A stretch of 64,000 nt of DNA. Source: Mytilus edulis. Taxonomy: Eukaryota. The notes under the pieces were generated by a model. It worked only from the letters and a program-made list of their open reading frames with translations, had not been told where the DNA came from and ran no database searches. Shown piece by piece: positions 1 through 64,000 of the stretch (position 1 is its first letter; each line of letters begins with the position of its first letter). Made by a program: the position numbers and the translations under genes. The stretch lies in contig NC_092344.1 in NCBI RefSeq assembly GCF_963676685.1, forward strand, positions 60,388,001-60,452,000, written 5' to 3'.

Positions 1-685
1 TTTCATTTGCGCACATTGACATTTTTTAATTTGCGCCAAATTGATTCGAAAGGTTAGGTCTGATAAATTTAGATGATAAAATTTAACTTGTTTAACCAAA
101 CGCAGCAATTCAATGAACACAAGCTACAATATAGATAAATGTGTGTATAGACACATGTTGAGCTCATGGGTATCATCATTTAATCACACTTCTGGTACCC
201 GAACATTTACTTTCATATATGGAACCGATGCCATAAAGAAAAAAACAGGCTTTAACTTATAAAAATTTTGATAAAAAAGGGGATGCTTTATTGTAGGGAA
301 GATATCACAAGGTTGCAGTTCAACAGAAGTGTTGCATGACAATACTCAGTTAAAACAGATTTGTGCATATGCAAATGTGCTTTTTATGTCAAACTGTTAC
401 AATCTTATTTTATAAAGTGCTACTTCAAGTGTGATGTACACTTGCAATAAACTTATCCTGCTTTCAGTCCCCCTCCTCCTCCTCGTCACGTGTGAGCAAG
501 TGGCAGGTGGCAAAAGGCCAGAAGGAATATTTTTGTTATTATATAAATAAATTCTATACATCTTATATGCCTCATTACTTGTGTTTACCTGTTAATTTGT
601 GCAAATGAAGAAAATAAATTTGGCGCAAAGAAATAAAAAAAAATAGGCGCTAATTAAGTGCAGATTGGCGCAAATGGAAAAAGCC
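1..685. mobile_element. Degenerate TIR element (MITE-like); left end probably just outside the window
   Basis: TTTCATTTGCGC...AATTTGCGCCAAATT at 1-42 is mirrored by AATTTGGCGCAAA...TTGGCGCAAATGGAAAAAGCC at about 617-685; no ORF. Confidence 0.5.
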
Positions 686-859
686 GAATCAAATATAATC
701 TTTTCTCGTATCAAGATTTCAAGATGTTATTCATAACCTCAGACACATACTTGTATACAAGAGGACAATAATATATACAACCATATTAAGATAATACATA
801 GCGAGACAGGACAAACGAAACACAAATACATAGTATATTTTAAAAGACAATTGGTATAA

Positions 860-1255
860 TTAGATTAAGTATTTTATGATTTTCTTCACGAAAATTGATA
901 ATTTCCTTTGAACTTGTACGTTACATATAGACAACAAGCCAGTGAATTTCTTCTTGCTTGGATTCATTACATAGTAATTTGGTACAAACTTTGATCTAAG
1001 AGCAGAAACATCAGCATTTTTACAGGTAAACAATATATGAAACTCATCCCCTATTCCCTCATTACATAATGTACATATTCTATTTTCCCTCGCGATCCCC
1101 GCCCATCTACCCGTCTCAATAGGTAACTTCAAATTCGAGCATCGAAGTTCAGATATGTAATATCTGTCCTTGGGTAATAATCGCAATAGATACGGTTCCA
1201 AACCAAACTCGAGTTTGAATTAATAAAGAATAGAATTCACCCCTATCAGATCAAA
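860..1255 (-). mobile_element. 3' fragment of an RTE-X-like non-LTR retrotransposon ORF2 (C-terminal zinc knuckle)
   Basis: LRCSNLKLPIETGRW..RENRICTLC..IGDEFH..FTC, homologous to the C-termini at 22393-22750 and 26221-26619; a broken upstream piece reads DRGEFYS/FKLEFGLEP. Confidence 0.85.
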
Positions 1256-1390
1256 TTGGTGTTTTCTTTCTTTTTTTCGTTCAGTTTCATCTAGTCCATT
1301 TGTTCATTTGACTCTGTCTCCATCACGACTAGGATGCATTTTAATTTATAATGTAAGTCGTTCAGGTTTTTGTTTTATTATATAAAAAAA

Positions 1391-1490
1391 AAGAAGATAT
1401 AGCATGATTGCCAATGAGACAACTCTCTAAAAGAGACAAAGTGACACCGGAATTAACTATTAAAAAAAACCTTTAACAGATCACGGTACG
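1391..1490 (+). repeat. Dispersed repeat family A (fragment)
   Basis: AGAAGAT..ATGATTGCCAATGAGACAAC core recurs at about 13665, 21098, 54261 and 58120. Confidence 0.75.
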
Positions 1491-3119
1491 CTGACGGTAC
1501 AGATGTCTGTAAATTCAGAAATTAATGCGAGGTTTTTATTATTGCGACAATAATTAAGACTCGCATTTTGAAGCATTGCGTTTGAATTTTTTCTTAATCG
1601 TTGTATTCAAAATCTCATTTCAGGCTATAATGACACTCATCGCATTAAATATTTATCAATTGCACGCAACAAATTTATATTCAAAAGACTATGAATTTGA
1701 TGTAAATTTGACAAGATTAGTTCGTTTAAGTTGCTAAAAATTCTATAATTAGTGTATTATTCTCCCAAGTTTATTTGAAAAGGTATAATTCCTCTATACA
1801 AATGGCAAAATCTTTCATAAAATATCCAGTAAGTTGGATAAACGTTTACCAAATCATCCCAATACAGTTTGATTTATATATTCACTTTGCTATTCCGTTC
1901 TTGCACAGTGATATAGTTCATTTTGCGTCATCCCATATTCTAGCAAAGGGAGATTATCTCAGCATCACCGTTACATTAGTAATAGCTGTCGTACATAAAA
2001 TAGTTAGCTCGAACTGTATGATCCTGTGTGAATCTGATCTTTATATTAAAAGTGCATAAATGGTTCACATATGGGTCTTATTTAAACATTAAACAGTATC
2101 AAAACAATTAGTGCATTATAATATAACCAAATAGGCATGCAAAAAAGAATCAATAGGCAAAATATGCTTGTCTACCGTCTAATTCTAATTGCTAATATTT
2201 ACTGTATTGTACATAGCTCAATTCCATTCCATTCCATTCAATTTTATTTATTTTTTAATTTTCAGCAGAAAACAGTATTTCTAACAATTAAATTGAATTA
2301 ATTTGATATGACGTTGACACACGGTAATCACTCTCATGTTTTTATTTACATCGCTGTCAATCATCCGGTAAAGATGAATATTCATTACTACCCTCGGTAG
2401 TTAACGTCCCTCGATGGTTAACTTTAAGTGCCTACCGTATAGTTTATAGTCACTCAGACCTTTAAATTTCTTCTAAGAGAAATCTATCACTCATTAATTA
2501 ATCTACCAGAGTAAAAAGAAGATAATAAGATAATTGCACATGCAGGTATTTTTTGTTGAAAAGGTGCAATTTGGTTACTGAGTACAATTTTGGTACTGTG
2601 ATGTTATATCATAAGTGTGTATTGCTAAATAGGTTGAAATGTGAACCTGATAGTGATATAGTGATAAAGTACTTGGTAGAGTAAAAATGTTTTGATCAGG
2701 GATAAACTGATGCATAAAATATGCAGGTGACTGCTGCAGCTTGAATTTTAAAGGATGTAGCCCACATTCTTCCAAGTAACATGCCCTGTATATACCTATC
2801 ATGGACAGTGGTTTATTCTCATGGGTTATCATATTAATAACTCCATCTTCCCATACAATCCAATTTTGGACAATATTGAAGCATACAATATATACAGTAG
2901 TCAGTTCTAAATGTACTACTCAGACTCAAGTCTCCTTTTATGATTAAACTTAGAGAGAGAAAACAAAACAGTTTCCATTTCCTGGGACTGTATAAGGTGT
3001 GACATAATCAATGAAAAGATGTCTTGAGAGTTTGCCATTTAGGAAGTACAGAATTAGAAGATTGTGTATTATTTGAATGTTTTAACTTTTGTTAAGTTTT
3101 GAATTAGTCTGTGGGCTAC

Positions 3120-3246
3120 CATAGGATCCAGAGGGAGACCCTTTTCTTGGGAAAAAAATGATGATTATATAGGGAATAACTGAAGCATGACTGGAGCGCA
3201 CCGTCACCCTCCCCCCCTTTTATGAAAAATGCTGGATTCGCCATTG
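3120..3246. mobile_element. CAG/GGCGGATCC-type MITE, degenerate (hAT5-like 5-bp TSD)
   Basis: Ends CATAGGATCCAG and CTGGATTCGCCATTG; flanks GCTAC/ACTAC; interior homologous to 12270 and 20066. Confidence 0.65.
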
Positions 3247-3894
3247 ACTACAAGAATAACCGTGATCACATTCAACTGTATAATTATCACTGTTCCTTGG
3301 TGTGGGGAATAATGATATGTGGCAGATGAACATAAGGAGTCATGGTCAACCAGTGCACCGGAGTTTGCCCGGCATGGCCAATTTGTAAAAAAAAATGCGA
3401 AATGTATTGCTTGTAGCATTTTTTTCTTTGTTCCCATGGCTGGACGGAACTTTTACGCTAAATATGTTATCGTTAATTATGATTTTGTGACTTTTGAATG
3501 AAGTACCTGTGATTATTTAGGACATTTGCTTTGACCTCACTGATAATGGAATGTTGAAGCAGACGAAACATGGCGTCAGATGTTGTTGTCATAACTTCGG
3601 TAATTTCCGTGGTACAATAAAATTCAAATAAGCTACACAAGTAGCCAACATTTCTGAATTCTTGTTTTTGAAAACAAATGAAAATTCATGTCGTATTTAA
3701 CATAGAAATTATTCCGATCTGTCCCGTTTTTTCAAGATCGCGTTAAAACGTTAACTTCGGCCGCCATTAAAAAAAATAATCGTACGAGATTTAGCGAGAG
3801 TGACGAAACTTTTCAGATGGGTCGTCTAGAAAGAGTTATCGTTCTTTGTCCCAAAACGATGCTTCTACCATAAGTGCCAGCATAGCTGGCATAT

Positions 3895-4279
3895 AAATAA
3901 AGTGTATTTACTTTCAATTCGTAGTTTAGTAATCGATCCATGGTTGTCAATTGACATAGTATACAGACCCTCTCCATTTAATAAACTCTGGACAGAATTA
4001 AAATACACTTTATTCGTACTATTCGTTTGTTCAAAGTATACAGAAAAACGCAAACCGGAAGTATAATCTGACTTAAAATTTCGTCCAATGACGGGACAAT
4101 ATCCGGATGCCTTTTTTCTCGTTTTTCTCCCAAAATAACTCAATCTGAATAATCATATGAATGGATGACAAATGCGACTATGCACTGTATATATAGGACA
4201 CAGAGTCGTGTTGATTAATTTATTGTGGAAAGAAGAGAAGCGACACCAAAAATGAGGTCTTCTCGTTTAATAGTATAGA
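3895..4279 (-). mobile_element. 5' portion of a non-autonomous Helitron-like element
   Basis: Minus strand begins A|TCTATACTATTAAACGAGAAG, a typical Helitron 5'-TC terminus; no 3' CTAG/hairpin found, so the left boundary is approximate. Confidence 0.5.
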
Positions 4280-4690
4280 TTTGATAAATAAGTTAATAAC
4301 ATTTTACGATAGAGAAAACCAAATATATTTGTGTAACACTCGATAAAAGTTTACAATCTTTAACTTAAAATTTGAGTTATCTGGCACCATCTGGCACACT
4401 ACAAGCGCATCACATTATTTTCTGCAAACACTCTACTTCGGAATAATGTAATTTTCATAATCGCATATTTCCCGATTTCCAAGTTCATACTCAACAAAAC
4501 TAAAAATAAGCTTGCCCTCTTTCCGAATGCAGTTAATTTTCTTATGTCATTCTGTTAAATATGGACCAATGTTTTCGATCTTTTCAGCGTTGTTCTTCGT
4601 TTATTGAACAGAAACAGGTGTTGTTATTCATGTGGCGATTCACAAATAACCACGGGAGTTTCCGTGTTTATTTACATTGGTAGGTATAAG

Positions 4691-4713
4691 CATAGATGTA
4701 ATACCCATCTACG
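4691..4713. mobile_element. 23-bp palindromic micro-insertion with 7-bp TSD (P-element-like ends)
   Basis: GTATAAG|CATAGATGTAATACCCATCTACG|GTATAAG. Confidence 0.8.
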
Positions 4714-5151
4714 GTATAAGACAATCGATATGAAATCACGTGATAAGACCAGCTTCAGTTAAAAGAACAGGCGAAGGCGGCATCACAGATACCCACAAAG
4801 GAGTTATATATATATCACGTACTTGACAAACTGAGTCGGAACCTTTTATTTTCTTAAAGAAATCAGTGGGATGGGAATGTGCTAATTTTTCGTTGGAGTT
4901 CCTGTCAATATAATACTTCCATGATCAACCAACATATAGGACACAGGCCATTTTGAATTTTGGCGGCCGTTATGGATTTCTTTCAGATGGATCCATATCC
5001 CAAAATTTGTATTATCATCATATCTTAAAATGTGCAAAGTTTCAATCTTTTACCATAAAGTGATCAATTGTGCCAAAATATTGGACATAACCGCTGGGTT
5101 GTAAGTAACCAGCAACCCTCTCTATCAAGGAAATTGTGATAGGTAATGCAT

Positions 5152-5226
5152 TTCGGCTGTTGTCTGCTCTATGGTCGGGTTGTTGTCGCTTTGACACATT
5201 CCCCATTTCCTTTCTCAATCTTATTC
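5152..5226. repeat. Dispersed repeat family B (fragment)
   Basis: GGTCGGGTTGTTGTC.CTTTGACACATTCCCCATTTCC core shared with 13015-13193, about 14335-14441 and 55527-55786. Confidence 0.8.
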
Positions 5227-5388
5227 TATGGAATATCGTATGGGAGATATAAACTACATACGCAGGCACTGCTGGAGTGTGCTGCATGTATATTAAAAAT
5301 TCACAATTAGGAAGCTGAGACCACTCTTTGTGTCCTAAAGTTTGTTCTCAACCAACCTGTATCACTAATGGCTAGATATCAGTTGAGG

Positions 5389-5411
5389 CATAGATGTAAT
5401 ACCCATCTATG
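5389..5411. mobile_element. 23-bp palindromic micro-insertion with 7-bp TSD (second copy)
   Basis: GTTGAGG|CATAGATGTAATACCCATCTATG|GTTGAGG; perfect 8-bp inverted ends. Confidence 0.85.
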
Positions 5412-5801
5412 GTTGAGGCAACTTGACTATGTTAAGAACATCTTTTATTTCAATAATATTTTGTGTAATAAAATTTATAATATTTAAATACTGTTTAGTA
5501 TAGAAAAATTTATTTTGTACTGATGATGGTTATTCAGCTCACGGTATTTGGCGCCGAAGTATCCCTCTACGACGAGGGGGATTTTTAACGACAATGACTA
5601 CCCATGAGGGCCTTGCACGATCGGTAATATATAAATTATCTTGTATGTAAACAAGGTAGCAATAAAAATCATATTCTAGGACATAAAGTCAAATAAATGA
5701 TGTACTATATTGTACTAGGTATGTATGCAGACATATTTCAAGATAGAAACTATACATATATTATATATATTCTGTCAATTTACAGACAATTTAATTGCTT
5801 G

Positions 5802-7959
5802 TGTAACAGTACATAGTTTATGTTATCCCTCCTCTATATTTTAGGGATGAGTGCATGCACAGTATCTGTAATCTATGTCCCTAGCATGAAGGAATGTTGA
5901 CAAATACAATTTCAAGTTGTATAAAAGATATATATCATGGTTTTTTTTTATTAATAATTAATAAAACCTAAGACATCGGAGTAAGTATTGTAATGTAAAA
6001 TTATGTTTTATATTGCTATTGTTCAATTTATGAATATAAGGTATAGATTGTTGATGCTTTGAATTATAAAAGTAGATTTTCCATGACTTTTGGACAATCT
6101 AACTATTTCAGATATTATCATATATTATAGGTATCCATATGTTGTTATCAAGAAGGGTAATTGTGTTGCTTAATTCCACAATGACTGTTCTATAATTTAT
6201 TAGTCAGTACAAGTTAGAGATAAACAAATTTGTGACAATTTATATCATAAGGAAAATTTAATTATGTATTTGGGGACAAATGGCAGATGCTACATTAGTT
6301 TATGAGTATGTGATGGTCAAGTATTGGACACACAAGATTAGATATAATTAAACAATAATCGTATACATCTGTTCATCACGTCTATAATTCGGAATTTTAT
6401 CAGTAGTGGTCGTGACATCAAAGATAATTGAATAATCAGTAATTACAATAGAAACTATAAAAGCCTCGGTTTACAATTTGTGTTCAATTTGAACACTTAT
6501 TGCATTCTAGGTAAGTTTGAAATAATTTGAAATAAACTATTTATTCTTAAGATAATTTCTTAAAGTTAAATTTATTTATTTTTCATTAAGGACAGTTTTG
6601 AGATCATAAGTACTGTATTTGTTATAACTGCTTTATTATATTAAGAAAAACTAAAAATGTATGTTTCATTTTTATTAATGTTTTCAAGTTACAAATACTT
6701 TGGAAAAAAACAATGTGTAAAATATTATCTAATATTGTAATATTTTTCACTTTATTCTTCATTAAACAATTCGAACACTTATTGTATTCTAGCTTTTTAT
6801 GTTGCTGATTCCGGCCTATCTACCAATTGATTGTGAGTTTGTTTCCCCCTTATTGCGACATACGTCAATACTTTAGCAAGGATTATAAAACACAATAACA
6901 ATTAATTTTGTCACAATAGAATGGTGCAGGATGTTTAAAGCGACAGGAAGACCTACAAAACCAGGAAAAACACCTCTAAATTACAGTAAAGAGGCATAAC
7001 ACCATAAGCTAGATACAGCGTTTCATCAATTGAACATTTTGCCAGGAGAGGAGCAATTCGTACTTAAACGCCGTTTCGAAAATAAAATTCCTGAACGTGA
7101 GGACACCACAATACTATAGTTATATGAACTTGTTCACACAAGGATTATAAAACACAATTACGTCCAAGACCCGTGGACTCTTCCTCCTCAATACAGTGAC
7201 CAACCAACTGGATCTGTTCCTGATCATAACCCGTTCATACCTTCAAGTGTCTCAACTCCAACCAAGCCATTACAACCAACACGGTTGGTTCGACCCAAAA
7301 TTCCACAAGCCTTCCTGACGCATTCTACAGGGACATCAACACCTGGACCAGTGCAACAACCGTATCCCGGAACTCCATTACTGGTAAATAAACTTTCATT
7401 GCCTGCTTTACAGACGCCGTCCCATTTTTCTTCAAACACGGCACCAGCAGCCATAGCAATTGTGACAGCAGCCACTACAGTGCCATCTTCCTCTGCATCT
7501 TCAATACCAATTTCAACGACCTCTGCACCACCACCAGCAACAACAACATCCACCGCTTCAGCAGCTATTTCAGCAGGTAGGACATCAATACCACCTATGA
7601 ACATTTTTAACATGTCTTCTTCTTTAAAGATTGCAAAATTCAAGGATGATAATTCTAAAAACCCTGAAACTTGGCTGAACACTTTTAAACAATACTGTTC
7701 TTTTTATGATTTAACTAAGCAAAAGAGTGCAGAGTCATTCCCCTTCCATTAATTTGGAAGACCATGACAGAATTTGTTATGACACAGTTTCGGCCACAAA
7801 AAAATCTAATTTTGATGAATTTATCTCTGTTTTTAAAGAGAGATTTTGTTTTTAAAGAGAGATTTAAAGACAAACAACATCTGTTGGATCTGACAATATT
7901 ACAAACTCACCAAGGAAGGACTGTAGCAAGGATTATAAAACACAATAACAATTGTCACA
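5802..7959 (+). mobile_element. Decayed Ty3/Gypsy-like LTR retrotransposon remnant
   Basis: Candidate LTR TGTAACA(5802)...GTCACA(6915), then PBS-like TGGTGCAG and a gag-like ORF; the LTR 3' end is repeated at 7924-7959; no TSD found. Confidence 0.5.
7285..7920 (+). pseudogene. Truncated, frameshifted retrotransposon gag
   Basis: Pro/Ser/Thr-rich stretch, then KIAKFKDDNSKNPETWLNTFKQYCSFYDL..FPFH (Gypsy capsid N-terminal pattern); stop or frameshift, then FKERFKDKQHLLDLTILQ. Confidence 0.6.
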
Positions 7960-10390
7960 ATATAAGTGTTCTTTGCATAGAAAATAATTGCGTTTATTAT
8001 ATAACGTATATACATGTATGTGTATATAAAGAATATCAGTACTTATTAATATATTCCATCCAGTGTAATGTCAAGGAGAGTGATGCAATGAAATTGTTAT
8101 TTCTAATACTGCAGATGTAACGGGGTTCTTCGTTGGCACTGGTTTCATAAAACACAATATCGTATAATATTATATCGTATCTTATACATGTTGGTTTTTT
8201 TCAGATAAACAAGTTCATATAACTATAATTACTTGCTTAGACAGCAACAGGTCAATTCGCTATATTCATGATATTCGTTCTCTACTTTCTCGCATGTCAA
8301 CAATCTAGAACTGTTATCTTCCTTCTAGCGCATCGAATACCTCGTCGATATGCTACTGTTGGGCAGTGAGCCAGGATCCATGCAGGCTGCATCCTTCTCA
8401 CACATCAATATATCATTCACCTCTCCATGCTCTTGACTACACAACTTTGGAACAGAAAATACACAAACAAGTTACACAAGGAACAAACAAAGCTACATGG
8501 CTTGCAATAAAAATTGAAGGCGGTAAAACAGCTGAATCATACATTATGTAACGGTCAATCAGACTGTCGGCTAGCCTAAAGTTCATCAAAACAATTAACC
8601 TAAAACTATTCAACAACAGTGAACCTATAACAACTATAACCTTATCAACTGACAGGCTATCGTCAATCAAAAAACTTAATTACAGATAAAGATAAAATCT
8701 ATAAAATTACGGTTCCATGACAATTTCTACTAAACTGAATAAGAAAAAGTGTGAACATGTTAGTTCGTAGCGTCAAATGCAATGGCCCTCTACAACTCAG
8801 GCGCAAATACAATTTCAAGTTGTATGGTCATTTCCTAAAAAATGTACAAAATATAATTTCTACTTTTTAAACTTTTATTTATTAAATATCTGAAAGTGAA
8901 ATTTTTGTTTATAAATATTCTTTTTATATTAACTTAGGGACTGCTCATATGTAACCTGAAGAGCGGAAATAACAGGATTTAAAAGATTGGGGGAATGGAA
9001 AGGGGGAATTCAATTTTTCAATACTTCAGAGAAGGCATCGAAAAAAATAATTGCTTCATTTTTGCAATTCTATATTTCAAACATTATAAGCGTCTTACAC
9101 TTGATTTTGATGTCATATACATATAACAATTGTTTCACATTATTTTTGCAAACCTCATCTCAATGTGAAATGTTTTGTTTGTCTTGGTCATGCTGCTGCC
9201 ATCTTCTGTGGCGTTTGTAATATGTCTTAACGGAAAGTTTCCTCAATGCCCGGAGGATACGGAATCGGGACAATCCAAAACCAACTTTTCATTTTACAAT
9301 AATAAAAAAAAAAGGAGAAGAAAATATAATTTAAGAGAGAAACTTCAAATTAAAACAATCATTTATTGTTGTCGTCTTGCTCCGCTCGTCTATAGTCTTT
9401 CCAAAAAAAATACGTTTCAACATGAAATTCCAGGAAATATTTTTTTCTCAAATTGATCTAATTAAACAGTACTAACTCTTATTAAAAAAATCAAGCTATA
9501 GGTATAATGTGCTGAAATTAAAAGAATGTGACTGTGGAAAATGTCAATGAGACCATAACAAGATTATCTAAATAAAGTTCCCTGTAGTCACAAACTGCGG
9601 TACCTCACTTGAAGATGTATTTCCAATACTGATGTTCTATTTTACTGAATAATAATATAAATAATATACATGGTATTTTAGTTGAAAGAAAGTATTTAAA
9701 CTTGTTGGGCCAGGGGTGAAAGTTTCAGGTCTTTGCCGATGAAGCGGGTATGAGCTTTCTTGAATTTATTTGCCTCCTTCAAGGTGGGAACATGTTTCCT
9801 ACCATCCCTCCTCCCCCCCCCCAAAAAAAAAATTGATGATTACCAATCCCATAGATTTCCTCTTCTTTATTCGTTCTTGCGCTTATCCGTTAAATCTAAC
9901 AAGTAACTATTAAATGGAAATAAGAGAAGAGAAAACGACTGTTATTGTTCGATTGATGGTGGCTAATCCTGTGATTTATGCATATGAACAAGTCGGAAAA
10001 CAGTTGGATATTTTAATTGTTTAAAGATGTCTTACATCGACATATTTCTAGGTCGAAATTAACACTAAACGGAGAAAAATTAGTGGACAAGTATTGTAAT
10101 TTCTGTGGATCAACAGATAAAATATATTGCATTAATTACTTGGATATATTCATTATAAACAGAATTATACACTCTCTTATTATATTATTTGCACAATAGG
10201 TGTGTGACTTTTTCACGCGGAAAAATTTAATTACCTGAATGTGTGTACACTGTAATTACACTAGAGAAATAATGCAATTACAGTAATTTCATTTAAGTTG
10301 TCACCTTTGACACTTTATATCTCAATGCAATTATAGATATCGAGTAATTGGTGCCAATCAAGACTTAAATTATGCAAATATCCCGAGGTC

Positions 10391-10470
10391 ATTTCCATGG
10401 TAACAAGTGATGCTGTACCGCGTGTAGAATATCATTTATCATCAAGGTGTACAAGAAGTTAGAGGTAAGT
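10391..10470 (+). promoter_or_regulatory. RFX X-box-like palindrome followed by a consensus splice donor (possible first exon)
   Basis: ATTTCCATGGTAAC (13/14 match to GTTNCCATGGNAAC) at 10391-10404; AG|GTAAGT at 10463-10470. Confidence 0.3.
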
Positions 10471-11634
10471 TATTTTTGTTTGATCTACAAACACGAATAC
10501 ACAAGGGTGGGGTGATAGGTTAATAAATTAATAAACAAATATTTTTTGTAGTTTTCAGCAAGCGAAATGTATAGAATACAAATATAGATCTGTATAGCGC
10601 TGCACAAAACATGATGAATAAGATTTTATCAGTAAAAATTTAGTTTTGAACAATTTAAGATAATAACGAATGCATTAGTTAAATTTTGTTATTTTACTAA
10701 ATACATTAATGATTGCACATTTTATTTTTTTATTTTTTATCTTTATTAATTTAATAATTCTATACTTTAATTTGCACTGTTAGCTTCACTATGAGTGTAC
10801 ATAGGAAGTACGATAGTTTTAAAATTATATATATATGTACATGTATTTAAAAAGAAGGTTGTAACATCATAATAAAACCACAATTGACAAAATAATAACA
10901 TGTATATTTACACATTTAGATCTGATATTTAGTGGAATTTTATGTTTGTCACATGAAAACGTGTGTAATGTATTGCTTTTACACGTGTTGCAATATACAC
11001 ACTTCTAACGTCCGGTTGGTACATGTACTTGTATGGATTTTATACATATTCAACAGATTTAAGGACTTGTTTGTACCTGAAGATAAAGCTGTTACTAAGA
11101 TGTAACAGAGCGACACACTGATTTATTTAAAGATATGAAAATATTACTCAGTTGTCTGTTTTTCAACAACAAAAAGTGACATATATATTGATTCTGAAAG
11201 GAATATAAAGGAAGGTCGTTAAAAATTTATTTGGAAAAATAAACATGTAACATGTGTTTCGGTTTGTTATTCATCAAATTTTTTTATAGAATTTCTTCTA
11301 TTTTATCAGAATATTTTATATAGATAATTTATAGAAATATGGCCTTTAATTTGTCCGACAAAGAACATGAGAAATAATGCGAAGGACACTTTACATAGAA
11401 CACCTTTAGGTGGCATTTTTCTTCTCTCTCTCGGGGACAAAAAAATAAAACTTAAAATCAAAAACTCACTTTTTCAATAGCATACAGCATATACAGGAAC
11501 AAGATTGCAAAGTAAACTATAATTGTATTTGTCCATACTAAATTTACTTTAGAAACCAACTATTTTTTATCACATCCCTTTTTTGCTCCTGAAACAAAAC
11601 TAACATATTTAAAGAAATCAAACCATTTTTTTTT

Positions 11635-11693
11635 TAGTCTCGATTACCCAGACGCATATTTAAATATAGCGTCTGGGGTGATTAACCAGACTG
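11635..11693. mobile_element. Short hairpin MITE with TAGTCT-type ends
   Basis: TAGTCTCGATTACCCAGACGC...GCGTCTGGGGTGATTAACCAGACT; related copy at about 15394-15453. Confidence 0.5.
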
Positions 11694-12269
11694 GTCAAAA
11701 ATTTATAGGGGGCGTAACAAATAGTAATTAAATATAGAACATATCTATAAATAGATTTTCCGTTATCCCCAATATAATTTAAATAAAAAAAGCAACAGTC
11801 AACAGTGTAGTAGTAAATGTACATGACATTCCTGTAGCTCACTCTGTGTTGGCCAACTTGCTGAATGGGAAATTTTAATATCAACGTGAAGTAAAATAAA
11901 TAAAACTGCTCACAAACAATTTCACACGTATTCCTGTTCTCAGAGTTCTTGTCTGAAACTGAGTGATGTATAAAGTTTAACATATAATACAGATCTATAG
12001 AGTCAAAATTAAGCTTTAATTGGCCGTACTTTATATTCAAATTTCGGATATTTTCATCTTTGATAAAAAGTATTTTATATAAGTTTTACTCTTTTTTTGT
12101 CATGGTTTTTATCCAAGACTTGATCATTAACTACTTTTCTAGTTATCGGCCGGTTGTGTCAGCCGTGATTCCCCCGTTACCTGGGTACCGCAGACAGCGA
12201 CACCCAAACGCCTGCCTCTTTTTATTCTGAGGTTTAGTTACGGCCCTATGTAAATACTTCAGCACTCGT

Positions 12270-12394
12270 CATAGGCGGATCCACCCCACCCCCATTTTTT
12301 TCGTAGGAAAAATGTGGTTGCTTATGTAGGGAAACTCTGTAGCATGAGTGAGCGTAGTTCCCCTCCCTAATAACAAGTTCTGGATCCGCCACTG
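12270..12394. mobile_element. CAG/GGCGGATCC-type MITE (hAT5-like 5-bp TSD)
   Basis: CATAGGCGGATCCA...TGGATCCGCCACTG; flanks CTCGT/TTCGT. Confidence 0.75.
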
Positions 12395-12749
12395 TTCGTG
12401 TATAGAGGATACCACGCTCTCTGCACGCTTAAAAATGTGTCCGTAGGTGGATCGTTATACGGCTTTAATCTATATTTCTGCTTCTATAGAATATTATTAT
12501 TGCCCTTATTTTTTATTGAGTCATAATTTCTCCAACCTTCCCGAACGGGCTATAAATTAGGACCTCCTTTTTATAATTATTGTTAATTTCTATTCGTCCT
12601 GAACATTACCATTATTTACCACAAGACGATGAAAAGGCAACCCAAGATAAAACTATTCTTATATTATTGCATATCTGTCCACTTTATTCTCTTATCTTCA
12701 TACTATAAAATACCACTATTTTCTATTCTTTGTATTGCATCACATCGTC

Positions 12750-12798
12750 CTAAACATGCATGAAATATTTGTCACTGGACGTTAAGCAACCAACCATC
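12750..12798 (+). repeat. SINE-like 3' tail
   Basis: CATGCATGAAATATTTGTCACTGGACGTTAAGCAACCAAC; related pieces at about 16050(-), 18650(-), 48750(-) and 48920(+). Confidence 0.55.
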
Positions 12799-13014
12799 AG
12801 TATATTGTCACCGTTAGTTTATTCTTTATTTTTTTTATCCATTTTTTCCTAGTTTTGTCTCATCATTCTCATTTCTATAAATTCCTGTAATAATTTATGC
12901 TGTCCTATTTTTTTTTATATATCTGATGCACTTACCTTACAAAAAGGCACACATCAAATTACGTCTATGTAAAGAAAAACGTCTCATACAAATACTAAGA
13001 ATGCATTTGGAAAT

Positions 13015-13193
13015 TAGTATGGCGTTCATTAACACTGGACTAGTATATATTTGTTTAGGGGCCAGCTGAAGGACGCCTCCGGGTCGGGAATTTCTCGCTA
13101 CATTGAAGACCTGTTGGTGACCCTCTGCTGTTGTTTTTTATTTGGTCGGGTTGTTGTCTCTTTGACACATTCCTCATTTCCATTCTCAATTTT
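13015..13193. repeat. Dispersed repeat family B
   Basis: Colinear with 55593-55786 (TAGTATGGCGTTCATT...GGGGCCAGCTGA.GGACGCCTCCGGGT...). Confidence 0.85.
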
Positions 13194-15393
13194 ATATGTA
13201 GAAAACTCCCTTAAAACAAGTATAACTGGCAGTTTAGCGTGATCACACAACGAGCCAACTCAATTTTCATTTACAAAATTAACTGATCTTAAAACTGCAA
13301 ACGACAGAATAGTCTGAATGTTTCTTAGCTGTTACACCAATAATCGCCTGATCCTTTTGGGAGAAAATTTTTAGGAACCAACCTTCACACAAAACCACTT
13401 TGCCAATGTAGCCCGTCTCCATGGAGAAATATAGAACATAACCAGTCAGTCATGAAACTCAATACTCTTTGAATGCATGTTTGAATCATGCACATGGAAA
13501 AGATGGAATGGGATTTTTTGGCATAGTAACTTGTAAAAAACATAAAAACTCAGAAGTGTATTTAACTTCTCCAACTCTTATAAATTCCATCATGTATTAG
13601 CATGCAATAAAGGACAGCTTAGCAAGAACAATTACCTCTCCTGTGAACCTTTATTATAAAAATAAGGAAATTGGTATCATTGCTATACATGTTGTGACGA
13701 GGCAACAACCCAGCAGAGTTCAAATGACATGGATATACGCAAATGTGATCACTGCATGACCTTCAATATTAAGAAACTCCCTACCGTATACAATGTAGTC
13801 AACTATAAAAGGGCCTGACATGAAAATGAGATACAATTCAACCGTAAAAACTAACTGTTTAATTGTTCGTATGATTTTTAATTTGTTAATACAAATCTAA
13901 TTTCCCTAACATATCTCACAACAATGTTTCTTGATATTTGTTTCATTTAATCAATATACGTCTGTGTATTTTTTTTTTCGCTTTGTGGTGGCTGTCAAAA
14001 TAATGTATACCCAACATTTTTGGTACTGTGATTTATTCATACTGATTGATGCTTCAGTAATTAAAAAATAAATCTTTCAGTTTGAGTCTTGTTCTAATAA
14101 AATTGAAGCATGTTTATGATACAATCAAAATCCTGAATATTACATTTTTGTTTTAATTCTTCACATTTTACACATAAAATCTGTGTCCATAAATCATCAT
14201 TGTTTGTCTACAAAAGAAAGTAAATTATATCAAAATCATATCAAATTTTAGTCACCAGCATAGCATATATATGAAAAACAAATTGTTTAAAAAACCCATA
14301 ATAGAATTATGAACTATTGTCCTGGTGCAAGCTAAATCCCGCTTTAGGGTGCAAGATTATCTTGCTTTGTTAAAGACCCGACCCATTGGGCTGTTTACTG
14401 CTCTTTTGGTCGGGTTGCCCAGTGTCTCTTTGACACATTCCCTGTTTGTATGCTTTATCCAAACCATGCATGGATTTTTCTCATTGTTGAAGGCCACTCA
14501 CATCCAAATAATTTGAACTTGGGTGGATATTTCTCATTTGTGTAATGCTGAGATTTTAGTAATTTTATCTTCACTTGTTGTTTTAGTTTACATGATAAAC
14601 TCTTAATCATGATAATGGGTTAACTGGTTGCTGTCGCAGTCATTGACACCTCTTTTCATTGATGCTGAAAATATTGTTTAACTATCTTTTGTTTTGCAGA
14701 AAATCGAATGTATAAATCATTTTGACCGTTTAGTGTACTATGTAAAAAATGGCATCTTCTAGAAACACTTTGATTGTTTGTCTTTGAATGAGTAAAACAT
14801 TGTGTATCTCTCCGCCCCCCTTTTTTTTTACACATATCAAGATGCAGGCTCCCTTATTTAGATAGATACAACAAACTTATCTCGGATGAAGGTGATATTT
14901 CGAAGTCATAGCAGTTTTACATCAAGTATTCATAAAGTTAACGATACTACACGTAAAAATGTATTTATATCGTATACGACTGTTCGAGTGGTCCCAGCAA
15001 TTATAAACGGTTCGTTTTCGTTGCACGGACATGCATGAAAGAATATATTAAAACTACTCGGTGTATCAGGTTGCATTGCAATTTATGTTACAGTGTGTGT
15101 TGTTATAACATCTTACCAAGGTTGGATGACATCATGTCGGCTGGTTTTGCCTTCGCGTCCATGCCCATGTACGCCATGCTGTATGGTGTTTTCCATAAAT
15201 TGTATGTCGTCATAAAAATATATAAATAGCTTTAAACAACAATCGGTACACTCGGGCTTTTCAATAATATTATCGTAATGTCATTTCTTCCGAAGTCAAT
15301 AACCAACTTCTTGGTTATTCGTCTTGGACATTATCTTTGACAACAAGCTAAAAAAGTCGATACTATTCCGAATGTCATAAATTACCATTTTTA

Positions 15394-15453
15394 TATCACT
15401 TGTCATCCAGACGCTCTACTTTGAAAAATAAAGCGGCTGGATGATCGAGACTA
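15394..15453. mobile_element. Short hairpin MITE with TAGTCT-type ends (second copy)
   Basis: TCATCCAGACGCT...AGCGGCTGGATGATCGAGACTA. Confidence 0.45.
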
Positions 15454-16413
15454 TTTTTTTTTATGAAAAAAATAACGTGACCGCCCGCCCCAAAATACCC
15501 ATAAAAAAACAATGGTCATTGCCATAACCAACTTGAATACACGAATTGGTAAGTTATTTTATTTCTGATTTGTTACCAATCAAATTTAGATACACTCTCA
15601 ATTTATTTCTTTACGCTTGAAAATACACTCACTGACATGTAAATATTGAGTCGAGTCGACCTTCATCGTTGCACGTGAAAAGTAAGACAGGAAAGACACA
15701 CACTGTGAAACAGCAAATAAATGGATCAGATGAAAGATAAATTTACAGTAATAAATGCTAAGTATAACAGACGTAACGAATATCGGTTGGTTAGACGAAT
15801 TTTACAATAACGGGTAAATTAATTTTGTATCGTGTTGCCCAGTATACTAGTTTCGTTTCCTACATCGTACTAATACAAACATGACAAATGCGGTATACAC
15901 AATGTCGAATTCGACTTGGATGTAGAATTCGAGTTGGATTTCATTTATACATTTGTTGCATATCAAATATGCACAGAATTTCTGCATGCCGCTTATCCTA
16001 TTCCTAACCGTGGTGGTCGGACCTAGGATTTTAATTTTAGAAAGGATTTTTGACGTCCAGTGGCAAATTTATTTGCACATTCATTAATGTTATATGCATA
16101 TTTACCTATATTTAGAAAGGTATAAAGCATAAAAGGGAATAGGAAAAAAAGAAGAAAACTACCTAAATATATGAAGTGGGCTTTTTTCCGTCTCCCCTCC
16201 TCTTTAATTGACTTAGATCACCCTATACAAATCGAAAAACCGTTAGCTTTGTCATATTTAGTTTCTTTGCAATTCTAACTTACTACTTACAATTTTCTGA
16301 AAGACATAACTTTATGAATACAAAAAGGGACCATAAAATTAATGAAAATAAAATTAGGTTCATCATAATGAATAGTTGAATTGAAATGATGACCATTTAC
16401 TCTTCTCCTCTAA

Positions 16414-16710
16414 GGGAGCTACCATTTGAAATTTATGGGGTGGCTAGGATGAAATTTGAAACAAAATAGGCAGGACACGAGTTTTGAGTTAAAAAAAAAA
16501 GGCAGGATGAGACACTTGCAAAAAAAAAAGTCAGGACGACAATTTATGTAAAAAAAAGTCAGGATAAACTAAAAAAAAATGCAGGACCGAACAGAGTGAA
16601 AAATAAAAAAGCAGGACAGAGATTACAGCTAAAAAAAAATGCAGGACAAAATTTTTCATCCTAGCCCCCCCCCCCCCCCCCCAAAAAAAAAAAATCAAAT
16701 GGTAGCTTCC
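16414..16710. mobile_element. PIF/Harbinger-like MITE
   Basis: TAA|GGGAGCTACCATTTGA...TCAAATGGTAGCTTCC|TCA; inner IR GCTAGGATGAAA/TTTCATCCTAGC; internal A-run + GCAGGAC repeats. Confidence 0.75.
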
Positions 16711-17282
16711 TCAAACTACTGAAACAAAGGTAAAACTTGTCCACACTCAGCATTTGAGTATCTAGTTTTAATCAAATGTGTCCGATGAGGCGAATAATCG
16801 CGATGACCCCCTGCCTATCAACATAGCTGCCATGACGAAAACATAATCCGAGATAAAGAAAATCTGACAGTGGCAGATATGTTCAAAATTTTGAGAACTA
16901 CCATCTGTCAAGACTGTCACACTACTTCTTATAGGATTTATCGCCCTTACATGACAAAGTTTACTAAAAAAAATTATCTTTCGCCTAATATCATCAAAAT
17001 CATAATTAATATTATAGAAAAAAACAAAAATACATACTCAGCAAGACCTGGCAGATCTACCGAGTACAAATAAGTCAAACATGGCGTAACCATTGTCAGG
17101 TGACTCCTTATTTGAGTTATAACTCTTTGATGAGGATTGTTCGCCAATGTTTAGTGCTTTTTCCTCTGTTTGTCTTGGAAAACAATAAAACATAGATAGA
17201 CTCTTATAAAAGCCAAGATTACAAATAAATCAATGACCGAATTTGTTAGTTAACTCAGCAGTCTTATCGCAGTTATCGTTTT

Positions 17283-17985
17283 TATACTACCGCAAACGCA
17301 TTCAGTTTCCGGACAATAACTTTAGTTTTAGCGAATGGATCTTTGTAAATTTTCACCAGAAGGTTCAATACCACTAAAGGAAGGTAGGGATTGATTTTGG
17401 GGGTTATGGTCCCAACAGTTTTGGAAATGGGGGCCAAAAAGGGGGCCCAAAACAAGCATTTTTGTAGTTTTCAAACAATAACTTGTGTTTAAGTGTATGA
17501 ATCGGTCTAAAATTATACCACAAGTTTTCATACTATGAAGGGATAGTTGGTATTAATATTGAGGGTTAAAGTCCCGATAGTTTAGGAATTTCGGCCAAAA
17601 AAGGGGGCCCAAAACAAGCATTTTTGTAGTTTTCAAACAATAACTTGTGTTTAAGTGTATGAATCGGTCTAAAATTATACCACAAGTTTTCATACTATGA
17701 AGGGATAGTTGGTTTTAATATTGAGGGTTAAAGTCCCGATAGTTTAGGAATTGCGGCCAAAAAGGGGGCCCAAAATAAGCATTTTTTGTAGTTTTCAAAC
17801 AATAACTTGTGTTTAAGAGTATGAATCTATCTGGAATTATACCACGAGTTTCTATACCATGAAGGAATAATGTAGTATGGACTTTAGGGTGTTATGGCTC
17901 AAAATGTTCTGGAATTAGGGGCAAAAAAAGGGGAAAAACTATTATTTCTGGTCAATTGACAATTTAGACAATTTAAAAGGAGTGT
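17283..17985 (+). mobile_element. Partial HINE/DINE-1-like Helentron derivative with about 3 copies of a ~163-bp repeat
   Basis: Starts TATACTACCGCA (compare the subTIR TATACGACCGCA of 58716-60695); units start near 17430, 17593 and 17755. Confidence 0.7.
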
Positions 17986-18789
17986 ATATTAAATGATATG
18001 TTTAGAAGAAGATGAACCGAGGAAGATGTTAGTACATAAATTTAAAATGTTAAATAAACAAAAACAACGATTCTCTTTCTAATCTTTAACCCCTTCCCCC
18101 GACCCCAAATTTAAATTCGATACCCAAATAGTCCCTTTATATAGGGATAAATATGCCAAAAAATTGTAATGAATTTCATTGAGTCTAAAACTTATTTAAC
18201 TCTAACAATAAAAACTGGGCGCCACGAAATAGCCGAAATATGGCGCTTAAAAGTGACGTTAAAACGCCATAATCGATCCATTATTCAGATTATAGCACAG
18301 TAAGAACAAAGAAATTTTACCCATGTCATGTGTTAACATGTACAATTCACAAATTATATAAATTGACTTAACCGTGGATTGACTCTATATTAGAGTGATT
18401 GTCCTTAAATGACGATGTGGTTATAATAATGATGAGAACAATAAAAGTGGGAAACTGCAAACATTTATAAATCTGAAGCGGTTTTGTCTATGTACAAGTA
18501 TAGATTACGATATAGAAATTATAAAAGATCGGAAGGAACCGTGTAGTAGCAAATAATGACAAGATTAGGTTTCCAAATTGAAAATAAGGTCAACCGTGAC
18601 AACGATCGACTCCTCGTATCTGTATGTGACTGTGAGAGTCTGGCTTGTTGATGTTTACTTTACGTCCACTGGCAAATATTTCATGCATATTCTGCACGAA
18701 GGGTTATGATGAGGTCAACAGAATAGAAAATAATGGGGTTAATCTATAATAATTGAGGGCTGGAGGGGGGGATAGATAGCAGGGGGAAA

Positions 18790-18848
18790 CAATCTCCCAT
18801 ACAGACAGAGTTATCGTCCTTTCCTAACTCTGTCTGTATGGGAGATTG
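18790..18848. mobile_element. 59-bp perfect foldback with CAATCT termini and 9-bp TSD
   Basis: AGGGGGAAA|CAATCTCCCATACAGACAGAGTTA-11 nt-TAACTCTGTCTGTATGGGAGATTG|AGGGGGAAA. Confidence 0.9.
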
Positions 18849-19253
18849 AGGGGGAAATGACAAAAGAGTTATTTCCCTTTGCAAAATGGTTTTGTTCTTT
18901 TCAAATCTCAAACTTTTCATCAAGTTTATGAAACTGTACACAATGCTTATAAGTAAGAATTTATGTAGCTTCAATTTTACTTTCCTTAAGTAGTGCAAGC
19001 GGAAACATCATGGACTCATTCCCAATTTATTTTGTTTGTTCGATTATCTTTAAAACTATCATGCAGTTCACACTAAGAGACCGACAGTGAAATGGCTGTT
19101 TAGCCAGTGAAGGTCGTTAACAACTTTCACCGTCATCAAAATTAAGAGAAAAACCGAAAGCAGCAAAACATGCTCAAGAAGACTAACAAGAAAATGGAGT
19201 CATTGAATTCGTCCGAATTATCTACTGTATATAAGACTCCAAGTGAACTATTA

Positions 19254-19371
19254 CAATCTAATTAAAATTAAATTTCTCACTCGCTCATTTTTTAATGCTT
19301 GGTCGCTGCGTGGGAACAGCGACACAAGCATTAAAAAATGAGCGAGTGAGAGATTAATTTTAATTAGATTG
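19254..19371. mobile_element. 118-bp foldback with CAATCT termini and 9-bp TSD
   Basis: GAACTATTA|CAATCTAATTAAAA...TTTTAATTAGATTG|GAACTATTA; near-perfect arms of about 54 bp around CGTGGGAA. Confidence 0.9.
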
Positions 19372-20065
19372 GAACTATTATAACACGTTATTGGATGATA
19401 TTACAATCCACGTGAATGGTATATAGATTGTTGGTATATTGTGAAGTTAGCCATTGTGTTGATTTCCGACAGACTCTCAACACAGACGAACTACATCTGT
19501 GAGAGCTGGTTCTGGGCTTTACATGATGGGGGGAAACTAGCTGCATGTGACAATTTCTAGGATGGTACATGGCATTGCTGCCGATATAGAGGCAGGCCGG
19601 GATCGACTGACACCTATAGAATATCAAGACACTCTCTAATTAAATTTAATAAAGAAAACATCAAAATAAATACAATATAATACAATACAATATATTGAAG
19701 TCAAAATAAGTTGAAAACAATGATAAAATACTGCAAACAATTCAAGTTAAATACCAAATAAAAACAATAGTAATTACTGTTAAAATAAACCTGAATTAAG
19801 ATATTAGTTACTTATAAACTTTTTCAAAATAAAATTAAAAGAAAAATAATTTTAAATCTAAATTATTTTCAAAACCAAGAGACTCACCTAGAATATCAAG
19901 AAACTCGCTATTAATATCATAGCGGCTTGATCAGTTTATATAATAAGTTTTGAATGTCCTAGTAACCCTAAACTGACTGTAACAAATAAAAGAATTTTGC
20001 TGACGTAGGTTGACCGTTGTCCGAACTTTTAAGATGTTTTATTTAAACTTTGCTAAACATATAAC

Positions 20066-20234
20066 TAGAGGCGGATTGAAAGGGGGCAGGGGGCCCGCCG
20101 CCCCCCCCCCCCCATTTTTTTTGGGAAAAAAATTGGTTGCTTATATAGGAAATCATTGAAGCGTGACTGGAGCGGCCCCCTCTTAGGTCAGTCAGTGGGC
20201 CCCCCACTTATGTAAATTTCTGGATCCCCCACTG
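20066..20234. mobile_element. CAG/GGCGGATCC-type MITE with exact 5-bp TSD
   Basis: ATAAC|TAGAGGCGGATT...TGGATCCCCCACTG|ATAAC. Confidence 0.8.
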
Positions 20235-21097
20235 ATAACCGGGGGTCCGTTTGGCAACTGCTGAAGTTTTATTGCACAGACAAGTTCAATAGTTTATTAA
20301 AGTGCTTATTTGACATATTTGAAATATCCTACGCTTTGAAAATGTATAGAACAGTTAAACAATAATTTTATATAAAATAGTTTACAGATTAGAACTTACA
20401 AACATTAACTAACAAACTATATGAAATCAAATAAACTGCATTTTTCTATTACAATAGAACTTTTTTTTATAATGTTCTGTGAATGGATCAGGATATTAAA
20501 CTCCGACGAGTGGTCCAGGATTTAACATATCCGAGTTGACGTGAATTGGAATCTATACATATCAAAGTTCTTCTAGTAGATGTGCATCAAAATACTTCTC
20601 TGAATCTGGAGAATTTAAAAAAAATCACTGTGTAGATCTGGATGAAAGTTCTCCGCGTATATCTTGAGGAAACTTTGTTACAATCTGCGAATTAAACGTA
20701 CAAACATAGTGGTCAAATCAGAAATGTTTATATAAATACATACTAGCAATTAGTTCATTTTTGTCAATGTCGATAAAACTAACTTATAGAGCTGATACTG
20801 TCATTGATGGTTGTATGACTGTAACGAAAGCATTCAATGCGATGTGACAATTCAGGATGAGAAAAGACAATTAATTTATAGGACGTATCCAAGACAAAGC
20901 TAGCTAAAATATCACAGTATAAACTTGTCTCCGTTTTTTTGTTGCTTACAATACTTGGAAAGCAGCTACAAATTATTCCAACAACAGACATCAAGGCTGG
21001 GATTGAGTTTGAGAGTAATTGCCGCACACGTCCATGAATTAGTGACAAAAAACAAGCATTTTTCCGACAATAATTTGTGTTTGATATATATATAAAA

Positions 21098-21515
21098 AAA
21101 AAGATGTAGTATAATTGCCAATGAGACAACTCACCACAAGAGCTCATCTGACACAGAAATAGGTTCTGTTCGGACATCAACAATGAGCGAGCAAAGCCGC
21201 TACCGTATAGTCAGCTATAAAAGGCCCCGAAATGACAAATGTAAAACAATTCAAACGAGAAAACTAACGGCTTAGTTTATGTACAAAAATGAACGAAAAA
21301 CAAATATGTAAAACATCAAAAGACAACCACCGAATAACAGTCTCCTAACTTAGGACACAAACATACAGAATGTGGAGGTGTTTAACATGTTAGGACACAA
21401 ACATACAGAATGTGGAGGGGTTAAACATGTTAGTGGGATGCCAGCCATCCCCTAACCTGGGACAGTGGTGTAACATAAAAACATAGAACGAACTATAGAA
21501 ATCAATTGAAAAAGG
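21098..21515 (+). repeat. Dispersed repeat family A, longest copy, with an internal ~40-bp duplication
   Basis: Shares the ATTGCCAATGAGACAAC and TAGTCAGCTATAAAAGG cores; GGACACAAACATACAGAATGTGGAGG occurs twice. Confidence 0.8.
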
Positions 21516-21685
21516 ATGGATACAAATATGAATACTACACAAAGTAATGATCTCTCTTAAATTGTACTACAAGGTTCCATACCACAAAGGGAAGGCTGGG
21601 ATACAGTTTTTTGGGGTACCAGGGGGCGGGGGTCAAAAAGTTTGGGTGGATTTTTTTTTCTTTATAATATTTTGAATTTTAAATA

Positions 21686-22060
21686 ATTGCACTGTTTTGC
21701 GCATTTAGCAAGAAATCTTCAATTGTACAGTATTGCGCAATAGGAAGAAATCTCCAATTGCACAGTATTGCGCAATAGCAAAAAATCTTCAATTGCACAG
21801 TATTGCGCAATAGCTAGAAATCTTCAGTTGTACAATATTGCGCAACAACACAGTATCGCACAACATCAAGAAATCTTCAATTGCCACACAGTATTGCACA
21901 ATAGCAAGATATCTTCATTTGAACAATATTGCGCAATAGCAAAGAAAACGTTATTTGCACAATAGCAAGAAATATTCAATTGCACAGTTTTGCGCATTAG
22001 CAAGAAAAGTTAATTGCACAGAATTGCGCAATAGCAAGACTCTTCAATTGCACAGTATTA
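21686..22060 (+). repeat. ~35-bp tandem array (HINE-internal type)
   Basis: About 10 units of TATTGCGCAATAGCAAGAAATCTTCAATTGCACAG; reverse-complement units occur in the HINE at about 59270-59435. Confidence 0.85.
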
Positions 22061-22392
22061 GGCAGCCAGTGGGCCCCAACTTATGAAAATTTCTAGATCC
22101 GCCACTGACTAGTTCCTGTGATATTTTTGCCAGTTTATAACAATTTATAGCCGTGTGAAAGTCCAGTTTTATTATTTCTTTTTTAAATACTTAAATAAAA
22201 GATGCTTATTTCACTTAGCATATTATAAAGCTTTTCTATATATCTTTATTCTCATAAACCAAAATCCATGGTACAGAGATATAAACAATAATATAACATA
22301 TAGTCAGAATAAATACAAATGTATGATCTACAACTGGAAAAATATTTCCAGCTACATGTAATATAAAAAACGCATTATGCATGTATACAATA

Positions 22393-24382
22393 TTATATAA
22401 AAAAAGTTATTAAACAATGTTTCCCCCAAGAGTCCAGCTGTTTATTAATCAGTCTGATAAATTTGCACAAATGATTCAACATACTGATGTTTCTAGTATT
22501 CATCAAATCATGAAATTTCAATATGTTTGGTCTATTTAGATAATATGGTTTCAAAAACTTTTCTCTATCATGATTAAATTTCGAACATTTAAAAATATAG
22601 TGGAATTCATCCCCAATATCTCCTGAATTACATAGTTTACAATTTCGATTTTCTCTAGGTACATTTTTCCACCTTCCAGTTTCAATAGGAAGTTTATGAC
22701 TGAGTATCCTGAATCTACAAAAAGTAATAATATTTTTATCATCTAGGATCTTAAAATAGTTTTCTCTTTCAGCATTATCTTTGAATAGACGATAATTAAT
22801 AGCTTTTGGCGATTCTAATAATATAGAGTGCCAATTTTGTTTGAATTGGTCTACAACACTAACTTTAACCTTATGATATAACCATGTATTACTAACAAAG
22901 TACTGTGCATTCCAAACATATGACAGTCCACAACTATCTAGAATAGATTTTATATTATTAATCCATGGAATGTTCATCCCATACTTTTTATATGCATATT
23001 TATACAAAATAACAGGAAGTTTTTCTTGCTTTCCACACATAAGTTTCGACCAGTAATTTAAAATCCGCAATTTGATATCAATTTCCAAAGGATATCTTCC
23101 AAGTTCTCCATAAATCATGAAATCTGGCGTTGACTTCTTTACATTTAACAAAATTTTACAGAATTTAAGGTGGACCCTTTCAATAACAGAATTATTGCCG
23201 ACTCCCCAAACTTCACTTCCATGCAATAAAATAGGCTTGACAATTTTATCGAAAAGATCGAGTTGGCATTCTATAGATAAATTATGTTTTCGACCTTTTC
23301 GGATAACATCGTACATAGCGTGTGTGGCTTTTTCTGTTTGTGCCTTTTTTGCCTTAGAAAAACTTCCTGTTCTAGAAAAAATAACACCAAGGTACGTAAA
23401 CTCATTTACAATTTCTAAAACAGTATTATTATATTTAAATTCTAAATTTGATAATGGTCTACCTTTTGAAAAATCTACAATTTTGCTTTTATTTACATTA
23501 ACCTTCAATTTCCAAAGTTCACAATAGTTATACAAAGAGTCAAGCTGCTTTTGTAAGTCATTTTTTGACTCTGCCAAAAGAGCTGTGTCATCTGCATACA
23601 GAATCAGAAACAATTTTAAATAGTAGTCTAGTTCAATTTCTATATCATCGGATACTGTTTTTAACCCTTCTACATCTTGTTCTTTTAAAAAATGTTCAAG
23701 ATCATTAATATACAGAGAAAATAATAAAGGTGAGAGGCTTTCACCTTGACGTACACCGACATTACAAGGAAAATACTCTGAAAATACACTACCATCAAAA
23801 ATTCTAGATTTAATATTACTATACATATTTACAATGATATCATACATTTTTCCACTGATAAAATTCTCCAGAAGTTTTTGCCATAAACCAGATCGCCAAA
23901 CTGTGTCAAAGGCTTTTGCAAAGTCTATAAAAGCACAAAAAAGTTTTTTCTTTCGCATCTTCAATAGTTCAAAAAGAATATGTAGGACAAAAATACTATC
24001 TATGGTTGAATAGCCTTTTCTAAATCCTGATTGATTTTCATTTAACAATAAGTAATTTTCCAAAAAAGTGGATAGTCTTGAATTTAGAACTGAGGTAAAT
24101 AGCTTTCCCATGCAGCTAAGAATTGTGATAGGTCTATAATTTTCTGGTTTTTTTGTATCACCTTTATTTTTATAAAAAGGAATAATGTTACCAACTAACC
24201 ATGCTTCTGGAATTTTACCGGAATCGAAAACAATATTAAAAAATTGAACATAAATAGGCATAAAAATATGGCATGTGCTTTTAATATATTCGTTAATAAT
24301 TTTGTCATCTCCACAAGCCTTTCCATTTTTTAAATCTTTAATACAGTTAAATATTTCTTTTTCTGTTATGATACTATTAAGA
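22393..24382 (-). mobile_element. LINE A (RTE-X-like) ORF2, 3' part: reverse transcriptase and C-terminal zinc knuckle
   Basis: PENYRPITILSC, FIDFAKAFD, GVRQGESLSPLLF, LYADD, YLG, PIETGRW..CKLC..DEFH..C; the frame stays open upstream of the listed ATG to the insertion at 24382. Confidence 0.95.
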
Positions 24383-26921
24383 CTACTTGAGACTTTTTTC
24401 AGTGAAAATGGTATATCTGGACTCCAAACCGTATCACAAAAAACTCTTGAACACCTAAATACGTTTTTGTTGTTATTTATACTATTGTATGCTGATGATA
24501 CAATAATTTTAGCTGAATCAGCAGCAGCATTGCAAAAGTGTTTAGATGTATTTGAACAATATTGTAATATATGGAAACTATCAGTAAATGTTGAAAAAAC
24601 TAAAGTGATGGTATTCTCTAAAAGAAAGTACGCATTGATTGATAATTTTAAACTATATGGTTCAATTATTGAAAGAGTGGAGTCGTACCCGTATCTTGGT
24701 TTGCTTTTAAACCAAAACGGGAAATTTGTAATAACAAAAAAGAAGTTAGCAGAACAAGGACAGAAAGCACTTTATGCTCTATATAGAAAGATTAGGAATA
24801 TATCTATTCCAGTAGATCTACAGCTTAAGCTATTTGATTCTTTAATTGATCCTATACTTTTATACGGGAGCGAAATTTGGGGATATGAAAAATTAGACAT
24901 ATTGGAAACGGTGCACTTGCAATTCCTAAAGAAGGTGCTCTCTGTCCGAAGATCAACGCCAAACTTCATGGTGTACGGCGAAACAGGTAGATATCCACTA
25001 GACATACATGTAAAATTACGTATACTTAATTTTTGGGTAAAATTACTCTCGAATGATTCTAAACTGTCTAGTATTATGTACAAGTTATTGTATGAAATGA
25101 TTTGTTCAGGAAATATGCAATCAAAATGGTTATTAAATGTGAAATCTATACTTAATGATGTTGGCTTATCGTTTGTATGGGATAGCCAAGAAGTTCTTAG
25201 TAAAAATAGTATAAATTAAACTGTCAATTGTTCTTGAACAATTGAGAGGTCTTTCCTTTTGTAATGTAAAATACATGTTCTTATAGATGTAGAATGTATT
25301 GAAAAGGTCAAGGTCAACCGTACAAAGCTTGAAAACACACTTAAAATCCATTATATGAGGTTAAAAACACTAAATTCGCTATCTGGGACATGACCTTGAC
25401 CTTTGACCTTTTGACCTTTGTCAAGGTCATTAGTCCCCAATGTCATTGCAAAAGACCCCATGGGTCTAGGACCTTTGGTTATATAGTAAAAGCTGATTTT
25501 GTCTTTTCAGAAACCTAAAACAGGGGTTATGCCCCTTATTAAAAGGTCAAATCTCTTTGGTCAAAATGTAACAAAGTTGCGCCGTAATGACCCAAACATT
25601 TTCCACTATTTAAAACTTCTGTAAGTATAATGGTTTCTGAGATTATCCCATAACAAGGTGTTAGGTCAAAGGTCAAGGTCAACATACAAATTTGACCTTG
25701 AGGTATTTTTCAAAGATACATGAATTGATGATGATTGGTGAAGATCCTAGGTGTCTACGACTTACGGTTTCTGAGTTTTGGTGGCCAACCGACACCGGTT
25801 AATTTTCATAGGGGCATAACCCTACCAATGAGTCGTTGAATCTTTTCGATCCAAATGTAATGAAGAACCGGGGTCTGGTCCTGAACAAATTTCACCCTTT
25901 GTTTTTTGTCTACCTATTACGGTTACGGTGTTGGAACGATAACAAGGTTTTTGGGTTTCGGAGGGATTACTCCGAACCGACAAAATATTTCGACTCACAG
26001 GGTGAGTTCCAGAAAGGTATTCATGACACCTATACAAAGTGTGAATATGAAAGCAACACGTCTTACGGTTAACGCGGCTAAATTTGTCAAAGTTTAACGG
26101 AAGAATAATAATAATAAACAAAAGAAATACAGTAAGGTCTTTCCCTTTTGTAAAAGGAAAGACCTTAAATATTATGTTAAACAAATCTGACAAGACCAAT
26201 TTATACAAAAATGGCACAGTATGGCTGAAAGTGCCTCAAGAGGGGAACTTTATTTATCATTTAAAAGGGATTTCTGTCTTGAAGGCTACTTGATGAAACT
26301 AAATAAACAACGCAGAGTACACTTGAGTAAACTGCGATGTTCAAATTTAAAATTCCCTATAGAAGCCGGAAGATGGTTAAATATACCTCGTGAGGACAGA
26401 ATATGCACATTATGTGACATGGGTGTAATAGGAAATGAATTTCATTATCTGCTAGTATGTTGTAACCCTAATATTGAAAGAATTAGAAAAATACATATAC
26501 CAAGATACTATTTTTTTAACCCAACTGAGGACAAGCTATTTGGTTTGCTATACTATTGTAATATAAAAGTGCTCAATAATGTTGCATTATTTTTGCAAAA
26601 AATCATGAAGTATTTTTGATAAAAGAAACTGTTTAGTACTTACCTAATTCAAGTTGTGTGTTATAATCCAATTAATCATATGATATGATATATATATATA
26701 TATATATATGTCATGATATGTGTATTTGTTTGGATCGTTTAAATCACGTGTTAAACAACCGTATGTTACGGTGTGTTTGATGACTTATATTAAATTGACC
26801 TGTATATATGTTTATTTCAGTTTTGTTCTGTTATTATACCACTTCTGTCAAGCTGTATATTATGTATATCTGCCTCTTGTAACAGTGTAAACTGTCAGAG
26901 TGTACAATAAAATCTAATCTA
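24383..26921 (+). mobile_element. LINE B (RTE-X-like, 5'-truncated) inserted antisense into LINE A
   Basis: LYADD, YLG and YGETGRYPL at 24383-25216; continues KYYVKQI*QDQF...PIEAGRW..CTLC at 26167-26619; AATAAA plus (AATCT)2 tail; TSD ATTAAGA at 24376-24382 and 26922-26928. Confidence 0.92.
25220..26166 (-). mobile_element. HINE/DINE-1-like Helentron derivative inserted in LINE B
   Basis: 5' hairpin AAGGTCTTTCC..GGAAAGACCTT next to (AAT)n; subTIR AGGTCTTTCC at about 25247; 3' stem-loop CAATTGTTCTTGAACAATTG; GACCTT-rich core; inserted in an A-run. Confidence 0.85.
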
Positions 26922-26928
26922 ATTAAGA

Positions 26929-27336
26929 GTTTCATTGAACTGGTTTGGTACTTGCGAAACAGGGATATCGTCGACTGAATCCGACGAATTCAAGTCTTTA
27001 AAGAAATCAAAGAGAACATCGATGGAAATTTTTTGACTACGTTTTTCTCTTTTTTCATTTAAAATTTTCCAGAACTCCTTAGAGTTACTGTTTTTTAAAT
27101 TTTGCATCTTTTTTCTAAAAGTCTTTCTATACTCTTGTATGGAACAATCCATCTGCTTTTTATACTTTCTCTCTGCATCTTTCTTTTGAACTTGATTATC
27201 TGTTGTTTTGTTGTTTTTATATCGTCGTTTTGCAATTCGTGAGCACTTTCTTTGCTCCCAGCATTTTTTGTCAAACCATGGTTTGCTTTCCTTTGTGTTC
27301 TTTTTAACCTTCGTGTTACCTCTAATAAGAGGATTT
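26929..27336 (-). mobile_element. LINE A ORF2, 5' part (linker upstream of the RT)
   Basis: ESKPWFDKKC..SKEFWKILN..FFKDLN..NETL joins in frame to NSIITEKEIFNCIKDLKNGKACG at 24381. Confidence 0.9.
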
Positions 27337-27875
27337 TAATTATCTTGACCAGAGGCATATAATACATAAATTGTGGAAACACAAAGATATAATTATCGGA
27401 TTATCCACGAAGAAAGGTGAAATATCTTACATTCCAAGATTTCTTTGACACAAAAGAATGATTAAGTTTTAATGTCAGTTTATTACAAAGCTCCAATAAA
27501 ATCCTATTCATAACGAATTGTTACATAATTTCTTAAGGAGTTTAGATGAATTTAAATATGACCACTTCGACTTATTGACCAAGGAACAATACATTTGACC
27601 AGGGGTTTCTGTTTACTTTATGGTAAAGTTTTAACTTTTATAGATTTACAACCTTATTAGTAAATCATGTCGCGGCAAGTCACACTAGTATTATAATACA
27701 TCTTAAAATCTTTTAAATCATGGTTTAACCTCATACGGAAGATTTTTCTGAAGGAAATCCTTTTACCGAGGAAGATATTATTCGAAAGGAAACGCACCTT
27801 GAAAAATATATTTAAAAGGAAGAAATAATAAATGTGTTAAATCTAAGAATAATATTTTGTTATAGTACTAGGATT

Positions 27876-27915
27876 GCCACTGTTGAGGCTTAAATAGACG
27901 AAATACGCATTTGGC
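27876..27915 (+). ncRNA. Degenerate minimal type I hammerhead ribozyme motif
   Basis: GCCA-CUGUUGA-GGCU UAAAU AGAC-GAAA-UACGCA-UU-UGGC; same family as 50476-50517. Confidence 0.5.
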
Positions 27916-28261
27916 GCGGAAAGTTATAAGTCTGGTATGTTTTGATTCTTTTTTTATAATCAACGTTTACAAAATGCTCAACAAAATGAAATACAAACAA
28001 AATATATTAAAAATATAATAATTTCTGATTTAACAATTGTATTTGTACGTTTATTTCGCATTTGTAATATTTAACATATACACCTGCAGGGATAAACATT
28101 TTAATTATTCCATTCTGTCATTCACACGGCAATTACTGCCTATTTTTAGATGTCCGTTATATAGTGTTATCGTTATTTTATGTTCGCCTTTGGCTTAAGA
28201 TGACCAGTTCATGTAATATAGCCACCAGGGACATGTTATTTACGGTTCATTTTTATTCCAG

Positions 28262-29828
28262 CTTTGGTTGAAGACACAAAGAAAGATGTACCAATCAAAA
28301 GATCAAAGAAAGCAAGAATATTCTAAATGTAAGAGAATCATAACGAACGACACGAAGCGTTTTAATATGGCGGGAAAGTGCGAGAATAAACATAGTAAAG
28401 CAGACGTTATCAGAACTAAAACAGATAAAGTTACAATGAAACGACATCCAGAATGCAAGAAATCAGAAAGTAATAGAGACAAGACAAACAGAGACAAAAG
28501 AGATTTAGATAAATGGAAATTAAGTTCTAAGCATTCTCGGAAAAGGTCATTTACAATTATTTCATTGGCGGATATGTGTACGAAAACAATTCTTATGAAG
28601 GCATGCTCAAAACCGTATACGGAAATTCTGGTCAATATACAAATTGATAAAACTATTTTACTAAAAGACAATTACTGTCAGGATGCCAAGACAGTCAATG
28701 TTAGGGACAGTATTAGTAGCATTGATGATTATTGGTTAAACCGAAAAACTGACACTAACGTCTTATGTCAGAAAACAAAATGGACGGACAAATCAAAAAG
28801 TTCGGTTTCGGATATTTCGACACCGAAAAGCTTGACTGTAGATTACAAACGTAAACATTTGAATGAATGTGAAAAATCAACGAAACTAGATAGTCATTCA
28901 ATTAGTAATGATAAAAAATCTCTCAGGGATACAGAAAGTTTTCACAAGAAATCTCATAAAATGCATAATACCTCGGGCAATAGCAATGTCAGGTCTCAGG
29001 AATCTAAAAGCAATTGTGGACGGACTTTACTGAAATCTCAGGAATCAAATAGCAATTGTGGACGGACTCTATTAAAATCCCAGGAATCTAATAGCAATTG
29101 TGGACGGACTCTATTAAAATCCCAGGAATTGAATAGCATTTGTGGACGAACTTTGTTAAATTCTCAGGAATCTAATAGCAATTGTGGACGGACTATACTG
29201 AAATCTCAAGAGTCCATTAGCAATTTTGGAAGAAATTTACTGAAATCTCAGGAAGTCTTTAATGAGTCTGATCGAAATATTTTTGCCGTGTTAGGCGCAA
29301 AAGCACTCGGGGAGGCAGATAAATGGGCGGAAACTACCAAATTTAAAACAGAACCAGTTGATATCTCTTTTGACAATTCGACTTCATTGCCTACATGTAG
29401 TAAGTCGTCCGAAAATAAGTCGGAAAAATGGACAGAAAAAATAAAAGTTAAGACTGAATCAATTGATAATTCGTATGGCAATTTAAATTCATTTACAAAT
29501 CCGTCCATAGATAAATCAAATTTTGAACTCCGTATCGAAACAACTCGGGAACATTGCTCAGTAGGGTCGTCTAGTCCAATACGCCAAACTGCTGAGAAAA
29601 ATGAAAATGACGTTACTTCTGATTACGAAGGATCGTCGACTGGTCTCCCATCAGAAGACGAAGATATCAAAGAAGAAGCTTTAGAGCCAAAGAAATGCAG
29701 TTCTTTGCAGACTGACATACAGCCAGAATTTGATGAAGACCTTCCGATGTTAATCAGTCCTCAAAGAAAAAAGATGAAGTTAGAAGAAAAGACTACGTGT
29801 GCACAAAGGAAAACCTCAACAGATAGTT
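28262..29828 (+). CDS. Large exon of an orphan gene encoding a disordered K/S/E-rich region
   Basis: 1.6-kb open frame in AT-rich DNA; acceptor TTTTATTCCAG| at 28261; donor |GTAAGT at 29829 (phase 1); start codon or upstream exon not determined. Confidence 0.7.
28994..29254 (+). repeat. Coding tandem repeat, 42 bp x 6 plus a partial unit (SQESNSNCGRTLLK)
   Basis: TCTCAGGAATC..AGCAATTGTGGACGGACT.TA.T.AAA repeated in frame. Confidence 0.95.
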
Positions 29829-30504
29829 GTAAGTATATAGCTATTGTTAATACGTTTATTAAATATTGTCATATAAGAGTGAGTGTGCCGATTTACTAGC
29901 TGCTTTACAGTATGTATGCATTTTTTATACAATTGAATCTTTGCTATTCTATTGGGTATAACCCACACCACGTGGTGTTGACATTATCTTTCATATCGTG
30001 TGAAAATCGGTAACCATTTTTAAAGCACTCGCACTATTGATCACTATTGAGGCATAGTAATTTTTGTATCACTATGTGTAGATTGATAGATTTGTATACA
30101 TCAAACATGTTTATTGTATTTTGTATATCAGTAAATAAATACTTTAGTTTATTTATCATGATTATTATTTTTGAATATAGCATAATTGTTATTTTTGAAT
30201 ATAGCATAATTATTATTTTTGAATATATCATATGTATTTATATTTACTGTATTGAAAGCAGATTTTGTTTCTTTATTGATATGAAAGCAAGTGACGTAAT
30301 TAAACGTTACACGAGTTAATCCGTTAGTCCAATATGTAGATAAGCTAGGTGACCGACGATTTAAGTTTAAATTCTGTATTTAAGTTGACAACAAATTCTC
30401 GGCATACGTAACAACTCATGATAGGTTGCCGATAAAATATCTTTACAAGAAATCGAAAGTTCTATTTATAGGTCAAGCATACATGTTATCCCATGCCGGC
30501 ACGT

Positions 30505-31235
30505 TTTTATACTACTGCGTTCGTATATTTGTATAGCGTTGTTGTCGTCGTCGGACAAATTAAAAGCAGTCTAAGGGAGGTAATCCAAACCTTTCAAAGG
30601 ACAATATTGTGTATGTTTGATTACCTCCCTCACAATGCTTGTAAATTATGTATTAAGAAATAATGATAGTCCTGAGGTGATTAGCTGTCAATTTATTTTT
30701 AAAATTTACTATTTAATAAATATTAATTTTAGCCATGACTGTATTTTATTTTATAATTTTTATGATGTATTTAAATGGATAATTATTGTTGCAAACTTCA
30801 TTAATAGAAATTTGAATTGAGATTATGACTGTATCTTTAGGGACAGAGTTTTTTTTTGGAATAAGGGAAAGGGGGAGGTGAGGGGATAGATAAGACTTTA
30901 TGAGAGGGACTATTATGTCTCATTTCAGAAATTAAAAGGAAAATTTCTTCAAATACTTTTTTTTTTTGGGGGGGGGGGGGGGGTCAATATTCAACGCCAT
31001 AGTGTATTCCTCAATTAGAAACAGCATAGTAAATTGCACAAAAACAAAAATTGACTATTAATTCAAATTATATAACCAATTTTAATTTCTTTGACTACAG
31101 TTATTCTGTGTCTGAAACCTATTAAGTGTTAAATATTTAATTACAATTTAAATTCAAACCTGTATCAAGCGCGCATATTGTGTCCATGTTGGACATCTGC
31201 GATGGTATTCAGCTGCCCTCAGCGAAGCAATTTAT
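30505..31235 (+). mobile_element. Highly decayed HINE-like element inside the intron
   Basis: 5' TATACTACTGCG plus (GTC)n; 31030-31235 resembles the reverse complement of 58716-58900 and ends in a GCTGCCCTCAGCGAAGC hairpin. Confidence 0.45.
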
Positions 31236-31351
31236 TGTGATTTCAAGCCATATAGTTAAAAGGTTTTGATTTTATTCTTTTTTGTATAGCGGCGTTCGCC
31301 ACATACATACACGGGGAACTAACTTCTATTTATTTCATTTTTAATTCACAG

Positions 31352-32040
31352 TCATGAAACGACATTCATATGTATTCACTTCGAGTAGAGGAAGAAATAT
31401 GGAAGGGAGATTGAATTGTCAATTTACGCAAGTCCCAGGAGGAAAATTGAAAACTCTTTGTCATATTGCTCATTATAAACTTCAGTTTGTTCAAGGTGAA
31501 AAGATCGTGTACTTCATCCCCGATATTCAAGACATTTGTTCACTTAATACACACATAAATTCTGATCACTATGAAGAACTATATTTTCAAAGCTGTGATA
31601 ACAATGGTAATGAAATTGACCATGTAGAAAAGTTTAAATCTTCTGTTTTAGAGGTAGAACAGATTATGAAAAGCATCAACTGCAAAGTTGTGTTTGCAAC
31701 AATTACCACGATGAGTTTCTTTTCTTGGAATAAACGTAGATATGACATGGGGAAAACATCAGATTTGAAATCTTATGATAGCTATTTTGAAATGCAGAAC
31801 AAATTAAACTTTAGTTTACATGAAATTAACAAGTTACTAATAAGGGTTAACATTGGAAATAATGTTATTACGCCTTTTCTCCATACCTATGTTCATAGAT
31901 GCTCTAGGGGTAAAATCAGATACTTCTATAACATGCTAGTTGATGGGATGCATCCGGACGATAGGCTGTCTGAAAAATGGATAAACATTATGAATAAAAC
32001 GATTGCAAAAAATGAGCGAGACTGGATTGAACATTTGTGA
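31352..32040 (+). CDS. Terminal exon encoding an SGNH/GDSL-hydrolase-like domain
   Basis: Acceptor TTTTTAATTCACAG| leaves 2 nt before the ATG, matching the phase-1 donor at 29829; motifs VFTSSRGR, VPGG and DGMHP (DxxH). Confidence 0.7.
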
Positions 32041-32139
32041 TTCTATGTTGTATTTGATCGAATGTTTTGACAAGATTGCACTATTTGACTAAATATACAC
32101 TTTTAGAATACATGCATTGCACATGAAGTTGTTTGTTAT

Positions 32140-32766
32140 TTTACCCTTGTCCGTCTGTGCGTACGTACGTCCGGCGTACAATGTACATCCCAAAATTGGT
32201 TTCCGTTCTCTAACTTGAGTTTGCCTCAACTAAATCTTATGAAACTTGAACACAATGCTTATTATCACAAAATACAGATCAAATATGAATTTTGGTAGCG
32301 TCAATCTTAAAGTTCTAGAGTTATGCCCCTTTATAAATGGAAAACAATGCAAATTTTTTAAACGGTTTTCGTTCTCTGACTTTATTAAGTTGTCGCAACC
32401 AAATGTTATGAAACTTATAGCTTTCGGGTCGATCCGGCCCCACGTCGATCCGGATACCAAACTTATACACCATGCTTTTTACCCCAAAAGACAAATCAAG
32501 TTGAATTTTGGAGGTGTCACTTTAATCATTTAAATTATCTAGTTAAGCCCCTTTCTAAGTTGAAAAATTGCAACTTTTTTAGTTTGCATTCTGTAAATTA
32601 ATTTTGTCCCAACAAAACATTATGAGACTATTGTGTACACAATACTTATAACCACAAGACACAGATCAAATAAGATAGCGGCACTTTAATCGTTCTTGAG
32701 TTATTTCCCTTTGTAATGTTGAATGCAAGCGGGGGCATCACCTGTGTACATAGGGACAAATTCTCC
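32140..32766 (+). mobile_element. Decayed HINE-like element with internal repeats
   Basis: TTACCCTTGTCCGTCTGT.CGTACGT head; repeated ATGAAACTT..ACACAATGCTT units; CAAGCGGGGGCATC 3' end. Confidence 0.6.
32420..32458. mobile_element. 39-bp GC-rich micro-insertion with 9-bp TSD (MULE-like)
   Basis: AAACTTATA|GCTTTCGGGTCGATCCGGCCCCACGTCGATCCGGATACC|AAACTTATA. Confidence 0.8.
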
Positions 32767-33890
32767 GTCAATTTTAATATGAAACCAATCGATTTTTTTT
32801 TAATATAAATTGAAAATTTCGTAGTGGGCATGATTTACCTTAAACAAATTTTATTTTAAAAATATCATGGACATGACATATACATACAAATACAGTAATA
32901 CATACATAAACAAGGTTTCCTTTATATTTACCCGTCTCCCTTAACACGGGCATGTTTTGTATCAATGGTTAGGGTTTTCAAATTATAGGAAAAAAACTTT
33001 TCAAGCATGGATCACTCACTTACTGACCACCAATTATATTGCTGAAATTTAAAAAAAGTCATGTGAACCTTGTGTTTTGAAAAAGTTCATCTCAAAACAT
33101 TCCTCTGGGGCCAATGACTTTTTTCAAGATGTAGCATTTGTGCCATATATTGTTTTTCAAAGTATTAATTGCGCTAATTTAGGGAGTTCATTTGTGCCAA
33201 TTTACCTGTCCATATGCTACTGTTATCACGTACATAAAACTCCCTTATAGATTGTGTTATGGATGTCATTAGGGGAAATTAAATAAATCAAGAATTTAAA
33301 ATTTATACTTTATGCTGGAAGAGCATTAGATAAGGATCAAAATAAGCTAAAAATATTGATAGGTCATGGAGCTCATTTTCGAGATATTTGATTTTTAAAG
33401 TATGGTGGGAAAAGGCTGGCTCGGACTTTTACTTTACATTTGCATTGGTACTAGATTTTTTTTTCTCTATTTGGGTCTCAAATCAAAAGAAAGAAAATCA
33501 AATATTTGCTTAAATTTTGGTAAATGACCTTTTATGAGCTATTTTAAAAGTCTTAAATAAAAAGAATCAAAGTACTGAAGTACTGAACATCGGATGACCG
33601 CAAGTTCTTGTGGATGGTCTGATAAGCATTTGTCACATCTCTATACACATGTATATCTAATGTTCATGCATTTGTATATCATTCTATTCTACTATATTTA
33701 TAATAGTGCGGTGCAAGTGTATGGTGGACACGTCACTCTTCTGTAATAATTCGTTTTTTCTAATAAAATGGATATAAAGACATTCGTATTTCCCCGCAAA
33801 AAATGTTTAATCACCCATGCAGAGTTAGCGTTTCTTGAGATTGTAAACGTTCTTGTGATATTCTTCCGCATGCGTGTGCATAGATATTAA

Positions 33891-36193
33891 GGATTATGTA
33901 CCCCTGTGTTGCTTCAATGCTAAACATATGGAAATTTTAAAGAAAATCCACAGCCTTCATCCTTGTTCTATCATATTTGGCAATTTGATGACCGATAGAT
34001 ATAGGATTATTGCATGCAGTACTAGCATTGATTTCCTTAAAACAAGTTTATTAATGTAGTTTTTGGTTAAAACAAATAAAAATATGGACCAAATCAAGTA
34101 CACCTTTTAGGGTGCGCTTGACTTTAGTTACTCTGCACCAGGAATTTACAGGTTCGTTTTTTGTAAAAAAAAATAAACACTAGCACATCATTGAAAAGCA
34201 AGTGAGTAATCTATGTTTCAAATTTTATAACAAAAATCTCTTTATTAAAGGCTGTGGATTTTCTATAAAAATCTTGGTTTATTTGCCCCAAAGTACTATT
34301 TTTCTATTAAATGCAATGCAACACTAAATAATAATTCTTTGCATAAAGTTTCCCACTAGTATATGTTCAAAGTGGCCTGTCTCTATTATTCACTATATCT
34401 GTAGTTTTGATACAATTGATGTTTAAAAAATTCGTACAAAAATGGCTACAGAAGGGTACACAAACCTTAATGATTTTTCAGTTATATGAACATACATATA
34501 ACAAAACATTTTTAGCTCACCTGGCCTAAAAGGCCATGTGAGCTTTTCTCATCACTTGGCGTCCGTCGTCGTTGTCGTCGTCGTCTGTCGTCGTTAACAA
34601 TTTTTCAAACATCTTCTCCTCTGAAACTACTGAATGGATTTGAATGAAACTTAGCATGATTGTTCCTTAGATTATCCTGCACAAAGTGTGTGCTTCGATT
34701 TTTGATCTGTCAAAAAACATGGCCGCCGTTACTTAAAATAGAACATAGGGGTCAAATGCAGTTTTTGGCTTATATCTCAAAAACGAAAGCATTTAGAGCA
34801 AATTTGACAGGTGTAAAAATGTTCATTAGGTCAAGATCTATCAGCCCTGAAATTTTCAGATGAATCAAACAAACCATTGTTGGGTTGCTGCCACTTAATT
34901 GGTAATTTTAAGGAAATTTTGCAGTTTTTGGTCATTATCTTGAATATTATTATAAATAAAGATAAACTGTAAACAGCAAAAATGATCAGCAAAGTAAGAT
35001 CTACAAATAAGTTAATATGACCAAAATTGTCAATTGACCCCTTAAGGGGTTATTGTCCTTTAATGACAATTTTTCACAATTTGTTGATCATATAAATTGC
35101 TAACTTTAAAAAATCTTCTCCTCTAAAACTACTAAACCAAATTCAACCAAACTTCAACTGAATGATCAGTAGGGTGTATAAAATAAAGTTTGAGCTTTAT
35201 TTTTTATTTCGTCAAAAAACATGGCCGTCATGGCTAAAAATAGAACACAGGGTAAAATGCAGTTTTTGGCTTATATCTCAAAAACTCCAGCATTTAGAGC
35301 AAATAAGACAAGAAGTTAAAGTATTTATTAGGTCAAGGTCTACCTGTCCTGAAATTTTCAGCCGAATTGGGTAACTGGTTTTTCAGGTATAATGCCCCTG
35401 AATTGATGATTTTAAAGAAATTTTGCAGTTTTTGGTTATTATCTTGAATATTATTATAGATACAGATAAACTGTTAATAGCAAAAATGTTAAGCAAAGTA
35501 AGATCAACAAATAAGTCAATTTGACCAAAATTGTCAATTGACCCCTTAAGGAGTTATTGCCCTTTAAAGACTTTTTTCACAATTTGTTCATCATGTTGAC
35601 TTACTTTAAAAAATCTTCTCCTTTGAAACTGCTGTATCAATTTCAGCCAAACTTAGGCTAAATGAGTTTCAGAGTATCTAGTATAAATTTTATATTTCAT
35701 TTCCTTGTATGTCAGAAACATAACTCCTATGGCTAAAATAGAACATAGGAGAAAATGATTTTTTTTGTTGCTTTTGAAGAAAATAGGACGATTCAAAGAA
35801 CATTTAAATAAATTGAAAAGCCAAAATAATCATTGATGAGAGATTTAACCAAAAAAATTATGGTGAGCGATTCAGGCTCTTGAGAGCCTCTTGTTTTTAC
35901 TTTTTATGAGTATTCATTGAAGAAATGAATTTATAACACGCGATAAGGAATGTTGTATAAAGTTTGCACTTGCTACTGTCTACGTATTCATCATGTTTAT
36001 AGATCGGTTAAAAACCCAAAACGAATATTACGTAATGGAAATCTAGGCGATAGCAATACACCGGAATGCCCTCACGGTAATCCGCTGTAAAAATGGGAGT
36101 TATGGGCAAAATATTTTACCTTGTATCATAGGGGAAAACACCGAAAAGTCCGAACATCTGACACAAATTCCATAACCTCGCCCAAGTACATCC
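33891..36193. mobile_element. Old Kolobok-like non-autonomous DNA transposon interrupted by a HINE
   Basis: TTAA|GGATTATGTACC...GTACATCC|TAAA; its first ~450 bp has an inverted, diverged copy at about 37015-37460. Confidence 0.45.
34513..35893 (+). mobile_element. Complete HINE/DINE-1 (CvA/pearl-like) Helentron derivative
   Basis: T-run|AGCTCACC..hairpin..GTGAGCT, (GTC)n microsatellite, about 2.3 internal ~500-bp repeats, subTIR GGTGAGC, 3' hairpin AGGCTCTTGAGAGCCT, T-run. Confidence 0.92.
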
Positions 36194-37014
36194 TAAAATA
36201 TGAATTCAGAAATTTCGTATGATAATTATCTCATTTCCCTAGACACGCGTTTTAAAGAACAATTATACTTTAACGACCATATTTAAGTTTTGAGTTACTT
36301 AGTTTCGGAGTCATATATATTATTTATTAAAAATAAGGGTTTTTTAAAATAATTATTTAGAAGGTCCATGTACATGATGTACTACTTTATGTAATTATAT
36401 CAGTGGTCATATTTAGTATTTAATATTGGTCATATTTGGAATTTAATTTATGTCATATTGAGTAATTAATATATAGATTTACTGTAGGACACTTGCTTTC
36501 ATATCTCTTAAATCTGACAAAATCTGCACTCAATGTACAAGTTAGAAACGTTTTACAGCAGATTCCAGCGAGTATGGAGCTGCAGGTAGATTCTTTGGTT
36601 AGCTTCCTTGCTAGCTCAACCATGAAATCATTATTAGGTAAGGTACACAAGCCTTTGGGTGGAGTCAATAGTTAAACAGAGAACCAATCAGAACTAATGA
36701 CATAATATAAACATTGTAAAACTAGTTTTACAAGTCAGTTTAAAAATAAGTTTTTAATCTAAATTTAAGATTTATTGATAAGTATAAGCAAATTCACAAG
36801 CATGTTGTAGGTGTGTTTGATTTGCCAATTTTATTTCAATCAATTACTCAGTTCATTTATAAATACAGTTATGTGAATGTACTTTACAATTGTACAATCA
36901 CGGCGTAAATATCCTTATGTTGCCTTTGAATAACTGCAATAGTATAAAAACAGCAAAGATAATGATTAAGAGATCGGCCATTTTGTACATATACAAAGGA
37001 GAAACTTCGAGCAA

Positions 37015-37460
37015 GCATTAATATTTATAGTTGCATTGCATTTTAAAAGTTAAACGGGATTTTGTGGCAAATAAACCAAGATTTTTGTAAAAAATCCACA
37101 TATATTTTTGTTATAAAATTTTAAGCATATATTAATCACTTGATTTTCTATGATGTGCTAGCGATTATAGTTTACAATAAATCCTAAACAACCTTTTAAA
37201 TTAAATTTAAAAAATCGTGCTAAGTCACGAAAGTCGAGCGCACCCTAGAAGGTTTACTTGAATTGGTCCATATTTATATTGTTTAAACTAATATCTAAAT
37301 TTATAAACTTTTTTTAAGGAAATCATTGCTAGCACTGCTTGCAATAATCCTTCATCTATCAGGTACTAAATTGCCAAATTTGAGAGTACAAGGGGAAATA
37401 CTGGATTTTCTATAGAATTTCTATTTGTTTAGCATTGAATCAACACTAAATATTATCATC
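37015..37460 (-). repeat. Inverted diverged copy of about 33891-34345
   Basis: For example AGTCGAGCGCACCCTA vs TAGGGTGCGCTTGACT, and GGCAAATAAACCAAGATTTT vs AAAATCTTGGTTTATTTGCC. Confidence 0.8.
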
Positions 37461-37994
37461 CTTGAACAAAACATAAACCGTAACTCCGCTTCTAATTTAT
37501 TGTAAAACTAAGAATTTTTTAATTCAATCAAAGACTATAAGAAATAAAATTTAATTTGCAAAGTTGTTTACATTTAGGTAAACCTGTTTGTATGAAACAT
37601 ACATATTATAAACAGGCCATTGATATGAGTGCTTTCATTGGATGATGAATTGGTGCTATGCTCCTCCCAATTTTAAGGTAATAATCATTTCATGGTTGAG
37701 CTAGCAAGCAAGCTAACCAAAGAATGTATCTGTAGCTTCATACTCGTTGGAATCTGCTGTAAATGTTGTTAAGCAGTGGCTGATCTAGAAAAGTTAGGCA
37801 TTCATAAATTCTATATTGTTTCCAGAAAAAAAAGTTTTATATGTTTCTTTTCTCTAGCTCTATGTTTTGATAAGAGTTTTGTATCTCGACAGTAGTTTTA
37901 TAAAATATTGTAATGTTGATTTAGGTTAATTAACATGTATTTTAGGTATGTTTTAAAAAACCTCAACCCAAAATTACAAATTTTTGATTTGAAG

Positions 37995-38254
37995 TTACAG
38001 CAACATGCATTGAGTGTGTAGGTAAAAATAATATCGTTGATTAGCTTGCTTGCTAGCTGAACCGTGAAGTCATTATTAGGTAATGTATACTGCCCGCCTT
38101 TCGTAGTAGTCTGGTCCTACAGACAGATTGATTGGTTATCTGTTCTTAATGGAGGGTAGTATACCTAACCTTATAATGTCTTCACGGTTCAGCTAGAAAA
38201 TAATCTAGTCAAAGATATTACCTTTACCTGCACACTCAATGCGTGTTGCTGTAA
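37995..38254. mobile_element. Foldback element with ~95-bp imperfect arms
   Basis: TTACAGCAACATGCATTGAGTGTG..TAGCTGAACCGTGAAG mirrored by CTTCACGGTTCAGCTA..CACACTCAATGCGTGTTGCTGTAA. Confidence 0.75.
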
Positions 38255-38788
38255 ACAAAATTCAAGACCAGCTGCTGTCACTGTTATGAGAATCTGGATG
38301 TGTTTATATTTAACTAAATAAATGTCGAGATGAACATGGTGGTGAGCGAGTGCATTGAAATGGAAATGGTATTGTTATTACGAAGAAAAATTTGTCTAAA
38401 AATGCTAACATAACAAACTTACACACACACACAGCATTTGAAAATAAAAAATACTTCGAAAGTTGTCTATACATTACTAGAATAAAATCCATACATCCCG
38501 CTATAAATCACAGGAAACATGCAGTATTACAACAATAACATTTCACGCTTCTTATGCAGCCATGGTTCAGTGCCAAGTACAAATATCCATGACATACGTT
38601 AAGTGAAGAAAAACAAAACAAGACGACAAAATAACACACTTACAAACATTTCGTTTATAAAACCGGCATTCCAACAACAACATTGTAATAAACAAAAATA
38701 AAAAACTGAAAAATCACAAAAACTAAAAATCAACACCACATCATATCCTTAAAGCCCATACAGTGTTCAGAACCTCTATATAAATACA

Positions 38789-38992
38789 ATTGCAAAAGAG
38801 GGGGGGGGGGTAGGACCTTTATCGGGACTCCGGGAACGGGTGTTTTTAAACTCGGGATTTCGGGATTGGGAATTTTTTTTTCGAATTTCGAGATGTCGGG
38901 ATTTAAATTTATTTTATTCGGGACCTCGGGGATTTCGTGTTTTTAAGCCAGGGATTTGGGGATCAGGACGCCTCCAACCCCCTCATTGCAAT
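38789..38992. mobile_element. MITE with internal (TCGGGA)-type repeats
   Basis: ATTGCAAAAGAGGGGG...CCCCCTCATTGCAAT ends. Confidence 0.65.
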
Positions 38993-40288
38993 AATAACAT
39001 ATACGAATGACACATGCACACAACATATATCAATTTAATATATACAATAAAAGACCATGCACTCGTTTTGAAATCCATGATTTAGTTTGTAAATTATATA
39101 TATTATATATAAATGTTTAATGTAATGATTTTCAGTTATAAGATATTTAGTATGCTAGCTATATCTTTGCAATATGTTATCTTTTTAACAAATGTTTACC
39201 ACAAATCACTTTTAAGACTGTATAGTTGTAATCTATATAGGTAAGTAGTAAATTAAGAATTGAATATTATATTTTGAATACAAGTGACGACCGAATTTTG
39301 CTTCGTTTTTGTTAAAATAAATGCTATCAGGGATTAATCAATAGTTTGAAATGGATAATTATGTAATTTTAAAATGTCACCGTGCCTGGCGATTTTGGTT
39401 TGACGATTTTATGCTATGCAATTGAAAATGTTGTTTTGACCAAGTGAGACATGATGCACTCCTTAATATCTGGATCCTTTGAGACCTCCAGTCCCCTTTT
39501 TAAATCCACCGCTGGTCATGTCACTTGTGTTCCAATCGCTGAATACTTAGTCACTACTATATTGATGGTTATAATAAATTGATATAGCATTAGATATACA
39601 CTAGCTATTATGACTGTAAATTAAAGGGAGATATATTATGTTTTTTGTATATATATGTCCTTGTATTTAATAAAATACAAAAGATTAACATGTTGTTTGT
39701 AGTGTATCGATAGTGACACATGCTTCGAAATGGTTTAACCGATTTTCATATATGATAGTTTGTAAACAGGTCTAATATAAAACATTGATTTATACATTAA
39801 TTACAGGTCAAATTCAATTTTCACGATGTTAGCTGTTCTTGTTGTTTTAAGTTATAGAGCTTTCAGTAGCAAATTTTTTTTTAAAGTTATTTCCCTTTGA
39901 ACAAAAATTTAAAAAAAATATTTATGTCATTTTTGGTCTCTTATTTTTATTTTGAGTTATTTCCTTTTGAACAGAAATGGTGTAATTTTAAATAAGTAAG
40001 ACAGTCTGTGCATGATTGTATGGAAGCACACACCATTCAAACCTACAAAGAAAAATAACCTTTCATGATTTTTCTTCTAATATGGTTAAAAAAAAAACCC
40101 GTTACGTTATACTTAATTTATCATCACTGCAGATTTTTTAAAGTCAAATGACCCCGGATTTTGTACATTATAATATATATGGATTATTTCAGAGTTTTAG
40201 TAAATATGCTTTAATGAAGGGTAAGTTTCAGAATGTTTAATATATTTGCCATGCATTAATTACTTTCTTTAGTTAACAGGTCATATTC

Positions 40289-43200
40289 ATGTCCATGGAG
40301 TTAATAAAACTATACAACTCTACATTTACAGCACCAAAAGATCCAAAGACAATTTCAAATAATTTGAAAATAACAGAAAAGAAACAACCAGATAAAACTA
40401 AACGGAGCGACTTAAAAGACATAATTAGAACAAAAGAATGTACATCATTATCGAAAAAAGCAGTTCATGAAAAAAACAGAAGTGATGATTTAAAATCAAT
40501 CAAGACATTGAGCTTTGAATCATCAAGGACAAATTTAGATACTAATTCCGAAAAATTAACACAGAAAGCTAATTCAAGCGAAAAAATAAAACAGTCTGAA
40601 AAAAGTAACCCGTCAAAATTCAGACACATTTCTACAAAAAATGATACAAAGAATTTGTCTAGTTATCAGAAAAGAGCAGAGAAAAATTCGAGTAACAAGT
40701 CAAATGTGACTTTAAATGGTAATGTGATTAAAGAGGACATTAAAACGCAAAATGGACCCTTTAAACCTGATGCTGGTGTTCATTTGGAGTATAAACACAA
40801 CATTAAGTCAAAAGAAATAGAATGTAAAATGCAGGCTGTCGCAGTTGATATTTTCAAGCTTGCGAATGAGTTTCAAAAAGTGAAAAAGTCATACTCAGAA
40901 ACAACAAAAACCGAACCGGAGACTATAAGATTAGATGCAATCGTGCGAGATGAGTGCAAAGATAAAATTTTGTCGAAAAATATTGTTGACAAAGCAGTTA
41001 CCATAAAGAATAAATCAATTATTTCAGACGTCCAAAATAAAATGAAAATATCAACTTTGATAGATGAATGCAAGAGAAACATAACTACTCATGGAAACAA
41101 GACCAATGAAATAGCACGGTCTAAAAGCACTGACAAGTCGAGTACATGTAAGAATTTAAACAAGAATGAGCGGAAAGGAGAAAGAAAAGTAGATGATAAT
41201 CATAGAGTAACTAATTCACGTGATCACAACAGGGATAATAGAGTTTTAAATGAAAGAAGTCGAAAGCATGATGTAAAATACAATGGTCGAAGATGCGACG
41301 AAAAGTATCATGAATGTCGGAGGTACGACGAAGAAAAAATGCGAAGATGCGATGGAAATCGTAGATATGCTAATAGAGATTTTCTTAGAGCTGATGATGC
41401 CACTAAACTTGTTGGAAGGAATGAAAGTGGTGCATTTGATAAAGATGCCATTTATAAACCGTATGAATCTGGAACACCGATCCGCATGTCTACTGAAAGA
41501 GATGAATATAAAATCTTAGGTAATGAAGAAAAGCAAAGCTGTCAAAAACAAAATGAAAGAAATGAAAACTCATCTGCTTTAATACAAATGAACAATACTG
41601 AAGATATAAACCAGCGGGAAAGTGATTCTATAATAGCAATTTGTCAGAAATCGACGGATGAATCAAAAATATGGAAAGATTCAGAAAATGATTTGCAAAC
41701 ATTGGAGGGAAAAAGTATTAAAACAAACGTTTCTGTTGAAGAGAATCACCCATCAGGGGAAAACGTACTAGTTTTGAGAGCCCCTTCAAAGGACACCGAG
41801 GAGACAAAAGATCCAATAACAAATTCAGCTTTAAACGAAAATTTCACCTCAATGGATGTAACTGGAAACGAATCAGACCTAGTATCAACTAACCCCACAG
41901 AAGAGGAAGACATGCTGTTAGATATGAGCGATGAACATGAACTTACTTCAGGTAGATCTGATACTAATGAATTTTTCGGAGAACACGACACATGGTTATC
42001 TACTATGTCTGATAATAGTTCTTTGCAGCAAAGCAACATGCAACAACTTGACACACATTTGAATACAAATAGCAAAATTACTCTCGAAACCGACAATAAG
42101 TCCACGGAAATTGTCAAACAGAATTTAGTAACTGTTTCAACGAGCGTTCAACCACATGAAGACGCTTTATCGAACCAAATTGATCATAAAAATGTCAGTA
42201 TTCCTTACAAAGATACCGAGACGACTCATTTCAGCAAATTGACTAAACGGTCATCATTTGACACTCATAATATAAAGGAATCTTCATTGGAAAACCCAAT
42301 TAAAAAGGAAACATTGCCACCAACGCCTACCAATAGTGAACAAAACAATGAACAATTAATTAATTTGCAACATAATGTCAACAAACTAACTACAAGTCGT
42401 CCAACGGATGCCAGTAGTAAATGGGAAAAGATAACACCTACGCTATCGGCAAAGGAAGAAATTCAAGAGTTATCCCCAATGGAGGAAATCCAAGATTTAT
42501 CACCAAAAGAAGAAATTTTTGTATTAAAGTCAGCTTTTATCTCCACCTCCGTAGATGATGCTCAGGATGTTTGTACTGTGATATCTAACGAAGTTGTTTC
42601 AAATACAGAGAGTAGTACAGCACCAAAGCATCTTGTCAAATTTTCTGACATTAATGTTGTGAATATTGCAACTTCTGAGAATCCAACACCGGGGTTGGTT
42701 GATACCACAACACCTAATAATAACGCACAAAAAAATATTGATAATATCTTAATGGCGAAAGCAAACCCTGTTGCTATCAAAACAGATGACAACGTTGGAA
42801 AGCAAACTGATATTGTAGTATCTGACAAAAAGTTTCAGAAGCCTGTTTGTATAACAACGTCCAATACAAATGTACCAACTAAACCCCTTGATAACATGAC
42901 TATCACCAAAGATTCACAGAAAACTGATTATGCGACGACGACTGTCCAAAACGCTTTTGAAATAACAATTTTAGACAAAAATAATACATCAACTTCTGTG
43001 TGCATTCAAAAATACAAAAAGGATGTAATAACTGGTACACGAAAGATATCTGCTACATTCCGTGATATTAGTGAGAAGGTTCCAGTTTGTAACAAACCCG
43101 CTGTGAACGATGCACTGACGTCTGATCAAACATCAACTTCACACAATGACGTACCGAAACGAGTGTATACTGCAACACATGACGAAGAAGTTAACAAAAT

Positions 43201-44827
43201 CACAAAGTTGCCGAGCTTGGCTTCTGTCGATTTACAGACACATTCTTCTAAAACAACTAACAATGACGTATCACAGACACAGTGTAGTTTGAATTATGAA
43301 AAATTTATACCGGAATCTGTATGTGTCGAAACTTCTTCAAATAAACCGTTATCCACCATTTTAAATGAAAATGTAACTGGTGTCACTCTCAGCTCAATAT
43401 CAGTGAATGATCTTAAGAATGCAACACCGACTTCTGTAGAATCAGAAACATCTACCGACAATATGCCATGTAGTAGTGACATCCAGAAACAAGTATGCAT
43501 AACAGCAGATACTCTGGTGACTTCGTCAAAAACTGGAATCGCGGTTAAACAAGGACAAAGTGATGAAGAATATCCAGCAAAAAATAAAAAGGGAGATAAC
43601 GATGTAGTAGACCTGCTAGCTGAACACATTCCGAAGCAATCTCCATATGAAAACAAAAGGAAAATCAAACTTTTGACAAACACTTGTTTCTTATCGAAAA
43701 AAGTGAAAATTATACGCTCTACAATAAATAGACCAAGAATTAGACCAAAAATGAGCCCAGCAAAACGAAACATAGTTACTGATGCTAGTGATAACATTTC
43801 TGTCACCATTAAAAACGAAGACAAAGAAAAGAAAGATGTTAGGCAAAGCAAGACTGATACGGAAGGTAATAATGAGGTTAAGAAAAAAGATAGCGTAGTG
43901 ATAGATCTTACCGACGAAGAAAGTCCGAAAAAATCAAATAACTGTAAGAGAAAGATAGATTTAGAACCAGCAAGCGAATCTAAAGACAACAAACGTGGAC
44001 GAATTGAACAAAACAAAAGAAAAATCAAATCAAAAGTTACTATAGCAAAACAAAATGAAATTGCAAATCGTACTGATGACACTGGTCCGAAACAGATGAG
44101 AGACCGAAAAGATACTGATAAAAGAAGAACGACTGAAAGTAAGAAAAATTCAAAATATGAATCAGAGCGCAATTGTTACAAACGCATTGATGAAACAAAT
44201 AGAGATTGTAATTATCGTACAAGCACTAAAAGATCTAACAGTAAAGAGTATGACAGAAAATATGAAAGTTCGGAATACGATAGAAACTTTGAAAGGAAAA
44301 GAAAGTACGCTAATGAACACGAAGTGCCATCACATCTGATGATGAACCAACAACCAATGAATGATATTTCTTACGTCGGTCTGAAAGTTGAACCAACAAC
44401 TGCACATGCGCGATGTTTTAATGAGGTGGTAGGATATGCATATGATTTCATGCGCGGATACTGTGATTACAATGAAATTTCAAGTCAATACGTCACACCA
44501 GTTCGCCGATTTCGAACAAATCTTATGCGACAATTAAAAGCTACTTTTGACCGATATTTTTACGGACCAAATAATCCGTATGATCCGATTTATTCACTCA
44601 CAGGTCCTCAACCACGATTCCGAAACGAAGATATTATGATCAGGACAATATTACACACCATTAAAAAGCCACATATTCGTCGAGGCACAGATTGTCATAG
44701 TTGTCAGTTTGATGATGTCATAGGGTACGAAGGTTATAAAATTCCATGTTTTTGGGTTAAAGTTGAATTTCGCGAGGGTGAATTTTTACGTGCATTACCA
44801 ATACTTGATCGTTCCTATGCATATTGA
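40289..44827 (+). CDS. 1512-aa single-exon orphan protein: long disordered region plus a C-terminal aromatic/Cys/His-rich domain
   Basis: 4.5-kb uninterrupted ORF; acceptor AACAG| at 40279; AATAAA at about 44917; composition shifts sharply over the last ~150 aa. Confidence 0.8.
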   Translation: MSMELIKLYNSTFTAPKDPKTISNNLKITEKKQPDKTKRSDLKDIIRTKECTSLSKKAVHEKNRSDDLKSIKTLSFESSRTNLDTNSEKLTQKANSSEKIKQSEKSNPSKFRHISTKNDTKNLSSYQKRAEKNSSNKSNVTLNGNVIKEDIKTQNGPFKPDAGVHLEYKHNIKSKEIECKMQAVAVDIFKLANEFQKVKKSYSETTKTEPETIRLDAIVRDECKDKILSKNIVDKAVTIKNKSIISDVQNKMKISTLIDECKRNITTHGNKTNEIARSKSTDKSSTCKNLNKNERKGERKVDDNHRVTNSRDHNRDNRVLNERSRKHDVKYNGRRCDEKYHECRRYDEEKMRRCDGNRRYANRDFLRADDATKLVGRNESGAFDKDAIYKPYESGTPIRMSTERDEYKILGNEEKQSCQKQNERNENSSALIQMNNTEDINQRESDSIIAICQKSTDESKIWKDSENDLQTLEGKSIKTNVSVEENHPSGENVLVLRAPSKDTEETKDPITNSALNENFTSMDVTGNESDLVSTNPTEEEDMLLDMSDEHELTSGRSDTNEFFGEHDTWLSTMSDNSSLQQSNMQQLDTHLNTNSKITLETDNKSTEIVKQNLVTVSTSVQPHEDALSNQIDHKNVSIPYKDTETTHFSKLTKRSSFDTHNIKESSLENPIKKETLPPTPTNSEQNNEQLINLQHNVNKLTTSRPTDASSKWEKITPTLSAKEEIQELSPMEEIQDLSPKEEIFVLKSAFISTSVDDAQDVCTVISNEVVSNTESSTAPKHLVKFSDINVVNIATSENPTPGLVDTTTPNNNAQKNIDNILMAKANPVAIKTDDNVGKQTDIVVSDKKFQKPVCITTSNTNVPTKPLDNMTITKDSQKTDYATTTVQNAFEITILDKNNTSTSVCIQKYKKDVITGTRKISATFRDISEKVPVCNKPAVNDALTSDQTSTSHNDVPKRVYTATHDEEVNKITKLPSLASVDLQTHSSKTTNNDVSQTQCSLNYEKFIPESVCVETSSNKPLSTILNENVTGVTLSSISVNDLKNATPTSVESETSTDNMPCSSDIQKQVCITADTLVTSSKTGIAVKQGQSDEEYPAKNKKGDNDVVDLLAEHIPKQSPYENKRKIKLLTNTCFLSKKVKIIRSTINRPRIRPKMSPAKRNIVTDASDNISVTIKNEDKEKKDVRQSKTDTEGNNEVKKKDSVVIDLTDEESPKKSNNCKRKIDLEPASESKDNKRGRIEQNKRKIKSKVTIAKQNEIANRTDDTGPKQMRDRKDTDKRRTTESKKNSKYESERNCYKRIDETNRDCNYRTSTKRSNSKEYDRKYESSEYDRNFERKRKYANEHEVPSHLMMNQQPMNDISYVGLKVEPTTAHARCFNEVVGYAYDFMRGYCDYNEISSQYVTPVRRFRTNLMRQLKATFDRYFYGPNNPYDPIYSLTGPQPRFRNEDIMIRTILHTIKKPHIRRGTDCHSCQFDDVIGYEGYKIPCFWVKVEFREGEFLRALPILDRSYAY

Positions 44828-45874
44828 CATTAATATAACTGCTCAATTGTCTGTCTTTGTTGTTCACGATTTGTCCGCTTTGTTCTTCATGATTTATGAT
44901 AAACATATGTTGCTTGAATAAAGTTTATTTCTTTTTATAATTGTTGTGTCGAGAATTGGGCGAGAAAACGTTTGATTGGTATTGTGAAGATATTTGAAAA
45001 CATTTTATATCATATTGTTATCATTTCTATGTTATTCCTTACTGTGTTAACGGCAAACTGGACATGTTTTAATTTGAATGTTTTATATTTTTATTAATAA
45101 TTGACGATTGCACATCGCCATAGACACGTATATTATTGTGTTCGAACTTAGAATGTCAAACCAAAAATAGGATCGACACTTTACTGTTCATATAACATGG
45201 AATATATTTATGCATACCTATTTTTCTGAGAAAACTGGTATCAACAAACATAAAAAAATTTCAACCAGATAGCATTTTTAAATTTTACATTTTTGTTTTG
45301 ATTAAACATATTATTTACACATTTTAAATTTTTGTTCGAAAACGACTAAATTTCACTGAAGAATTAAAGTTGATTACGTTTTTTTTATATATAAACTTCC
45401 ATCAAATTTTGTTATTTGAATATTCTCGTTTTCATGGATTACAAATGAGCACACGGAAATTGATAATACGTTTGATCTACTTATGTGCATGTACGTTCAA
45501 AAGCGTTTCTGTTGTCAGTATAGCATTGGCAGATGTTCTATGTAACTCGACATGGGCAGTTCAACGGTCTGTGGAAAAGAATGGACATGATTTCTTTAGA
45601 AGTAGTAAAATGTTGTGTATATTTTTCATATAAAAGTTTGCTGTTCGCCCTCTTCATACCACCGCTCAATTTGAATAGAACACTTGACAATCATGTACGA
45701 ACAACAGAAACAAGGGAGCAAGATTTGTTGTTGATATTGGCTCAGATAATGATTTTTCATGAAGTGTATATGATTATACAGGAAACATCTACAATACAGT
45801 TTAATACGTATTTTTACATAATAACATGTCATACAACTATGTTAAGCCAGTTGACGATGTTAGTTGTCAAATAA

Positions 45875-46126
45875 GGGGACGACCATTTGATTTTCTTCGA
45901 AGGTTGGGTACTTTCATTTTTGAAAGATATATCCTGGCTTATTTAAAACTGAACAAAATACAAAACAGAAATTTTGGAAGTTGTTGAAAACAATTTTGCA
46001 CGTAGTTATGCCGGGCAAAATAAATAAATAAGCTGTCCTGGCAACAGATAGAACTGGATATTCTATTCGAGAAAAAAGATCTCATGCATGTGCACCCTCC
46101 TAAAAGAAGATCAAATGGTCGGTCCC
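45875..46126. mobile_element. PIF/Harbinger-like MITE
   Basis: TAA|GGGGACGACCATTTGAT...ATCAAATGGTCGGTCCC; TIR similar to 16414. Confidence 0.65.
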
Positions 46127-47868
46127 TTTTGCAATTTGTTAATATATACATATATACATACGTACATGTATATAGATATAGTGACAGTCGCATAATATAC
46201 AGTGCAAGAGTATTCGTGTTTCTTTTGTTTTTATTGTCTTAATTTTGCATCTATACTTTAGCATTATGACATTCACTTGTATCTCTACCCATGTTTTGTC
46301 AGGGAAATGTAATTATTGTTGACAGTTAATTGTTTCTATTTTGTTTATCATACCATTATGCCAAATACCATTTGTTGTTATAACTTGTTATGTTCTCAGG
46401 AATTTTTATATAACTATGTTTACAATTAGTGCTATGTATTAAAATAAATTGCGATATATACAGTTACGTGTTTTATTTCATTAAGGATCTGACAACACTA
46501 TGTTCACATTTCGGTTCTGGTAATAACTTCGACAGCCAATGAAATTTCAGCCTTCCCATTTTAAAAGTGTGTATCATACGGTAAAAAATAAGAGGATCTC
46601 GAAAGGTCCCTTATAACATAAAGTAGAGTGAAGCGTTGTCAGATTCTAGTAAGAGAAGCTTGGACACAGGATCTATATTTCAATCAGCATGGATTTCATT
46701 TAGATGACCCACTTAACCACCAAAATGAATTTCACACACACACACACACACACCTATATATTGAATACACAACGAAAAGGTATAGAATGCAATATTGGCG
46801 ACAAAAAGCAATATTTAAAACTCATCGAAATTCTCTACTGTCTCTGTTTATTTATTTAAATGTACACCAATATAAGATATTTGACACAAGATGATATTCT
46901 GTCATACAACGCACAACATCAATCTAGCTAAGGAAAACTGAACATAACGCGACTATCAGCAAAACCAAAAAGCTACACAACGCACAATATCGGGGAAAAA
47001 AGAACCTTACACATAATGCCATGCACACAAAATTACGCGTTGACATAACATACATACATAGATAAACTGGACTGTCCATTACCATCCTGGAACTATTTTC
47101 TACCTTCCCCGTTACAACAACAAAAAGACAAACACAAACATTGTAGTCGATGACAGAACAGCAAGCGAACAGACAAGTGATATGTGCACAGGAAATAAAA
47201 GACCAAAAATATTACCAAATTTTCGATTACAGTAGAAAAACAACCAAACATACAAGTTCCTTGGCAACAGAAGATACAGACATCTTTGAAAACAATTCGT
47301 GCGTGAAAAGGCCTAAAAAAATAGCCAAAGAAAACAGGCAGAGCTCTGCACAGTTTTATCTATAAAAACAATGAAGCATGCTTGACAATAAAAAAAATGA
47401 ACACACGCACACATGATATATTTCAGAAATGAAAAGGATCATTAAAAAATTGTTATGATAAGTTCAATTTTAGATTAAAGTATGTAATTATTTAAATGTA
47501 TGCCATGTCTATGTTCCTTATGAATGGTACAGCAGTTGCCCTGATGATCAATTACTATAAGAACAGTAAATTAACATATCATTTCCGGGAGTGGTGGAAC
47601 CTACAGAACAATTAACTGGTGTGTAAACATGATGTATTACCGGCTATCACTACAGAAGATACATTAAGATCTGTGTTCTCGATTGCTTTTAAAACTGTTG
47701 CTTTTGTTCTATTAGTATTGTAGTACAGCTGATTGTTGTCTGTTCTGAATGACATTGCAAATCAGTGGATTAGTCAAATATGTTCAGCAGATTATAATTG
47801 ATAAGTGTTAAATATTGTATATATCTGTAGAGGGGACTGGATGCGGTCCTTTGATTCTTTTTTTTTAA

Positions 47869-48141
47869 GGTGGTACCCAACACCTTGACTAAAATTAATT
47901 TGGCTCGTTTAATTTTCATAAAATTTTGACAAAATATTTACTTTGACCCATCGAAAAAAATATAAAAATTTCAGAAAATTTGAACCAATCATTTTCTCGG
48001 AAAAAATTGGTTGGATAGATAGCAGTTTGGCAAACACTAATTTTGATCATTGAGAAGCTTAATAGTTCCATTACAATACAACGTGATTAAAACGCTTAGC
48101 TGATTTTACAGAGTTATCTCCCTGTAGTGTTAGGTACCACC
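47869..48141. mobile_element. Kolobok-like MITE
   Basis: TTAA|GGTGGTACCCAACAC...GTGTTAGGTACCACC|TTAA. Confidence 0.85.
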
Positions 48142-48373
48142 TTAATTTTAGGTCATTATTAATTTTCTATTCTTTATTTGTTTGACCATTATTCTCTATC
48201 ATTTATGTTAAAATGGTTGTCCCTAAAAATTCATAATCTTCATTGCACAAAGACGTTGCAGTTATCTTTTTAGATTTACACAATTTTAACCAAAAATCTT
48301 GTACAACTCACCGAGTTGATGTTTATCTTTATCAGGTCTAAAAAATGGAAAACAACACGTTTAATAATTTCAT

Positions 48374-48415
48374 GCGTCCGAATTGTTTTTCTGGATTTAC
48401 CTTCATCAGGAACGC
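48374..48415 (-). ncRNA. Minimal type I hammerhead ribozyme motif with intact core
   Basis: GCGUUC-CUGAUGA-AGG UAAAU CCA-GAAA-AACAAU-UC-GGACGC; stem I GCGUUC/GGACGC pairs. Confidence 0.7.
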
Positions 48416-49355
48416 TCAAAGCTAAACATTTGAAATCCGAAGATGTATAAGTACCGAACCCGTTGAAGAGCTATATGACAAAAATATCTAAAATAAATAG
48501 CCAAATTCATCTAAAGTCAACTTTGCCTGAGGGAGTTGAAACCTTAGTTTCGTAATAATTTCAAAACTCTCCATTAACTGTGATTTTCTGAATAAAATTG
48601 AAAATTTATCCAATATTGAATAAAAAAAGGATCTCGTTTTTTTAAAGGTTGGAATGTTTCGCTTCTTGTGTCAGGACTGAAACATCAACAAACACAAATG
48701 CATATCATGTTATACATCTTGATTGATTTGTTAGTTGTTGCCAATTTGGATGATTAACGTCGAGTGGCAAACATTTCATGCATGTTCAGGACAATATACA
48801 TCTTGAATAGTATGATATATTTTCACCTTACTTAAGTGATCCTAAGTTTGAAATTCATATCCTTATAGCTAAAACAACCAAAACAAACCCCACTTACACG
48901 TCAAACGTACAAGTTCTATGTTTGCCACTGGACGTTATGCAACCAACAATCAAGTTCAATATATGTTACTATGTTGTATTGAAAGAGGAAAGCTCTTGTA
49001 AATTTTACATACTAGATTTATGAAACAAGGAGGTACAACTCCAGCAGTCTTTTACATGCATACTAAAATTCAACTCGATATATTATTTGTATTACATTTA
49101 ACGTATCTCATAGGTCCGTTGACAAAGATGCACCAACAATTCAAATATAGTGTAAAAATGACATATCTGTATTTAAAAGAAACAATACAACAGTTGCCTC
49201 CCATTGTACACAAGATAATACTTGGACATATATATCGGGTCAGTCAACTCAACACTTCCTTGGTTAATTCATTTAGTGAGTACTGTGTGGGATAATTATT
49301 GTATTAGTTTATATCATTGATGTATGTATATATAACATATGTATTGTTGGTAACA

Positions 49356-49495
49356 CATTGGCAGATCGGGGGGGTGTCCGGAACCCCCTTTTTTGTGGCG
49401 ATCAATGCATTTGAATGGGGACATATAGTTTGAACCCCCCTTTGTCCTGGGTTGGGACCCCCCCCCCCTTTTTGAAATGGCTGGATCCGCCCCTG
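49356..49495. mobile_element. CAG/GGCGGATCC-type MITE with exact 5-bp TSD
   Basis: TAACA|CATTGGCAGATC...CTGGATCCGCCCCTG|TAACA; interior near-identical to 51254-51410. Confidence 0.88.
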
Positions 49496-50436
49496 TAACA
49501 TCATGGGTTGGTGCTTCCTTGGAATATTTATTTATCCCTCCAGGTCCAAATGAATTTCTAAATAAACCAGACCCCTACATAATATAGCATGAGTTAGTGT
49601 TTTACTTTTGTCCAGATCAGACAACAATATGGTCACACAAAAGTAGAACATGGCTGCAAACAGAAAATAGAATTACACAGAACACTACCAGAACATGTTT
49701 TCCATTCGTTTGATGTGTTTTATCATTTGATTTTGCCATTTGATTAGGGACTTTCCGTTTTGAAATTTCCTCGGAGTTCAGTATATTTGTGATTTTACTT
49801 TTCACTAGACAAAGGGAATTAAACTAGCAGACACCTTTTGATGATGCACGTTTTCAGTTACCAATTATGCCACCAGTGCAAATCTTAGTTTCCTTTGGGG
49901 CTATGCAGAGATATCTACGAGGGAGCCAAATACTTGTTGAAACCTTATATTTCAGAAATCCCCAAATATTAGTGCTGGTGTATATTTATTGTTATTTCAA
50001 TCTCGACCACTTAATTAAAAGAAACCGATGAAACAAGATAATTAGTTTCGTGCACTTTGAATCAGTTAACACTAGAAAGCTTGGTTGTTAGTTGGAATAA
50101 GAAATTCATTTTGAGAGCAACTGAATCAGAAGACAAACAAAAAAACCTCAGTCTCCTTTCATTATATATCCTTGCTGCTGTGCAGGTATAAGTCTAATAT
50201 TTGCTGCTGGTTCTAAAATACTACTACTTGGCGACCATTTTATTGTGGTGATGTAAATTTTTCTCGCTGTTATACACTTGTCATGTGAATATGAAACTAT
50301 TTCTTGTTCTTTCTTATTTCCTTTAAATACATTTCAAATCCATTTTTTTTTTCAAATCGAACTCATCCCAACGCACATTTTATACTGTTATAATATTCAA
50401 TATTGCTCATATTTTATTTTACATTTTTGTGTCAAT

Positions 50437-50690
50437 AAACTCATCATAGATACCCAGGACTAAATTTTGTATATACGCCAGACGCGCGTTTTGTCTACAA
50501 AAGACTCACCAGTGACGCTCGAATCCAAAAAAGTTAAAAAGGTCAAATAAAGTACGAAGTTGAAGAGCATTGAGGACAAAAATTCGACTAAAAGTTTTGC
50601 CAAATCCAGCTAAGGTAATCTTTGCCGGAGGTAGAAAAGCCTTAGTATTTCAAAAATTCTAAATTTTGTGAACAGTTAATTAATAAATAT
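50437..50690 (-). repeat. Hammerhead-bearing dispersed repeat (Penelope-like/retrozyme-type)
   Basis: Contains the hammerhead motif and a second partial UGAUGAG; downstream GTTGAAGAGC..CTTAGT blocks are shared with about 48350-48565. Confidence 0.6.
50476..50517 (-). ncRNA. Type I hammerhead ribozyme motif with two core substitutions
   Basis: CGUCA-CUGgUGA-GUCU UUUGU AGAC-aAAA-CGCGCG-UC-UGGCG; stems I and II pair; stem III ACGCGCGU is palindromic; GUC cleavage triplet. Confidence 0.75.
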
Positions 50691-51253
50691 CAAGTGTATT
50701 TTACTGAAAACTCATATTCTCGCATAGTTATTGTATTATGATGTTTCTGTATCTTGCCTAACTAGGGCCCATGATTGGTTAGTAAAACTGTATTCTGTCT
50801 ATATGTTAACATCTTCGCTAGCCAAGGGTTACAATCCATTCGACTGCAGATAAATAATTATATGGAAAACATACGAGAATGTAGAAATATTATTTTTAAA
50901 GCTTTTGTCAACACACGCTCTTAGACTAACAAAAATTCTCAAAACTTACTATTATGACAAAACTCATGCCAAGAAATTGCCTCCGTTGAAATTCTGCAAA
51001 CACCCCATAGAGCAAATTACATGGATGATTAATTTTGACCATTTGGTATATGGCCGTGTTCTAAGCGACACGTACATGAAGGTCATACATTAATTTCTTG
51101 AATGAAATCAAATCTTTAGCTACTAATGACTGCCGTAGGGGGTCGACCGGAATTTTTAGCGAGGATTTCTTGGCATGTATTTGATAAAAACTTTTGACAA
51201 ACTAGATTGGAAACTATCAGTCACTTTCAGAGGTCTCAATATCAATTACTACA

Positions 51254-51410
51254 CAGTGGCGGATCCAGAGGGGGGGGGGGGGTTCCGGGGGTTGGAACAC
51301 CCCCTTTTTTGGACGATCAATGCATTTGAATGGGGACATATAGTTGGAACCCCCCCTTTATCATGGGTTGGGACCCCCCCTTTTTTTTTAAATGGCTGGA
51401 TCCGCACCTG
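51254..51410. mobile_element. CAG/GGCGGATCC-type MITE with exact 5-bp TSD
   Basis: CTACA|CAGTGGCGGATCCAG...CTGGATCCGCACCTG|CTACA. Confidence 0.9.
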
Positions 51411-51465
51411 CTACAACAAAGTATAGTCGGGTATTTCCAATAATAAATAAGATACTCTGCAAAAT

Positions 51466-51574
51466 CAATCTAATTAAAAACCGATCATCTCTCATCGCTC
51501 CTGTTTCTGATATGTCGCGTGGGAGCGACATATCAGAAACAGGAGCGATGAGAGATCGGTTTTTAATTAGATTG
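51466..51574. mobile_element. 109-bp foldback with CAATCT termini and 8-bp TSD
   Basis: TGCAAAAT|CAATCTAATTAAAAACCGATC...GATCGGTTTTTAATTAGATTG|TGCAAAAT; centre GCGTGGGAGC. Confidence 0.9.
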
Positions 51575-52416
51575 TGCAAAATTAAAGAAGAATGAATCAA
51601 ATCAAAATCACAAACAGGTCCATATTTATTATATAACATTGGACATAATATATACATCTGTGTTTATGACTCCACCGATTGGTTAAAAGCATGGACTTCC
51701 GCCCAACGTGTGGAGGTTCACATTATATTTAAACGTAAAACAAAAAAATGTGCAAAGAGAATTATATTTGTAAGAACTGCTTATTAGTTCTGATGAGAAA
51801 CGCCATTCGGCCGACCAATATGGTTGCTATTAACTAGAATCCTATTTAACACGCGAATCTGAGGATGAAATAATTTTAAAAAAAAATAACAGTGTACACC
51901 AAATGAAACTGGAATGTTTCTTCAAATGTACTTCATTAGTGTTCATGTTGTAATTTTACATGTACTTTGGTTCTTCGTCAAATTATCATCATAAGTAGTC
52001 CAAACGAGAAGAATTTTTCTACAGTTTATTAAAAAGTGTGTGGTGTCATTGCGGCATATACTATGCATGGGTATATCAATCATCCATTAGACCCCAGTAA
52101 ACCTCGTGTTCAATTTAGATTGCTTCTTAATTCATTTTTTTCAATTCACTTTCAAAAAGTATTTTACTTTTGGCGGGATTTTTTTTAATTATGTAATTAC
52201 AAAATATATAAACTATTAAAATGTTTTCCTATACAAAATTTACTTAGAGATGAATTAAAATAGAACACAATGATTTAAAGAAAACTGTGTTGTTAGAAAT
52301 AAATAAACGCCACCGATCGTTTTGAATATATACATGTACTAAAGTTGGTTTCGGCAGCTTTTAGGCTTACCAAACGTCCACAAGATAGTTATTTCAAAAT
52401 AAGTATGTAAAATTCT

Positions 52417-54177
52417 TTAAGAACTGTAAACGTTTGAAAATTTTGGCTTTGTGATCACGTCGTATAAAGCTACAACTCCCTTGAAACTGGCAGACACTAC
52501 AAGCAATCGACTTGATCTTTGGTCAAAATAGATCCCAGCAGGTCCATCCACGCCATCAAGTTTGCTCAAAAGAGATTTACTTTGTTGTCCATCTGAAGAT
52601 GTTACCAAGATATTTTGCGAGAGATTTCCGACCACGAACACGTATCCCTCTCGATTGTAGGCAAGGGCACACGGATATTTGAGAGACGGGTCGCGAAATT
52701 TCCATATCTCGTTTCCTTCGAGATCGCAGCAGTATACTGTGTTGTTAATCTCGTCTGAATAATACACGCAGTCGTTGTTGGCATTGACGCAGTAGACTGT
52801 ATTAACTTTGGCTGGAACTGTTTGCAGAATTCTTCCACTCAGGTTCATTACCTGAATTTTATGGCCATTGCAGCCTACGAACAATTTTTCGTCGTTGTAG
52901 AAAATAGCCCAGCACTGGTCCGTCATCTTGATGTTTTGGTATATAGGGTAGCCATTACTGACAACATCAAATATCTGTACAATGTTGTCCTCTGGGAAGC
53001 TGACTGCAATTCGGTCTCCATCTAGACGGGTTATATCATATGGTTTTCCGGTCACTCCAATATCCCTGTTGTGTGTTCCATCAATATTAAACATTATAAG
53101 CTTCTTATTATCACTCCAGTCGGCGAACAGAAGTTTTTCATCTGCTAATATTACACAGCCTCTAAGATCAATCGGTATTCTTGACTTCCGTTTACAAGTC
53201 TTGATCTTCTTTATCACTTTAAGCATGACTCTGTTTGGATCTGTTGTTTCAATTACCCGTGATGCAATGCTCTTAGTAGAGTTCCTATTCTCCGCCCTGG
53301 TTACGGATTCTGGGACTGCAGTAGGTGGAGGTTTTTCTTGGGTATCAATACTTCCAAAACTTTTAATATCGTTAGTCAGAGATATAATTCTTGTATTTAA
53401 ATGCAGGTACAGTTGTAAGTTTTCGCCTTCATTTTCCTTAAGAGTTGCTTCAATTACTCGTTTCTCTTTCGAAAACATCTTCTCCAATTTATTGGATGCA
53501 AGGAAAGTTTGGACACCAGAACCAATTTTCTTTATACATCCAGAAATTGTCTGAATATCAACTAGTTGCTGCTTCTTGGTGTCAATATCAAATAAAAATT
53601 GCGCGATATCTAAACTGTGCTTCTGTTCACCTACAATCAATTCGTCTAAAATGTCTTTTTCAAGCTTGTCCAGATGCTCATTAAGCGCTTTTCTGACATT
53701 TTTAATTTCCGACTGTAAAACATCTTTCTGTTCATTGAGAAGTTTGATATTGTCAGTACGATGACATTTGATTTTTTCTATTCTTTCTAAGACACTGATA
53801 AGATCGTCTTCCAATTTTGTAGAAGCAATCGATGCTCTCGGACTTTGAGATTCGTCATCAACTGGTTTTACATCACATTGGCGATGAGTGTCGGTGACGC
53901 AATTAACACAACACAAAGTCGAATGTGATTGGCAGAAAAAATCAAACTTCTTCTTGTGATCATAACACTCGGTTGTTAAGTCATTTAGAAACGGTCTTAG
54001 GAGAGGATAAATATCCTCGTTAAATGTAGTGTGGTCTTTTGACAACTTTGATGATTGATGGAGTTCCGCGCATTCTTTACATAATCCCTCCATGCAAACG
54101 GAACACCAAACCATTGCTTGTCGATGAGCCTTCCTTGTCTCGCATGGTCCGCAAAACAAGAATGGTGTACTAGCCAT
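52417..54177 (-). CDS. RING-less TRIM-like protein: two B-boxes, coiled coil and NHL-type beta-propeller (586 aa, one coding exon)
   Basis: CGPC..WCSVCMEGLCKEC..H..H; CYDH..FCQSH..CCVNC..H..C; heptad region; NHL-like blades (KPYDIT, YPCALAY, GPAGIYFD); acceptor TTTCCAG| 9 nt upstream of the ATG at 54177. Confidence 0.92.
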   Translation of the reverse strand: MASTPFLFCGPCETRKAHRQAMVWCSVCMEGLCKECAELHQSSKLSKDHTTFNEDIYPLLRPFLNDLTTECYDHKKKFDFFCQSHSTLCCVNCVTDTHRQCDVKPVDDESQSPRASIASTKLEDDLISVLERIEKIKCHRTDNIKLLNEQKDVLQSEIKNVRKALNEHLDKLEKDILDELIVGEQKHSLDIAQFLFDIDTKKQQLVDIQTISGCIKKIGSGVQTFLASNKLEKMFSKEKRVIEATLKENEGENLQLYLHLNTRIISLTNDIKSFGSIDTQEKPPPTAVPESVTRAENRNSTKSIASRVIETTDPNRVMLKVIKKIKTCKRKSRIPIDLRGCVILADEKLLFADWSDNKKLIMFNIDGTHNRDIGVTGKPYDITRLDGDRIAVSFPEDNIVQIFDVVSNGYPIYQNIKMTDQCWAIFYNDEKLFVGCNGHKIQVMNLSGRILQTVPAKVNTVYCVNANNDCVYYSDEINNTVYCCDLEGNEIWKFRDPSLKYPCALAYNREGYVFVVGNLSQNILVTSSDGQQSKSLLSKLDGVDGPAGIYFDQRSSRLLVVSASFKGVVALYDVITKPKFSNVYSS

Positions 54178-55526
54178 CTTCAAAAACTGGAAATGTAAGA
54201 AAAAGTTGTTATTTATTATTACATTAAATCATTTACAAACAATCTAGCATTAATATAGAAAAGAAGATGTGGTATGATTGCCAATGAGACAAATGTCCAC
54301 AAGAGACCAAAATGACACAGACATTAACAACTATAGGTTCAGAATGTATCCCACGTTATAACAGTAAATCGGAAAATTCTTGCAACTGCTGCCGAGTTCT
54401 AAAATGAATAAATGTGTACATATCTTTTTTTAGCTTATAGTTCAAAGTTCAAAGATGTATTATACTCCATAGAAAAATAAAGACCTTTTAAAGATAATAT
54501 ATTGTTTAAAGCGTAAGGGGACGATCATTTGATTTTTTGGGGTGGATAAGGGCGGGAGGAAGTTTTGAAAATGAATGACATGAATGATAAGAGCTGAAAA
54601 TAGATTACAAAATTTTTGTTTTACGTCCTAAAAAAATCAGAGTACGATTTATTTTCTATGAATGACTGTGTTTATAGAGGAAGTTAACATTTTGCAGTTT
54701 TTTATAAAAATAAATTATGACGTCGATGTCGCTCTTCAATCGTTTTCCTTAGACTTACTTTGAGATAATTACCAGGAAGGATGTGACAAATCAAAACTCA
54801 AATTGTATCTCAAAAACGTTTCTTTTTAATGCCTTTCCAAATAAAAATTTTGTTTGTTGATAAACTCCATTTTGTAACATTTGCAAAATTATTCCAAAAA
54901 TATCTGAAGAACATGACCGTTATGTGAAAAGCCAAACATTATAAATAAAACTGAAGTGCTGAGAAACCAAACAGGACAAAAAGTATAGCCAAAGACCACA
55001 TACCATTTTGGTTTGACCGTAATTTGGAACAACATTCGAAAATCTTTAAAGAATATTTATAAATAAATTAAAAAAAATACACAAAAAAAAAAAATCACAC
55101 AAAACAACTCATCATCTTATGTTAATGAAACAAAAACAGGGGAAATCGGCCATTCCCATTATTTTAAATTGAACATTTTTAAAAGTATTTTAAACTACAT
55201 TTCTCATATAATTTAAAATATAATTAATGATATAAGACCATGCATATAATGGTCTTCCATTGTGAACGAATGAAATAGATGTAATACACAATTTATTAGT
55301 GTTTCTCAAAATACAAATTAACTTTGTGAGTTTCATACAAAAAAATGTTGTTATATATATTATCAATCATTCAAAATTTCAATGGTACAAAGTCTAGATT
55401 CCTTTTTAAAACGGTCAATAGAAGTACAAGGAACTATTGATTTTTGTAAAATTTGTTGAATTTATATATAAAAGTTTGTTTTTTGTTTGTTACAAGTGTA
55501 TTTTATGTATCATGCTTTCCGACAAT

Positions 55527-55786
55527 AAGGCCTCTGGCCTTTGTTAGTCTTGTATTATTTTTAATTTTAGTTTCTTGTGTACAATTCGGAGTTTAGTATG
55601 GCGTTCATTATCACTGAACTAGTATATATATTTGTTTTAATAGGGGCCAGCTGAGGGACGCCTCCGGGTGCGGGAGTTTCTTGCGAGTTTCTTGCTGCAT
55701 TGAAGACCTGTTGGTGACTTTTTGCTGTTGTCTGTTCTATGGTCGGGTTGTTGTCTCTTTGACACATTCCCCATTTCCATTTTATT
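55527..55786. repeat. Dispersed repeat family B, longest copy
   Basis: Homologous to 13015-13193 and 5152-5226. Confidence 0.85.
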
Positions 55787-57298
55787 TTCGACAATAAAGT
55801 TTTTTTCATTATCAATTTTTAACCAGTCATGGTAGACATTGATTGAAAGTTGAACCATTTATAGACATTTTTTTTTCATTAGTTCCCTTTCACAACTGAC
55901 TTTCAATTTTGAAATTATCAATAAATTTTATAATATATAGCAAATTATTCCTACCTTATATCTTAGTCGTTTGTTACAGCCTCTCTTTGATTGCAACTTT
56001 TTTGTTAGTAATAAGGAAATAATGAATTTAAATACAATTAATTAATTTGCGTGGTATATTAAAGCAAAAACAATCGCCGGATTTAAGTACTTCATTCTAA
56101 CGGATTTTGTACTTTCTAAAATTTCATAACGGCCTTTTTTATTTTTACGTTTCATAAAATAAGTTCCGAGTATTGTCTAAATCGTGGAATTTTTTCAGTT
56201 TTACGTTGTGAATCTTCCGCTTGATAAGTCTTTTTGGTGAGAAAAATAAAATTCATCGGGGTTTCCAAGAAATATCAACTTTCAACATATTATTTTATTT
56301 ATTTATTATATATTTTTTCATATCATGAGAGCGTTTTACTATATGGCATACACCCACGCCAAAAATCTATCATGAAAAAAAAATTGCAAAGACTTTCGTT
56401 TTAAAACATTCAAGAAACCCACGATTATGATCTAAGATAAAATTCAATAGAAAGACAAGAAAACGACATAAAAGTTCTAAACCTACACTTCTTATGCAAG
56501 TGGGCGTGTAATATATGTCGGACAAAAAGTTTGGTGAAATGGTATAATAATATATGGTTGATAGATTTGTGTTTGCTTAACGTACATGCGCAGTGACAAA
56601 ATAGAACATGCATATTCCTAATAAATAGAATATAAATCTGGAACTCTGTGAACCATGAAGTGTGACATATGCTGTATGTCATATTTAGCGTTTTGATATA
56701 TTTATGTTTATATAGTAAATTTATGTACACTCATAATTATCGACATGAAACTGGTCAACAATAACTGTTTAACCATAAAAAAAAGAGGTCACAGCAACCT
56801 TTTGACCTATATCATATATTGTATATGTGATGAAGATACTCTTTGAATTCTGAAAGTTAAAACTCACCGACAACATGACCAGTGTCTATCGACCAATGTA
56901 TATTGTGGCCGGGAGCCGGTTCAACGATTTAAAGAAAGAGGCGAAGATTTACAGGAAAGAACAGAAAAGGACCGAATTGTAACAAAAATAACAGAACTTG
57001 AAAGAACCGAAAAGAAGTCGAAAAGAGCATACATGTTTTTTTTAATTTCATATGGTATACACACGAAATGTTGATATTGTTAACAATACATGCATATCGT
57101 TATAAATGAACGCATAACTCTAACTTAGATTGTACATTGTATAAGGATGTGTGGACACAAACTGACCAGGATAGTATGACTTGGAATCATCTGCCCTCCC
57201 CGCCCGCAACTGGCGGATCCAGAAATTTTTTAACGAGAGGTTGTCCACTGACTACATGTCTAAGAGGGGCTTCAGTGATTCCCTAGAAAAGCAACCAG

Positions 57299-57332
<34 letters not shown>

Positions 57333-58279
57333 GCCTTATAGTATCGATATACAATAAGCATTTTAACAAAATCATGTTGTTGTTTTTTTAAATAAAACTA
57401 TATCTATTATATAAAGTCTTTGAATTAGAAAAAAATATGAAGCAATAGGCAACCTGGGACCAAGAGATATTATTCATGTAAGTCCCAGATGCGACAATTT
57501 GTCCTTAAATGGATAGATAAATTAATAAACTGTAAAGAAAATTTATCGGAAATATATCAGCTATATATATTCAACAAATAAGTTAAAGATAACTTAAATG
57601 GGAATCAATTTTCCTTTAGTAATATTTCTTCCTTTTATGCGTGATTGGTTTAATTTTAAGAACTATGTAAGTGTGGACACATATAAGTGTGGATAGTATA
57701 TTTGGATGTTTGGCAGTGTTTTCTGACAAAAAATGTTGTCTGTTTTCCCCATGGGTTAACGGTGTAGCACATGGACCACTGACCAGTATCAAACACTAAA
57801 AACAAGTTGCTTTCGTTAAAAAGGAAAAGCAATACGTGAACCTTAGACCGCTGACTGCCGGGTCACCAAACGATTGTTACTGAATTTGTGTGCTTTTTAT
57901 TGATATTGATAAGTAGAGCTCTCTCTCTGAATGATAAGTGACATCTTCATTAAGCGAGTTTTATAGTGGGTTTCCCTTTGTGTGTGTGTTTAGGAGTAGT
58001 TCTTATTTTCAACAGTGCAAGAAAGGTCTATAGAAAAAATTTCCTGAATTAAATCATGCCACACAATGATCCTTGAACTGGTATGATCATGGTGTCCTTT
58101 TGACATTTTTAATATAAAAAATAAGATGTGATATGATTGCCAATAGGACAACTCTTCATAAGATACCAAATGGCACAGAAATTAACAACTATAGGTCACC
58201 GCAAGGCCTCGTCATCAATGAGGAAAGCCCATATCGCATTGTTACCATCTTTCTGTGCCCGAATATTAGTTTCATCATG

Positions 58280-58398
58280 CAGTGATGGATCCAAGGGTAA
58301 AGTTTAACACCACAATTTTTGTTTAACAACTAATGCTTTTGTATGGAGACCAATGTTTGGAACCGACTTTTAAAAATGTCTGCACAGATCCGTGCCTG
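58280..58398. mobile_element. CAG-ended MITE with exact 5-bp TSD
   Basis: TCATG|CAGTGATGGATCC...AGATCCGTGCCTG|TCATG. Confidence 0.75.
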
Positions 58399-58715
58399 TC
58401 ATGTATCCCAAACATATAGAATTGAACATCAATATACTTACTTATACTATAAAGATGAAGACAAATGTATCAGACTAACACAACGCAAAAAAATGACGCT
58501 ATATACTTTGGACTGATCAGGATTCGAATCAAATGTAGGCACAATGCTTATATGATGCTGTATTTGTTCATCATGCGGGAACAAAGAACTTAATTTGAAT
58601 ACAATTTTTTGGTATTAGACAATAATTCAATAGGCCAAGCACCCAAGCGCCACAACAAAAAAAAAAACAAACAAACAACACCGGGACATTTCTAGTCATA
58701 ATTATTAGAACAATA

Positions 58716-60695
58716 ACCAGATGCTCCGCAGGGCGTAGCTTTATACGACCGCAGAGGTTGAACCCTGAACGGTTGGGGCAAGTATGGACACAACATTCAA
58801 GCTGGATTCAGCTCTAAATTTGGATTGTGATTAAATAGTTGACACAGCATAGGTTTCTGACACAGAATGAATGTGTTCTAATGAACTTAAAATTTTTGTT
58901 TTCTCTTAGAGCAATTCACTATGCTGTTGAATATTAATCCTCTCAAACAAATGTTTGAAGAAATTTTCTTTTTTTATGAAATTTCAAATGAGAAAAATTG
59001 AACCCAATTTTTTTAATCACATCCCCCTTTCCCTTATTCCAAAACTAATCTCAATTAAAATTTCTAATGGAGTTTGCAACAATAACTACTCATTTAAATA
59101 CATCATAAAATATTAAGATGTAAAAAAACTGCTTGTTATCACTGAATGGTAAAGATTATTTTAATTTATCAGTTGGTAGTAAAAAGTGAATATACATTGT
59201 ATATTGTATATAACAAAGATTTAAGTTGATTCTGGACAAAGAAAGATAACTCCAATTAAAAAAAAATTTGCTATTGCACAATATTTTGCAATTAGATATT
59301 TCTTGCTTACTATTCTGGACAAAGAAAGATAACTCTAATTAAATAAAAAATTTGCTATTTCACAATATTGTGCAATTAGATATTTCTTGCCATTGCGCAA
59401 TACTGTGCAATTGAAAAGACTTGCTATTGCACAATACTTAATATAATAATTTTAGATCCTGATTTGGACCAACTTGAAAACTGGGCCCATAATAAAAAAT
59501 CTAAGTACATTTTTGGATTCAGCATATCAAAGAACCCCAAGATTTCAATTTTTGTTAAAATCAGACTAAGTTTAATTTTGGACCCTTTGGACTTTAGTGT
59601 AGACCAAATTGAAAACAGGACCAAAAATGAAGAATCTACATACACAGTTAGATTTGGTATATCAAAGAACCCCATTTATTCAATTTTTGATGAAATCAAA
59701 CAAAGTTTAATTTTGGACCCCGATTTGGACCAACTTGAAAACTGGGCCAATAATCAAGAATCTAAGTACATTTTTAGATTCAGCATATCAAAGAACCTAA
59801 CTGATTCATTTTTTGTCAAAATCAAACTAAGTTTAATTTTGGACCCTTTGGACCTTAATGTAGACCAATTTGAAAACGGGACCAAAAGTAAAGAATCTAC
59901 ATACACAGTCATGACAGTTAGATTCGGCATTTCAAAGAACCCCAATTATTCAATTTTGATGAAATCAAACAAAATTTAATTTTGGACCCTTTGGGCCCCT
60001 TATTCTGTTGGGACCAAACTCCCAAAATCAATACCAACCTTCCTTTTATGGTCATAAACCTTGTGTTTAAATTTCATAGATTTCTATTTACTTATACTAA
60101 CGTTATGGTGCGAAAACCAAGAAAAATGCTTATTTGGGTCCCTTTTTGGCCCCTAATTCCTAAACTGTTGGGACCTAAACTCCCAAAATCAATACCAACC
60201 TTCCTTTTGTAGTCATTAACATTGTGTTTAAATTTCATTGATTTCTATTTACTTAAAGTAAAGTTATTGTGCGAAAACCAAGAATAATGCTTATTTGGGC
60301 CCTTTTTTGGCCCCTAATTCCTAAACTGTTGAAACCAAAACTCCCAAAATCAATCCCAACCGTTCTTTTGTGGTCATAAACCTTGTGTCAAAATTTCATA
60401 GATTTCTATTAACTTAAACTAAAGTTATAGTGCGAAAACCAAGAAAATGCTTATTTGGGCCCTTTTTGGCCCCTAATTCCTAAAATGTTGAGACCAAAAC
60501 TCCCAAAATCAATACCAACCTTCCTTTTGTGGTCATAAACCTTGTGTTAAAATTTCATAGATTTCCATTCACTTTTACTAAAGTTAGAGTGCGAAAACTA
60601 AAAGTATTCGGACGACGACGATGACGTCGCAGACGACGACGCCAACGTGATAGCAATATACGACGAAAATTTTTTCAAATTTTGCGGTCGTATAA
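58716..60695 (-). mobile_element. Complete ~2-kb HINE/DINE-1-like element carrying several tandem arrays
   Basis: Minus strand: TATACGACCGCA plus hairpin, (GTC)n, about 4 x ~160-bp, about 2 x ~260-bp and 2 x ~85-bp repeats, subTIR TGCGGTCGTATA, 3' hairpin GCTACGCCCTGCGGAGC. Confidence 0.92.
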
Positions 60696-62180
60696 AAATG
60701 TAAATACCCAAAAATTCATGAAACTCAGTGAATCTTTATTTGTGAACATGAATTGTGCATTAAATGCTTAAAATTTCACAGACACCCATTCTTAGCAGAT
60801 ACATCTATGTAAATGCAAAATATAATGATGTCTGATTGTCCAAAATAATTGTTTAACACAATAAATGATTCAGATCTGGTTTAAAACCAAAAAGTGTGTA
60901 TGTTTACTATTACTATCAAGTACCATTTCTCAACTTCCTAAAATGAAAATTTTCAAATACAAGATATTAAATAAAAATCCTATGGGACTTACTGAAACAG
61001 AAGAACTTTACAACTTCAAAATATCTTGAATTTGCTGTTTTCTAATTTATAAAGGGAAGCATAACATAAGTTTTTACAGAGTGTTACTGATGTTGGCAGT
61101 GACAGGAGTCACAACACTAGGAATACTATGTACAATAAAATCATTTAATCACAAAGTGGCGTAAAATGGAAAAATACTGTTAAAGAACAAATTAATGTGT
61201 CGCCAATGGAACTTGTTTCATAAAAAATACCGAGACAAAACAAGAAATATTTGTAAATACAATATAAATAATTGTATGTTATTCCATTGTTTTCATACAA
61301 TTTAGTTCTACGACCTTGATATCAAGTCATAACCTTTATCAGAAAAGATAGGCTCATTTTTTCATGAACTTTTCACTTATGTTGCTGCCAATTTTTTAAT
61401 ATGATACTACCAACAGTTTTAAAAGGTAATTCAAAATTGCAATTTATTTATTTGGAAATTTGGCAGTAGTGAACAAAAAAATATAACAATCTGAAAGTCA
61501 ATTTTGTTATGAAATGTTAGTAATTTCATAACTAAATGTGCTACAAAATTTAATTGATGCATGAAAATATATTTCATATTAAACCAGTTTCAATGTCAAT
61601 TAGAAGTTAATGCAATGGAATGAATACTAAGGATAGTTGATTTACAATACAACATTGAAATAATCAGAAGCTAATAGACAGATTTATAACAAAACTTAAC
61701 ATTTAAAAATCAGATGTAACAAGATTTTTGATTGGATAACTCAGAACATATTCAAAACATACCATACAGTTATGAAGTACTCTCAGCAATTGCAGTTCCA
61801 TATCGAAAAGTTTAAAAATAAGTTTTTTTATTTTAATTTTTTGTCCTTCAACTTTAAAATATTGTATAAAATATCCAATTTAGATCAAATTTTTTTTTTC
61901 ATTGTGCTAAATTTGATTTTCCTTTTAAGTATTCTGAATTGTTTAAGGAAATTTTTTCTATACATTTTGATTTGACATAATCAAAATAATATTACTTTTA
62001 AAAAATGTGTTAAAAACTTACATTGAAAGACCAAACTATGATGTTTTTGCTATGCAAAACAATACAATATGTTATGAACTATATGCAGTTCATATTATCC
62101 AATCAAAAAAGTCATTACATCTGATCTTATGCAATTTGAATATAACACAAACAATTTGATAGGATAATCTTCAGCAATCA

Positions 62181-62411
62181 TCAATTTTCATCATGTTTTC
62201 TTTGTCCCTCCACAGTCTTTTTCACTTCCCTGAGAGCTGTAGTCTTTACAAAGTCTATCTCTCTGTATTCAGTGGGTGTATTATTCCCCGTCTCTGCATG
62301 TGTAAGATGTATCGGTTGACTTGTAGGTTGGTCCACCAGGTCCAGTTCTAAATATTTCAGTTCATCTTTATCACTTTTCATAGGAGGGGGCACTTTATTC
62401 CAATTTTGACT
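62181..62411 (-). CDS. GAB: Terminal coding exon of a GAB/Daughter-of-sevenless adaptor (tandem SHP2-binding tyrosines)
   Basis: LKYLELDL...TEYREIDFVKTTALREVKK matches the GAB/DOS C-terminus (YLDLDL...Yxx(V/I)DxxKTxA); acceptor CATTTTAG| in phase 0; tandem TGA stops. Confidence 0.82.
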   Translation of the reverse strand, partial: SQNWNKVPPPMKSDKDELKYLELDLVDQPTSQPIHLTHAETGNNTPTEYREIDFVKTTALREVKKTVEGQRKHDEN

Positions 62412-63182
62412 CTAAAATGTGAAAATGAAACATTCTTTTAGCCTTTCTCAAACATCAATAAAATGAATTTTATGTAAGTGTGTCAAAGTGTTTAGTTCAT
62501 ATGGTGAAACTTGTGTAAATCACACATAATGTATTCTTTTCTGTAACACACACACTTATTAAATTTTGTTGAGGAATTCAAGTATAGATTCATTTCAGAT
62601 GAAGATTATTCCAGGATCTTGTAATATTCTAAATTTTAATCCCTATTATAAGCTAGTATTATATTTGTCAGATTAAGTTAAGGATTTCTATTTCTGCTTT
62701 GTTTTTATATATTTTTTTCCACATTTAATAAGAAAAATACTGAATCAAATTGTTTTTACTTTATATGTTCACAAATTTATGTTACATAAAGGCCATCATA
62801 ATATTGTAAGATCATAAATACACTGAAATTTATGATGGCATTGTCTTTGTTTATACATGTAGTAAAATGTAAATACATCTTCACATAGTAAAGTGCACCA
62901 TTTCTCCTAAAAAAAATAAAGATAGTCAAATAAAATGCATAAAATAACTATAAATATAAACTAAAATAAAATGACTATATAGCAAAGAAAAAAGGTATAA
63001 AGCATCATTCTGAACAGGTTATTGGAGATAGGGTGTGAACATCATTCTGACATGCAAGAATTTTATATCTACAACCAGGAATTACATATAATACAAATTA
63101 AAGTTGTTTATGTTTTTTGCCTCCTAGTTTTTGGTTACTGTTAAATCTCCTTAAACAAATAGAGATAAATCAAAATTACACA

Positions 63183-63417
63183 GTAAAAGCATAAAAATAT
63201 AGTATATAAGCCAATACACGTAAATAACAGTGCCTTGTGATGTTTCATAGCCTGATGGGTCAGGCGCTGTTAATTATCTGTATTGGCATACAGTCAGGCT
63301 ATGAAACATCACCAGTCGCTGTTAATTATGTGTATTGGCATACAGTCAGGCTATGAAACATCACAGGCGCTGTTAATTATGTGTATTGGCTTATATACTA
63401 TATTTTCATGCTTTTAC
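63183..63417. mobile_element. Foldback element with an internal 51-bp tandem duplication
   Basis: GTAAAAGCAT.AAAATATAGTATATAAGCCAATACAC is mirrored at the right end; GCTGTTAATTAT.TGTATTGGC occurs three times; no TSD. Confidence 0.8.
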
Positions 63418-64000
63418 ATTTTTCTCGCTGATACACATAGTAAATATGGCTTCTACTAAGGAAAGCTCCATTTGGAGTTAACATGTTTAGAGACCACTTA
63501 TGTCAGTACACCTTTCCTATATGGCTTAAAAATTACAAAGTAAATCTAACGCCTTAAAGCATGAATTTTAAGTCACAGCAGCCTATTTTTTATCAGATGT
63601 TTATTTCCTCTCACAATGCATCAGTATATGAGTTTTGATGATCCAATCATTGGAAAGTACAAAGATAATACAAGGAATCAATGCAGATTTATCTCATAAC
63701 TTATAGTGAACTAGATATCAACTTAATGCAAAACTTAATTATAAATTGTAGATCAAAGTGACCTAATTGTGCAAAGATTCGGTCTGAAAGGACAGGATGC
63801 ACTACAGGCTGTTTAAACTAGTTTTATGTGTACCTGCATATGTAGAGCACATGCAAATATCAACTTAATAATTTACTACCATTTTGTCTAAATAATCATC
63901 TCCCTACATGTTTTTAATACTTTTGTTTGATTATGGATATGCATTCTTTTTCCAACTCACAGCTTCATATATGTCAAAATATTGTCATTTGGTCCCTTGT

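What the first reader, a model, noticed from the sequence alone, without database searches (positions are those of the whole stretch)
4684..5418. Two 23-bp 'transposons' with P-like ends and exact 7-bp TSDs: minimal MITE or stereotyped excision footprint
Seen: the 23-mer CATAGATG-TAATACC-CATCTA(T/C)G occurs at 4691-4713 and 5389-5411, each between a different exact 7-bp direct repeat (GTATAAG; GTTGAGG), which implies two independent insertions. Established: CATAG-like termini with 7-8-bp TSDs typify the P superfamily, and P transposase makes staggered cuts (17-nt 3' extensions in Drosophila) that leave terminal sequence at the donor site. Inference: this is either one of the smallest mobilisable DNA elements or a reproducible excision scar of an active P-like family. 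The two copies lying about 700 bp apart would fit local hopping.
Basis: partly seen in the sequence, partly recalled or inferred. Interest (0 to 1): 0.85.

Follow-up and report, generated by a model that had tools for sequence, protein, structure and literature searches.

The report
Excision scars of a P-like transposon
The two 23-bp inverted-repeat "mini-transposons" are the scars left when a P-element-like jumping gene cut itself out of a mussel genome, and the same stereotyped scar recurs about 40 times because the broken ends rejoin at a 3-base microhomology.

Summary
The 23-mer lies at 4691-4713 and 5389-5411, each between a different exact 7-bp repeat, and the flanks are unrelated.

Genome-wide there are 44 copies with at most one mismatch; the reversed control gives 0. 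Nearly all sit between their own 7-bp duplications.

They are not micro-MITEs.
- The genome holds about 14 complete, non-coding elements, mostly 1.21 kb, with 29-bp TIRs starting CATAGATGTAATACCCATAGAT and exact 7-bp TSDs.
- It also holds at least 120 short remnants of 19-51 bp that keep up to about 18 nt of each TIR.
- The 23-mer is TIR 1-18 plus the last 5 nt of the other end, overlapping by CAT. This is the best product predicted for annealing the 3' tip of a 17-18-nt overhang.
- The next predicted product, a 28-mer, occurs 21 times.
- Remnants with idiosyncratic filler never recur.
- Laboratory P-element excision in Drosophila gives the same architecture, including a (CAT) junction.

P-superfamily signs are the 7-bp TSD, the CATAG termini, a palindromic T-nn-GTnnnAC-nn-A target like Galileo, and the ~18-nt retention. 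No autonomous copy was found, and the family looks old.

The pair 698 bp apart is improbable by chance (p about 0.01), which fits local hopping or a hotspot.

Other first-stage notes on this genome report similar hairpin scars.

The parts
4684..4690 (+). Left copy of the 7-bp target-site duplication of site 1 (GTATAAG)
   Evidence: identical to 4714-4720. With its upstream T at 4681 it fits the family target motif T-nn-GT.
4691..4713 (+). Excision footprint 1. It consists of TIR nt 1-18 plus the last 5 nt of the opposite TIR, with one later substitution (C at 4712 where the family has T).
4714..4720 (+). Right copy of the TSD of site 1 (GTATAAG)
5382..5388 (+). Left copy of the TSD of site 2 (GTTGAGG)
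5389..5411 (+). Excision footprint 2, identical to the family's modal 23-mer
5412..5418 (+). Right copy of the TSD of site 2 (GTTGAGG)
4279..4923 (.). Copy of a ~645-bp interspersed repeat that hosts site 1. Its paralogues lack 28 nt at the footprint, so they serve as near-empty sites.
   Evidence: 12 or more copies, 87-90% identity over window 4279-4923. (more than 20 copies with a 28-nt shorter span; split matches end at 4686 and resume at 4716).

Best explanation
Both 23-mers are donor-site scars of a cut-and-paste DNA transposon family, most likely of the P superfamily (Galileo/1360-like, 7-bp TSD). An element inserted at each site and duplicated 7 bp. Surviving copies are ~1.2-kb non-coding elements with 29-bp TIRs. 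It was later excised by a transposase that cuts the transferred strand at the element tip and the other strand about 18 nt inside the TIR. This leaves the two flanks with identical, non-complementary 3' overhangs made of TIR sequence. The break was closed by microhomology-mediated (polymerase-theta-type) end joining. The 3'-terminal CAT of one overhang (TIR nt 16-18) paired with ATG (nt 6-8) of the other. The flap was removed and the gap filled, giving TSD + TIR(1-18) + CTATG + TSD. Because this is the best terminal microhomology the two overhangs offer, the same 23-mer arose independently at about 40 sites. Shown: the anatomy, the copy numbers, the TSDs, the full elements, the remnant spectrum and its match to the prediction. 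Inferred: the stagger length, the repair pathway and the identity of the transposase.
For: Copy number and TSDs:
- There are 44 copies of the 23-mer against 0 for the control, with different 7-bp TSDs.

Full elements:
- Full elements with the same termini and exact 7-bp TSDs are 4354, 1380, 1211, 1210, 1222 and 1210 bp long. There are 14 complete pairs genome-wide.
- The family has only about 35 copies or fragments, and no ORF exceeds 81 aa.

Remnant spectrum:
- Remnants run from 19 to 51 bp.
- The longest retained arm is 18 nt in 36 of 51 sites, 17 in 3, 19 in 3 and 22 in 2, and never more.
- The patterns would have allowed longer arms.

Match to prediction:
- For a 17-18-nt overhang the predicted terminal-microhomology products are the 23-mer (best), then the 19-, 28- and 34-mers.
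- Observed: 23-mer about 40 times, 28-mer 21 times, 34-mer and 19-mer present.
- Templated duplications occur in long remnants such as L068 and C7:49113764.

Drosophila parallel:
- P{wa} excision junctions have the same build: TSD, up to 17 nt, microhomology or insert, up to 17 nt, TSD.
- They include recurrent (AT) x14, (TA) x5 and (CAT) x3 classes (PMC2895639 Table 1).
- The 17-nt stagger is a hallmark of P transposase (PMC7776569; PMC10983969).

Target and transposase genes:
- The target motif is T-nn-[GTnnnAC]-nn-A, with T2 at 91% and A6 at 71%. Galileo's 7-bp TSD consensus is GTANTAC (PMC4168063).
- The genome carries at least 47 P-type RNase-H-N transposase matches, many with open frames of 600-930 aa.
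Against: - No autonomous element carrying these TIRs was found. None of the P-type transposase matches lies within 10 kb of a listed TIR, and PF12017 gave nothing.
- The superfamily assignment therefore rests on the TSD length, the terminal CATAG, the target motif and the footprint length.
- The stagger (17, 18 or 19 nt) and the role of polymerase theta are inferred from products only.
- Paralogues of the repeat that hosts site 1 lack 28 nt, not 30.
- Asymmetric footprints show an unexplained bias for the long arm on the left of the + strand (67:39, p=0.008).
- Raw reads could not be consulted.
Confidence: 0.86

Rival explanations
1. Micro-MITE: the 23-bp unit is itself mobilised by a transposase, and its copies descend from one another by transposition.
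For: It has inverted 8-bp ends and 7-bp TSDs, and about 40 near-identical copies at unrelated sites. Two lie 698 bp apart.
Against: The 23-mer holds only 18 and 8 nt of a 29-bp TIR and no subterminal sequence. In P elements the transposase binding sites lie inside the TIRs (PMC7776569). A graded series of other remnants exists. Every recurrent class is a filler-free join predicted from the overhangs, while remnants with idiosyncratic filler are all singletons. The same stereotyped joins arise de novo in Drosophila.
Confidence: 0.03
2. These are real excision scars, but of a cut-and-paste family outside the P superfamily. That would be an undescribed transposase with a 7-bp TSD and a long stagger.
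For: No P-type transposase was found between these TIRs. All surviving copies are non-coding.
Against: The 7-bp TSD with a GTnnnAC palindromic target is as in Galileo. The CATAG terminus fits the CANRG rule (from memory of the Repbase classification). A ~17-18-nt retention is so far known only for P transposase. Many P-type transposase genes are present in this genome.
Confidence: 0.08
3. In-situ deletion without transposase: replication slippage or other microhomology-mediated deletion removed the interior of resident elements.
For: The junctions use short direct repeats (CAT, AT). Internally deleted copies of 85 and 107 bp exist.
Against: Deletion end points would then be scattered along the 1.2-kb element. 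Instead the retained arms stop sharply at 17-19 nt in nearly all of at least 120 remnants, as expected from a fixed cleavage position.
Confidence: 0.02
4. Assembly or sequencing artefact: hairpin-forming palindromic scars were shortened in the consensus.
For: The unexplained + strand bias of arm retention. Raw reads were not available.
Against: The copies carry independent point substitutions and intact TSDs. Perfect 32-40-bp palindromic scars survive in the same assembly. The classes match independent experimental junctions.
Confidence: 0.01

Closest known systems
Drosophila P-element excision footprints (alt-EJ junctions after P{wa} excision; Chan, Yu and McVey 2010, PMC2895639)
   Same: The architecture is TSD + up to 17 nt of the left TIR + microhomology or templated insert + up to 17 nt of the right TIR + TSD. 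A few recurrent microhomology classes dominate, including a (CAT) junction that joins a nearly full arm to the last few nt of the other. Templated insertions are present.
   Different: The TSD is 7 bp instead of 8. The modal arm is 18 nt rather than 17. The TIR sequence is unrelated. These are old, naturally accumulated germ-line relics in a mussel rather than laboratory events, and the transposase is not identified.
Galileo and 1360 (P superfamily, Drosophila)
   Same: 7-bp TSDs with a palindromic target: GTANTAC in Galileo, T-nn-GTnnnAC-nn-A here.
   Different: Galileo has very long foldback TIRs and known transposase-coding copies. This family has 29-bp TIRs and only non-coding copies in the assembly.
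BuT5, the ~1-kb non-coding MITE partner of a divergent P element (PMC3698922)
   Same: A ~1-kb element without coding capacity, presumably mobilised in trans by a P-type transposase (abstract).
   Different: The host group and sequence differ, and I did not compare the TSDs or ends. The link to a master element is shown for BuT5 but not here.
[quoted passage not shown]
   Same: Short, with inverted ends, flanked by TSDs and present in multiple copies.
   Different: There is no evidence that the short form moves. It lacks most of the TIR and all subterminal sequence, and its abundance is explained by recurrent repair.
Polymerase-theta signature at transposon excision sites in natural C. elegans isolates (PMC4490562)
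   Same: Natural genomes record error-prone end joining at transposon-induced breaks (abstract only).
   Different: Those are Tc1/mariner breaks with short overhangs. Here long P-type overhangs give TIR-derived hairpin scars.

Membership tests
P superfamily of DNA transposons | 7-8-bp target-site duplication | tested here: met
   Exact 7-bp TSDs at 6 of 6 fetched full elements and at most footprints.
P superfamily of DNA transposons | Termini 5'-CANRG (rule recalled from the Repbase classification, not checked in a paper here) | tested here: met
   All elements begin CATAG and end CTATG.
P superfamily of DNA transposons | Autonomous member encodes a THAP/RNase-H P-type transposase | tested here: inconclusive
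   The genome has 47 PF21787 matches, but none lies near a TIR of this family. PF12017 gave no match anywhere, controls included. Loci could no longer be fetched.
P superfamily of DNA transposons | Staggered donor cleavage about 17 nt inside the TIR, leaving TIR-derived 3' overhangs on the flanks | tested here: met
   Indirect. Retained arms pile up at 18 nt (17-19) and almost never exceed this. The product spectrum matches a 17-18-nt overhang model. Biochemical mapping was not possible.
P superfamily of DNA transposons | Palindromic target-site motif centred on the TSD | tested here: met
   T-nn-GTnnnAC-nn-A from 55 sites, compared with Galileo GTANTAC.
MITE (the 23-mer as a mobile unit) | The short form itself is transposed, so copies share descent, including idiosyncratic variants | tested here: not met
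   The recurrent classes are only filler-free joins predicted by microhomology. About 48 other remnants are singletons.
MITE (the 23-mer as a mobile unit) | Complete TIRs, and usually subterminal transposase-binding sequence, of the parent family | tested here: not met
   The 23-mer holds 18 + 8 (overlapping) nt of a 29-bp TIR.
Polymerase-theta-mediated end joining product | Junctional microhomology at 3' termini and templated insertions | tested here: met
   28 of 51 sites show 1-3 nt of overlap. Templated duplications occur in L068, C7:49113764 and C10:61177841. The enzyme itself is not testable with these tools.

The most novel reading that the evidence does not exclude
The choice of which arm is kept whole would be truly polar along the chromosomes. 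Asymmetric scars keep the long arm on the left of the + strand 67 times against 39, and the 23-mer alone shows 31:12. That would mean the repair of P-type breaks in this mussel is coupled to some chromosome-scale directional process. Separately, the scars would be the first sequence-only read-out of an 18-nt stagger of a lophotrochozoan P-type transposase with no surviving master copy.
Probability: 0.1. Interest if true: 0.7.

Novelty: new member of a known kind. Interest (0 to 1): 0.45.

Why it matters
- The long staggered cut that is the oddest feature of the Drosophila P transposase also seems to operate in a mollusc P-like family. The cut length (about 18 nt) can be read from genome sequence alone.
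- The at least 120 scars outnumber the ~14 complete and ~35 total surviving elements. They form a fossil record of excisions that could measure the turnover of a cut-and-paste family and the spectrum of germ-line end joining in a non-model animal.
- For annotation, tiny hairpins between 7-bp repeats in this genome should be called excision footprints, not miniature transposons.

Tried and rejected
- Local duplication of the two sites: rejected, the flanks are unrelated.
- Tool strand bias: rejected, the reverse-complement pattern gave the exact mirror result.
- Transposase inside the 4354-bp copy L076: none. It is the 1.2-kb element with a 3.1-kb non-coding insert.
- PF12017 search of the genome: no match, but the controls did not ring either, so it is uninformative.
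- Linking TIRs to the 47 PF21787 matches by coordinates: no pair lies within 10 kb.
- Link between footprint orientation and half-site strength of the target: none seen.
- Rfam scan of window 1-12000: nothing. ORFs nearby are short.
- Alternative haplotig for the window region: none in the assembly.
- Exact-flank pattern to read the empty site in paralogues of the host repeat: no match.
I did not try to obtain those letters through another tool.
- The TIR string occurs in no paper of the library.

Full report
**1. Observation**

The 23-mer CATAGATGTAATACCCATCTAYG is at window 4691-4713 and 5389-5411. No match is expected in shuffles. Site 1 is flanked by GTATAAG on both sides and site 2 by GTTGAGG on both sides. 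The 300-bp flanks of the two sites share nothing beyond chance 7-9-mers, so they are not a local duplication.

The window is C1:60388001-60452000 of a 1.37-Gb genome. An earlier follow-up note of this scan calls it a mussel.

**2. Genome-wide copies**

A pattern search of the whole genome finds 44 copies with at most one mismatch and none for the reversed control. The reverse-complement pattern returns the same 44 places. In the 30 fetched loci nearly every copy sits between its own exact 7-bp direct repeat, and the flanks are otherwise unrelated.
- other copies exist genome-wide;
- those copies have 7-bp duplications;
- the two window sites are not one local duplication.

**3. Longer relatives**

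Two longer variants suggested that the true end is longer than 8 nt.
- A search for 13 nt of the end on both sides, up to 30 nt apart, gave 28 short palindrome-like units of 28-51 bp.
- The 18-mer CATAGATGTAATACCCAT occurs 177 times.
- Pairs of hits in inverted orientation mark complete elements. Six were fetched. They are 4354, 1380, 1211, 1210, 1222 and 1210 bp long, each with an exact and different 7-bp TSD.
- The TIR is 29 bp with one mismatch and begins CATAGATGTAATACCCATAGATRAAG.
- The copies are AT-rich, differ by about 12-13%, and have no ORF above 81 aa. The 4354-bp copy is the 1.2-kb element with a 3.1-kb insert.
- Genome-wide there are only about 31 exact full TIR ends, 14 complete elements and about 35 copies or fragments in all.

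**4. The remnant spectrum**

A pattern with 15 nt of one end, 1-30 nt of anything and 8 nt of the other end gives 81 further sites. With the 23-mers this makes at least 120 remnants, several times more than surviving elements.

The recurrent classes are:

| Class | Copies |
|---|---|
| 28-mer (TIR 1-18 + last 10 nt) | 21 |
| 25-mer | 3 |
| 32-mer (first form) | 3 |
| 32-mer (second form) | 2 |
| 24-mer | 2 |
| 40-mer | 2 |

All of these are filler-free joins of a prefix of the TIR to a prefix of the inverted TIR. About 48 other sites are singletons. Many carry filler or templated duplications, for example L068, C7:49113764 and C10:61177841.

In 51 distinct sites with good TSDs held in loci, the longest arm retained is distributed as follows:

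| Longest arm (nt) | Sites |
|---|---|
| 18 | 36 |
| 17 | 3 |
| 19 | 3 |
| 22 | 2 |
| 16 or fewer | 7 |
| more than 22 | 0 |

The fetch patterns favour 18. However, the patterns would have admitted longer arms, and hardly any are seen.

**5. Mechanism**

I modelled two identical 3' overhangs made of the first n nt of the TIR and let the 3' tip of one anneal inside the other.
- For n = 18 the best product, with a 3-nt CAT:ATG microhomology, is exactly the 23-mer. The 2-nt products are a 19-mer, the 28-mer and a 34-mer palindrome.
- For n = 17 the 23-mer is again best.
- The two most frequent observed classes are thus the predicted ones. The 19-mer (L050) and the 34-mer also occur.
- The 28-mer (2-nt microhomology for n = 18, 1 nt for n = 17) is seven times more frequent than the 25-mer (a 1-nt product for n = 17 only). 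This favours 18 nt, but 17-19 cannot be separated by sequence alone.

This is the structure of experimental P-element donor-site repair in Drosophila. P transposase cuts 17 nt inside the TIR and leaves 17-nt non-complementary 3' tails (PMC7776569; PMC10983969). Junctions recovered after P{wa} excision read TSD + up to 17 nt + microhomology or insert + up to 17 nt + TSD. They include recurrent (AT) x14, (TA) x5 and (CAT) x3 classes and templated insertions, and they depend in part on polymerase theta (PMC2895639). The (CAT) class there is the direct counterpart of the 23-mer here.

**6. Superfamily**

From 55 sites the reconstructed target is a palindrome, T-nn-[G T n n n A C]-nn-A. T is at TSD position 2 in 91%, A at position 6 in 71%, and W only at the two outer positions. 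Galileo, a P-superfamily member, makes 7-bp TSDs with consensus GTANTAC inside a 15-bp palindromic motif (PMC4168063).

Four features point to the P superfamily: the CATAG terminus, the 7-bp TSD, this target motif and the ~18-nt retention. The genome holds at least 47 matches to the P-type RNase-H-N domain, many in open frames of 600-930 aa. Membership is therefore likely but lacks the transposase criterion.

**7. Against the micro-MITE reading**

- The 23-mer lacks 11 nt of one TIR, 21 nt of the other and all subterminal sequence.
- In P elements the transposase binding sites lie internal to the TIRs.
- If tiny remnants moved, some idiosyncratic ones should have multiplied. None has.
- The abundance of the 23-mer follows from its microhomology.

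**8. Age**

About as many 23-mers carry one substitution as carry none. For 23 nt this implies roughly 4% decay. TSD pairs differ at about 2-5% of positions, and element copies differ by 12-13%. The family looks old. Nothing suggests present activity.

**9. Context and local hopping**

Site 1 lies in a ~645-bp interspersed repeat (window 4279-4923). More than 20 paralogues span 28 nt less across the site. Split matches stop at 4686 and resume at 4716, with one non-T base between. The paralogues therefore lack the scar and most of one TSD copy, but a clean empty site would lack 30 nt. Perhaps this copy had a private 2-nt deletion that created the correct half-site spacing. Site 2 is in unique sequence.

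Among 119 mapped scars, one pair within 1 kb is expected 0.01 times (p about 0.01). Four pairs lie within 100 kb against 1.0 expected, and three of them involve this neighbourhood, because a 28-mer scar lies at C1:60313500. This fits P-type local hopping, which in flies covers 50-150 kb, or an insertion hotspot.

**10. Unexplained**

Asymmetric scars keep the long arm on the left of the + strand 67 times and on the right 39 times (p = 0.008). The 23-mer alone shows 31:12. The search tool is not biased, and full elements show no such bias. Heterogeneity among chromosomes is not significant (p = 0.085). Orientation is not linked to half-site strength. I have no explanation.

**11. Earlier notes of the scan**

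Two first-stage notes on other windows of this genome describe 34-bp palindromes and tiny hairpins with 7-bp TSDs as possible P/Galileo footprints. They agree with this reading but were not tested here.

**12. Verdict**

The scar reading is right, the mini-transposon reading is wrong, and the P-like assignment is probable. It is a new, well-documented natural instance of a known mechanism.

Noticed in passing
genome-wide: Asymmetric footprints keep the 18-nt arm on the left of the assembly + strand 67 times against 39 (p=0.008). For the 23-mer alone the split is 31:12. Full elements are unbiased, and tool bias was excluded.
   Followed up: partly
window 4684-4720 versus paralogues such as G000:C10:50836349-50836458: Paralogous copies of the host repeat lack 28 nt at site 1 instead of the 30 expected for scar plus one TSD. 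They read GGTA-V-ATAAGAC, where the clean empty site would be GGTATAAGAC.
   Followed up: partly
window 3900-4280: Part of a very young high-copy repeat. At least 28 copies of ~381 bp at 97-99% identity lie on many chromosomes. At C5:42270427-42271605 they form tandem 267-bp units.
   Followed up: no
window 5152-5225: A ~74-bp sequence recurs at 75-96% identity in about fifteen of the unrelated fetched loci, so it is a common short interspersed repeat.
   Followed up: no
G000:C6:89046715-89658119 and seven other places: Ten P-type transposase matches have identical scores and 798-aa open frames, and five are clustered within 0.6 Mb on C6. This looks like a recently amplified P-type family distinct from the one studied here.
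   Followed up: no
G000:C8:37463162-37463223: Two 25-bp footprints of the family lie head to tail (a 47-bp match), possibly from two successive insertion and excision cycles at one spot or from a templated repair product.
   Followed up: no
G000:C1113:30487 and C10:5549831; C1189:9685 and C14:35948386: Unplaced contigs carry the same private variants of footprint or TIR as chromosomal sites. These contigs are probably alternative haplotigs.
   Followed up: no
G000:C8:57052404-57057614: A more divergent copy (73-82% identity) of the 1.2-kb element is split by about 3.9 kb of unknown sequence. It is a candidate for a longer relative, but no PF21787 match lies there.
   Followed up: no

Follow-up and report, generated by a model that had tools for sequence, protein, structure and literature searches.

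Tiny CAATCT-ended hairpins in Mytilus edulis as probable excision scars of helicase-encoding AcademH-type transposons

The window, the whole 64,000-nucleotide stretch of Mytilus edulis DNA that was analysed (G000:C1:60388001-60452000 of the 1.37-Gb genome on which searches were run), contains three short hairpins with CAATCT ends, each within a target duplication. The smallest, of 59 bp, was taken in a preliminary description to be a minimal transposable element. The locus raises the question of whether such a hairpin is a mobile element or what a larger element leaves behind.

Anatomy of the window hairpins

The 59-bp element at 18790-18848 has perfect 24-bp arms around an 11-nt centre and lies within an exact 9-bp target duplication, as direct inspection of the sequence confirms. 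Of the duplication lengths from 2 to 15 tested at this hairpin, none besides 9 bp is exact. Folding of the hairpin as DNA gives -26 kcal/mol (z -8.9), and none of 200 shuffles is equally stable.

Judged by sequence comparison, the hairpin consists of the outermost parts of both ends of a 14.4-kb transposon of AcademH type, which encodes a helicase, within the 9-bp duplication. Bases 1-36 of the terminal repeat of this transposon family (family A) are joined to bases 24-1, with one base in common. The 11-nt 'loop' corresponds to bases 25-35 of the repeat, and base 18825 is a 1-nt microhomology common to both retained ends. The features are as follows, with the full family-A copy at G000:C3:12658010-12672414 as the reference for the retained ends of the 59-bp hairpin.

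18781..18789, unstranded: left copy of the 9-bp target duplication, matching 18849-18857 exactly
18790..18825, + strand: left retained end, bases 1-36 of the 61-bp family-A terminal inverted repeat, 36/36 identical to the full element
18825..18848, - strand: right retained end, bases 1-24 of the family-A repeat, 24/24 identical, overlap 1
18849..18857, unstranded: right copy of the 9-bp target duplication, matching 18781-18789 exactly
19245..19380, unstranded: family-B hairpin of 118 bp (19254-19371) with a 9-bp duplication, from the sequence
51458..51582, unstranded: family-C hairpin of 109 bp (51466-51574) with an 8-bp duplication, from the sequence

The family-B hairpin retains about 62 and about 55 bases of a 105-bp terminal repeat, and the family-C hairpin 57 and 50 bases of a 94-bp terminal repeat. 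Comparison of the three hairpins bears out the earlier observation that only the first six bases are common to them, and the hexamer by itself shows no enrichment across the window (38 matches against 45.9 expected). The 59-bp hairpin is the smallest CAATCT-ended element within the window, as had been claimed, but not elsewhere, where family A has copies of 40, 43, 48, 52, 57 and 58 bp and a related family one of 34 bp.

Contigs from three of four sequencing runs contain the right part of the 59-bp hairpin together with its right flank, so the hairpin is not private to the assembly. A joint across the site, whether from an empty or a long allele, was not found in the contigs of the four runs, which break at repeats.

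The window also holds a single long TRIM-like ORF (52417-54228, - strand), whose 603 codons give B-box and propeller-like matches, overlapping LINE-type reverse-transcriptase ORFs on opposite strands (22393-24771, - strand; 24254-25219, + strand) and two open frames with no Pfam match, one of 1516 codons (40277-44827, + strand) and one of 560 codons that contains a 42-bp coding tandem repeat (28217-29899, + strand). Arrays of a 161-162 bp satellite-like unit lie in opposite orientation at 17304-17869 and 60016-60657, long nested inverted repeats at 33961-37393, and a fold-back made of 52-bp units at 63183-63417.

Long partners encode a transposase and a helicase

A DNA search with the 59-bp hairpin gives 74 genome matches. 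The short family-A copies range from 40 to 848 bp and have differing 9-bp duplications; further copies comprise one of 364 bp, one of 2,117 bp, one truncated end and a 14,405-bp element. In this long element the DUF6589 exons lie on one strand, and matches to DEAD, to Helicase_C and, weakly, to RecQ_Zn_bind lie on the opposite one. An A-run in its first exon is one A shorter than in the 2.1-kb copy, so the element may be inactive or hold an assembly error. Family-A copies are 98-99% identical, indicating that the family is young.

Searched at the protein level, the genome yielded 99 matches, from which 12 transposase regions were fetched. Three of these contain complete elements with CAATCT ends and 9-bp duplications, which define families B, C and D. 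In the other nine the ends could not be matched as pairs, one of them giving a single end of family A2. Families A2 and E are two further related families. The full-length elements are listed below.

Family A, G000:C3:12658010-12672414: 14,405 bp, 61-bp repeat, 9-bp duplication
Family B, G000:C6:92005075-92018473: 13,399 bp, 105-bp repeat, partner of the hairpin at 19254
Family C, G000:C2:92014456-92027668: 13,213 bp, 94-bp repeat, partner of the hairpin at 51466; a 383-bp non-autonomous form is common
Family D: 11,788 bp, CAATCT ends, 9-bp duplication

Families B, C and D each encode a DUF6589 protein and a helicase. DEAD and Helicase_C domains accompany the transposase in A, B and C, and Helicase_C in D. 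Target duplications are of 9 bp in all four full-length elements and in most short copies, with some of 10 and rarely of 8. We also observed a family-E element of about 20 kb (G000:C7:57076640-57096766; L333, L334), one end of which lacks the outer ~30 bases. At G000:C13:1305504-1326542 (L168-L170), in a stretch of about 21 kb, satellite arrays surround a related transposase and helicase; its inverted ends, of about 330 bp, do not begin with CAATCT.

The DUF6589 transposase has conserved GDNLD, GDQ and D..E motifs. A structure model of the homologue P0001 (pLDDT 94), a scallop protein 48% identical to one exon, has an RNase H fold and matches Hermes, P and integrases. Its best matches are Hermes (Z 10.2, rmsd 6.4, 296 aligned) and the P-element complex (Z 10.0, rmsd 5.4, 295 aligned), which tie. 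A Foldseek search of the model against the PDB gave no match at E <= 0.001. Motifs and model agree with a DDD/E transposase of RNase H fold.

DUF6589 is presumably the Academ core, and the AcademH lineage of Academ DNA transposons was reportedly defined by Kojima in 2020. To judge from their sequences, the transposons described here fit this lineage. In the accessible portions of the respective papers, AcademH is marked by a helicase and 9-10 bp duplications (PMC10045372), DEAD and Helicase_C are named for it (PMC10799480), and an Academ expansion is reported in bivalves (PMC10294476).

The preliminary description had suggested one transposase group behind the three hairpins, one not fitting cleanly with hAT, P or MULE. 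Both statements are supported: for each hairpin there is a partner of 13-14 kb that encodes a DUF6589 transposase as well as a DEAD/Helicase_C helicase, and these partners fit the already named AcademH lineage. An autonomous partner from a classified group is also what it had said would refute its own reading. That the hairpin is a minimal element of an unclassified transposase group needing only six terminal bases is very improbable: CAATCT ends are indeed common to unlike interiors, but each interior is the terminal repeat (61-105 bp) of a separate long family, and the helicase and 9-10 bp duplications fit AcademH.

Retained arms stop at a fixed base

In the short copies of six families the joints vary, whereas the arms stop at a fixed base inside the longer terminal repeats, between bases 42 and 63 (A 45, A2 42, B 63, C 57, D 46 and E 59). 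This edge lies directly before CTCT or ATCT, that is (A/C)TCT, in every family. Among 470 arms, 164 are shorter, 214 end between four bases before the edge and the edge itself, 13 end one base past it, 9 end at edge+2 to edge+15, and 70 run on as long ends. For A-D, the edge positions and the tally come from one and the same data set; the samples of B, C and E are enriched for long arms by query design, which leaves the test for arms just past the edge unaffected. For A2, the limit of 42 was set down before the search, when four A2 hairpins had already been seen, and then held, with 0 of 40 arms at 43-57.

The stop is sharp within single families. None of the 94 arms of the 47 short family-A copies goes beyond base 46 and 55 end at 41-46, in a repeat that extends to 61; four arms scored as 46 begin the terminus anew, base 7 of which is identical to base 46. 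For this tally 4 of 52 rows were dropped (two false pairings with a distant chance duplication and two A2 copies), one one-sided copy was set aside, and L041 and L078, which share a flank, were counted as two. Thirty-five family-C arms end at base 57 and 3 at 58, and in family E the numbers are 21 at base 59 and 0 at base 60.

This fixed stopping point likely marks an unusually long staggered cut. We put the probability at about two in three that the 59-bp hairpin is the repair scar of an excision in which one strand of the element is cut at the very terminus and the second strand about 45 bases further in. What is observed directly is the parent element with its two proteins, the stopping point and the varied joints; from them we infer the cut, and its strand polarity is taken solely from chemistry.

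Alternatively, both strands might be cut at the inner (A/C)TCT in an alternative or faulty reaction, with the inside lost and the outer 42-63 bp joined as double-stranded ends. Exact edge-to-edge joints without microhomology speak for this (4 of 15 loci in one set, plus 5 family-E loci), and double-stranded ends would give exact blunt joints more readily than a pair of same-sense 3' overhangs would, a point against the staggered cut. The inner site could also serve as a second end, because the six bases after the edge repeat terminal bases 3-8 (6/6 in B, C and E, 5/6 in D and 4/6 in A). We nevertheless consider an inner double-strand cut unlikely, since no insertion starting at the inner site was found. 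The family-A inner 15-mer has 7 exact genome matches, compared with 125 for the exact outer 16-mer; six lie in long copies that have outer ends and the seventh is unrelated. The inner motif of B and C, with 814 matches genome-wide for the two together, lies inside a full outer end in all 42 loci examined.

Two long family-D copies are damaged where the inner cut is predicted. In one (L296, G000:C1644:72713) the five bases 44-48 are deleted, and in the other, at G000:C10:64735114, one end stops at base 46 and is followed by foreign sequence.

Joints resemble those of break repair

The 47 short family-A copies have 42 joint types: 15 joints show 1-3 nt of microhomology, 7 are blunt and 25 have insertions, which exceed 10 nt in 11 copies. 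Among the 22 joints free of insertions, these 15 exceed the 39% expected to show microhomology (p 0.006). In L042 and L086 an arm is repeated in tandem. Foreign filler lies between the two arms in L034, L216, L235 and L379. By analogy with P-element excision scars, these joints look like products of break repair.

L086 (G000:C12:389396-390243) is 848 bp long and contains about 19 tandem repeats (43 bp or shorter) of the retained end within one target duplication, apparently a minisatellite born at a scar. Unrelated DNA of 60-900 bp is captured between the retained arms of L034, L216, L235, L236 and L379.

Other copies are one-sided, being long at one end and stopping near the edge at the other (L017, L204, L205, L321, L345 and L349). 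They show that templated copying happens, and so lend some weight to a different account, in which the element is cut cleanly at its termini and the flanks copy the sister chromatid, stall at a fixed block such as bound transposase and then undergo end joining. Aborted copying with end joining is, in the accessible part of PMC2895639, the usual outcome after P excision. A stall should, however, smear, whereas the stops seen here are base-precise and both ends stop there together; synthesis lengths likewise vary in the P assay, as described in the same part of that source (PMC2895639). We regard stalled copying as distinctly unlikely.

No long and short pairs at paralogous sites were found among 475 ends. 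Contigs on the 2.1-kb copy (L031:996-3123) give a 41/45 joint in one run, with the matches swamped by an internal repeat, and contigs of two runs contain an empty-site joint across the whole of this copy, the target of which is a multicopy repeat.

Hairpins differ from a uniform MITE

The non-autonomous form of family C provides a standard for a mobile short element. Of 22 long family-C copies, 19 are 381-386 bp with full repeats, and this 383-bp form is a real, ordinary MITE that keeps the whole terminal repeat. The earlier suggestion that very little cis sequence is needed is thus not supported. The family-A short copies, in contrast, are uniform in neither length (40-848 bp) nor joint. Their lack of the inner part of the repeat and their many joints make the tiny hairpins resemble immobile repair scars, and the view of them as minimal elements does not stand.

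Recurrent joints count against the scar reading, because a small mobile element would also give them: 45+42 is found in 4 copies and 57+50 in 7. In favour of the scar reading, repeat variants of family C (XX, XY and YY) recur among the hairpins with the same joints; the 56+48 joint is found in both XX and YY, and the 57+50 joint occurs with both polarities in XY (L129 and L149). Four 86-bp copies share the variant base G24, which is also present with many other joints, and seven 106-bp copies have no substitution in common.

An A2 hairpin has multiplied with its host repeat (L071, L346, L347, L353, L356, L357, L358, L361 and L373). Three of these nine copies have a form shortened after multiplication (from 68 bp to about 55 bp); short arms can therefore also form secondarily, which counts against the scar reading.

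The recurrent sizes of 86 and 106 bp, the shared G24 and this single case of later shortening are what would be expected if the hairpins were true mobile MITEs derived from a founder palindrome, with centres that later decay through palindrome instability. Six founders would then each need the same motif-defined edge, and a palindrome cannot yield one-sided copies. The association of G24 with other joints, the unshared substitutions of the 106-bp copies, the one joint with opposite polarity on the same asymmetric arms and the full repeats of the uniform family-C MITE all tell against such descent, and we judge it improbable.

Possible base pairing around the edge

All six families have a stem of 5-6 bp in which bases near 12-24 can pair with bases around the edge: GATCTC:GAGATC in C, ATCTC:GAGAT in B, GATGTT:AACATC in D, ATCCTT:AAGGAT in E, CAGAG:CTCTG in A and GCAGAG:CTCTGC in A2. 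The partner of base 20 is the first base past the edge in B, C, D and E; A and A2 have a different register. Compensatory changes on both sides preserve two pairs between C and D and two more between C and E, with positions 21-23 unbroken. The probability of such a stem anywhere in shuffled sequence is 0.013 for A, 0.020 for D, 0.070 for C and 0.22 for B, by a statistic chosen after family C was seen. Single terminal repeats fold no better than shuffles (z +0.3 to -1.6). A stop at a fixed distance from the terminus was considered and rejected, as the edges are family-dependent and the 5' arm of the stem lies at 12-17 in A2.

The repeat of terminal bases 3-8 after the edge would, by analogy with the P element, allow looped-strand pairing here.

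Discussion

The scar reading of the hairpins can be cast as a series of steps. The first would be a nick by the transposase at the terminal base of the transferred strand, a requirement of DDE chemistry. A RecQ-like helicase could then load at the 3' end so exposed and work its way inward; the 3' to 5' movement of RecQ helicases leads inward from a terminal nick on the transferred strand. The freed strand might fold, with bases near 12-24 pairing around the edge and the second cut falling 5' of (A/C)TCT. Unwinding by the helicase and a fold-guided cut are possible, and we hold them less firmly than the scar itself.

Each chromosome flank would retain a 3' overhang of 42-63 nt of terminal repeat, and the overhangs would be joined by microhomology end joining with trimming (36 + 24 in the 59-bp hairpin). 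Other outcomes might be templated repeats, captured DNA or joining after partial copying of the sister chromatid. The excised element would carry complementary overhangs, so a new insertion could regain full ends by gap filling. A scar without the inner repeat is predicted to be immobile.

On this basis we tentatively propose that AcademH excision is helicase-assisted and structure-guided: up to 63 bp of each terminal repeat would be unwound, a stem-loop would place the second nick, and the stagger would be set by the loop rather than by the protein and be the longest known for cut-and-paste transposition. If so, the tiny CAATCT hairpins would be a base-resolution record of excision chemistry and of mollusc end joining, pointing in six families to exact candidate cut sites, and further to a rule of base pairing and a helicase role. 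In such genomes, many a short palindrome flanked by a 9-bp duplication may mark where an element has left, and counting these as MITEs would then misread transposon history.

Comparison with known systems

The hairpins resemble MITEs in being short and non-coding, with inverted ends and a target duplication. They differ in being non-uniform and in lacking the inner repeat, which the 383-bp family-C MITE retains.

KolobokH also combines a DDE transposase with a RecQ helicase but, in the part of the source available (PMC9587614), has TTAA duplications and RR...YY termini and is reported from fungi. It was rejected because of its TTAA duplication (PMC9587614); the elements described here have variable 9-bp duplications and CA...TG termini.

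The elements share with AcademH, compared by its described features in the partial accounts available, terminal inverted repeats, a DDE-fold transposase, a DEAD and Helicase_C helicase and 9-10 bp duplications. Those portions of the accounts give no cleavage sites or excision scars and mention the helicase only in a suggested link to duplication length; here the hairpins are read as scars rather than as elements. The literature searched, a set that lies outside Repbase and the defining AcademH paper, contained no account of Academ excision or of the role of the AcademH helicase; hairpins like these may already be catalogued there as non-autonomous elements, in Repbase or in the defining paper. 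The available parts of PMC5751038 and PMC12210899 add nothing on mechanism, and 12 of the 33 supplementary files of PMC10294476 have no Academ or CAATCT match, while the other 21 may hold library ends.

Among other cut-and-paste systems, hAT elements are not known to leave long overhangs, and as Hermes ties with P in the fold comparison, this counts against the staggered-cut reading. The P superfamily (THAP domain, 7-8 bp duplications, no helicase) was rejected as a home for these elements, which have 9-bp duplications, a helicase and no THAP match in the N-terminal exons scanned.

The P element is nonetheless similar in its scars, which retain part of each terminal repeat within an intact duplication, with microhomology or templated inserts, and derive from 17-nt overhangs at donor sites, according to the accessible parts of PMC2895639 and PMC5466332. 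Its transposase fold is also among the top matches of the modelled scallop homologue. In the P complex, as described in the part of PMC7776569 available, the transferred strand loops out and is base-paired to the 5' part of the opposite strand, and the 17-nt stagger is called unusually long; the P element also uses GTP, has a THAP domain and 8-bp duplications and lacks a helicase (PMC7776569). The stagger proposed here would instead be 42-63 nt, several times longer than the 17 nt of P if the reading is true, family-dependent and set by sequence, in elements with a helicase and an internal stem.
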